A stretch of 62,382 nucleotides of DNA, counting the filler, from Collodictyon triciliatum (Eukaryota), in NCBI GenBank assembly GCA_043381765.1. It is 4 parts of 4 records of this genome, joined end to end, with 100 filler letters (N's around TTAATTAATTAA, not from the genome) between each part and the next. Parts side by side here need not be neighbours in the genome. Positions count along the whole stretch, not along the records: positions 1 to 19,360 come from JBHJMP010000315.1; 3 more parts are not named here. One strand, 5' to 3'. Shown here one piece after another: positions 1-62,382 of this stretch. Position 1 is the first letter of the stretch. Each line of letters begins with the position of its first letter. The position numbers were made by a program, and so were the translations under genes. The notes under the pieces were generated by a model. The model worked only from the letters and a program-made list of their open reading frames with translations, was not told the origin of the DNA and searched no databases.

Positions 1-813
1 CAACTACTCAGCGCAAAGGGTGTTCAAACCCGATCAGAATTGACTCAACCAAACGGGTCACGAATACCTTCCTTCAACCCAACCCGCGAGACTCGCAAAG
101 CGCCCCACTCATAAACGAACACTGTTCCATGAAAAGAAGCAAAGAAAAAAAGCAAAAAAAAAAAAAAAAAGAGCTGACTCGCGCACACTTCTCACAGGGC
201 GATTATTTCTGAGTTCAACCCGACAACAAACCCAATCATGAGCCTTTCAGCAATCTGTCATGGCCGCCTCGATCGACAGAAGAAGAGGAATGGAAAGAAA
301 GAAAAAGGACGTGTTTACAAAGGACATCAGAAGACACTGAACGAATCGTGATTGCGCAATCAAAAACGGCGATGTGTGAGACACTATTTTCCACATTTTC
401 CAACCGGACATCATCAATCCAGCCTTTGATCGCCAACGGATATCGGCATTCCTCAAAGTGGAACATCCAGAACAAGAAACATTGTTTTCATACCTATTCA
501 AGAAAATAAATGTGGAAATCATACATCTTTTATAATTCTTGGCGGCTGACTCCATAATCCGCGCAGGGAGTCTGCTCACAAAACTCGCACTGTTTGTCCA
601 GTTTCACCCGGCAGGGATCCACTACTGGTCTTTTTATCGCTTAACACTCACATTTTTTTTTTGCATCAGGGGCGAATCACTGTGCTCATTTGTTTCGCGT
701 TGGGTTGTCAAGAGGAAAATATTCATTTCTGACGCACAGATCAACACACAGAAGCACAGAGCCGTGAAGAAGGGAGGAGCAGAAGAAAGGAAAATAACGT
801 CAGCGCTTTGTTG

Positions 814-3800
814 ATGGAGGTGAGAAAGGTCAAAGTGCCTGTGTATTGGCAAGTTTGCTAGGTTTTCATATTCCCTGTTTTACTTTTTGTTTCCTTTTTG
901 TTTCCTTTTTGTTTACTTTTTGTTTACTTTCTGTTTACTTTTTGTTTACTTTTGTTTACTTTTTGTTTACTTTTTGTTTCCCTTTTGTTTCCCTTTTGTT
1001 TCCCTTTTGTTTCCTTTTTGTTTCCTTTTTGTTTACTTTTTGTTTACTTTTTGTTTCCTTTTTGTTTCCTTTTTGTTTCCTTTTTGTTTCCTTTTTGTTT
1101 CCTTTTTGTTTCCTTTTTGTTTACTTTTTGTTTACTTTTTGTTTTTTCCTGCGTGATGTATCGACTTTGACATCCACAAGGAGCAGACAAGGCCGTTTAG
1201 GAGGTCATATTTAGGCGATCGAACGAAAAATGCGTCCTACAAGTAAAGCTAAAATATCATTATCAAATATAACCTTAATCCAAAATAAATTCTAATATTA
1301 CGTCAATTTTTCTTCTTTTTGGTTTCGCTTGATTGACTATTTATCTCAACGATATATCAATTAATACTAGATATTGCTCCAACTACATTGCAACGTCAAA
1401 ATACAATATTATTAATTTTATACCAAAGAATTTGTTCGAGCAATTTCGCCGTGTTGCCAATGTTTATTTCTTGATCATATCTACGCTACAGGTTAGTTTT
1501 TCCCTTTAAATTGAGGCGTCGAAAGCCTCTTCTTACTAAACATTATTACAATAAATTAACATTTTTAAATGAAATGTGTGAATTGAATAAGAATACATAT
1601 TTCGCATAATCGTTGTGCTGATCGAAACTCCATAATGGCAACATAATTATGAGTTTTTGTTTAAACACCCCCTATAAATGAAACACTAACAAACAAAAAA
1701 AAATATCAATTGTTTATTAAAAAAAAAAATTAGCTTACAACAAATCTATCGCCAACAAACAAACTCGCTACTGCAATGCCACTTCTTTGCGTGCTGATGG
1801 CAAACATGGTAAAGGAGGCATATGAAGACTGGGTATGCTCCTTACATTCGCATGAATGCGGGCCTCTCAAAAAGAAGTAAATATTTCAAACCTATTGACA
1901 ACCCTCACCCTTTTTCATCACAAGAAACGACACGTCGCTGACAAAGAGGTCAACCACCGCAAATGCATCATTTTCAGGGACGGAATATTTAAGGAGATTC
2001 TCTGGAAAGAAGTTGTTGTGGGCGATATATGTGAACTACGCAATTTAGCAGAGGCTCCGGCAGATATGGCCATTCTAACGTCCTCAGAAAAGACTGGTAA
2101 CTTCTATGTGGAAACGTCGAATTTGGATGGGTTTGTGTCCCAATTTTTTTTCTTGCTTCAGCTGCAGTCTTTCTCTTCATATTCAGATGGGCTCTTAGAA
2201 TATACCGTTTCAACTCAGCATTGATGGATGTCTGTGTATAAATGTAGAGAAAGTAACTTGAAAGCCCAACAAGCTCTTCCAAAGTACTGCAACGTTTTTG
2301 TATCCCGCGAGAAACAAGATTTTGGAGGTATTTTGTTTCAGATTTTATTATAGCTTTAAAATTTTCGTGATTTAGTCAGTGAGACTGCGATTCTTATCAT
2401 AACTAACACTCTATTTTTATTTTATTTTTTTTACCCTCTGTTATCATCTCTCTTTTTCTATCCTTTTTTTTTATATACTTTTGTGTAGGATATATCGAAC
2501 ATGAACTTCCTAACAATCTTCTGTACGAATTCACTGGGACACTTCACAGGGATGGGAGCGACTGTAAATTTTTGAAGACACATATAATGCAGTTTTTTTT
2601 ATCTTCTTCAATTCTGAAACAGTATACACATAAATCCATTTTCTTTCTTTCCTTTTCATTGCCTTTTCACCTGGAATAATTGCGCTGTTTCAGTTTCTGT
2701 TACAGTAAAGAATCTAATTCTCCGTGGAATGGTTCTCCGCAACACTGAATATGTGTATGGTGTGGTGATATTTACTGGCCCTGATTCGAAGCTATCCATG
2801 AATTCGCAAGCTGCTCCCTCGAAACGAAGCAACTTGGAAAAGAATGTGAATGTATCCCTGGGATTTATCTTTTTCTGGTATGATACATATCGTGTAATCC
2901 TTCAATAGGGCGTCATTATATCATTCAGCATTCACAAAGCAATATTCATTATGTAACATCATCGATATAATCACTAGCCTTATACTGTTGTGCCTAATAT
3001 CCACGCTGGCTCACACCAAATGGGTTGAACAAAGAAGGTGAACTCAGATATGTAATATTCCGAGATTAGGAAAGCAATTGCATGATTCGACATAATTAAA
3101 GTATGGAACCTCTTATTTGAAGTAAAATCATTTATTATTTCTCATCTACCCAGGGGTTCATTATGGTATATGCTAAGTGTTGTTGAAGAGAGCAGCATCG
3201 AGTCAGCTTCCTCATTCGTCACTTTCTTGATTCTGTTCAACAATCTCGCTCCGATTTCGCTGTATATTTCGATGGAATTCGTTAGGTTTGAATGATGTCA
3301 ATTCTTTCTTTACTTTGATACACTGCGATGGCTTCTCTCTGCATAATTTTTCCCATTATTTGACTTTCTCGGCATGTAATAATTGCAAGATAAAAGGGTG
3401 TGGAAATTAATCAATCATTTGTTGATTATCGTTTTTACTTTACTCATCCGTAAAATAGGCTATACCAAGCTCGGCTAATAGAGTCTGATATTCAAATGTA
3501 TCACCCTGTGACAGATACTCCGGCTCTTGCGAGAACATCTAATCTGAATGAAGAACTTGGACAGATAGAGTACATATTCTCTGACAAGACTGGAACACTG
3601 ACATGTAATGAGATGGAGTTTAGAAAGTGTTCTATTGGTGGCTCCATCTATAGCCTTGGTGATTTCGAGCAGGTGGATTATTAGTCACTGTTTTTATCTC
3701 AGAAAAAGAAAAAGATGGAATGTAGTAAGACTTCCAAAGGTGAATAAACTCTAAGAAAAAAATCACCACATCATCACGCAGGTCATAAAACCAAGCATGT

Positions 3801-4148
3801 CTTACCATTCGATGCGCAGTTCGAGGATGGGAGAGTCAAGCTTTTCAGATGCAAGTGAACAACCACTTATGGATGCAATGGCTTTAATTACAAAAGAGCT
3901 TCATGAATTTTTCATGGTTTGTTTATTACTTTTTTTTCTCCAATAATGCAATCATTCAATCAGATTCTTTTCTCAAGGCTATAATTTTTAATGCTTCTGC
4001 ACACCGGCAATTACAGTGTCTCACAATTTGTCACACTGCTATTCCTGAGAAAGTGTCACCTAATAATCAAGTTGAGGAGGGCACGCCTAGCATCAAGTAT
4101 CAGTCCCAAAGCCCTGATGAGATTGCGCTCGTGACGTAAAACCTTTTC

Positions 4149-4189
<41 letters not shown>

Positions 4190-4212
4190 TTCCAATTTTT
4201 TCTTTCTTTTTT

Positions 4213-4252
<40 letters not shown>

Positions 4253-7200
4253 TATTGTATCATCAATCCAAGCATATACATACGCTATGGATATCTATCT
4301 GTAATTTTCCTATTAAATGTACCCACAGTGCTGCACACGAACTTGGATACACTGTTGTGGAACGTGACTCTGAATCACGTAAGTAATTGAGACTCTTTTT
4401 GTCTGGGATATGAATGGAACAAAATTGCTTGTAAAATGTCTTTTTTATGGTAAATTATATACTCCGAATATACCATTTCGTAGAATAAACTTGAAAGATT
4501 GATTTTCTGCTTAATTGTGTTGTTGTATTTGAGTTTATTGAATGTAATATGTAGTCGTCATTCGGTATCCAAGAGGTCAAGAAAGAGTGAAAATTCTCAA
4601 TGTGAACGAATTCAACAGCACAAGAAAGAGAATGTCTGTGATTTGTCGACGCGAGAATGGTCGAATACAGATATATTGCAAGGTTTTTTTTATAATTATT
4701 CTCTTTGATTATACTAAAACAGTTGTGTTTTGCATAAGAGACTTGGTGAACCTATTTTTTTTCTTTTTCTTTTTTTCCTATAGGGTGCTGATTCTGTGAT
4801 GTTTCAGAGAGTGTACAAAAACTCTGAATTTTATCTACAGACCAAAGCCCATGTTGACCGATTTGCGATCGAAGGACTTCGAACACTTGTGCTTGCAAAG
4901 GTCGGCACTATAAATATTGTGTACAGTGATGTTTCTTCCTGAAACAAGCAAAAAGAAAAAACTTAATAAAACGACATTGATAGAAAACTTTGGATACGGA
5001 GACATATGAACTCTGGAATCAAAAGTTTTTGCGGGCAGCCACTTCTCTTAGTGCCAGAGAAGCACAGTTGGATGAGGCAAGTCATAGAAACTCGCTCTAT
5101 TTATATCTGAATAAATGGGGGGAAAAATAACAAAGCTCGAACAATTTTACATCTAGGTTGCTGATATTATCGAAGTTAACCTTCACTTGCTCGGGGCTAC
5201 GGCGATTGAGGACAAACTGCAAGAGGGTGTCCCAGATTCTATAAAAATGCTATCCGATTCTGGTACCCTAGCCTCTTTTAGATATCAAATTACCTGGATG
5301 GTGCATATATTTGATATAAATTGAAAGATTGCCTAATCCGTTATATGTTGTATTTATGTAAGGAATCAAAGTTTGGGTTCTTACCGGTGACAAGCAGGAA
5401 ACAGCCATTAACATCGCTTATTCGACGAAGCTCTTCGACAAACAGATGGGGTTAATTGTATTAAACTATTCAGGAGAAGAGGATGTTATTCCTGGGTTAA
5501 CGCAAGCAAGACTTGAGGCTGAGCAGCTATTCGTTAGATTTTCTCCTGACTTGTTTTTTCTCTCTTTCTCCATATGCATGTTGAGAGAATCCACTGTAAT
5601 TTTCTATATCCTGAATTAGGTGGAAAATAAAAGGGCTGCGCTTGTTGTTGATGGGCGTTCTCTCGAATATATTATGGAGGACCGTGAAAAGCAGTTTTCG
5701 TTTTTGGAGGTCGCCAAGCTGTGTACATCAGTTGTGGCATGTAGAGTCAGGTTATAAAACTATGCGCTATATTCTTTTTTCTTTTGTATTGAAATCTTTA
5801 GGACTATCAAACCAATTTTAACGCAATATATTAGCCCAAGCCAGAAGGCTGGGATGGTGAGAATGGTGAAGAACCTTGTCAAACCTCAGGTGTGAATAGC
5901 CATCTGAAATTTATTTCGTTGTGGGTTGTGTCATATTTACTTTTGGTAATTAATTACTTGATAAACCGCTCAATCCAATCGTATGTGTACAGCCAATTAC
6001 GTTGGCCATCGGGGATGGAGCCAATGATGTGAGCATGATTCAAGAGGCACATGTTGGAATAGGTAACTAATACAATCAATACTGTCATCAGCAAGTGTTT
6101 ATGAGTGCGAGAAGAATTAAGAGAGTTTAAAATTCTGTCTATTGATGTGTTGCTTTTGATAACAGGTATTAGCGGAAAAGAGGGAATGCAAGCTGTACAG
6201 AGCAGCGATTATGCTATCGCACAATTTAGATTTTTGACTCGACTTCTTCTGGTAAGCAACTTCAAATATTGTGTTTAATGCCTAGCAAATCCCAGTATAA
6301 TAGATATGGATTATGTATTTTATATATATATATATATTTGACGTCATCCATTATCTAATAAATTTCATGTGCAATTGAATTAATTCCTCTCTTTGATTCG
6401 ACCATACTTGGACAGGTTCATGGGCGATGGGATTACATCCGAATGTCAAAGCTGATTTTATACTCTTTCTACAAAAATATGGCTTTCGTGTTGACTCTCT
6501 TTTACTTTGTGTTTTTGAATGGGTTCTCGGGCACCACTTTGTATGAGAGCTGGCTTGGTGCCGGGTGGAATGTAGGATGGACGCTGCTTCCAATTATGTT
6601 TGTTAGTGTACTAGATCAGGACGTCAGGTTTCATTTGCATTTGAAGTAGAACATGTGCAGACCATCTTTGTTATATGTGAAATAAAATTCCCATAGTTTT
6701 TTTAGCTGAGATTTATCTGTACTTCAGTTTTGTAACAACACCAAATGTTTAGTGCCGACTCAGCCCAGATTTATCCGATGTTGTATTATTACGGTCAAGC
6801 AAAAGTACTCCACCTGCATTTTCTTCTTTTTTGATCAAACACGAATAAATTATTAATCCTCGTATTTGTTTTTTTTTTGTTGTATTGTATTTGTCTTTGT
6901 ATTTGTCTTTGTCTTTGTCTTTGTCTTTGTCTTTGTCTTTGTCTTTGTCTTTGTCTTTGTCTTTGTCTTTGTCTTTGTCTTTGTCTTTGTCTTTGTCTTT
7001 GTCTTTGTCTTTGTCTTTGTCTTTGTCTTGTCCCTTGCTTTTGTCTTTTGTCTTGTCTTTGTCTTTGTCTTTGTCTTTGTCTTTGTCTTTGTCTTTGTCT
7101 TTGTCTTTGTCTTTGTCTTTGTCTTTGTCTTTGTCTTTGTCTTTGTTTTTGTTTTTGTTTTTTTGTTTTTTTTTTTTTGTTTTTGTTTTTTGTTTTTTGT

Positions 7201-10200
7201 TTTTTATTTTTTTCTGTTCAAAGATATCGTATTTTGACCTCTTTTTATTTTAATAAGCTCGGCTTCGACATTTGGACTTTCGTGCAATGGTCTGCAAACG
7301 CGTTCATCCATTCGCTGATAGTTTTCTTTTTCGGTATATCGTTCTTTGGGGTAACGAATTTGATTACAGCTTATTAAACTTGCTGGTATTGGCGATTCGA
7401 ATATATCTTCCCCGAGATAGTATTGCTCCCAAGCTATTTGATTCAGGAAACCTATATTGTTACATCAGGGAATCACGTCCTCTGATGGAAGAAGCGACGG
7501 ACTGTTCACAACCGGCACTATGATTAATTGCGCTTTGATGCTCACCGTTAATATGAAGGTAGAAATGAAGGGATCGATGAATCAAAAATGATTCGGCTTG
7601 AATTCCGAAATAGATTCTTCAATATTTCGACATTTCTGATAGGTATCCCTCGAAACGACGTATTGGACGCGAAACAACATGATTGTGGTCGTTGCTAGTG
7701 TCTCGCTTTGGTTCTTGTTTGTCATGGTATATTCTTTCATGGAAAGAATCAGTTCGGACTTTTTCTACGTCGGTTTCAGTGTATATTCCAAGTAAGGGCG
7801 TATACCAGTCACATGATCCAGTCAATACATTGAGGGTTTGACATGATTTTATCTCTTAATCTCTGTTGGTAATAGACCCGTTTTCTGGGTCACCTTACCT
7901 TTGACACCCATGACATGCTACTTATTCGACATCACATGGAAACTGTAAGCACCTTACCTGTATTGGAAAATAGAATAAAAATATTTTACATGATATCCTC
8001 TGTAACGTTTGTCAAAATAAAATTGTAGTGTTCGAAAAATTTACTTTCCCATGCCAGTCGATATTGCCTGTGAAATCCAGGGAGGATTTAAGTAAGAAAC
8101 GAATAAAATATGAGCTATGTCTCTGTAAGTTGTGATGTGGTGGTGTTTTAAGTTATTTTTAACACCCAATTTATTACCCAACAATATCTTTCTAACACCT
8201 TTTTCAGAAATGAGGTTGAGAATATGCTACCTGGCCTGCGTTCAAGCAAAGTTGCAGTCATAAACAGTCAAGAAGAACAATTCAGACTTCCTAGGCAGGC
8301 CTTTCATGGGATTTTCCAAACGTTTGGAGAGTAAGAAGATACATCTATAATGCGATATAGTATTTGCGATTTGTATTTTTTCTTTCTTTCCTCCTCATCA
8401 GGAGATTTTGGGGTGGATAAATGTACAATTAAAAACTATATATATCGAAGCATCCAAGCAATTTGAAACTTAACATTTTTTTTATTTATTAGAGATACAT
8501 CAAGGACTAAACAGGTTTGGATATAAGTTGTTTGTTTTTTCATCTGAAAACATAGAATTACAGCATACTAACAGGGCGGATGGTGTAGGGTAATCGGAAA
8601 TACAACAAATCCATCAGAACTCAGATGGATGCATACAACCTTGAATTTCAGAACGATGAGAGCTTGGAAAATCAATTCAGGGTAATTTTCCATGCCCAAA
8701 AAAATTGCGCTTTTATGTTTAAACTTGAACTAGAAACACCTGACAAGTTTAAGTAGACTTCCTTAGGAAACCTTTTAAAAAAACCAAGTTTTTAACTCTT
8801 TTTCACCTTTTTTTTGAATTCCTTTTTTCGTTACAATTTAATTAGTGTGTCTCAAAATCTCCATGTTGCACAAATTGAAATTAAATAAAAAAATTGTTTT
8901 TACGTATTGAGAAACATATTCGAAATATAATGTAGGATTACTATTTTATGGTTTCTGCTGGACAAACACGTGGCTCTATGGTGATGATTTTGGCCTTCTT
9001 CATTTTGTACTCTTTTGTATTCTCATCATTTGGATCCAAAGAGAATTCAGCTCCTGGATTCTTGGGAATCATTCTCTTGGTTGTGAGTGGTAAGTCTTCT
9101 ATAACCTGAGATAGCTTTTTCCAGATGCACTATTTGAATATTCATTGCATTATTTTAAAGTTACGTTCGTTCTGTTCTGCCTTACGCGGCATTTGAAACG
9201 AGTCTACCAACCGGCGTTGTTCTGCTGTCTATTTTGTGCCAGCATATTCAAAGTATACTAGAAAAATATGCACGTGTATCTTTACTGAATTACCAGTTAT
9301 CATAACATCATCAATTTCACATTAGACTGTTTCCATCACAGAGAGCGGAATCATATCAGCAACGAACTTTTCGATTATAGCTTTCATCGTGCTCAGATTG
9401 AGATTTAAATATGCTTTCATTATCGCACTTTTTGACCTTCTATTCTACCTGATATTTGTAGCGACGTAAGTTATTTTCCATTTGCTAATTTTAGCTTTGC
9501 TGTATACTAGACTTCCCCCTTACAGGATTGAATATTACAAAAAATGAATTATAGGTATGTGCAAGTTGGACTCTTAAAGGTTATCATATATGCGATTGTC
9601 CTCTTATGTATCTTTTGTTTGGGTGCTATCGGAGCTTATAAGAACGAAATTGGAATACGCAGAGATTTTCTCCTACAGAGAGAATTGAATTCAGAGAGGG
9701 AGCAAGTAAAGGTAGTTTGAATTAATGGAAGAGCATCCCGTTTTCTAGTTTCCAATTTCAAGAAAAGAAAAAATTCCTTTATTCGATTCAAAGTTCTAGG
9801 AATGAATATTATTGCTTGAGGACATGAAAAAAAAGGGATTTTGAGGTTTCTTTTTTTAAAATAAAAAACACAACTTAAAGGGTATTCTGGAGAATATGCT
9901 TCCTCCTTTTATCACAAAAAGGATGCAACTAGGCGAGAAGATTATTGCAAATAATGAGGTTGACTTTAGTTACTTGTAGTTTTTGGCTTGTATGATTATG
10001 TCATAATAATTATGAAAATTCATCCTAAAAAAATGTACTAGGAAAGAATGATGGTTTGTCCCTTAAAGTATTCATATATGTCTTGCTTAGGAGGAAGTTT
10101 CTGTACTCTTCTGCGATATCCAAGATTTTAATAAATTAGTCTTCGATCTACGACCAGGTGAGTTTGTCAGTCTTTTGGACAGAATATATTCCAGGTTCGA

Positions 10201-13200
10201 TAAACTAAGTGCAAGACACTCGGTTCGTAAAATGGAGACCGTTGGACCAACTTACATGGTAATGATAATATTATTTTGGTTTGGCTGTTTTAAAGAAGCG
10301 TCATAAGTAGATATCATTGTTTCTCGAGGTCTACATAAAAGATTGATGACGATGTAAACATAATAATAATAACAATAATAATTAATTAATTAATTAATTA
10401 ATTTATAGGCATGTGCGGGCCTTCAGGATTCCAATAAGAGCCATGCTCTTGCAGTGAGTCAGCTAGCATTTGATATGTTGGATGAAATCGCTAATTTTCA
10501 AACGTCAAAAGGAGAGCAGATTAAGTATGCTGAAATTTTCCATTTCTCTCTTTTTCTCTCTTTTTCTCTCTTTTTCTCTCTTTTTCTCTCTTTTTCTCTC
10601 TTTTTCTCTCTTTTTCTCTCTTTTTCTCTCTTTTTCTCTCTTNNNNNNNNNNNNNNNNNNNNNNNNNNNNNNNNNNNNNNNNNNNNNNNNNNNNNNNNNN
10701 NNNNNNNNNNNNNNNNNNNNNNNNNNNNNNNNNNNNNNNNNNTTTCTCTCTCTTTTCTCTCTCTTTTCTCTCTCTTTTCTCTCTCTTTTCTCTCTCTTTT
10801 CTCTCTCTTTTCTCTCTCTTTTCTCTCTCTTTTCTGTCTTTTTCTCTCTTTTTCTCTATTTTTCTATAAATTCATTCAATTTTATAAAGAGAACTGGCAA
10901 ATATTACATGGATGAACTCAACCAAGAAAAACTCAAATAGGATTCGTATCGGGATTAATACAGGTAGAGTAATATCGGGGGTGGTAGGATACAAGAAACC
11001 GCAATTCTGCCTTTTCGGAGACACTGTAATTCTTTCTAATCAAGATGAAAATTCATTACATTAACAAGCGAAACCTTTCTTTTCTGACATCCTTCAGCAT
11101 CTTTTTTTTATTATTGCTGTAACTTAATATTGTATTGTATGATTTTGGTTGATTGTTTCCCCCATTTCCCACAGGTTAACACAGCTTCTCGCATGCAATC
11201 TACTGGAATCATTTCGGAAGTACAGGTGTCTGAAGTGACTTACAATCACCTGAAAGGATTCTACGAAGGCGAATCTAGGAAAGTATGTCATTTTATTAAC
11301 ACCCAAGTATGGTCAGATTCCCCGTCGGTTGCTCATTAATAATCTAAAACGTAGGTGTATGTGAAAGGAAAAGGGGAAATGACAACATATATCATTCGAA
11401 GGAAATCCATCGGCCCTCGTTCTCTCACTATCATGAATAAGGCCGCTGCTGCCACCGTACATGTAACTTACTTTTCTCTTTCAGTTCCAGTGAAATTCAG
11501 CTTGCAAGCATCTAAAGCGTTTGTATTAGGGAGAGGAGAAAGTCGATGAAGAAGTGCATGATTCAGATACCGGTGTAATGACACATGAATTTTGCATATG
11601 TCACGAAATAGCGTGTTCCAAAAAAAAAAATACGGAAACAGCGTTTATAATTCATGACTGTCAACACCCATAGATTTTTGATCTGATTCCCCGCATCTCA
11701 AAGGAGCGTGAAGAGGTTCCGATGAATTTAGTCACTCTCCGCTTTACTGAAGACGACGAGCTGGAAGAACAGTACCAGCAAGAAGCATCTGCTATCAATG
11801 CTCGTCAGATAAGAATGTGCTTCAAGATGTTTGCGTTCGGGTAATTTGTTGGTCACTTGAAAAAGAAAAGAGTCAATTTAATTATAGAGTATATGTTATT
11901 ACCTGAACGATATATGACATGCTCTGAAAACGATTTGTAGATTTCTTGGTTCTGCCATGTTGGAAGTCGTGACAGGTGACCCAAGCGATGGAAATGTCAT
12001 CGTTGGGATGTCAGTTCGTTTAGGATTCATGTGTATGCATTAGATATCCAAATTTTGAAAGAACAGAAGAAAATGTATACCGCTTGCGCTAATCCCAGTA
12101 TCTAAATTACCTTTATATATACAATTTTATAGGCTTCCTTGCTGCTCTTTATCGTTCTGTCCATACTCAATGGTTCCAATCAAATCCACAAATGTATGCT
12201 TTCGTGGTGTATGTTTTGGAGGGTCTTGTGATTTGTTTGGTTGGTGTAGCAAAGGTTATTTATACACTTACAATCGATTGACATTTATTCATAATTTTAT
12301 TTTTTCTTCTTTTTTCTTCTTTTTTCTTCTTTTTTCTTCTTTTTTCTTCTTTTTTCTTCTTTTTTCTTCTTTTTTCTTCTTTTTTCTTCTTTTTTCTTCT
12401 TTTTTCTTCTTTTTTCTTCATTTTGACTGCCTTTTGAAAGAAAAATATATCAACAAAATAGGGAGATGCGATAGGGGAAATGACCACTTTGAGCATAATT
12501 ATGTCTCTGTACGTTGTATTTAACGTGGGAGGTGTCTCGTTTATATATGCTCTGATATCATGCTCCATCATGATATTGACATTCACCCTAATCGGCACGG
12601 GAATGGATTCCAGTCCGACTCAACCCCAAACATCTGATAATCCATTTGGGTTCTATGTTCTTTTTGTTACTTTGGCTTTAATTGTGGATGCTTCGTCTAC
12701 TAGAACGAAAGTACCATTTTCACTCATTGCGTAGCTTTTTTTCATTTTTTTTTTCATTCTCCTATTCATTAAAAAAAAATACATTCGATATTTCTAGGAG
12801 TATTACATGCGCCGCAACTTTGCGCTTACATCTTCAATCAAAGCTGAAACCAAAAAGTCTGACGATCTTCTTCATAACATGCTTCCTTCCTCTGTCATTA
12901 ATCAATTAAAGGTATGCTATTATTTTAACTAGACAATCATTAAAATATGATGATTGACATGGGAATTTTTTATGGATCGTACTTTATGCTTTAAAAGGAA
13001 CGTATTAATATCTTTGTGTTTTCATCAAGTCTGGAAGAAGCACAATTGCCGATATTCACGAGAATGTAGCAATCTTATTTTCTGACATTGTTGGTTTTAC
13101 TGACAAGGCCTCCAGAAGTGACCCAGCGAAGGTTAAAAAATTAAAATCACTCTTATAATCTAGCTCACCACAATTATGCATTTTGTATATTTAGATAAGA

Positions 13201-14466
13201 ACTTTTCAGTCTCATATTCATATTTTAAAATTTTATCATATACGTTACAGGTTGTTGAGCTCCTTTCCTCCATGTTTGGCATATTCGATAGCCTTACCGA
13301 GAAGCACGGAGTCTACAAAGTTGAGACGTATGTGTTTCCCTTGTCATTTTATGTAAATCATGAAAATTACAGATAATTGTATGCTCCTTGATTTTGAATC
13401 GTCTGGTAGATTTTTTTATGCATATCACTTTCTCATTTCATAAACACTCCTCTTTTATGATTCGTGCATGCATCAGAATCGGCGATGCATATGTCGTGGT
13501 TGCTGGACTTCCGACGATTACCAACAAGCTCGCCCCAGAAATAGAAAAAAGAACACCTGCTGAACGGATGATATTATTTGCCAAGGACATGCAAAATGCA
13601 GTAATATTTTTGTTTTTTATTTTTGCATCTTCAATCTCTGTGGAAAGAAAAATATCCTAATACTTCAGACCGTCGCATGGAAATTTCAACAAATAGTCAT
13701 TAATAATGGTATGCCTTTGTATTGTGTACGTTCAAGCATTTTCTCATTTTTGAATTGCAATTATAGCTTCGCGATATTCGCACTTATGACGGCGAAGAAG
13801 TGAGGATTCGTATTGGAATCCACCACGGCCGCCTTTTGGCTGGTACTTTATTAAATTCATGTCGAAACAGTGTTCCCGAGAACACCCAGAAAGAAAAGAA
13901 AAAAGAAGCTCTAGTGTAGTGTACAGAGAAATTAAAAAAAAATCTTTGATTTTTTGTTTCATTGATTCTATATCCATCTACATATATTCTATCCTGGCGC
14001 GAAGGTGTTATCGGGCGCACTATTTTGCGGTATGACATTTGGGGAAGTGACGTTTTGATTGCTGCATCTATGGAGTCGCGGTCAGTCGCAGGTATTCTCA
14101 AAAATGGATTCTCTTCTCGATCGATGCTATATTTATAATCAGAAGTTACAGATATACACGATTTATATTTATTATTTTAATATAGACAGATATTGGTTAG
14201 GCACATTCTGCATCATTCAATTATTGTTGCTTTTTTTTTATTCTTCCTTTCAATTTTGTCCAGGATGGTGGAGATGCTGGCTTTATTCAATTATTGTTGC
14301 TTATTTATTAAACTTTTTCCATCTGTGCGAACTTGAACTTATCCCAGGTCGAATCCATGTTACGTACGAATTCAAGAAGCAAATAGAAGGTCATTACGAA
14401 TTCGAAGATCGGGGAGAGTCAGAGTTTTCGAATGGGCGCAAAACAAAAACCTACTTTGTCAATTGA
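814..14466 (+). CDS. P4-type ATPase (phospholipid flippase) fused to a pseudo-heterodimeric membrane guanylyl cyclase; about 55 exons
   Basis: Spliced exons give [79 protein letters not shown] (D at 3583), [45 protein letters not shown] and YSFYKN. These are followed by hydrophobic TM exons, cyclase domain 1 ([38 protein letters not shown]), a second TM block and cyclase domain 2 ([32 protein letters not shown]-stop at 14466). The ATG at 814 is inferred from a 6-nt first coding exon. Confidence 0.93.
880..1148 (+). repeat. 11-mer minisatellite (TTTTTGTTTCC/TTTTTGTTTAC)n, intronic
   Basis: Direct read. Confidence 0.9.
6889..7146 (+). repeat. (TTTGTC)n microsatellite, intronic
   Basis: Direct read. 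Confidence 0.95.
10543..10857 (+). repeat. (TTTTTCTCTC)n / (TTTTCTCTCTC)n repeats flanking an N gap, intronic
   Basis: Direct read. Confidence 0.9.
12300..12419 (+). repeat. (TTTTTCTTCT)n, intronic
   Basis: Direct read. Confidence 0.9.
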
Positions 14467-14689
14467 AGTCATGATTTATAGATTTATTGCACACAAGAGA
14501 CACAACAAAAATAAACATATTGGCATGATTGAACATCTTTTTCTTGTTAAATAACTATGTTGCTCTGATGAAAAAAAAAAGCTGCTCCTATGAATATATA
14601 TATATACTATGAAGTGTGGAGTAGAACGTTCCTTACATTTATTTGCTCTCCTCCTTTGTCCCTATTATTTCGCTGTCTTTTGTTTTCAG

Positions 14690-14960
14690 TTCTTATGGCG
14701 CAGATAAACTTATTTTTTCTTTAATTTTTTCCTTTGGTTTTCTACTCTCACTAAAAAAAATATATATAGGAGAAACTTCATCAGCCAGTTATGGATTATT
14801 ATTTTTTTTTTTGAGTCTCGTTCCATCATATTTATGTACTAAAAGGGGTTACCATCTTTCGATTGGTAAACCTGGCGCACTAGTATCCAAGGTCTAATCA
14901 CATTTTTCACTGCGGTTGTGTAGTGGCGAAGGCTGCCAGGAAAGACCCGATATCCTGTTT
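14690..14960 (-). ncRNA. Candidate Fanzor omegaRNA scaffold
   Basis: Lies directly 3' of the Fanzor frame. The minus strand has GGTCT...AGACC pairing enclosing a CACT/AGTG stem, then TACTA..GGTTTACCAATC-GAAA-GATGGTAACC..TAGTA, a hairpin with a GAAA loop at 14857-14860. Confidence 0.5.
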
Positions 14961-16839
14961 TTTAGAGGAAGACGTATGCATATTTTGAATTGAAAGAACT
15001 TTCTTGAGTATTTTTTAGCGCTGTTAAAGTCCCTTGTCAAGAATACAGTTTCTTTGCTTTCTGAGCGATTGCATTCCTTACATATGAGACATCTATACAC
15101 CTTTTTTATATTTCTTTTCAGTGTCATGTATTCCAGTTCTTTTTCGCAGTTCCAACACATTTGGATGTTCTAAATTCATTTACACTAACGATTTCAAAAC
15201 GTTTGGATGGTATTTTTCGTAATTCTCTTCCGATTGCTGCCATAAAATGTTTCATCGAAGATTTTCTGCTCCAGTTTTCATACACCAGTACAACATCCTT
15301 GCCAAATGTCTTTTCGATTCTGTCCATTAACAATGGTTCACTTCATTTTGCATTAACATACTGTCTCCATCTCATCTTTCGAAAAGGTACGTGTTCATAA
15401 AATCTGGATAATTCTATCTGGCATCTTGATTTCATAGATACATATTCTCGAAATTGTTCATAATCGACCGTGCACGAATTGTGTTTACTCAGTTATGTCT
15501 AAATCGATTAAAGATACTCTTGATGTCTCAAACTGCTGATTCTCTTCAAAAGTAATAGGACCAAAAGAAACAGCACTTTGTATATCTGTTGCCATGTATA
15601 TCCCTGGAGAATTGTACTTTATTTTTTTCTCGCACAAGAGTATTTTGTGATTTTTAGTGATTTTTGCTATCATGTCTTCTTTGGTGTGCCGTGTAATCTA
15701 ATTTCTTACCTGTCTCATCCACCATGTAAACCAAATTAAACTTGCCAACATTCTCTCAAACTACAATTTTTTTTGTCGCTGATAAAGATAGCTGCTCTTT
15801 GGAAAGTTCATCTATATAAACATATTCTTGGGTCTTTTGACTATGTTTGAGATTTTGAATTTGAAATACCTTTCTTTTCAAACAATAATGACACCGCCAA
15901 GCCGTCTGTTTGTATTGTGTATTTAAAAATTGTAATCTCTCTGATGAAAGACCCTCTTCTTCATTCCAAAGAAGTTATCCTACAATTTCTCTTTGTATTC
16001 TGATATATTCTTCATTAATAATTTTTCCAGATTATATCAATAGATCTATCAAACATGCAGTATTTAGGGAAATATGACATGGTATATTGTTAGTTCTTAT
16101 AGAGATTGGTTGAAACTGTTTGGTTCCGATGTCCTCAAAAATGCGATTCATGTAAATCAGACAAGGAGTGTACTTATTTGGATTGACTTTGGCGTCATAT
16201 TCGATATCATTTACAATATCGCTGGGAATGATATGATGCAAATGCGTTATAGCCCATACTTTGTATTTTCAGGTGTTTTGATTTTCTTTGAGATGGATTT
16301 TTTTAACTTTCGAAACTCTGCCTTTTTAATAGCATCCGCAATATATTATTTTTAGCTGCTGTTTGGTTTATAAAGCACAGTAACCTCTTTACAAAATGCT
16401 CCTTGATGTTATAACGATAAGCTGTTAACATTTGCTTCGTCAAGTACAGTAATAGATGAGACAGTCCAATCAATGAAAAGCGTTCTTCTCAGGACAAAAG
16501 GACTCGAAAATCATAGATAAAACGTAATCATGTCTTTACTCATATCTGGATGTTTTAAACTTGGGTGTCTATCTTGTGAAACTACTCCGACAGTCTTTAA
16601 AACTTACAAAAAAGAACATTTTCATCGATTGTTGGGACTAGTTGTTTTGATTTCAATATGTAACATGCTGCAAACAGATAAGTGTCGGTAACCAAATTAT
16701 GACACAATAAAACCATATCGTTGGTTTTGTCATAGTCATTCGCATTCTTTACAATCGACTTTAGAGATGCTTTCGCATTTGGATAGTCTGGTTTTACCGA
16801 CTTTAGATTCACAAGCTCTAGGCGTTTTCTTTTATTCAT
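14950..16839 (-). pseudogene. Fanzor1 (eukaryotic TnpB-family RNA-guided endonuclease), decayed
   Basis: Intronless minus-strand fragments occur in order: KASLKSIV..CHNLVTDTYLF, NIKEHFVKRL, FQPISIRTNNIPCHISLNT, FKYTIQTDGLAVSLLF, YIDELS..KIVV*ENVGKFNLVYMVD..YTAHQRR, LVYENWS..VNEFRTSK, CWNC..CKEC zinc finger, TRDFNSA. There are multiple stops and frameshifts. Confidence 0.85.
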
Positions 16840-19360
16840 CTTAAAGTCTTTGTTTTATGCTTTTCCATTAGAAAACTACCGAGTTTTCGATTTTAATAAA
16901 ACTTCATTCAGTCAGTTAATTTATAAAAAAAGCTGCATAAAATCAATTCAGGTGATATTAAGCATCTACCAAGAATCTCAAAATATGCGCTTTGTGGTAA
17001 ACAAACACACCCAATTTTTATTACGAAGTGATTTGAAAAAACCGCTGAGAGTCGATTCGGCGAGTTCTAAAGGACGGCCGTATAGCAAATGCGACTGAAA
17101 GTCAAAATATCGGCCCCAAACAACATGATTACCGCCGCAATTGTGGATAGTAAGCTTTTTTTAAATGCGTGTTTGGTGGCAGGTTTATAGGTTGGGTTCT
17201 GTCTGGGCCATGACAAGGGCTTGTTTGTAATTTTTGAATTTTAATGATTTTAATAGATAAATGAAAAATATTAATTAATTACAGGAATAGAATGCGATTA
17301 TTAATTATTTTTAACCTTATTATACATTAATTATACAGTTAAATTATTCAAGTTGCTTCTTAGATTCATCAAAGCTCTTACTTTTGTCAATCCAGATTTA
17401 ATTCGGTGGTTGTCTGTGCAATAAATTGCAAAACATGGGTACACTTTCGGGCTGGGGCCGTATGTGTTGTGGAAAGGCCGGATATGGCATAGAGGGGCTG
17501 TATGTGGTATTAGATGGGGCCAAAGGTATGGTACCTGAGCAAGGTAGGTAGTTTGGACAGATTCTTTTTTTTTGTGACAGTGGGTAAGCAGGAAAGAAGG
17601 GTGCTGTGTGTATGGGTAGTTGGGGTGTTATTATAGGGACAAACGGTGGCGACTATAATGGAAAAAGTGAGGGCAAAGGGAAAAAAGCGATGCGGCGATA
17701 TAAGCAATATTATGATTACGATAAATATTGGTGTATTAGTGTAGAAGTCCTGCACCAAAAACCTTACGTGTCTTCAAGTTTTTATTATGAATAATGATAT
17801 CGCGCAAGTATGACTGGATATGGCCGGAGAACTTCTCGCATGCGCATTAATATACAATGGCGAATACATGTTGGTGCTATTATAAGGACAAAGACTCTTG
17901 TCTATATGGACAGCAAAGAAGGCCGAAAGGGAGCGCGTTGAATTTGCAACGAAGCTTGTTCTGTGCGATGAGGAGGGCTGATTGGAAAGATATAGCGGAG
18001 TTGTTTTTGTTCGTGTCGGTGGTAAGGACATCAACAGAATTGCATGGAGAAAAATGAAAGATATTGCAGGGTAATCGGTTGTTGTTTTTTTCTCTTCCTT
18101 TATTTGTTTCAAGAATAGGGTGATTTGACGTTAGATACATGGTATCATGATGAATGGATTTCATATTTTTATAAATGCTTATATGGCATGGTATGAATAG
18201 TAAGTAGGATAGGTGAGTGAACTATGCGATGTGAGGTATCAGCAATGAAAATATGAATACTTGTCTGGAGACATATATGGTAATATTCAAGTAGCTTATA
18301 TTTGAACAATTATGAATTATATATTACGCATAGTATATCGATAAATGTCATCATCTTTAATGCACTAGACCACTTTTTACATTGAAACGGGGATTTTATC
18401 ATACAATTATTGCAGCCTAACGGTTTAATCACAGATGATAGGAGTATGACAGAACTGGTTGGCCGGTATTTTCATTTTTTTAATTTATGGAAGCAAGGTT
18501 CAGAGTGAAGTTGAGAACGAGTTAGATTTAATGGACGATTGAAAGGTATTCTTATGCGCCAATTGTCAATTTTCTTGAACAGAATAATAGTACTAGTATG
18601 AGGAAAAATCAATGTAACATATTTCATACAATAAAATACATAGATAAATGGAAATATGGGTTGATATCACTTTATTGTTCGGATATATCGTATTCAAAAT
18701 TATGGGAAGGTACGAAATAAAAATGTATATTTCCAAGGGTTATCATCTCACGAGTTTATAATTATGTATATGGGAGAAATGCATTTGAGCTGTGTTTCAA
18801 TCAATTTAATATATAAATATTTATTTGATAGTAAAGTGAAAGGAATATGGCATAAAGATGTATATCTGTATTTCAGATATTTTACAAAGTATGTCGTATA
18901 CAGGTGTAGATTATGAATATATTGCCGGCATTTGTATTATTTACATGGATATTGAATGAGTAACTGGAGACGAAAATCAGAGATAACAATACAGCATGCA
19001 AAATAGAGAGGGATACTCAATAGCGAAGAATCATACAATAATATGTAGATAATTTTTTTTTGGATATCTCCCAACCCAAACGTTTCCGTCGATTATTGTT
19101 CGAAATCGAAAAGGATTCAGTATGACGAATATATCATCGAGTAATTATGTCAATAGCTGTTTCATTACGAGTGATATAAAAGAAGCGAAAAAATGATAAT
19201 GCAGCTGTTGAAAAAAAACACACGAATTTCTGCATATCGGCCATTTAATTAATTTATTGAAAATGAAATATAAATATGCGAAATATAATAATATATTTAA
19301 GATGATTTAAGTTTATCTGGAGTATGAAAATCGTGTCTGTTCAATAGCAAATTGTATTTG

Positions 19361-19460
19361 NNNNNNNNNNNNNNNNNNNNNNNNNNNNNNNNNNNNNNNN
19401 NNNNTTAATTAATTAANNNNNNNNNNNNNNNNNNNNNNNNNNNNNNNNNNNNNNNNNNNN
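19361..19460. other. Assembly gap with artificial TTAATTAATTAA linker
   Basis: 100-nt block of N with a central all-frame-stop 12-mer. Confidence 0.9.
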
Positions 19461-19650
19461 GAAAAAAAGAGAAAGAAAAAAAGAGAAAGAAAAAAAGAGA
19501 AAGAAAAAAAGAGAAAGAAAAAAAGAGAAAGAAAAAAAGAGAAAGAAAAAAAGAGAAAGAAAAAAGAGAAAGAAAAAAAGAGAAAGAAAAAAAGAGAAAG
19601 AAAAAAAAGAGAAAGAAAAAAGAGAAAGAAAAAAAGAGAAAGAAAAAAGG
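19461..19650 (+). repeat. (GAAAAAAAGAGAAA)n tandem repeat
   Basis: Direct read. Confidence 0.9.
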
Positions 19651-20286
19651 GAAAATAATAAGGTTTGAGAAATGTTACAGGTCATGCTTGAGAACGTAGC
19701 TAAACATGAAAGCTTGGTAGAATCCTGCTGGCAGTAGGCTCTGATGTGAAGCTGCCTATTTCCGCGAAGTATTTTTTCATCAAAACTCAAGTATGGGAAT
19801 AAATGCTCCCAAGGCACAAGCCCCCTCCAGATCATCACTGCTGCAAAGATTGACAAGGTTCCTGGTCAATTAAAGGTGACCAAAGAGAAGATAAACTCAA
19901 ACCTCAAGTTCGTGAGCCTCAGCTAGTTGGCTGGCTTCGTCAAAGTTTCCACAAAGTAGCTCCCTGACGATAACATTTTCGAAAGGCTCGTCGGTGGTTT
20001 CCATCTAAGCAATGTCTGATCGGCAGGGTTTCTGCGAGACGTTTGCACTCATTAACAAGCCAGGCCATCTTTATCCTGAGATCGGTAAAACAGTACGAAT
20101 ACCCGGTTGTTTTCTGTGTCTTTCCAATGTTATTTTTCCTTCTAGTCGTGTCCTTTCTTTTTGTCTTTTATGGTTCGTGCTGTTTAAAGCCGAATTTCCT
20201 TCTGCTGATTCATTTGTTGCGTTACATTTATTTGCATTTGATAGTGCCGATGTTGCTTTTATTTTTATTCCTTGTTGTTCTCGCAC

Positions 20287-23200
20287 TTATGTTGACGTGC
20301 GGGTGCCGTGGGTGAGTTCATCCCAGTTGAATGTATGGCGAACAAGGCTTTCCACAGGGATACCACATATCGGCCTCTGCAGCTGAACGAACTTGTGGAT
20401 GGCTGCGCCCAGTTTTGGCTGGGAATATGACAGATAGCTGATTGAGCGCGAGGGTGATTTCATTTGCTTTGATACTCTCTCTCTCTCTCTCTCTTTTTTT
20501 TTTTTTTCAAGGCAGAGGAAACCCACCTCGTCTGAAAGGACCAGTGCACCGAGTACTTTGTAGGTACTGAAATCGTCACCACAGTCCAATATGATAAGGC
20601 GAATATACCCGGATATCTAATAAAAAAAGTTTGTATGTTTTCAAGAGCTTTGCCGTATTTATCGCTAGAATTAAAATGGTATTCTGATTCCGCAGCGTCA
20701 CAGTCGAAAATCTATTTCCCGCTCGTTTTTCTTTCTTCTTTTGTTAATGTCTATTAGGTGGCTTCTTTGATTATCTGCATACTTTTTCACAAGCCAGGTC
20801 ATCTTCTTCTGAAATAAAATCACATTAACAAAAATTTTCTAATGTTGGTTGTATATTGGTGCTGAAAAGGATATCAATATGTTTGGTGTGAGAAGCTAAC
20901 CAGTGAAGTACTCATCTAGAGGAATAGGAGATATTGCTACTCTTGTTAATGGGAATCGCGCAGAGACAGCTCGAACATTTTTGGATATTTCGTGAATTTT
21001 CTATGAGTAGAAAACAAATGATTGGAGTAAAAATATATATATTGACATCTAATGCAGAACGTTCACCGCCTTTTTAGCCAACCAATTTAACTTAATTTAC
21101 TGGTAAGAAAAAAAAACTGACGTCGTTCATATCCGACAGACCGGTGGTGGTGACATGAAATCCAAAACATCGATAGCTCTGATAAAAGATGGCGTGTTCC
21201 TGTGCATATTCGTACGGAATCAAATTTCGTCCAAGGAAGATATAGTTTTACCAATACAATATAATACAATATAATACAATATAATACAATATAATACAAT
21301 ATAATACAATATAATACAATATAATACAATATAATACAATATAATACAATATAATACAATATAATNNNNNNNNNNNNNNNNNNNNNNNNNNNNNNNNNNN
21401 NNNNNNNNNNNNNNNNNNNNNNNNNNNNNNNNNNNNNNNNNNNNNNNNNNNNNNNNNNNNNNNNNACAATACAATACAATACAATACAATACAATACAAT
21501 ACAATACAATACAATACAATACAATACAATACAATACAATACAATACAATACAATACAATAAAAGGAAATGGCCGATAACAGGAAGATTAAAAATTGTGA
21601 ATTGGCAAAAGACTCATAAAACACACTTACTGGTATGTATGGCTTTTCTGCATTAAAAAAAAAAGAAGATACAAAGTACACAAAATTAGACTACGCTTTC
21701 CAATTTTTTGTTGACATATTTAAGGAGCTTGGTTCAATTAAAATGCGATAAAAAATACCTGTTAACATCGCTATAGCACATGCTTTCCCTTGCTCAGCAG
21801 CAGAGTTCCAGTTTTTGTTAATTGAAGTTCTAAGGTGTTGAAGTTGGGAGATGTGGTCAGAGAAGTGATTTTTTTTTAATAGAGTTCATATCCATTCGAG
21901 ACATTAGCTTCTTGAGGAAACTTAAAGTCGTCTCTTTTGTTGGCTTTCAGAGAGGTATTAAATGGAGGCAAGGTGAACCTATCTAAGAATAAATACCTCT
22001 CTTTCAACCCTAATGATACTTTCAATGGATCTGTACATAAAAACAAATGAGCAACAACAATCTCTCTTTGGTAGAAACTTGAACAATATAAAAATTATTG
22101 CATTAAATAAATATACCTTGAATTTCAGCGCAATCACCGACAGCATATATGTTTGGTGCTGAAGTCTATTTTGAATACGTCATGGTGAATTCCATTAAGA
22201 TGTCTTGGATTTTTTTTTCGATACTATATGTTTCTTACCTCGAACCTGTTGTCCACCAATATTCCTCTTGCTGTAGCTATGTTTGACGCTCTGGCCAGGT
22301 CAGCCTGTTAAAGGTTTTGATAAATTAACCTCAGTTTACCACAGCTAGCATATAATCTGATATATATTTAAAGGAACTTACATCGCTTTCTACACCAGTG
22401 GCAAGGATAATAGCATCACAAATTACTCTGCTCTTCTTGTTTGTAGCGATACCTGTTACTTGAGGCGCACCCGATCTCGTGACGAAAATGTGCTTGATTG
22501 CATCCTCTGGTAGTAATTGTACGTTTTTGCATACGTTAAGACATTTTGTGACCATGGAAGAGCTCAATTTGTCAAGAATAGGTGCCCCGAGTTCTTTTCG
22601 TCGAAACAATACTGTGATAAGAGGAGTTTCGTGCGAGGCTTGGGCTGATTGAAGAATCTTTCCCTCGAATAATGAGTTGAGGATGTCCAAACACAAGGTT
22701 CCACCGCCAACAATGACGACACGCCTCCCACTCAACAGCAATTGATGTAGGAGAATAGACTCTTCAGGATTTCGAATCGGAAAAATACCCAAAGGCCATA
22801 TCCCTATGTATCAAAAGTTATAACAGCCACAGAGACAAGGGCCAGGACAAGGACATAGACAAGGGAAAGGACAAGGACAAGGACATAGACAAGGGAAAGG
22901 ACAAGGACAAGGACAAGGACAAGTATAACCTCAAATCCTGAATTTTTCAAATAGCAGGCAACCTTTGTGACAGAAGGCTTCCTCAGACATATGAAGACCA
23001 CTAAGTTGTTCCTCAAGCGGTATGTGAAGCAAGTTTGAAACGAATGGGCTAAGTTTTTGAGCTTTTTCGAAATTCTAATTAAAATTATGGCATATAAGAT
23101 AATACGAATGATATTGGATGTTTTTTTTTATTATAATAATTATTAATTTGCCCTTGCACATATGACTAGCATATTAATAATGTGAAATAACAGATTAAAT

Positions 23201-24525
23201 CTCCAGACGTTTATACAGTAAGGTCTGAAATTAAATGTATTATGTATCTGATAGATGCCATAAATAATACTTCACTTACAAAGAGATTAGCATGGTCTTG
23301 ATTATCATGCTGAAATATGTATTTCGGTAGATGAGGTCGCCCTCCAGTCGCCAACAAGAGCCTAAGTAAATCAGGTGGAATATTACTCAATAGCTTGNNN
23401 NNNNNNNNNNNNNNNNNNNNNNNNNNNNNNNNNNNNNNNNNNNNNNNNNNNNNNNNNNNNNNNNNNNNNNNNNNNNNNNNNNNNNNNNNNNNNNNNNNNN
23501 NNNNNNNNNNNNNNNNNNNNNNNNNNNNNNNNNNNNNNNNNNNNNNNNNNNNNNNNNNNNNNNNNNNNNNNNNNNNNNNNNNNNNNNNNNNNNNNNNNNN
23601 NNNNNNNNNNNNNNNNNNNNNNNNNNNNNNNNNNNNNNNNNNNNNNNNNNNNNNNNNNNNNNNNNNNNNNNNNNNNNNNNNNNNNNNNNNNNNNNNNNNN
23701 NNNNNNNNNNNNNNNNNNNNNNNNNNNNNNNNNNNNNNNNNNNNNNNNNNNNNNNNNNNNNNNNNNNNNNNNNNATAGTATGCCTCATCTACTCTTCCAT
23801 ACTCGACCTATCAAAATGAAAATAATGAAGCGATGATTCATAAGAGAAGAATGTTTGTAAAATCGTGATGAATTAAAGCAAAAAGAAGGAAAACAATCAA
23901 ATGCAAGAGAGGGGAAGGTAATGGATTGTTCTGAATTGGTCACGGAAAAATGACATATCACCAATAGTACGAACGATAAAGTAAACGATGAGGGTGTATC
24001 ATTTATGGGAGGACTCATTTATAGGTGTGACAAGTCATGATTATGGTACCTTCTCCTTTTCAGGGAACTTGAGTCGAAAAAACACTGCTGGCTTGCTGCA
24101 AAACTCTTCCATGGAGAACATTATAATACGCGCCTCCTTTTGAGCCGAGCGCATGACCCGCTGAAGCTGAACTGCCGTGCTGATTGAGGCATAGCCACCT
24201 GCCCAGGGAATATTGTTTGTATGTTCTTATGGAGCATCGATTGGGGATAACAAGACATAATTTTTTTTTTCAAGATTTGCAATCCATTGTTCTAACCCAT
24301 GGTAATGCATGTCACTCTAATTTCACTTAATATATATATATTCATCAATCAATAGTTTAACACCGTTGTAATGGTGACGAAACCTCCAATGAAAACAAAA
24401 GTGGCCGACTCATCCGGTAGGCGAAATGGGATTGTGGGCATCAACGCTGCTGCTGGACTTGCAGATCCTGCTGCTCCGGCTGCTCCGGCTGCTGGGCGAC
24501 GAAGAACGATTTTTTTCCCGCTCAT
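20287..24525 (-). CDS. FAD/NAD(P)-dependent pyridine nucleotide-disulfide oxidoreductase family protein (Pyr_redox_2; rubredoxin-reductase/NirB-N-terminus-like); multi-exon, contains an N gap
   Basis: Exons give FVFIGG|GYAS (FAD Rossmann motif), LLATGGRP, GIFPIRN, RRVVIVGGGTL (NAD Rossmann motif), CDAIILATGV, TSAPNIYAVGDCAE, NWNSAAEQGKACA and C-terminal RLIILD..KVLGALV. Confidence 0.85.
21253..21560 (+). repeat. (ATAATACAAT)n and (ACAAT)n flanking an N gap, intronic
   Basis: Direct read. Confidence 0.9.
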
Positions 24526-25033
24526 TGCTGCGAGGAAAAGATGAAGACAAGGAAAGAGTAAACAAGAGGGCCTTCTCTCTCCGCTATTTGGCGGCGTCAT
24601 CAGCAGGTGTGGCGACTGAACGAGGAGGAGGCTCAGATGCGCGTGAATGAGTGAACGTGTGTGTGACAACACCTTTCGCAGTGCCTGTCATCCCCGACCA
24701 GCGACTCACCTCGTTAGACGCAGTGGGCTGGCCACAAAGCGCCGTGGACGCGCCGATGTGGAAATATGTATTTTTGGCTTTGATCATTCGATCGGCCGCC
24801 AACGCATTTCGAACGCATTGTCTCCTTTTCGGAACGCGCTGATATGGATCTGGCTTTGGTGGCCCCAGAGCGCATCACTCGAGAGGCGAACAGACCAGGC
24901 AAAACGGGCTTGCGAAAGTGCTGCTAATTGTTTTTTTTTTCTTTTTCATTTAACTATCATCATGAAGTCTTTTATTTTTTTCAATTTTTTTCCATTGTTC
25001 TTATTTCCATTTTTTTTTTTTGTTGGTATTGTT

Positions 25034-25132
<99 letters not shown>

Positions 25133-25232
25133 NNNNNNNNNNNNNNNNNNNNNNNNNNNNNNNNNNNNNNNNNNNNTTAATTAATTAANNNNNNNNNNNN
25201 NNNNNNNNNNNNNNNNNNNNNNNNNNNNNNNN
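25133..25232. other. Assembly gap with artificial TTAATTAATTAA linker
   Basis: Same layout as 19361-19460. Confidence 0.9.
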
Positions 25233-25239
25233 AAAAAAG

Positions 25240-25310
<71 letters not shown>

Positions 25311-25499
25311 AGAAGTATACATGAATACGACTCAATATAAAGTCTATATTTTTTTTTATTTTTTGGATGTTTTCGCTTTTTAGTTTCTGTTATGTGATTT
25401 TGTTTTCCTGAACCAAGTGCAAGGAAGAAGAAAAAGATAATGTTTGGTGGGGGTTTATATTTCGTGGTGATCAAACAACAGACCAACAAGAGCAGCCCA

Positions 25500-28400
25500 G
25501 GATCCTATCTTCGACTTTCCGATGAAAGACTCGAGGTTGAGCCGGTCCTTTTTTGTCTTCTTTGACGGATCTAAACGAATAAATGAACAAATAAATGAAC
25601 GAATAGAAACATGAAAGAAAGAGAAAAAACATAATACTAGAGATAAGTGGAAATAAGCGGGGGTCTATGAGACAAAGAAATGAACCTGAATAGTCTGCTT
25701 CGGTCGAGCCCTGCGTCTCCTCGCTCGAGGCCATCTCCAGTCTAATCATTATTATAATAATTTTTTTTTTGATCGGTTTAAGTCGGCCTTGCAAACAATA
25801 GCAAACAGTCCGCTGACCATAGAGAAAGAAAGAGATAAAAATAAATAAATAAAAGGAGAGAAAAAGTCAGACACGCCGCGTGAACGCAGATACGCACAAA
25901 CAAGTTGCCTTCCGTTGCTGCAGCTGCTTTGAATGAAAGAAAAAAGTGAAAAGACTCAAAATAAAAAATTAAATACATTAAATCCGAAAAATAATGATTA
26001 ATCAAATCAGCAAAAGAATTTCGGTTAGATTGCAAGTTGCTTTTCGCGTTTGATTCGGGGAAGAAAAATCGCTGAATAATGTCACTGTATATACTATAAA
26101 ATTAAATAATTTTTGTACACTATTTGGGTTTTTAATGATGCATGTGATATATAATTCCGAAAACATATATTTTCCACTAATGGAAGAAACATTCTGGCTT
26201 TTCCGGTGCAGGCAACAACACGTTTAGGTAACTAGAGAAAACGACCAAAAAGATTAAGCGAGTGTCATCATCGGACTGGATTGCTCTTTGTCCCAATGGC
26301 GTCCCGGCTGCTGTATGTTTCTGGCTTCCATATGGTAGTATCCAATGTATTTATATGCTTCTTGATATTGAACTATCTTATATATCAAGGATGATTCAAT
26401 ATCACTTCTCCGCAAATGAAGACGCAGAGGTGGGGTGTTTTTTTTTTTTTTTAACTTTAACTTTACGGCGCATAAACTCTTCGATAAGCATGCTCAATTA
26501 ACGCCAATATCTGCGAGCCATACTTTGTCGATATGTCACGCCCTGTAAAATACATCATAATACATTAGTAGATGAAGAAAAATCAAAAAATTGACTGAGT
26601 TCTCATAATGAAACATCAGAGTATTATTTTTTTTTTGTTCCCGTGGTTACAAAATGGATTTGTGCATAGATGCATTAATAAGCAAACACAAGGGAGCATA
26701 CCAACAGCTGGGATTGCGCAAAGTGATGGGATATCTCGAGGCGGGTTTGTAGAAATTGATATGATGGCGATGTCGGACAGAATCGGTGACTTCCTGTTGA
26801 GCACAAACTACAAGTGCGGATTCATCGCGAATGGGTTTATGAAATGCGCTCGGGTTGTAATTGAATTCGTTTTCTTAAATGTTATTACAGCATACGCTCA
26901 TGATTTTTGAAAAGGAATTATCTTTCTTCCTAGTGTTCATCACTAATCTACAATTTATTTTTAAAAAAAAGACAAACAAACAAGCACCTCTCTTTGCATG
27001 AGTTCGTATATTTTCTTCCTGAAACTTTCCTCTTTCGAATCCTTCTCAACTAAATGAGCATCGCGACGGGAGAATGCTTAAATCGTACAACTCGATGGAA
27101 GTTCATTTGCTTCATTATTTTGAATCATTTGCTTACCTTTCGTTTTTCCTATGCAATTATCACAGAGTGTGGTGCACTTTGGATTACTTTGAGTTTCAGC
27201 TGCATACTTCTAAAATAATTACAATTCGCATACATGTTTTGTGAGGTATTGTTTCGGAGATACAAAAAGGTATTGTAGAGTAAATTATTTCTTTGAATGG
27301 GAAAATATAACAACAGCATGGAAATGCTCAACTTACTTTGAAGATGTATGACCAACGACATGCTGTTGACTTACAATAATCATGCATCTCATCATCTAGC
27401 CGTCTGTCATCAAAACTGGGAATTATTCAAAAAATATTATGTTCTACATCTAGTATTTGCGCCGTCGGATTCAAACAGCATAAAAAAATCGCAAAGATTT
27501 CCGGTTTTCGTAACAAACCTAAGGTCCAAATTGTGATAAAATATAACAGAGTCCGATAGAGTGCCATCCAGTCTGTGTTGGAAATGGTATATCAGAAAAA
27601 TAACCACTTTAATTTCCATGGACGTATTGGTATTGTTATGAATTTTAGATAAAAGAGGACCCAAGCGTGCCGATTTCTCTGTTGTAATTATGTGCTGATA
27701 TAGGAATGTACGTATGGACGATGAATCGAATATCGTTCTTTTTTAAACCTAGTTCAATTTTAGAAAAAAATTACAAGATGCGGATGGGATGTTGTTATTC
27801 AATTATATACCGCTCGAATCCCACTTACTTTGAAAACAATCTGCTGTCGTGATAATTGCCCATATTTCACCCTCTGTCCATTTCGACACTATCTGAAATT
27901 GTTCCTCGTAATCCTTGACATAATGAGAGGAGTTGGACATAGATTGGAGAGTGAAAAAAAATTATCAAGCAATTCATAGAGATTGCCTAATACTTATAGA
28001 TAGATAAGGATGTATGAAAAATTTGAACATATGTGAGGGAAAAGGGGAGAGGAAAAGTAGTATGTCAAAAGAGGTCATCAATCACCATCTTGTTCGTAAT
28101 TACTCCGTTGCTAAACCCTTCTGCCTGTTGGATGGAGAAGGCGATAGCCCCAATATTAAAAATTTAAATATAGCTATGTTAATTATGAAAGATTGCCCAT
28201 GACAGGATGCCATCAATTCATTTAAGATGCATATGTAATGAAAACCTCGGCTGCTTCGGATATTTCGTGACACTCTTGAATTGTCGAGCAATATATCTGT
28301 AACGCAATCATGTTTGAAAAATAAAAGTTGAGATAGTAAAGCAATATCTGGGACAATTAAAATAAAAATAAATGCAAACAATCCCGCTCATCCCCTCGTG

Positions 28401-31400
28401 TGACTGTATGATATACTGGGAGATTTGTTCAGCTGGGGCATCCAGATTTCTTGGAATACACGACAATCTTGGAAAATAAATCATATGATATAAACTTTTG
28501 GTTTTATTTATTTTCAGGTAATATAATGAGCCATTCTGGAGAGTAATTGTAAGGGTAATGAAGCCAATAATAAGCAAAATTTTACTTCAAATTGTCTCGA
28601 AATAATGAATCTCTGAAATATGTGAACTTTCGCCCAGTTAATTGACTGATAACATCCGCAACGTAATAGTCAGGAGAATACCCTGAAACAAGTATGACTG
28701 GAGTTCTCATAATATCTTGTTTCAAACAGAGTTTCTATTATAGTTTCACTTTTACTTCGAAGCTCAATTATGCAAAAAGGGATATTAGGTAATTGCCATG
28801 ATGAAAGGTAGTAAAAGAGGAGAAATGCAGACGAAAGGCGATAATAATGAAGCAGGTGTAGTTTTATCGAAGGCAAAATAAGTAAAAGAAAGTCAACCTC
28901 ATGGGCGGGAGTGTGGAAACTACTGAATTTAGATAAAGCATGCGCGTCTTCTATAACAAACCTGAAAAAAAAGTATAGAGAATAACTTGTACAAGACGGC
29001 ATATAAGTTATCACAAACCATAATGCATGAAATGTAGGTCACCTGCTGACGAGCGAGGAAGCCTGTAGAGTTCTCAAAAAGATGAGAAACTTGTTTTTCA
29101 AAAACATGTCGCTAGTAGCGTAGATATATTTTGTTTCCGAATCTTCTGAAGATACGTCTTCATTGTTATAATTAGATTTCAATTGATTTAAACTCACTGT
29201 AAAAAAGTATCATTCATAAAGTCATATAAACGTATGTGTGGATGTATGGTTTTAAATTCTGTGTGATAAAGCCAGGATAGCACCTTCAAGAATTGTGTCA
29301 ATTTCTTCATCTGTTGTATCCTCTGATACAATTTGAACACCCAAGCCGAGAGTCTCGAGCGAATTTGACTATTTATAAACATGAAAATAATTAAAAGTCA
29401 TCCTAAAAATCCCGTGGTGGAAGCATATAAATATATCCAGATTTAAAAAGTCTGTGATTTATCAAACTTGGCGCGTTCAGCAGATATACACACATATATA
29501 TAAATTGAATAAACTGAATTAAAATTTTGGAGTATGCTGTTGATTTCATACCTCTTGGATGGCATACTCAAGGTTTGGGACTATAATTATCATAACGCCA
29601 TTCAACAAAGTGGCCGGTAGCTTTGTTATTATAAATTTTGAAAGAATTTGGTGAGAAGATGAGTTATTTATGGCTAATTTAATGGGAAGCAATTGCGCTT
29701 TATACTAGAAAGGGAGTAGCAACCACATATAACAAAGTTTATTACATGGTAACATAATGTTTTTCCAGACCCTGGTGGTGCCCGAATGAAACAGCTCTTA
29801 CCAGCTAAAACAAGTCAAAAAAATAGAATACCTCAGTATAATGATTCCACTCGAGAGCATTTGATGGAAAATTGTAATTGATTTACACAGATAATGATAA
29901 ATTAGAATGATACACATAATGACGTTGACTATAGAGCGCTGAAAACTACGGAATGCGTCGATTTGGAAGGTTTCCTGAGTCATACAAGAGCATTCGTGTA
30001 AGTAGAATGTAGAATAAGCCACCACGGGAAAAGCAATATCATTCTCACTAAAAAGAGAAATAAAGTACAGTCAACATCGACTCAACATCTGCAGTCCATT
30101 CAAACTTTCTTCCATCCCAATGAGTATCCTTCACGAGATCTATAAATTGTTTTTATGTATAAAAAAATACCGCAGCAGCCCATAGCGATAATTCCAAGGT
30201 AGTATATTTATCAATTATGGCAGTCAAACAGAATACCAAAAGAAATAAGATACCAGGAGTGATGATTTCAACGCCTGATTTGACGAATAGTAGATTCGGA
30301 TCGCCCCAAGCGTGTTTCTGCGTGTGGCTTTCATATTTCTGGATAGTTTTTTGTGTGTGAGAATTTTGTGTGCATGTATTTTTCTATTAGAAAAAGTGAA
30401 ATGTCGATAGGTTATTCAAGGTTTCCAACATATTCATATAGTTTCTGAAGACGCAACATAGCATGATAATCACAGCGCACCTTGTTTGGAATTGGCTTTT
30501 TGTCAGCCATTCTCCCTTGGGACCCGCGCTGGGTCGAAGCTGAAAAGGGGCGAATGAAGGGCGGTCCCTTTTTCTGTTTTTCCTCTGATATTGTAGAATC
30601 ACTGACATACTTAAGCCCAGTTAGTTTCAGAGTCTATTGTTTTTTTTTTTTTTGGAGAAGAAAGGCCATGTCACAGTATTACCATAATGTAATTTGGGTA
30701 GAATAGAGCTTAAATAAATATCAAGAAAAAAAGAGACATTTATTACATAGGAAAATTCATGTGCTGAGGCTCAATAGATAATGGTTTGGTAATAAATTAT
30801 ATTTTCAGTGAAAAAGTTAAACAACGTATAATTATCATCTGCAAAAGTAATGTGGCTCTTTTTTTCTTTCTTATTTTTTTTTGATTATTGGAAACTGATG
30901 ATTTACACGTATGTCTTCAACTATGCTTTCATTCCCTGCATTATCTTCGATGTCTTTCGCATCCTCATTTTTCAAACTATAATTTGATTCTCCTGATAGA
31001 ATGGTCTCACTTTCGTTAAAAGAGACATCATACGCATCTTTGCTTCTCCTGTTACTAGGTTTTGTAGGTTTCGAATAGACTCTGTTGTGCATCTTTTCGT
31101 GGCTCTCGTCTGTGTATTTTGTCTGTATAGTATCGTCCTTGGGGGGATTGGTAATAATAGTAGATCGACTATGAGAAAGGGTCTCCCGCAAAAGAGTTGT
31201 CAATTCAGATATCTGCTCCTGCTGCCTATTGTGACGGTTGAATTGCTATTTATAAAGACACAATACAACTTTCACACACAGAATCCTATTTTCAACTTAT
31301 GAAAATTCTCGAAATGAACACATACACATATATAAACACATATACATCAGATACAGATACAGATACAGATACAGATACAGATACAGATACAGATACAGAT

Positions 31401-32277
31401 ACAGATACAGATACAGATACAGATACAGATACAGATACAGATACAGATACAGATGCATATATAAAATATTATTAATATCAACAACAATATTAGCAGTAAC
31501 AGCACATTCTTCCAGTACATAAGAAAAAGAAAAATAAGCCCCAAAATACATGCATTCCAAATTTTTAAAAGAATACATCGATGAAGGGAATACATATACA
31601 GGAACGGAAACAGATAGCTCGACCTAAATACCGAATAGATAAAGAAATGGACACACAACACACTTTTCCACCAGATGCCTGAGAACTTCCACCGACGAAT
31701 CGCGTCCCTGGACGAGTTCCTGCGATGCATCCACCGCCCCTGCCAACTCTGAGTGTGTGGGTCTATGAACGCGGGTATTTGCCTGCCACTGAGCGGCATC
31801 GACATGCGGATCCGAAACCGGGCGTATCTTTACAGGCGGATTTGCATTCTGCGAGCCGGGAGTCTTTCGGGTCGGATTTCCAACTGCATCGGCCAAGTCC
31901 AAAGGGCGATGAATCGTGACTCTGTGCTTTGCAGAATCGGCCGAGTGTGGCCGCACATTCCTCTTTTGCGCCTCTGGATTGCGCACAGCTTCGTCCGATG
32001 TTCCAGATGGAGCCCCAAAGAGTTCTTTTCGGTGCGACAGAAACTGCAGATGTGACTGAGTCGGCCGCAAATATGATGGAATCGAAGGCGGATTCGGCGG
32101 TGTATTTGTGGGAGGAGAGGAAATCACGGTTTGTGTTTGCGTCCGCGGTTTGGCTGTTTTCCTTTCAGATGGCGACTCGGACTCGTCGTTTATCGGCTTT
32201 GTTCCTGTGATGGTTTTTGCTCCGCCGCGTGGCGGGTATTCGATTTGTGCGCGGCCCCCGCGGTTTGTAGGCTGCAT
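25500..32277 (-). CDS. RecQ-family helicase-like protein with degenerate motifs and a long low-complexity N-terminus; multi-exon, ends approximate
   Basis: Exons in RecQ order: FQIDAFRSFQRSI (motif 0), CFIRAPPGSGKTLCYH|LPATLLNGVMIIIVP (I, Ia), YIYATSD, FVIEDAH (II), FRDSLFRDNL, GLKKNDIRFIVHTYIPISAHNYNREIGTLG|LDG..SVIFY (V-VI), MHDYCKSTACRW..KCTTLCDNC (RecQ Zn-binding). Confidence 0.8.
31348..31454 (+). repeat. (ATACAG)n microsatellite, intronic
   Basis: Direct read. Confidence 0.95.
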
Positions 32278-32698
32278 TGGACGGCTCTCTTGTTTGATGG
32301 CCGACTGAGTGTTTCATGTGTTGGTTTTACTCGGTTTTTATGGTTTTTAGTGGGTTTTTATGGTTTTTAATGTTTTTAATGTTTTTTATGGTTTTTTTTA
32401 TTGGTTTTTGAATCAAACGTTAGGATACGGGTGGTTTTTTACCATATAATTAATATTGGATAATTCATCACATCAAATGAATTTGTCCCAATATGGCATG
32501 GCAAGGTCGGTGGTGTTTATTCGTTTGCGTTTGGCTTTTGCGGAGGATCGGCCTTCGCTCATTTTTCTTGTTTGGGAGGTTTACATCGTAAAACAAAAGC
32601 ACAGAAAGTACAAAAAAATTACAAAAAACATAAAACAGAAAAATAAAAACAAAGTGAAAGCCCAGCGATCAAAAGTGGCGTTGTGAAGAAGAAACATT
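32278..32698. promoter_or_regulatory. Probable bidirectional promoter between head-to-head RecQ-like and PDE genes
   Basis: Divergent inferred start codons about 420 bp apart; T-rich on the left and A-rich on the right, as expected for divergent A-rich 5' UTRs. Confidence 0.4.
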
Positions 32699-37315
<4,617 letters not shown>

Positions 37316-38195
37316 TTATTATAGCGGCGCCTCTATTACCTCTACATATCTTCCCTCTTCCATCTCCTTTTTATATGTCTTTTCTTCTCTCTTATTTTTC
37401 TCTTTTCTTCCTCTTATTCTCTTTCTCTCTCTTTTTTCTTTTCTTTATCTACCAAACATTCCTAGTGTTGTTTTGTTTGGGGAGAAGCGCAAATCTTTTA
37501 GAGCAGGAATAAACTAAGCAATCAGAATCCAAGAAAAGAAATCCCCCTCGATAAAAATATAAAAAACCAAGAAACTGGAAAGCCTCATCCAAACACCGAA
37601 ACTAACCACTTTATCAGTATCCAACACCATTCACGAATTATTTCAGTTCTTTACATCACTCTCATATGTTTATTTATTACAAGTACGCTGGTAGGGACAA
37701 TTCTTTCAAGAAAGATGTATTTGACAATAAAACATACTCTGAGCTCGCATCACTTTCAAGGATGTGTTATTCGTAAATCGGCTCTTTTTATAAAAATGAT
37801 GGTGATTGCAGAGGCTGATGAAGATGATGCCAAAGTATCGCATTCTTTCTGTGGCGGCTTCAGTGTTGTTGTGTTGTGTTGTGTGAATAGGCTCACATAA
37901 TATTCAAGAGATATCAAGGAGGAAGGAAGGAAGCAAAAGAAAAGTGGCTTTACTTAAAAAAGAAAAATAAAAGTGGATTATTCATCAAAGCCAGTGAACA
38001 AAGCACGCCCAAAGAATCAGAGTGAAGGCATCGTGTTTATATAAAGAAAAGGAAGGAATAAAGAAACCATTCTGCTTTCAGGTTTTTTTGTTTTTGTTTT
38101 TTGTTTTCTCCCATCACAATTATAAACGCGCTTGTAATGTCCCCGTTATCGATGGGTGATAGTGGCCGCAGCAGAGTCGTTCTGGAGCAGATGAT

Positions 38196-48503
<10,308 letters not shown>

Positions 48504-49161
48504 TGCAAGAGCGCTGCGGAATGATGTATCGGGCAAATGATAAATATCTAAAGAGTGCTTTGTCTTTGTTTTCTTTTTTTCTTTTTTTCTTTTTTTCTTT
48601 TTTTCTTTTTTTCTTTTTTTCTTTTTTCTTTTTTCTTTTTTTCTTTTTTTCTTTTTTTTTTGTTTGTATTTGCGTTTGCGTTTGCGTTTGTGTTTGTTGA
48701 TTATCATTTTACTTGGATTGACGACTTTGTGCGTGCTGCTAAAAAGTGTTGCCCTTTGCGCTTCTTTGGGTGTTGCCTGCTTCTTTGTGTTTGGCGCAGA
48801 CTTTCGCTTTGGCTGCTTCTTTGCTGTTGTGTGTGGGAATGAGTGGGTTTGACTGGTGGTGATCGAGTCCGAGAAAGGCCGATGCGTCTTTTCGTGGCTG
48901 ATCGCGATGTGGGAAGAAAAAACTGAAACACACACAACTGCAGAGGGAGAGAAAAAAGCACGCACAGGAGGAGTACGAGGCGGTTGATTTGGCTCTGTGG
49001 GCTCGAAGTCTTGTTTCTTTTTTTGTTTTTTTTTATTTGTTTATTTTTTTATTTTTTTATTTTTTTATTTGTTTTTTGTTTTTTGTTTTTTGTTTTTTCC
49101 AGTGGTTTTGATTCTGTGCTTTTCCGTCCTCAGCTGGTTTCTTTGCCTTTGGTGCAGACCA

Positions 49162-49927
49162 TCACTCGGCAGCAACGTTCGCTTTGATTGATCGTGTTGA
49201 TTTGGGGAAAGATGCTGGTCTCATCATAACGGATGTGGTGCGCAACGGATTCCACAAATAGATATATTCCGCATTAGCTGTATTTCTTGGATGTTCCACA
49301 CACTCTTCCATGAAATTCACGACACAACTAGTAATTACCTTCACAAGTATGATAGGATAAATATGTGATTGAATCAATCTTTACATATACAATTTGTTGC
49401 ATCTGTGTGAAAAATCTTAGTTTCATAGATTTTAACAAAAATTAAAAGTTTTATAAATAAATTATTATAAATTCCATAAATTGATTGTCATTCAAAAATT
49501 TAAATGTGCTGATCGACTCTTTTCGCCTCAGCAATCGTTCTGCACTAAACGAAGATTTTTCTTGTTGGTCACAGATAAGCTGTTCTCAGGGCTTCGTCTG
49601 CTGCTCGAGAAAGGTACTCCTAAAAAAGTGTCGGGGTTATGCCTGTTTAATAAATGGATAATAGTACCACAAAAAAAAGAGAAAGAGAAAAAAGAGAAAA
49701 AAGAGAAAAAAGAGAAAAAAGAGAAAAAAGAGAAAATAAGAGAAAATAAGAGAAAATAAGAGAAAATAAGAGAAAATAAGAGAAAATAAGAGAAAAAAAG
49801 AGAAAAAGAGAAAAAAGAGAAAAAAAGNNNNNNNNNNNNNNNNNNNNNNNNNNNNNNNNNNNNNNNNNNNNTTAATTAATTAANNNNNNNNNNNNNNNNN
49901 NNNNNNNNNNNNNNNNNNNNNNNNNNN

Positions 49928-50003
<76 letters not shown>

Positions 50004-50679
50004 TTCGTTAGCCTTTGAAAGGGATTTATAGACAAAACAAAAAATTGCAAAAGAAATAGTTACGAAGATTGTAGATTTAATGGTGTAGGATAGCATTACA
50101 GTATGTTTAGTGCCATGAGACGTTTTGATCAAGGTAGAGAGAAGGTCCACGAACCCTTACAGCACATGAATTTTAATTGTAATAGCACATATGAGTAAGT
50201 AGATGATTTCATCGTTACGATAGAAGATCTACCTTTTCGAATTTCACTTGACGGACATTGTAAGACCAACAGCTCTACCCAATTGTTTGATACAAATTCA
50301 TTTAATAGCATCTCTGCCACCTTATTTTACATTTAAAAAAGAGCTTGTTATTAGGAGTGTCCCATGCAATATACTAGATTGGGAAGGAAATCAAAAGAAT
50401 TACACGTGCTAGAATTGAGGGAAAGCAATATACTTCTACCTGGCTTGATATCATCGCTTTAGATTGAAAAAACGAAAGCCACCATTTTAAATGACCTTTA
50501 TTCGTCGACCGAGTTAGGATATTTCCGACGAAAGATAGAAACAAACGACACATCGGGTTTATGATTTCTGTCCTCATTTCACACCAAAATAGAAAAAAAT
50601 ATTACAAAATTGCTTAGGCGTGTTCTTCATAGATTGAATCCATTTATATAAATTTTAAAAATTATTGAAATCGTAAGAT

Positions 50680-50754
<75 letters not shown>

Positions 50755-53700
50755 CTTCATTGATAAATTTGTTTTCAGCGAGATTCAGCATGAAATTTGC
50801 AAACTCATCATCAAAGAGACAACGCTCTGACAGGAATGCACAATTTTCTCTCCACACGGATGCATACATTTCAGGAAGTATAAGCTCCCTCGGACGATAA
50901 TCACTATTAGTGAAATTAAATTATGAATATAGAAACTCTACCTTTTTATTTTCATCATGATGACATATAATTCATCTTTACCCATATCCTGCAATTTTAT
51001 TTGAAGGTTCATAGAATAGGATGTACGCGCTGTTTTGCTTGGTAACATTTCTTATGTATGGGTTCTTTGCTGCGTCATAAAATGTCTTTTCGATACAAAA
51101 GAATACAAAGTAATTCATAGATGCATTGCAAATTTATGTAAATTAACATGGTAATATATATGAGCATATTTGAAGATTGATCTGGATGATTTGAAAAAAA
51201 AATTACTACGATAGAATTATCATAGTTCATGTTTACGTATCTTTACTTTACCATAGGCTCCGTTCCACCAAAACAAAACTTTGGTAAGTCCTAAGAGTGC
51301 ATACGGAAGTAAGGACGTGTTTTAATGGCTTTATTTCTATATTTAGATCAAATGAAATCTAGAGAGAGAGAGAGAGATACCTTGGCATTAATCTCATCCA
51401 CAATAGTGTCGTTAAAAATAAACCATTTCAAAGAGTCTCTATCCTACAGATATTTACATAACATGAAAAAAAATATGTTTTGCTATAAATTTATCATAAT
51501 TATGATTTCTTGTACATAATGAATCAAATAATTATATTTTTTTTATGAAAAAATTCTCTAAAGAAAAAAATAAAAACCTTTATATATGAGTAATAATGGC
51601 CTGCATCAGCCGTTCCTTGGTGAACGAGGACACCCACAAGGCTATATTTGTAGTAGGACGCATCACGCGCTGGCTGAAGCAACTTTTTTTTCAAATTAGG
51701 CAAGATATTAAAGTAATTTATGGTATGGGTATGTTCTCATATTTTTTGAAACATTAATGACTGAACTGTGTTACATATACCTCTTCACGAATCGGGACCA
51801 GATTTCGTTTATTTTCTTCCCTAGCAATCCCTTCTTTTGTATACGGAAAAACATCCAACTCGTCCGGAAATGAACAAAAGGAATTCAACTATTCGATTAT
51901 AAATCTCTTTTGGAAAATGTTTGATTTTTAAGACTACATAGGAGGCGTTTGAATTAAAATAAAACCTTTATTCTCCTCATATTCTCGTAGTCAAATTCAA
52001 ATCTTTTTAGGTGTAGAATCAATGTTGATGGTAGAACCTCAAGACAGCACCTTTTGAAAGCACTCACCTATTTGTGAATTATCACATGGTTTATTAAGTA
52101 AGGAAATATGATTTGAAAGCTATCAACTTAATACTGTTTTCAATTACCTTTTTGTCACATGATTGACAGTGATATTTATTGTCACCATCAAGCGTCTCTC
52201 CTTGAACAAACGACTCCATAGATTCTTCAAGCTTATTCTTCCCATTTACATCGATGCTGAGGAGATAAAAGCTTTCCTTTCTTTCGCTAACATGCTCGCA
52301 TTCTTTGCTGATGATTTGGTTGCTGAAGGACCCTCCAAAATGCGTTCTCAACAAATCCTCCTTTGTATGGTTATATGGTGTTGTTATAAAATTCATATAA
52401 ATTAAAAATCTATTCATTGGTTGTATTATCTATGAGTGCATTAATAAATCTCCCAATCAATCAAGTTCACTTGAGGTTTTCCTTTAAGTTGATTCTCAAT
52501 GTTATCAAAAAGTCCATTGAAAAACTCGACCTGTTGATAAGAATGTATTAAAATATAGATAAACTCCATGCATATCGTCAGAAATAACAAAAAAAAATTC
52601 CTTTCAATTTCGGCAGGGTGCGAATAATAGTATCTAGCAAAGTAACTGGTCATTATCATTACCACATCCATTTGCAATCTGCAATCGATTGATTTCCCTG
52701 TACAATCTCGGTAATTTGAGCACAATTCAATTGAGTCATAGAATTTCTTTTCACTTTCCATCAGGAAGGAAAACATCAATTGAAGATAATACAGTGTTGC
52801 ATCTGGATTTTGTATCTCGTTTTCAGATTCAACCTACATATGACTGCGTGAGTGTTGTGAATGACATGCATTCAAAATTATTCGAATGCAAAATCCCAGC
52901 CAGATGGAGATATGACCTCTGTTTGGTCGTCGTCAGTAGGATTGATATTCGTTTGATAGGGAATACGCTGTGAAGGAACCTGAAGGATTTCATTTCTGAA
53001 AGCCTTTGTCATAAATAATTGCTGAATTAAAGAGTTCATATAGCAAGTCGCTCCTTGATTTTTCAACCCGACATATCCAGATTGCGGCTTTTCCAAGTGA
53101 AATGGATTATAATCCCATATGTTTGTGGATTGGTCTAAGAGAAAGTAAAAAAAGACAAAGATGCCTTAAAGGGGGAAAAAGAGACACAGCTGAGACATCA
53201 AAAGATGTAAAATATATTATGTTTTATTTATATGACATATTTTTGTTAAAAATCATTGAAAATATAAATAAATAATTGATGTCAAGATATCCTTAACATT
53301 TTATATATTTATACAGAAATTTATTAAAGTGTGGGATTACTACCTTGCATAAATTTATGAATTAATTCGCCAATAAGCTCAAAGTTTTTTTGCGATAACT
53401 TTGATATGGTCAATAAAAGGTCAAATGCACTTTTTCGGCTTTGAGGAGTCTTACACTTTGGTGGTGCAAGTTCGTCATTTGATTCACAAGTTGCGACATT
53501 AAAAAGACAATCAAGTAATAGATGATTTGTCAACATTTTTCTGTAAAAAAAAAAAAAAATTGAAAAAAATTGAAAAATGTTCATCATACCCAATATTAGG
53601 ATGTAATAGCCTCAAGAATTAAAAAAAAAAAAAAAGAATGACACAAAATATAGGGAATGTATCATACTCGTTTTCTTCCCCCAAGATTTGATTGAATGGA

Positions 53701-56700
53701 AAAAGCATTTCGAGCAGATTTTTAATAATCTTCATCAATCCGGACATCATGTAATCAATTTCATAACTGCGTCTGGTCTAAAAATAAAAGTGTAGGGAAT
53801 GAAGCACTCTACCATTATGAAAGTATAAATTTACATATTTGAAGTATTATTGCATCATAAAAAAATATAAGTGTATTAGTAAGATGATTTCCAGTTATCT
53901 AGAATGCAATCAAGGAACTTGCCTCCGAACTTTTGTGAGAAAAGAGCAATCTAATTGATGTATTTCGCAGAGTGATAAATGCATTTAAACTAATGGTTTG
54001 TTTTGATAAGTGCTTTTTATTTTGAAGCGTTATGTCTTGGAACATGTATGAAATCCTAGCTTTAATTTTCTAGGAATAATCTTTTGTACAGAGTATCTGA
54101 ACTTACGTTTCTTCATCAGATAAAGAGTCAAACAAAAAATTGAGCACATGGATCAATAGTTCAAAATATTCAATAACAATCGCTGAGTGATTGTCAATCG
54201 TGAGAAGAAGTGTGGTAAGATGCCTCAAGTATGATTGATAAAATATTGTCTGAACTCTATTTAAAAAAAAAAGAAATAAGCATACGTTTATTTATCACAA
54301 AGAAATCAACCAAAACATAATCTTTCATTTTTATTTTTATTTTTTTTTAGTTTATGTTCGATTGTGGTACCCTTGAATCGAATAAAGGGAGAAAAATGTT
54401 CGATTGTGGTAAATTACCTCTCTTCTTGTGTTTTGCATATCTCTACAATTATTCTAAGGAAAAAACGCCTGCACAAACATATGGAAGGTAAGCGTTAAAT
54501 TTTCAAAATATACTTTAACTAAAACAATTAAAAAATAGATTCTACCTGATAAATTGGTTTTTGCAATGAAGTAGCACTGACTCTGATAGACAGAAGAACT
54601 CATCACCCATAAGAATATTAGTGATACTTGAAGATGGTATGGTATTGGGGAGCAAAGTCGAAAAAATTCTGAAGAAAACCTTTGTTTATAATGCCAATTT
54701 CAGTATCTGAATTGCTATAAACTATTTGATTTGGAGTATGTTGTTGGGGACTGTAACAACATGAAAATGATTTATAGGTGAATGTTATTGGAACTTTGAA
54801 TATAATTGAATAATGGTATCAAACTTCGGTGCACATCGACCCTGTAGGATTAGCAGTAGAATTGAATACAGCAATTTCGGCGAATTCTGATACGTTCTTT
54901 GCAGTTTGTAATAATGTTATCATTATATCCTTGCATATAAAAGGATTCCTTGAAAAAAATTCTTTTGGTCTAATGCTCATGATATGCACTGGCTCTATCG
55001 ATGAGTAGTCGAGTAACAGTTTATCAGGATCATCTATTTGAAGATTAAGAAATAAGAAAAAAATACAAGTTTCAAACATTGCTTTGATTATTACAACCAA
55101 TAGCATGATTCCAAGAATAAGCATCAACCGATAAAGCGGAGAAAAGAAAAATACCTAACGTGATTACGTCGATAAGCTTGCATAAAAGAGATAAACAGCC
55201 GAGCCATTCATTATTCTTGAACAATTTTGCAGAGCAAACTATTTAAAAAAATTTTTGGTGACAAATTTAAAACGAATATTAGATCATGATGTATGAGTAC
55301 ATAAAAAATGAAGAGAGGCCATGAAATTGTTGTAAACCTTTTACGAGACACTCCAACAGGCCACCAAATATGCCTGAAGATATACACGATTCAATCCAAT
55401 CAAGACTTTCATATTTTTGCAAAACAGTGTCCATAACTTGAAGGTTATAAAGTAGTCTATTTGTTGAATGTGTGTCCAAGAGCTCTTTCCATGGCATCTT
55501 TGGTCCCATTTGATAGAATGATTGATAGATAGCTTCATTAGTTGGTAGAAGCATTATAACATTCCATACCTGGCGAGGTGTAAAGATAATTGAAAAATTG
55601 GCACATCCGAAAATTTACTCATGCTTTATTTTCATGAGATATTGGTGATATGAATATTGAAAAACAAAAAACGGAGTGATGTGAATTTAGGTATATACGG
55701 GATAATGGATTCAATCTATTATAAAACATATTAAAAATATTGGTAAATAAAAGGCGGTAGAAATCTAAGAAAAAAGTAGAGTAGAAAGTATGAAAAGAAT
55801 GGAATAAAATGGTACTGAAAGGAGATAGAAAAATTATAGATAAAAAAAAAGGAACAGAAATAAAATAGAAGCAGAAGAACAAAAGAACAGACAGGAAAAC
55901 AATTCACCTTCTGATGGTTAATTGACAAATCAAATAGATCCATAAAAATTGTAAAGTTATTAGGGAGCGAAAAAAGATCGCCCGTGCAACAACTTTTTTC
56001 CTTGTATGTATGATTGAGTGTTATATAATTAGTAAACTAATGAACATAATTTGAATTTGTGACATGCCTCTGTTAGTGAAAAGGCAATATATGATGAAGG
56101 TGATTTTTAGATTAAATGTATTGTTGTTAAGAGAAAACAAAAAAAATTGCGCTACAATTATTAAGGGAACGGCTGAAGTTTCTTGTTTCTCCTATTTGAT
56201 TCATTATCAATAAGAAGGAATCATTTGATTAGCTATAATTTAGAATAGAATCAAACGGAAATCAAGCTCATCAATAAGAGCGGAGATGGAATGTGATGAA
56301 TTCTGACCTGGGTTCTATAGACGAAGAAGATGTCTTTGGTGGTGCCAATCACATCAGCAACGAAGAAAGTATCATCATTCAATCTTAACTTGGAACGAAT
56401 CTTGCGTCGTTTTATGATAAGTTTGGATAGCATGATGGGTGAAAACTTCAGCTCAGTAATTTAACATAAAATGGTAAAGATTCATATTTATAAATACTAG
56501 TTTAGTTTGATGGTACGGAATCTGCAAAGCATCTGCGATCAATCTTCTGAGTTCACCAACACGGCTATTTGAATATAGCATTATTTTCCCGCTCAAAGAC
56601 GGATTGGCTATTGTCTTGTACTCAATCCTGTTAGAAATAAAGTTACCATTTGAATTGGCATTTTAACGAAACAGATTTGATTTGCATACAGAGCTTACCA

Positions 56701-58507
56701 TAATTTGTTTCCTTTGGTGCTGCTGTGCACCTTTCTCGGTGTTGCACTTGGTAATGTGGCCAGATTGGTGTCATATGTGACAAGTTGAAACTACAAGACG
56801 AGTTAATAAACAACTATCATATTTGAAATATTTGAGCAGATCCGAGACCTAAATTGGTTGAAATGAAAATCAATCAATTTTCATGGAGAGAATAATACCT
56901 CTATTAATTCCAAAACACGAACTAATTTCATTTTTTCTCGGCTAGCTTCAGCGTCTATGACACCATCAGCGCTTATCCGACGAAAGCAATCTCTGATTAT
57001 ATCCATGACTTGCTCAACAAAAAGTGTAATTTTATTTAAATTACAGGCTTGACTTGGGTCGATAACCTGAAAAGTACAATCATTTCGTATTTTTGAATAG
57101 GATAGATTATTCTATGTGATGTTTCATGAAGAACCTAATAAAAAAAAGTACAAGATGTATCCTTGTGATGTATTAAAAAAAACTGGAATAAAGAAATGAC
57201 AAATTGTAAGAGAAAGCGCTATATAATATGGAGACAAGTATATATTCTTAAACATTACATTATATTCCATGCACAAATCCCGAATGGCTGTTTTTGCCAC
57301 TGTCGCGTCCATTGATTCTGTCGCAATCGCCCAAAACAAATCCAACCCGAAATTGTTTGTAATCGATGGCAGTATTGTATCGTGTCCTATTTCTTCTATC
57401 GTAATCCTTTGCAGGGACAAAACCATAATTAGTTAGAATATTTTCAAGGTCTATATGGTAAAAAAAAAAAATTGAAAAAAGGGATAAGATGTGAAGGCTA
57501 ATCCAAGAGAAAAAAAAAAGACAATACCAAGCAACCCTTACATTAGATAGCAATGAAACATAGAGTATGATATCATGTTGAATTCGGTAGGTTTTAGTTG
57601 GAGGATGTTGGACTGGAAGATATGCCCGAAGGGAAAAAACTAAATCGAGATCGTAAAAGTGGACTCGGTAAAGAAATTATCTTTAAATTTTGGAATATTG
57701 GTATAACATTGAAATGAAGTCAGTCATGGTTTGTGTTACTTTTCTGTCGACTTCCCGCCCGAGCTTCAGAAACCACTCAAACAGCATCAATGGCTCTTCT
57801 TTTGACACTGATTCTCTAAAATACATATGAAAAAGCTAAGTAATACCACTGGTGCATCGGTATGTCCCCCATTTATGTCAGAATTATATAAATGAATCTG
57901 AATAAAAGGACATTTTTATATTGGTATGTATCCACAAATTTTAAAAGAGTGAGAAGATAATACATGTCATTATTATCATATGAGTGGGATAATATTGATA
58001 GATTTTGAAGTATTGCACAAACGTCACAAATGCATTCCATAGAACATTGATGTTTAATTCTTTTATAGGTATCTATGAAATAGAATCAACATATCAATAA
58101 ATACAAATGAAGGGCACGATTCACAAAAATAATAATTTGGCCCGTAAGTAATCAGAAAATTGTATTGGAAAGCTATTTCCTAATAAAAATAAATAAAAGT
58201 GAATAATAGTTCACCAAATAGAAAAGGAATAGAATATCCAAAAATTGGATGAGGATAACGTTAACAATATAAACATACGCTCAGGCGTTTTATCAGGACT
58301 AACAAAAGCTGAAGGATAGAATCAATTCGGTCTTTGTGCGATACTTTTCCAATAATTATGCTTTCATGTGAAACATGACTCAACCTGTGTGTAACCTATA
58401 CAGATTTTTCGGAATATTAGTATTTCTATAATATGTCAATACTGTGAGGTTCCTTAATCAATGACAGCGACTAAATCCATATAAAAAAGGATTTAGAAAG
58501 TAAGATG

Positions 58508-58603
<96 letters not shown>

Positions 58604-58703
58604 NNNNNNNNNNNNNNNNNNNNNNNNNNNNNNNNNNNNNNNNNNNNNNNNNNNNNNNNNNNNNNNNNNNNNNNNNNNNNNNNNNNNNNNNNNNNNNNNN
58701 NNN

Positions 58704-58777
<74 letters not shown>

Positions 58778-61700
58778 AATTATAATTATAATTCTCATAC
58801 CTTTAAGCCTTCTATAACTTTTTTTTTATATCTGATACAATCATCACAAATTATCTCGATAATAGATGTCTCTTGTTGGGCAAGGATAGCGTGGATATCA
58901 TCCAAGGTAGCGCTCTGGTTCCCAATTTGTTCCGCATGTGAAATTATCAGAGAAGTCAAAAGCTTGCAACTTAAATCGGGGGTGTAGTCGGTAGAAATAT
59001 TTTTCACACATTTTTCTATAAAACCTAGCCTGTTGAGGTGCTTCATGAATAAATGTGTTACTGGACGTTCTTGCTGTCTTTATGTCTGTCTATTAAACGA
59101 ATAAAAGTCTTGCCAACAGCATCTCAAATAGTACCTTAGATGCGCAGAAGTGGATTCACAAAGTAGACGATCAAGGCAGCTGTATGCGAACGGCAAGTGT
59201 TCAAGAGAGAGGGATGTCTTATCTTGAATCAGGTTCCACAACAGATCCAAACCAATATTATTTGGGTAGTGGGATATCTACATATATTAGCCGCATAAAT
59301 AACGAAATCCTCGAAAAAATTGAAATTGTTTTAAAAATACAGGTAGTTATCTAAATCATACCCGTGTGGAATCACCCACAATTTTCTGCTGTTTTTCCAA
59401 CAAATCGTATGTTTGGTCCCGAATGAAAGCAAGTAGGATGTTATCATAAGCTTCAAAAGGCAATGAAATCGCAAATTCAAAGATGTGCATGTATTGAGAG
59501 AAATCCAGTAATTTTGATAGATCCGATAAAATCTTGAGCGTTGTAATCTTAATCGACTCATGAGATGTCTAATGATATATAAAATTTTATTTAGTGTACG
59601 AATGTTGATGAGAATAAAAATTGGTATATTTCATATATAATTGGTATGCGTATCATGTGATTTGTTTTTTGTTTTTTGTTTTTTGTTATTTTATTATTTT
59701 ATTATTTTATTATTTTATTATTTTATTATTTTATTATTTTATTATTTTATTATTTTATTATTTTATTATTTTATTATTTTATTATTTTNNNNNNNNNNNN
59801 NNNNNNNNNNNNNNNNNNNNNNNNNNNNNNNNNNNNNNNNNNNNNNNNNNNNNNNNNNNNNNNNNNNNNNNNNNNNNNNNNNNNNNNNAAGAAAGAAGGA
59901 AAGAAGGAAAGAAGGAAAGAAGGAAAGAAGGAAAGAAGGAAAGAAGGAAAGAAGGAAAGAAGGAAAGAAGGAAAGAAGGAAAGAAGGAAAGAAGAAAGGA
60001 GGGGAAAAAAGGGAAAAAATAATACATATTGCATTAAGATAGGACCATGTAAAAACTCACTCTCTGAGTGAATTGCTCACAAGAGAAGGAATGCAATCTA
60101 CGTCGGTACTTTCACCTTTCTCCGTTATTTTTTCATATTTTATTGCTTCAGCTGCAGAGAAAGCCTCAAATATATTGTTAATTAAAGTCATTCCATGTAT
60201 GCGTCTCTCAAGAAAAGGCGTTTTGACCAGTTTCAGGCCGAGTTTAAGTTGGAAATGGCAGCGACTATTGATAACAGAAAAAGAAATCAGAGACAATAAC
60301 TTTAATTTCGAGCCTGTTTTGATAAAAAAAATAAATTAAATTGACGAAATATTAAAAGAAGGAAAATAGAAGAGAAAAGAAAAAAGAATATGTCAAAAAA
60401 AAAAAAAAAAGGGATGGAGATAGGGTGATGGAAAGATAGTATGTGGTAAAGAGAAAAAAAAAGGGAAATAAGCCATAGATCGAAAGAAAAAAACCTGGTT
60501 TTTGGATCTGCATCACTTTTTAAGCTTAGTATATTTTCGTAGACAGAGCAAATGTTCATAAACACACTTTTATCATCTATCTTCATATCAGAGTCTTTCA
60601 TAAGGAAAATCTATAGGTGAATGTTAAAATTTCATAGATATCTCAAGGCATGATAATTAAATCGGTTGTTATTTGGCAGTGTTTCATTTTTTTAATTGAA
60701 TTTGTCCGGCAATATAATACACATTATTAGAATATCCACCCTTTCAGGAATTTTTTCCACATCGAAAAGTAATTCATCTTTAGTCTTCAAATCCAGGAAC
60801 TCTGTGATCTTTTTTTTTTTAATTGTTAATAAATAAAATCCTGCTAATACATTACGTCGAACCACATAATAAAAAAAAAATCGTTCTTGGTTAGGGTACT
60901 TTAAAATGAACTTTATGTCATATTTTCGAGAAGGCTCTAGTGTATGTATACCCGATGAAAGAAATTGCATATAGTGAGTAATGCATTGAGAGAACAGCTC
61001 AAAGAAGGATCAAAGACTTTCCTCTTCAATATCGCGATAGTGGATGGTTGACTACATTCTTTCATAATATCTCCAAAAATATTTATACCCTATGATTAAA
61101 CAATCTATTATGAATTACTTGATTCTTTAGTATATCTGCGTCTATGATACATTTAGGCATGGAATAAATATAGTCTAATTTAAGGAAATAAGCTTGTAGA
61201 TTTTGTGAATGTTGGACGAAGCAATGAATACAACCTAAAATTAACTGAAAAGCAACAAACAAAAAAAAAGTACTCAATGAAGCTTACGTCTTGGGAAGGC
61301 GTCGGTGTTCGCCAATAAGTCCGGTAGAAAAATGAATCTGGGCTGGTTATAAGAGATATCACAATAGCGTAATCATTATCTGATCCCAGTCGCTGAACGG
61401 CAAAATTGAATGATTGCTTCAGAAAAGTATGCACACTTAAGATGTCTTCTTTGTGGCTCAACCTATTGAACGCAGAATATTTGTATAGCCAAAAAAATAT
61501 TCAACATGAAAGTTCTGATAATAAACAATTCACAAATACGCCAACATTTAAACGCGTCTTCTGTAGGATGTAAAAGACACATTTTGGTCTATGAAAATCA
61601 AATAGCAAATAGGAAGTAAGTGTGTAAGGGAAGTGAGTTTATGTTAGGACTTATTTTGTATGAACCGGTACGGCGATGATGAAAGAAAGAGAAAAAAACA

Positions 61701-62235
61701 TGTGGCCGTGTATCAATACGACTTGGTATTACTGTCTTTTGGAAGCGGTGTAGACTGTTCGAATAATGATCCAACGAATAAGGGGAGTGGCTTCGGCCTG
61801 GTCCTCATTCTCCAATTTTAAGAGACATCTGACGAAGGAGCTTATTTTCTGCAACAAACTACCTGTATTTGGACCTTGCGAAGATGGTAAGAACAAAACT
61901 ATGTGTTAGGTTTGGGCCACAGCTAGACAATAATAAATTAAAAATAAACACGAGCAAGTAATTACATCCGGTGAAACACCAATACTCGACAAGGAAGCGA
62001 CAAGGGTCAGAGTAAAATGATCAAACCTTGCTCAAGGGCAAACTCTGTCTCGGAAAACTCCTTTCTGAAGTCCTCTACACTCTCCAGTAAGTTCTCTGAA
62101 GCAGCATCCGACATGACACTTAAATGAATAAGATAAAGATTCACATAAGAATCGAGTAAGGTGGCAACACGCAGTTTGAACGAGTGCTCCGTCACGACTT
62201 TTGGAACAATTAAGAAAGCACTCTGGAACTGAATC
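49162..62235 (-). CDS. Large ubiquitin-specific protease, USP9X/USP24/USP34 type; 5'-partial, continues beyond the window, 3' end approximate
   Basis: Cys box [23 protein letters not shown] (~53020-53090), QMDV|VEFFN, GETLDGDNKYHCQSCDKK, ILHLKRFEFDYE, His box VGVLVHQGTADAGHYYSYIK (~51580-51650), FNDTIV and SAYILFYE. Upstream are family-type motifs PKCKTPQSRKSAFDLL, FGLDLFWAIA and LERRIHGM. Confidence 0.92.
49828..49927. other. Assembly gap with artificial TTAATTAATTAA linker
   Basis: Same layout as 19361-19460. Confidence 0.9.
58510..58790 (+). repeat. (TAT)n microsatellite spanning an N gap, intronic
   Basis: Direct read. Confidence 0.9.
59686..59997 (+). repeat. (TTATTATT)n and (AAAGAAGG)n flanking an N gap, intronic
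   Basis: Direct read. Confidence 0.9.
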
Positions 62236-62382
62236 TATCTCTTAATTGCTTCCTGTGCTATTATCTCCTTTTATTTTCTATTTTTTATTCTTCTTTTTTT
62301 ATTCTTCTTTTTTTATTCTTCTTTTTTTATTCTTCTTTTTTTATTCTTCTTTTTTTATTCTTCTTTTTTTATTCTTCTTTTT

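What the first reader, a model, noticed from the sequence alone, without database searches (positions are those of the whole stretch)
814..14466. Flippase-guanylyl cyclase chimera in a protist of unknown lineage
Seen: a single splice-compatible reading path runs from a complete P4-ATPase through TM-cyclase-TM-cyclase, with no terminal exon found between the halves. Known: this chimera is described from alveolates (Paramecium and Tetrahymena GCs, Plasmodium GCalpha/beta, Toxoplasma GC) and oomycetes. Inference: the standard code excludes Paramecium- and Tetrahymena-type ciliates. About 55 short exons with microsatellite-laden introns are atypical of oomycetes. The fusion may therefore be in a lineage where it is unreported. 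The protein is compact, without the long low-complexity inserts of the apicomplexan proteins, which would make it a tractable structural model.
Basis: partly seen in the sequence, partly recalled or inferred. Interest (0 to 1): 0.8.

Follow-up and report, generated by a model that had tools for sequence, protein, structure and literature searches.

The report
Flippase–guanylyl cyclase fusion gene, host unidentified
The window holds one intact, very intron-rich gene that fuses a lipid flippase to a cGMP-making cyclase, a known kind of protein, but this copy belongs to a branch of the family so far seen only in unnamed transcriptomes and its host organism could not be named.

Summary
A 55-exon, GT/GC-AG, stop-free reading path runs from 814 to 14466 (+) and encodes 1994 aa: a complete P4-ATPase, a conserved 67-aa linker, then 6TM-cyclase-6TM-cyclase.

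The ATPase-cyclase junction lies on one gap-free contig. Ten related proteins used as guides all give the same co-linear chain, and transcript-derived ORFs from relatives cross the junction.

All flippase motifs are canonical. The cyclase halves complement each other in the inverted arrangement, with a Glu/Cys pair that predicts GTP use.

This is a member of the known P4GC family. Its compactness is normal for non-apicomplexan members.

In trees it sits with unnamed transcriptome proteins in a fully supported clade. That clade lies outside the sampled alveolates and is not sister to oomycetes.

The host stayed unidentified. It uses the standard code, is AT-rich and very intron-rich, and has pyrimidine-repeat introns and an axonemal-protein gene. 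The genome style resembles the published Physarum draft, but other tests speak against Physarum itself.

The claim of an unreported lineage is plausible but unproven. A public haptophyte protein already shows the fusion outside the reported lineages.

The parts
814..14466 (+). Whole gene model: 55 exons, 1994 codons plus a TGA stop.

Exons: 814-819, 1181-1242, 1371-1491, 1734-1832, 1925-2130, 2248-2327, 2489-2557, 2694-2877, 2978-3037, 3154-3285, 3459-3672, 3782-3916, 4017-4135, 4329-4378, 4555-4682, 4784-4900, 4984-5076, 5157-5262, 5363-5532, 5620-5750, 5835-5889, 5993-6062, 6166-6251, 6416-6627, 6753-6804, 7258-7350, 7469-7558, 7643-7791, 7876-7944, 8029-8091, 8247-8330, 8493-8514, 8589-8681, 8936-9089, 9161-9252, 9326-9465, 9555-9711, 9881-9958, 10091-10258, 10409-10524, 10941-11025, 11175-11282, 11355-11456, 11539-11574, 11674-11840, 11941-12032, 12133-12254, 12462-12710, 12798-12911, 13030-13131, 13251-13327, 13477-13600, 13767-13842, 14005-14091, 14348-14466.
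   Evidence: Spliced alignments to 10 guide proteins; model statistics and exon list. Exon GC is 0.43 against intron GC 0.29.
814..8091 (+). P4-ATPase (flippase) module, residues 1-1074. Motifs: DGES 2123-2254 (split by an intron), PISLY 3251-3265, DKTGTLT 3583-3603 (phosphorylated Asp = D382), KGAD 4680-4792, TGDKQET 5383-5403, GDGANDV 6011-6031.
   Evidence: Pfam hits; motif blocks aligned with relatives and ordinary P4-ATPases; coordinates; 651 of 978 aligned residues identical to P0003.
8247..8681 (+). Linker exons (8247-8330, 8493-8514, 8589-8681), residues 1075-1140 (the linker count below also includes residue 1141, the first residue of exon 8936-9089). They end in the conserved pre-membrane motif [13 protein letters not shown] (8640-8678). 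The boundaries of the first two exons are uncertain.
   Evidence: 34 of 67 residues identical to P0003, 21-24 of 62-67 to four other clade members, and an aligned LEF.ND..LE.QF block. tblastn of P0003 residues 1045-1074 onto 8592-8681 gives 57% identity.
8936..9958 (+). First six-helix hydrophobic bundle (residues about 1155-1291, 8978-9621) and the helix leading into C1.
   Evidence: Hydropathy scan: 6 segments in 1155-1291; coordinates.
10091..11456 (+). Cyclase domain C1. It carries Glu1396 (METVGPTYM, 10232-10258; no second metal Asp) and Cys1465, Asn1472 and Arg1476 ([14 protein letters not shown], 11005-11195).
   Evidence: Guanylate_cyc Pfam hits at 1.5e-14, 4.2e-13 and 3.9e-6; motif alignment.
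10643..10742 (.). 100-N assembly gap inside intron 40, flanked by (TTTCTCTCTT)n repeats. No exon is lost: P0003 residues 1375 and 1376 are joined across it.
11539..12710 (+). Loop between the cyclase domains, with a second [13 protein letters not shown] motif (11737-11775), followed by the second six-helix bundle (residues about 1600-1759, 11815-12701). The loop exons between 11460 and 12130 differ between guide proteins.
12798..14466 (+). Helix before C2 (weak HNOBA-like hit at 12798-12929) and cyclase domain C2. C2 carries both metal-binding Asp residues: D1819 in FSDIVGFT (13078-13101) and D1863 in VETIGDAYV (13320-13495). It lacks the catalytic Asn and Arg ([15 protein letters not shown], 14031-14075). 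Stop codon TGA at 14464-14466.
879..1144 (+). Intron 1 microsatellite (TTTCCTTTTTG)x24. Similar pyrimidine-rich arrays lie in intron 13 (4150-4251, poly-T), intron 25 (6885-7213), intron 39 (10379-10403), intron 40 (10543-10865) and intron 47 (12295-12424).
   Evidence: Tandem Repeats Finder.

Best explanation
The region 814-14466 (+) is one intact gene for a 1994-aa P4-ATPase-guanylyl cyclase chimera (P4GC).

Shown here:
- A complete type-P4 ATPase with every catalytic motif is joined, through a short conserved linker, to a 6TM-C1-6TM-C2 class III cyclase in a single open, splice-compatible frame.
- The two cyclase domains are complementary. C2 supplies the two metal-binding Asp residues. C1 supplies the Glu/Cys purine-specifying pair and the catalytic Asn and Arg. 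Together they can build one active site.

Inferred from what is known of class III cyclases and of the apicomplexan and ciliate proteins:
- The enzyme makes cGMP.
- The flippase half is a working lipid pump or lipid sensor on which cyclase output depends.
- The protein sits in a membrane at the head of a cGMP pathway. A class I cyclic-nucleotide phosphodiesterase gene lies 21 kb downstream.

Evolutionary placement: the gene belongs to a distinct, well-supported P4GC clade known only from unnamed transcriptome ORFs. That clade lies in the non-alveolate half of the family, together with oomycete and haptophyte proteins.

Host: unidentified. It is AT-rich, extremely intron-rich, uses the standard code, and can probably build a flagellum.
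For: Domain order and significance.

Single open frame: 10 of 10 guide proteins give stop-free, in-frame chains with the same core exons.

Splice sites and composition: 54 of 54 AG acceptors, 52 GT plus 2 GC donors, an AG|GTAAGT-like donor consensus, and exon GC 0.43 against intron GC 0.29.

Not an assembly artefact: the junction 8091-8936 lies on the gap-free stretch 1-10642.

Fusion in relatives: P0003 is named by its source as a Trinity/TransDecoder ORF. It matches both the ATPase exon (86%) and the cyclase exon (88%) and is co-linear from 1988 to 14460. 5 of the 11 hits to the ATPase exon carry both PF16212 and PF00211. Pfam confirms ATPase-then-two-cyclase order in 6 of 6 relatives tested.

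Linker: conserved.

Motifs.

Trees: WIN groups with P0003, P0001 and P0002 (99-100*) and with P0016 and P0017 (100*) in the cyclase, ATPase and full-length trees.

Function of the family: PMC6592433 (abstract and passages seen) and PMC13466520 (abstract and sections 2.1, 2.3, 3.4 read).
Against: - There is no RNA from this organism, so a single mRNA is inferred, not shown.
- The linker exons 8247-8330 and 8493-8514 are short and weakly conserved. Guides pick variants (8153, 8208 or 8247 as start; 8493-8514 against 8515-8584), so part of the path there could be wrong.
- Exon 1 contributes only 2 codons in my preferred model, and the true start may differ.
- Substrate specificity and flippase activity are read from residues only. 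The mapping of those residues rests on recalled structural work on mammalian cyclases.
- The A-domain motif is DGES rather than DGET, although P0003, Saprolegnia diclina and Diacronema show the same.
Confidence: 0.85

Rival explanations
1. Two neighbouring genes: a stand-alone P4-ATPase ending near 8100-8330, and a 12-TM cyclase starting near 8590-8940, transcribed separately.
For: The linker is the least conserved part, and its small exons differ between guides. Met codons exist in exon 8936-9089 (translation). No RNA data are available.
Against: - The space between the last ATPase exon and the first clearly conserved cyclase-side exon (8589-8681) is under 500 nt.
- Every guide gives an in-frame, stop-free join (10 of 10).
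- The pre-membrane motif is conserved with relatives in which it sits inside one ORF.
- Transcript-derived ORFs of relatives cross the junction.
Confidence: 0.06
2. The host is after all an alveolate, an oomycete or a bicosoecid. The gene would then be an ordinary member of a reported lineage, and only its clade is unsampled.
For: Holding the window clade together with the alveolates is not rejected (p-AU 0.139), so a deep-branching alveolate is possible. No labelled bicosoecid sequences were in my set. PMC13466520 stresses how few stramenopile sequences exist (section 3.4).
Against: - The sampled ciliate-type and myzozoan-type rows (19) form a 100* clade without it.
- An exclusive grouping with the oomycete rows is rejected at p-AU 0.026. 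The groups were named after a first tree had been seen.
- 54 introns and 34% GC are unlike the relatives found on short metagenome contigs that hold the whole ORF, for example 2333 aa on 15.5 kb.
Confidence: 0.35
3. The host is Physarum polycephalum or another myxogastrid (Amoebozoa), which would place the fusion outside SAR.
For: The Physarum genome paper (passages seen) describes:
- long mononucleotide or pyrimidine-rich repeats within introns;
- a mean intron size of 100 bases and more than 9 introns per transcribed gene;
- gaps caused by low-complexity introns, three scaffolding steps, and a scaffold N50 of 54-66 kb;
- cyclases carrying 'calcium export' domains.

The window shows poly-T and pyrimidine repeats in introns, a median intron of 117.5 nt, three gap styles (spacer), a length of 62 kb, and a flagellar-protein gene.
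Against: - No identical or near-identical protein appeared in three searches, although that species' transcript set is in the database (P0120).
- 0 of 54 introns have a [G/A]TATC[C/T] donor, against 8,087 of 175,198 (4.6%) with the strict motif and 20,899 putative U12-type introns in Physarum (Larue et al. preprint, sections read). At 4.6%, the chance of 0 in 54 is about 0.08.
- 'Calcium export' may mean another domain, and the supplementary figure could not be read.
- The ATPase half does not group with the ordinary P4-ATPases of Physarum or Polysphondylium.
Confidence: 0.2
4. A decaying pseudogene or an assembly chimera.
For: A draft scaffold with 12 N runs. An odd relic of the N-terminal motif lies in intron 2.
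Against: - 1994 codons without a stop or frameshift.
- All catalytic motifs are intact.
- Exon and intron composition contrast.
- The only gap inside the gene lies in an intron and loses no exon.
- The junction of the two halves is on one contig.
Confidence: 0.03

Closest known systems
Unnamed transcriptome ORFs P0003, P0001, P0002 (and P0016, P0017, P0018) from the EukProt source
   Same: Same architecture and length class (1941-2063 aa for the full-length ones). 67% identity to P0003 over 1760 columns. Same motifs, including the Glu/Cys pair and a conserved linker. 100* clade in all three trees.
   Different: Different genes or species: no hit above 88% even in the best exon. Their organisms are not named in the records I could see.
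Oomycete P4GC (Saprolegnia diclina SDRG_02580 = P0049; S. parasitica P0048 and P0014; Phytophthora boehmeriae P0012)
   Same: Non-alveolate half of the family. Intact flippase motifs including DGES. About 2100 aa. 56-60% identity in the C1 exon.
   Different: Ser in place of Cys at the C1 specificity position. Exclusive sisterhood with the window clade is rejected at p-AU 0.026. 374 of 999 identical residues in the ATPase half.
Ciliate guanylyl cyclases (Blepharisma stoltei P0026, P0030, P0042; Paramecium and Tetrahymena GCs as cited in PMC6592433 and PMC13466520)
   Same: Same topology, same inverted C1/C2 complementarity, about 2100 aa.
   Different: They lie in a separate 100* alveolate clade. 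Ser at the specificity position in Blepharisma. Paramecium and Tetrahymena use another genetic code (recalled).
Apicomplexan GCs (Toxoplasma TgATPaseP-GC of 477 kDa; Plasmodium GC-alpha and GC-beta)
   Same: Same family and domain order. They are the only members with functional data: essential for cGMP-dependent motility, egress and invasion (PMC6592433 abstract).
   Different: About twice as long, with large disordered inserts and partly degenerate flippase motifs (PMC13466520, passages). No apicomplexan sequence was in my trees, because the search band was 1067-3397 aa and none appeared among the 120 proteins listed. Vitrella and Karlodinium stood in for myzozoans.
Diacronema lutheri KFE25_001123 (P0054), a haptophyte protein
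   Same: P4-ATPase N- and C-terminal domains plus two cyclase stretches in one 3120-aa protein. Cys at the specificity position, as in the window. Non-alveolate half of the trees.
   Different: Long branch, GC-rich amino-acid make-up, and much longer. It is not mentioned in the 2026 survey (0 occurrences).
Mammalian-type 12-TM adenylyl cyclases and the heterodimeric soluble guanylyl cyclase
   Same: 6TM-C1-6TM-C2 topology and a single pseudo-heterodimeric active site. The Glu/Cys pair matches that of animal guanylyl cyclases (recalled).
   Different: No flippase. The roles of C1 and C2 are swapped relative to mammalian adenylyl cyclases (read against recalled residue assignments).

Membership tests
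P4GC (P4-ATPase-guanylate cyclase chimera, as defined in PMC13466520 section 2.1) | A type-P4 ATPase module with the P4-specific N- and C-terminal domains | tested here: met
   PhoLip_ATPase_N at 1.4e-22 and PhoLip_ATPase_C at 2e-29, both above the curated cut-offs.
P4GC | P-type and P4 catalytic motifs (DKTGT, DGET-like, PISL, TGD..ET, GDGxND) | tested here: met
   All present and aligned with ordinary flippases. DGES stands for DGET, as in P0003, Saprolegnia diclina and Diacronema.
P4GC | Two class III cyclase domains, each preceded by a six-helix membrane bundle | tested here: met
   Guanylate_cyc in 3 + 4 pieces. Hydropathy scan: 6 segments in residues 1155-1291 and 6 in 1600-1759. This was a simple window method, not a dedicated predictor.
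P4GC | Both modules within a single polypeptide: one splice-compatible open frame with a coding linker | tested here: met
   10 of 10 guides give stop-free chains. The linker is 34/67 identical to P0003. The junction lies on one contig.
P4GC | A single mRNA and protein in this organism | not testable with these tools
   No RNA data for the source. Only transcript-derived ORFs of relatives are available.
P4GC | Complementary cyclase halves, swapped relative to mammalian adenylyl cyclases | tested here: met
   C2 has both Asp residues. C1 has Glu, Cys, Asn and Arg and lacks the second Asp. The residue roles are recalled from the literature on class III cyclases.
P4GC | Guanylyl (not adenylyl) cyclase activity | not testable with these tools
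   Predicted from the Glu1396/Cys1465 pair only.
P4GC | Groups with other chimeras in trees of both halves | tested here: met
   Cyclase tree. Full-length tree. In the ATPase tree, the chimeras other than P0055, together with the ordinary Pythium P4-ATPase, lie on one side of a 98* split from six of the seven outgroup flippases, but deep order is unresolved.
P4GC | Partner proteins (CDC50-type subunit and others described in apicomplexans) | not tested
   None is encoded in this window as far as the Pfam scans show. The rest of the genome is not available.
Alveolate P4GC subgroup | Placement inside the ciliate + myzozoan clade | tested here: not met
   19 alveolate-type rows form a 100* clade without the window clade. 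A sister position is not rejected (p-AU 0.139).
Oomycete P4GC subgroup | Placement with the oomycete rows; intron-poor gene | tested here: not met
   p-AU 0.026 against an exclusive clade. 54 introns.
Mammalian-type transmembrane adenylyl cyclase | Lys/Asp purine-specifying pair; no N-terminal pump | tested here: not met
   Glu/Cys at those positions, and a flippase in front.

The most novel reading that the evidence does not exclude
The host lies outside SAR altogether. The most concrete candidate is a myxogastrid amoebozoan, given the Physarum-like genome style. The window's clade would then be a second, non-SAR reservoir of flippase-cyclase chimeras, alongside the haptophyte protein. That would mean the fusion is either much older than the stramenopile-alveolate ancestor proposed in 2026, or has moved between supergroups.
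Probability: 0.3. Interest if true: 0.65.

Novelty: new member of a known kind. Interest (0 to 1): 0.42.

Why it matters
The chimera is the entry point of cGMP signalling in malaria parasites, Toxoplasma and ciliates. How the flippase half controls the cyclase is still open.

This copy is full-length, short, free of low-complexity inserts, and keeps every catalytic motif of both halves. The same is true of its transcriptome relatives and of the oomycete and Blepharisma proteins, so it is one of several reasonable candidates for structural or biochemical work, not a unique one.

The evolutionary point matters more. The only survey in print that I found limits the fusion to alveolates, oomycetes and bicosoecids. 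My searches show a well-supported extra clade (this gene plus six unnamed transcriptome ORFs) and a haptophyte protein outside that range. Naming the host would therefore bear directly on whether the fusion arose once in a stramenopile-alveolate ancestor.

Tried and rejected
Host identification, all without result:
- No rRNA or other Rfam family and no tRNA in the window.
- The cluster look-up for the unnamed relatives was switched off.
- ESM Atlas: no usable hit for P0003, and only bacterial oxidoreductase clusters for a neighbouring ORF.
- PDB comparisons of neighbouring exons named the genes but not the organism.
- The scan of the prokaryote genome collection found 34 loci. The 13 that match the window protein at E<=1e-5 reach a mean identity of at most 49% and do not extend past residue 1058, i.e. 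not into the cyclase half. None of the 34 has a telling title.
- A literature search for the scaffold spacer TTAATTAATTAA gave 80 papers, none about an assembly of this kind among the 25 listed. The one I opened uses a different, longer separator.

U12 test:
- The window-wide count of RTATCYTT is 21 against 16.8 +/- 4.2 in shuffles.
- I reject this as a test, because the published Physarum density would add only about 3 sites in 62 kb.

TnpB/Fanzor:
- This was my first impression of the minus-strand ORFs at 14897-15697. It got no Pfam support even at E<=1, so it rests on recalled motifs only.

Alternative 5' end:
- The frame open from 1333 to 1506 matches PhoLip_ATPase_N from its first position.
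- It is closed upstream by TGA at 1330-1332 and has no AG acceptor.
- P0016 and P0018 support exon 1181-1242 joined to 1371.

Other points:
- The supplementary figure of the Physarum paper that shows the cyclase architectures could not be read.
- Table S1 of PMC13466520 was not looked at.
- The representative-protein search, structure prediction and complex prediction were not used.

Full report
**What is there**

The window is an AT-rich eukaryotic scaffold. GC is 0.25-0.39 in 2-kb steps, and there are 12 runs of N.

I scanned 146 of the 157 plus-strand stop-to-stop pieces between 700 and 14700 against Pfam. 18 had a hit at E<=0.01, and 16 of those are P4-ATPase or class III cyclase families in strict co-linear order:
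- PhoLip_ATPase_N (1333-1506, 1.4e-22)
- E1-E2 ATPase, Cation_ATPase and Hydrolase_3
- PhoLip_ATPase_C in five pieces from 6105 to 7945 (best 2e-29)
- Guanylate_cyc in three pieces (10091-11336) and again in four pieces (13009-14135)

**Gene model**

The longest conserved exons found relatives that carry both halves:
- The ATPase exon 6362-6646 hit 11 proteins, and 5 of them have both PF16212 and PF00211.
- The cyclase exon 10091-10303 hit 6 proteins.
- P0003, which its source names as a Trinity/TransDecoder ORF of 1941 aa, matches both exons at 86% and 88%. By tblastn it is co-linear with the window from 1988 to 14460.

I wrote a protein-to-genome aligner with GT/GC..AG introns in all three phases:
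- Guided by P0003, it returns 51 exons and 5628 nt with no stop.
- Nine other guides, including the full-length P0016, P0017 and P0018 and a Saprolegnia protein, also each return stop-free, in-frame chains with the same core exons.
- P0016 and P0018 support a 5' exon of about 1181-1242 joined to 1371-1491. An in-phase ATG at 814 followed by GTGAGA fits as the start.

The final model has these properties:
- 55 exons, 1994 aa
- 52 GT and 2 GC donors, and 54 AG acceptors
- median exon 102 nt and median intron 117.5 nt
- exon GC 0.43 against intron GC 0.29
- a TGA stop at 14464-14466

None of TAA, TAG or TGA occurs in frame, while there are 73 CAA/CAG codons. This supports a standard code.

Uncertain points are exon 1 (814-819 or 814-852), the exon 2 acceptor, the small exons between 8100 and 8600, and those between 11460 and 12130.

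**One gene or two**

Several lines point to one gene:
- The junction (8091-8936) lies on the gap-free stretch 1-10642, so it is not a scaffolding artefact.
- The only gap inside the gene (10643-10742) sits in a repeat-filled intron and loses no exon.
- The linker is short (residues 1075-1141). It is 34/67 identical to P0003 and 21-24 of 62-67 to four other clade members. It ends in a conserved LEF.ND..LE.QF block that runs into the first membrane bundle. A similar block precedes the second bundle.
- Six of six relatives tested have the same domain order in one ORF.

No RNA of this organism was available, so a single mRNA remains an inference. I give two separate genes about 6%.

**How it probably works**

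The flippase half keeps DGES, PISLY, DKTGTLT, KGAD, TGDKQET and GDGANDV, aligned with ordinary flippases.

In the cyclase half:
- C2 has both metal-binding Asp residues ([17 protein letters not shown]) but lacks the catalytic Asn and Arg.
- C1 lacks the second Asp (VGPTYM) but carries Glu1396, Cys1465, Asn1472 and Arg1476.

Read against the recalled residue assignments for class III cyclases, this gives one composite active site with a guanine-specifying Glu/Cys pair. The roles of C1 and C2 are swapped relative to mammalian adenylyl cyclases. This arrangement is ascribed to the ciliate and Plasmodium enzymes (Linder et al. 1999, cited in a passage of PMC6592433; the detail is recalled).

The window clade and the haptophyte protein have Cys at the specificity position. 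The Saprolegnia and Blepharisma rows have Ser, and the Vitrella and Karlodinium rows have Ala.

A hydropathy scan finds six segments before each cyclase domain.

These points are inferences from the apicomplexan work (PMC6592433 abstract; start of the abstract of PMC9426505 in the listing):
- that the pump half is needed for cyclase output;
- that it works with a CDC50-type subunit;
- that the product feeds a cGMP kinase.

**Place in the family**

A search with P0003 over its full length scored 8000 candidates and listed 120. By my count, 43 of the 120 carry a cyclase domain as well as flippase domains. Eight of those are named:
- Blepharisma stoltei (three)
- Vitrella brassicaformis
- Saprolegnia parasitica
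- Saprolegnia diclina
- a Karlodinium transcript
- Diacronema lutheri

I aligned the model protein with 41 fused or cyclase proteins and 7 ordinary flippases out of the 132 proteins held. I left out P0018 and six close relatives of rows already included.

Results of the three trees:
- Cyclase tree (42 rows, 898 columns), ATPase tree (47 rows, 978 columns) and full-length tree (35 rows, 1899 columns): the window protein always sits with P0003, P0001 and P0002 (99-100*) and then with P0016 and P0017 (100*).
- For the full-length tree I dropped seven partial or long-branch rows and the outgroups.
- In the full-length tree, the 13 rows around Blepharisma and the 6 around Vitrella and Karlodinium form a 100* clade.
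- The other 16 rows hold the window clade, an unnamed clade, Diacronema with P0024, and the oomycetes with two unnamed rows.

AU tests:
- Forcing the window clade together with the alveolates is not rejected (p-AU 0.139).
- Forcing it into an exclusive clade with the oomycete rows gives p-AU 0.026.

Caveats: the trees used a quick search and LG+G4, several rows have deviant composition, and I named the groups after seeing a first tree.

**What is in print**

My searches found one survey, PMC13466520. I read its abstract and sections 2.1, 2.3 and 3.4, plus passages.
- It reports 177 P4GC genes in 132 species, in all alveolates, in oomycetes and in three of four bicosoecids.
- It does not mention haptophytes, Diacronema, Amoebozoa or transcriptomes (0 occurrences each).

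The Diacronema protein, with both flippase end domains and two cyclase stretches, already lies outside that range.

**The host**

I could not name it. The failed routes are listed under Tried and rejected.

What can be said:
- It uses the standard code.
- The gene has about nine introns per kb of coding sequence.
- Its larger introns are poly-T or pyrimidine-rich repeats on the sense strand.
- A neighbouring gene resembles the axonemal inner proteins EFCAB6 and CFAP115, so a flagellum or cilium is likely.

The genome style matches the description of the Physarum polycephalum draft (PMC4758236 passages; PMC2258281 passages):
- pyrimidine or mononucleotide repeats inside introns
- a mean intron of 100 bases
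- gaps at such repeats
- several scaffolding steps
- a scaffold N50 near the window's length

Evidence against that species itself:
- No near-identical protein came up, although its transcript set is in the database.
- 0 of 54 introns have a U12-type donor, against 4.6% with the strict motif there.
- The flippase half does not group with the ordinary P4-ATPases of Physarum or Polysphondylium.

My estimates are about 0.2 for a myxogastrid host, about 0.3 for any host outside SAR, and about 0.35 for a host inside a lineage already reported.

**Verdict**

This is a real, intact member of a known protein family, in a clade of that family that has no named member. Its lineage claim is open, and its case for special tractability is weak.

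Noticed in passing
window 35104-37277 (+): A class I cyclic-nucleotide phosphodiesterase gene (PDEase_I in four ORF pieces, best 3e-23). Its nearest solved relatives are PDE9A and PDE4. It lies about 21 kb downstream of the cyclase on the same strand, so a cGMP source and a possible sink share one 62-kb stretch.
   Followed up: partly
window about 40193-47222 (-): A multi-exon EF-hand gene. Its best solved relatives are the axonemal microtubule inner proteins EFCAB6 (3.5e-18) and CFAP115 (1.9e-16), which suggests the host builds a cilium or flagellum.
   Followed up: partly
window 19361-19460, 25133-25232, 49828-49927: Three 100-base gaps written as 44 N + TTAATTAATTAA + 44 N, a spacer with a stop in all six frames. 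The window also has plain 100-N gaps and one 377-N gap, so three gap styles in all. This points to several scaffolding steps. All three spacer gaps abut homopolymer or purine/pyrimidine repeats.
   Followed up: partly
window 1333-1370 (intron 2 of the model): The 3' end of intron 2 reads in frame with exon 3 as a second copy of the flippase N-terminal motif ([12 protein letters not shown]). Pfam aligns from there, and it mimics the motif encoded by exon 2 ([15 protein letters not shown]). It is closed by TGA at 1330-1332 and has no AG acceptor. It may be a relic or an alternative 5' piece.
   Followed up: partly
window 14897-15697 (-): Broken ORFs just downstream of the gene carry EFRTSK.C and paired CxxC motifs that reminded me of TnpB/Fanzor-type nucleases. 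Pfam gave no support even at E<=1, so this is an unverified impression.
   Followed up: partly
whole window and repeats at 879-12424: Simple repeats are pyrimidine-rich on the sense strand of the plus-strand genes (AT skew -0.04 to -0.29 over 1-16 kb and -0.13 to -0.28 over 32-38 kb). Skew is positive over 42-46 kb, inside the minus-strand EF-hand gene, and the repeats beside the gaps at 19460 and 49828 are purine-rich on the plus strand. This is a strand asymmetry that follows transcription direction.
   Followed up: no
P0054 (Diacronema lutheri) and P0024: A named haptophyte protein of 3120 aa has the full flippase-plus-two-cyclase architecture. It lies outside the distribution stated in the 2026 survey, which does not mention it.
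   Followed up: partly
P0055 (unnamed transcriptome ORF): A fused protein on a very long branch in the cyclase tree. Its flippase half falls among the ordinary P4-ATPases rather than with the other chimeras, so it may be an independent fusion.
   Followed up: no
window 51527-53165 (-) and 22334-22810 (-): A ubiquitin C-terminal hydrolase gene (UCH, 1.6e-9) and an exon of a pyridine-nucleotide oxidoreductase (weak Pfam hit, Atlas score 0.96 to that family). Both are ordinary neighbours.
   Followed up: no

Follow-up and report, generated by a model that had tools for sequence, protein, structure and literature searches.

The literature already covers Fanzor1 nucleases, including the rearrangement of the active site, the link to transposons, and degenerate copies (PMC10711439, PMC10432273, PMC10530073), and the survey of Jiang et al. 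(2023; PMC10530073) puts the number of unique putative nucleases at 3655. Fanzor1 has been described in association with DNA transposons, Mariner/Tc1 among them, in multi-copy families, and as degenerate or ORF-less derivatives (PMC10530073, PMC10432273), and "ghost" Spu-1 elements are described as well (Saito et al., 2023; PMC10432273). By analogy with the solved and tested Fanzor1 proteins, an intact member is expected to bind a guide RNA transcribed at the 3' end of the mobile element that carries its gene and, when so guided, to cut matching DNA beside a short motif, which is thought to aid the persistence of the element. The closest described systems are SpuFz1 from Spizellomyces punctatus (PDB 8gkh) and PpFz1 from Parasitella parasitica (PDB 9cf0). 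The catalytic set of SpuFz1 comprises D383, N385, E541, and D606 (PMC10432273). A D-P-G motif is described as a hallmark of Fanzor proteins, and an alternative RuvC-II glutamate as being located six residues ahead of the first C-x-x-C pair of the zinc finger (PMC10711439).

Here we describe a Fanzor1 copy in a 62,382-nt stretch of Collodictyon triciliatum DNA, which was analysed at its full length and is referred to below as the window. Compared via its best-matching intact relative, the 634-aa protein P0005, the copy has the same full-length domain order as SpuFz1 and PpFz1, the blocks common to P0005 and these proteins including N-x-x-E-H-F, T-D-G, D-P-G, G-x-W-S, E-x-x-T-S ahead of the zinc finger, and R-D-x-x-S. 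Unlike these two proteins, the window copy is broken, its RuvC-I aspartate has been replaced by asparagine, and its direct similarity to them is weak: a 72-aa piece taken alone has PpFz1 as the best PDB match, with E 0.0055. Inverted repeats of 30 nt are described around SpuFz1, whereas none were found around the window copy. Compared with the Fanzor1 transposons surveyed by Jiang et al. (2023) and Saito et al. (2023), the host here is a freshwater eukaryote with a P4-ATPase/guanylate-cyclase fusion gene. The new element in this picture is a dead Fanzor1 member whose nearest intact kin are giant-virus genes residing in a Tc1/mariner-like transposon.

A decayed Fanzor1 frame and its surroundings

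The copy is very probably an inactivated Fanzor1 member, located on the minus strand past the 3' end of a host gene. P0005 was used as the tblastn query and provides the numbering of residues such as K24. The pseudogene at 16839-14927 covers aa 1-616 of this protein, with 254 of 594 positions identical (42.8%) in a frameshift-aware alignment, in agreement with the size of about 620 codons that had been proposed; the intact relatives are about 630 aa long. The tblastn search gave four colinear segments in frames -1, -2, -1, and -3, in which aa 2-586 correspond to 16833-15014, with a sum E of 1.5e-73. Homology is clear as far as about 15014 and faint past that point. Division of the window from stop to stop in six frames gave 2547 pieces, and every one was scanned with a family profile made from 42 full-length relatives. 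Eight colinear minus-strand pieces match the profile, all within 14897-16854 (E from 1.6e-24 to 2.8e-6), and the best piece elsewhere has E 0.35. Similarity to the intact relatives is far beyond chance. The window contains one Fanzor1 copy. The best tblastn segment outside 14800-17000 (P0005 against the window, E<=10) has E 0.017; a second remnant at this place, 56806-57177, was rejected, as the family profile does not support it, with no piece outside the pseudogene region better than E 0.35.

In the PDB at E<=1, P0005 matches SpuFz1 (9e-37, nearly full length), PpFz1 (7e-34), and GtFz1 (7e-16), and no other chain, which bears out the original prediction of a Fanzor1 protein. The similarity to Fanzor/TnpB profiles that was also expected was recovered with family profiles and solved structures, but not with local Pfam on the fragments: nothing significant was found for any of nine window fragments, the matches being at chance level and below the cutoffs. 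The 91-aa zinc-finger piece matched nothing in the PDB at E<=10. Even among the relatives, PF07282 (Cas12f1-like TNB) is weak in the zinc-finger region, where it is detected in five of eight proteins at E<=0.1 and exceeds the curated cutoff in P0054 alone. Membership of the window copy in Fanzor1, read from these matches, rests on one transitive step via metagenomic relatives.

Table 1. Positions of the Fanzor1 pseudogene, its motifs and lesions, and adjacent parts of the repeated unit, counted along the window
Feature	Position	Strand	Basis or remark
Fanzor1 pseudogene, whole decayed frame	14927..16839	-	frameshift-aware alignment to P0005, tblastn, profile
Start codon ATG of the pseudogene	16839-16837	-	
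K-A-S-L-K-S-I	16773-16753	-	three-frame translation; near-invariant K24
N-I-K-E-H-F	16410-16393	-	three-frame translation; N148
In-frame TAG replacing invariant Trp (W294)	15980..15982	-	alignment to P0005
I-Q-T-D-G	15915-15901	-	three-frame translation; T318, D319, G320
RuvC-I remnant I-V-V-stop-E-N-V-G-K-F; E-N-V-G where the family has x-D-P-G	15744..15758	-	alignment to P0005
Other in-frame stops, all TGA	16491-16489, 15758-15756, 15345-15343	-	alignment to P0005
Y-E-N-W-S, counterpart of the family G-x-W-S block	15268..15282	-	alignment to P0005
N-E-F-R-T-S-K with the alternative RuvC-II Glu (15177-15175), frame change directly after	15160..15180	-	
Zinc-finger cysteines, C-W-N-C (15157-15146) and C-L-I-C-K-E-C (15091-15071)	15071..15157	-	translation; in the alignment they match C-x-x-C pairs in P0005
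RuvC-III R-D-F-N-S-A, Asp kept (15031-15029)	15017..15034	-	translation and alignment
Non-coding stretch upstream of the ATG, within the repeated unit	16840..17517	-	sibling contig cover
Decayed 3' tail, likely end of the repeated unit	14838..14926	-	sibling contig cover

All motifs named in the original prediction are present on the minus strand where it had placed them, as observed by three-frame translation of the DNA (Table 1). The pseudogene keeps six of the ten invariant positions of the family and 19 of the 20 near-invariant ones, and because of this conservation we ascribe it to descent from a working gene. Among the four invariant residues that were lost is the RuvC-I aspartate. D372, P373, and G374 are invariant among 26 relatives, and the pseudogene reads N-V-G at these positions: Asn (15752-15750) occupies the place of the catalytic Asp and Val that of Pro, and a TGA stands two codons earlier, so that both the stop and the loss of Asp anticipated in RuvC-I are confirmed. 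We read N-V-G in place of D-P-G as decay of a family member, and it does not imply another family. In the Y-E-N-W-S block, invariant G496 is replaced by Glu and invariant W498 is kept. The invariant E530 and the near-invariant T533 and S534 are also kept. The spacing of six residues between this glutamate and C-W-N-C fits only when read across the frame change near 15151-15163, which corresponds to the frameshift into C-W-N-C foreseen at about 15160. The glutamate just ahead of the zinc finger, recognized from the start as the rearranged one, agrees with the arrangement described in PMC10711439 and PMC10530073. In the RuvC-III region, R580, D581, and N583 are kept (R-D-F-N at 15034-15023, minus strand), and N587 is replaced by Lys.

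The relic is located in the gap directly past the 3' end of the intron-rich P4-ATPase/guanylate-cyclase gene. This gene aligns as 34 segments, many of them 70-90% identical and stop-free, and 39 of the 42 stops inside the segments lie opposite gaps, that is, in introns; it is a working gene. Both flanks of the relic are intron-rich cellular genes, and the context is eukaryotic nuclear DNA. The window yielded no other viral gene, and no Rfam families or tRNAs were found anywhere in it. The ancestor of the relic was probably an RNA-guided nuclease: a RuvC protein of about 630 aa belonging to Fanzor1, the eukaryotic and viral relatives of bacterial TnpB. The copy would then have decayed neutrally beside the P4-ATPase/guanylate-cyclase gene.

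Relatives in giant viruses and the origin of the relic

The nearest intact relatives are found on giant-virus contigs within a Tc1/mariner-like transposon of about 3.3 kb with inverted ends of 32-33 nt. The relatives with known context are all on IMG/VR giant-virus contigs of 57-254 kb, where the flanking genes encode capping enzyme, ribonucleotide reductase, MutS, and SNF2. These viral relatives are intact and intron-free, their partner gene encodes a divergent 343-aa DDE_3/HTH transposase, and the viral element terminates about 46 nt past the stop codon. Their 3' end is conserved and structured, with 52 predicted pairs, seven of them showing compensatory changes. The Atlas labels the P0005 family as DUF8286 plus Cas12f1-like TNB, and the viral family is called "transposase". 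In single-protein scans, no relative of P0054 or P0083 was found in the viral collection. The viral family of P0005 resembles the window copy in its length, its start, and its basic N-terminus, in addition to the identity given above, and in a quick tree both belong to the same supported clade. The transposase, the inverted ends, and the structured 3' end of the viral copies, in contrast, were not found in the window copy, which sits in cellular DNA.

A possible scenario is that the relic goes back to giant-virus DNA and not to a transposon long resident in the host; it would have arrived either as an endogenised fragment or by a jump of a virus-borne transposon. In favour of this origin, every relative of known context is on giant-virus contigs, and the clusters given by the Atlas as look-alikes of P0005 are 92-100% viral, from Nucleocytoviricota; the Tc1/mariner-like transposon of the viral copies could pass between genomes, and the quick tree places the window copy in a 14-row clade (SH-aLRT 97) holding all five viral rows. 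However, eight rows of this clade carry no label, and the window copy forms a long branch at an unresolved fork and is not nested in a viral subclade. Identity to the viral proteins is only about 41-43%, P0054 and P0083 lack a viral counterpart, the window holds no other viral gene between its intron-rich cellular flanks, and the family is multi-copy, as for a host transposon. On balance, descent from viral DNA appears improbable.

Origin from another TnpB-like lineage, such as Fanzor2, IS607-type TnpB, or a bacterial contaminant, is far less probable still. The only domain that Pfam detects in the relatives is the Cas12f1-like TNB zinc ribbon, which is shared by these lineages, and viral Fanzors are described as a bridge between Fanzor2 and the remaining Fanzor1 (PMC10711439). 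Yet the three PDB matches of P0005 at E<=1 are all Fanzor1, with no Fanzor2, TnpB, or Cas12 chain among them, and the SpuFz1 alignment takes in the long N-terminal part. The relatives examined adjoin a DDE_3 transposase and not a serine recombinase, and the surrounding DNA is eukaryotic and nuclear.

Lesions of the pseudogene

The frameshift-aware alignment to P0005 contains ten frame changes, near 16603, 16515, 16342, 16268, 16033, 15927, 15842, 15664, 15486, and 15151, and four in-frame stops (Table 1). The stops fall within conserved motifs, namely the W294 site and the RuvC-I block. At nine of the ten frame changes, no extra DNA separates the flanking homologous blocks, the exception being about 100 nt at 15493-15659. 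Because of the ten frame changes, the four stops, and the loss of the RuvC-I aspartate, the pseudogene cannot make the protein, and the gene is dead, as had been supposed. Lesion sites are spanned gap-free by near-identical contigs from other public runs: record 11 of X2 covers 15601-15828, and record 2 of X1 covers 15012-15197.

A living gene whose breaks are introns, a variant genetic code, programmed frameshifting, or assembly errors is the least credible alternative and is largely refuted: host genes in the window do have many short introns, extra DNA is present at one break, TGA accounts for three of the four in-frame stops, and reading TGA as sense raises the number of ORFs of at least 150 aa from 11 to 73 (from 0 to 1 in the shuffled control), but the other nine frame changes carry no intervening DNA, stops and substitutions strike invariant residues, none of nine TGA codons lies opposite a residue in the aligned segments of the neighbouring conserved gene, for which reason a variant code was rejected, and near-identical independent contigs repeat the sequence, whereas it is precisely at the breaks that diverged siblings depart from it.

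The repeated unit and its siblings

The dead Fanzor1 copy is part of a repeated unit about 2.7 kb long, at roughly 14840-17517. The stretch upstream of the ATG was assigned to the unit because sibling contigs cover it; the cover by contigs of run X4 is high (31-395 per bin) through the bin 17384-17517 and is 0 after it. At the opposite side, sibling cover ends between the bins 14704-14837 and 14838-14971. The decayed 3' tail is the place where the scaffold of the guide (omega) RNA would be expected. The predicted fold of 14835-15020, calculated for this one sequence, has z -0.44, 63 of 200 shuffles folding equally well, and no RNA structure signal was detected in the tail against shuffles. Comparison of the window with the conserved 3' ends and the inverted ends of the viral relatives yielded chance short DNA matches only. 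No transposase remnant was found in the window (best tblastn E 0.66). None of the 52 upstream six-frame pieces over 16840-19360 matches Pfam, and no upstream-ORF relic of the viral element type was found in the window. Terminal inverted repeats were not found: the longest inverted match between the flanks is 12 nt (E 0.24), and the best inverted alignment of the unit borders was equalled by 212 of 300 shuffles. Since no element ends, target-site duplication, transposase, or guide RNA was found for the relic, we infer its mobile-element origin from the relatives and the copy number. Low-complexity arms at 12284-12424 and 19461-19662 are microsatellites and were rejected as terminal inverted repeats.

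Sibling copies are present in public runs, with 94 contigs lying on the stretch in X1, 26 in X2, 135 in X3, and 416 in X4, mostly 85-95% alike (range 85-99%). Some run contigs are identical to the unique flank of the relic, and in some runs parts of the stretch have no contig cover. These runs are mostly metagenomes, the best-matching run possibly being the source of the window itself, and some siblings could come from related species rather than from the source genome. That X4 and X10 are RNA runs is our guess, neither being so listed by its record. Among the 12 indel rows listed, sibling indels of frame-keeping size lie within 12 nt of six of the ten frameshift sites, and at the stop at 15345 every covering sibling contig has a different letter. 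Given siblings that are 85-99% similar and keep the frame at six of the ten sites, a Fanzor family is therefore present in the source organism or its close kin, with indirect support for the source genome itself. Several sibling contigs skip internal parts of the unit. Diverged copies and deletion derivatives of the unit occur in abundance in the source organism or one closely related to it. The sole sibling protein found in collections is P0166 (143 aa, 79% identity). Word-index protein searches with window pieces gave no long sibling protein; one of them returned seven candidates, none of which scored.

By itself, the relic matters little, and its value is that of a marker of a sizeable Fanzor1 family in this organism or in a close freshwater relative. 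If an intact sibling exists, it would be one more candidate editing nuclease and would provide a concrete case for studying how giant viruses and their hosts exchange RNA-guided nucleases. A bolder and rather doubtful extension is a living Fanzor1 lineage that shuttles between giant viruses and freshwater protist hosts on a Tc1/mariner-type transposon, with intact and possibly transcribed siblings and a nuclease adapted to both virus and host. Hints in this direction are the viral context of the relatives, the siblings that are in frame at the breaks, and a spliced contig in X4. The latter run, with its 416 family contigs, also contains this spliced contig of the neighbouring host gene, in which 14088 is joined to 14345 with GT..AG ends.

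The relic and its family

The window is AT-rich (G+C about 30-39%) and contains several runs of N. Within it, the minus-strand frames from 16839 to about 14927, combined in a three-frame translation, spell all the motifs listed in the original prediction, which read them as a dead Fanzor1 copy. Both the observation and the reading were right: the relic, which lies in nuclear DNA of a eukaryote, is a lone dead member of a multi-copy Fanzor1 family. A HMMER search with a 72-aa piece of the window against 1.84 billion representatives yielded 159 matches at E<=0.001, among them P0005, an intact 634-aa relative. In tblastn, P0005 matches the window in four colinear segments covering its residues 2-586 (sum E 1.5e-73). 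A family profile made from 42 of these matches (560-800 aa) was run on the window's complete set of 2547 six-frame pieces and matches eight of them (E 1.6e-24 to 2.8e-6), all on the minus strand at 14897-16854 and in profile order, and the best piece elsewhere in the window reaches only E 0.35. Thus, the relic is real, lies at these coordinates, and is single-copy in the window. The proposed checks by frameshift-tolerant alignment, tblastn, and profile found homology to Fanzor1-type relatives.

The relic fragments matched no family in the local Pfam collection. Five of eight relatives give only a weak Pfam match to the Cas12f1-like TNB zinc ribbon (E<=0.1), above the cutoff only in the relative P0054. 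Among PDB sequences, P0005 matches at E<=1 only the solved Fanzor1 proteins SpuFz1 (9e-37, nearly full length), PpFz1 (7e-34), and GtFz1 (7e-16), and the 72-aa piece has PpFz1 as its top match (E 0.0055); the Fanzor1 identity is thereby substantiated. When 26 relatives are aligned, ten columns are invariant (W294, D372, P373, G374, Y456, R462, G488, G496, W498, and E530 in P0005 numbering). These correspond to hallmarks described for Fanzors, namely the D-P-G motif of RuvC-I and an alternative glutamate that precedes the zinc finger by six residues (Yoon 2023, PMC10711439), and to the rearranged RuvC-II site (Jiang 2023, PMC10530073). The active site described for SpuFz1 comprises D383, N385, E541, and D606 (Saito 2023, PMC10432273).

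Lesions, their causes, and sibling copies

In a frameshift-aware alignment written for the purpose, 254 of 594 aligned positions of the relic and P0005 are identical (42.8%), with ten frame changes and four in-frame stops. Together with the replacement of the RuvC-I aspartate (D372) by Asn, these lesions bear out the claim of a dead copy. Six of the ten invariant positions are kept, the other losses being W294 (stop), P373 (Val), and G496 (Glu), and so are 19 of 20 near-invariant ones; the alternative glutamate, both cysteine pairs, and the RuvC-III aspartate survive. As most conserved positions survive, the relic descends from a normal Fanzor1 and is not extremely decayed.

As to assembly error, near-identical contigs from other sequencing runs cover two of the lesion sites without gaps, one run possibly being the source of the window itself. 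A variant genetic code would read TGA as sense, which raises the number of ORFs of at least 150 aa in the window from 11 to 73 (from 0 to 1 in the shuffled control); this excess is probably a compositional effect. Against such a code stands the one conserved gene checked, the neighboring ATPase-cyclase gene, to which the transcript-derived protein P0157 (1941 aa) aligns in 34 plus-strand segments: many short exons show 70-90% identity and no stops, 39 of 42 stops in the longer segments fall opposite alignment gaps, i.e., introns, and none of nine TGA codons in aligned segments stands opposite a residue. Introns cannot explain the frame changes, since the DNA between homologous blocks is about what the profile needs, with the sole exception of ~100 extra nt at 15493-15659.

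Small shares of the relic stretch are present in 11 public runs, and contigs from four of them (X1-X4) were compared at >=85% likeness. The fitting contigs (94, 26, 135, and 416 in X1 to X4, respectively) are mostly 85-95% alike and in a few cases >=99%. Some match the window without a difference over 17197-17530, at and just past the upstream border of the repeat unit; hence those runs contain the organism itself or a very near relative. Sibling cover extends from ~14838 to 17517, that is, over the relic frame and ~680 nt upstream. Among 12 of the 72 indel rows, sibling indels lie no more than 12 nt from six of the ten relic frameshift sites, in all six with a frame-keeping size, and every covering contig has a different letter at the stop at 15345. 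Thus, several lesions are private to the relic copy, and the sibling family is large and heterogeneous. Several X4 contigs that skip 65-249 nt, with ends that are not intron-like, are deletion derivatives. Another X4 contig lacks the sequence between 14088 and 14345, which has GT..AG ends and is the last intron of the ATPase-cyclase gene; this suggests RNA in X4, and transcription of family members is only hinted at.

Viral relatives and their transposon

The relic is slightly above routine owing to the evidence for many less-broken siblings and to the family's kinship with giant viruses. Ten metagenome loci and five loci in IMG/VR carry P0005 or its kin. The relative P0140 has a counterpart at 42% identity on a further giant-virus contig, and the relatives P0054 and P0083 have no counterpart in IMG/VR. 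Neighboring genes (mRNA capping enzyme, ribonucleotide reductase small chain, MutS, SNF2-type and DEAD helicases, DUF5755) are typical of giant viruses, and the clusters resembling P0005 in the Atlas are 92-100% viral. In a quick maximum-likelihood tree of 49 rows, the relic, entered as a read-through with X at each break, forms a long branch inside a clade of 14 rows (SH-aLRT 97) that includes all five viral rows and eight rows without label.

Element borders were obtained by comparing, two at a time, the DNA of loci with differing surroundings. On contigs from giant viruses and metagenomes, homology is bounded by 32-33-nt inverted ends ~3.3 kb apart, defining a Tc1/mariner-like transposon that carries the intact 634-aa Fanzor1-like gene along with a divergent DDE_3/HTH transposase of 343 aa; locus L006 has the Fanzor part and lacks the transposase. 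The Fanzor stop codon lies ~46 nt from the element end. The last ~170 nt, comprising the Fanzor 3' end and the right inverted end, have a conserved fold of 52 predicted pairs, seven with compensatory changes among five sequences; this fold, overlapping the coding end, is a good candidate for a guide-RNA scaffold. The window resembles these elements at the DNA level only within the best-conserved stretch of the coding region (15006-15388; 68% over 209 nt).

Coordinates of relic, neighboring, and viral-element features
Feature	Sequence	Position	Strand or frame	Remark
In-frame stop	window	16491	minus	TGA
In-frame stop	window	15982	minus	TAG
In-frame stop	window	15758	minus	TGA
In-frame stop	window	15345	minus	TGA
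P0005 tblastn segment 1	window	16833-16354	frame -1	
P0005 tblastn segment 2	window	16268-15618	frame -2	
P0005 tblastn segment 3	window	15498-15160	frame -1	
P0005 tblastn segment 4	window	15163-15014	frame -3	
ATPase-cyclase gene (P0157 alignment)	window	1988-14460	plus	intron-rich
3'5'-cyclic-nucleotide phosphodiesterase exons	window	35646-37277	plus	short introns
EF-hand protein exon	window	40193-40486	minus	gene split by short introns
Ubiquitin C-terminal hydrolase exons	window	52097-53165	minus	short introns
Tc1/mariner-like element	L005	2631-5951		~3.3 kb
Tc1/mariner-like element	L003	2637-5952		~3.3 kb
Tc1/mariner-like element	L001	174-3503		~3.3 kb
Tc1/mariner-like element	L004	2631-5951		~3.3 kb
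Conserved 3' fold	L001	3330-3503		
Conserved 3' fold	L003	5780-5952		
Conserved 3' fold	L004, L005	5779-5951		
Conserved 3' fold	L006	2482-2656		

Genomic neighborhood

No transposase was found beside the relic, the transposase and small ORF of the viral element reaching a best tblastn E of 0.66; no inverted repeats were found around it, and none of 52 pieces (>=30 aa) at 16840-19360 matched Pfam. The domain scan of the flanks covered 112 of 182 pieces of at least 75 aa, with overlapping opposite-strand and Fanzor pieces left out; besides the ATPase-cyclase gene, it identified exons of three more distant cellular genes (phosphodiesterase, EF-hand protein, and ubiquitin hydrolase; see table). 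The relic lies tail to tail with the ATPase-cyclase gene, ~470 nt past its last aligned exon. In this gene, guanylate/adenylate cyclase domains are fused to an ATPase of the P4 type (phospholipid-flippase-like), an architecture known from alveolates; the gene's closest relatives, with 86% identity on one exon, have the domains PF16212, PF00702, PF13246, and PF00211.

Inside the last intron of the ATPase-cyclase gene, a short element at 14168-14301 is covered very deeply in each of the four runs, with summed depth reaching 390.8 in X4. It has loose ends on both sides (14232-14235 and 14263-14284) and overlaps a 36-nt direct repeat pair (14210-14245 and 14280-14315). The element is a high-copy repeat in its own right and may be a miniature transposon. 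Two long microsatellites, of a 10-nt T/C-rich unit at 12284-12424 and of a 14-nt A/G-rich unit at 19461-19662, lie 7 kb apart on either side of the relic region; ~70% complementary, they are probably unrelated low-complexity tracts.
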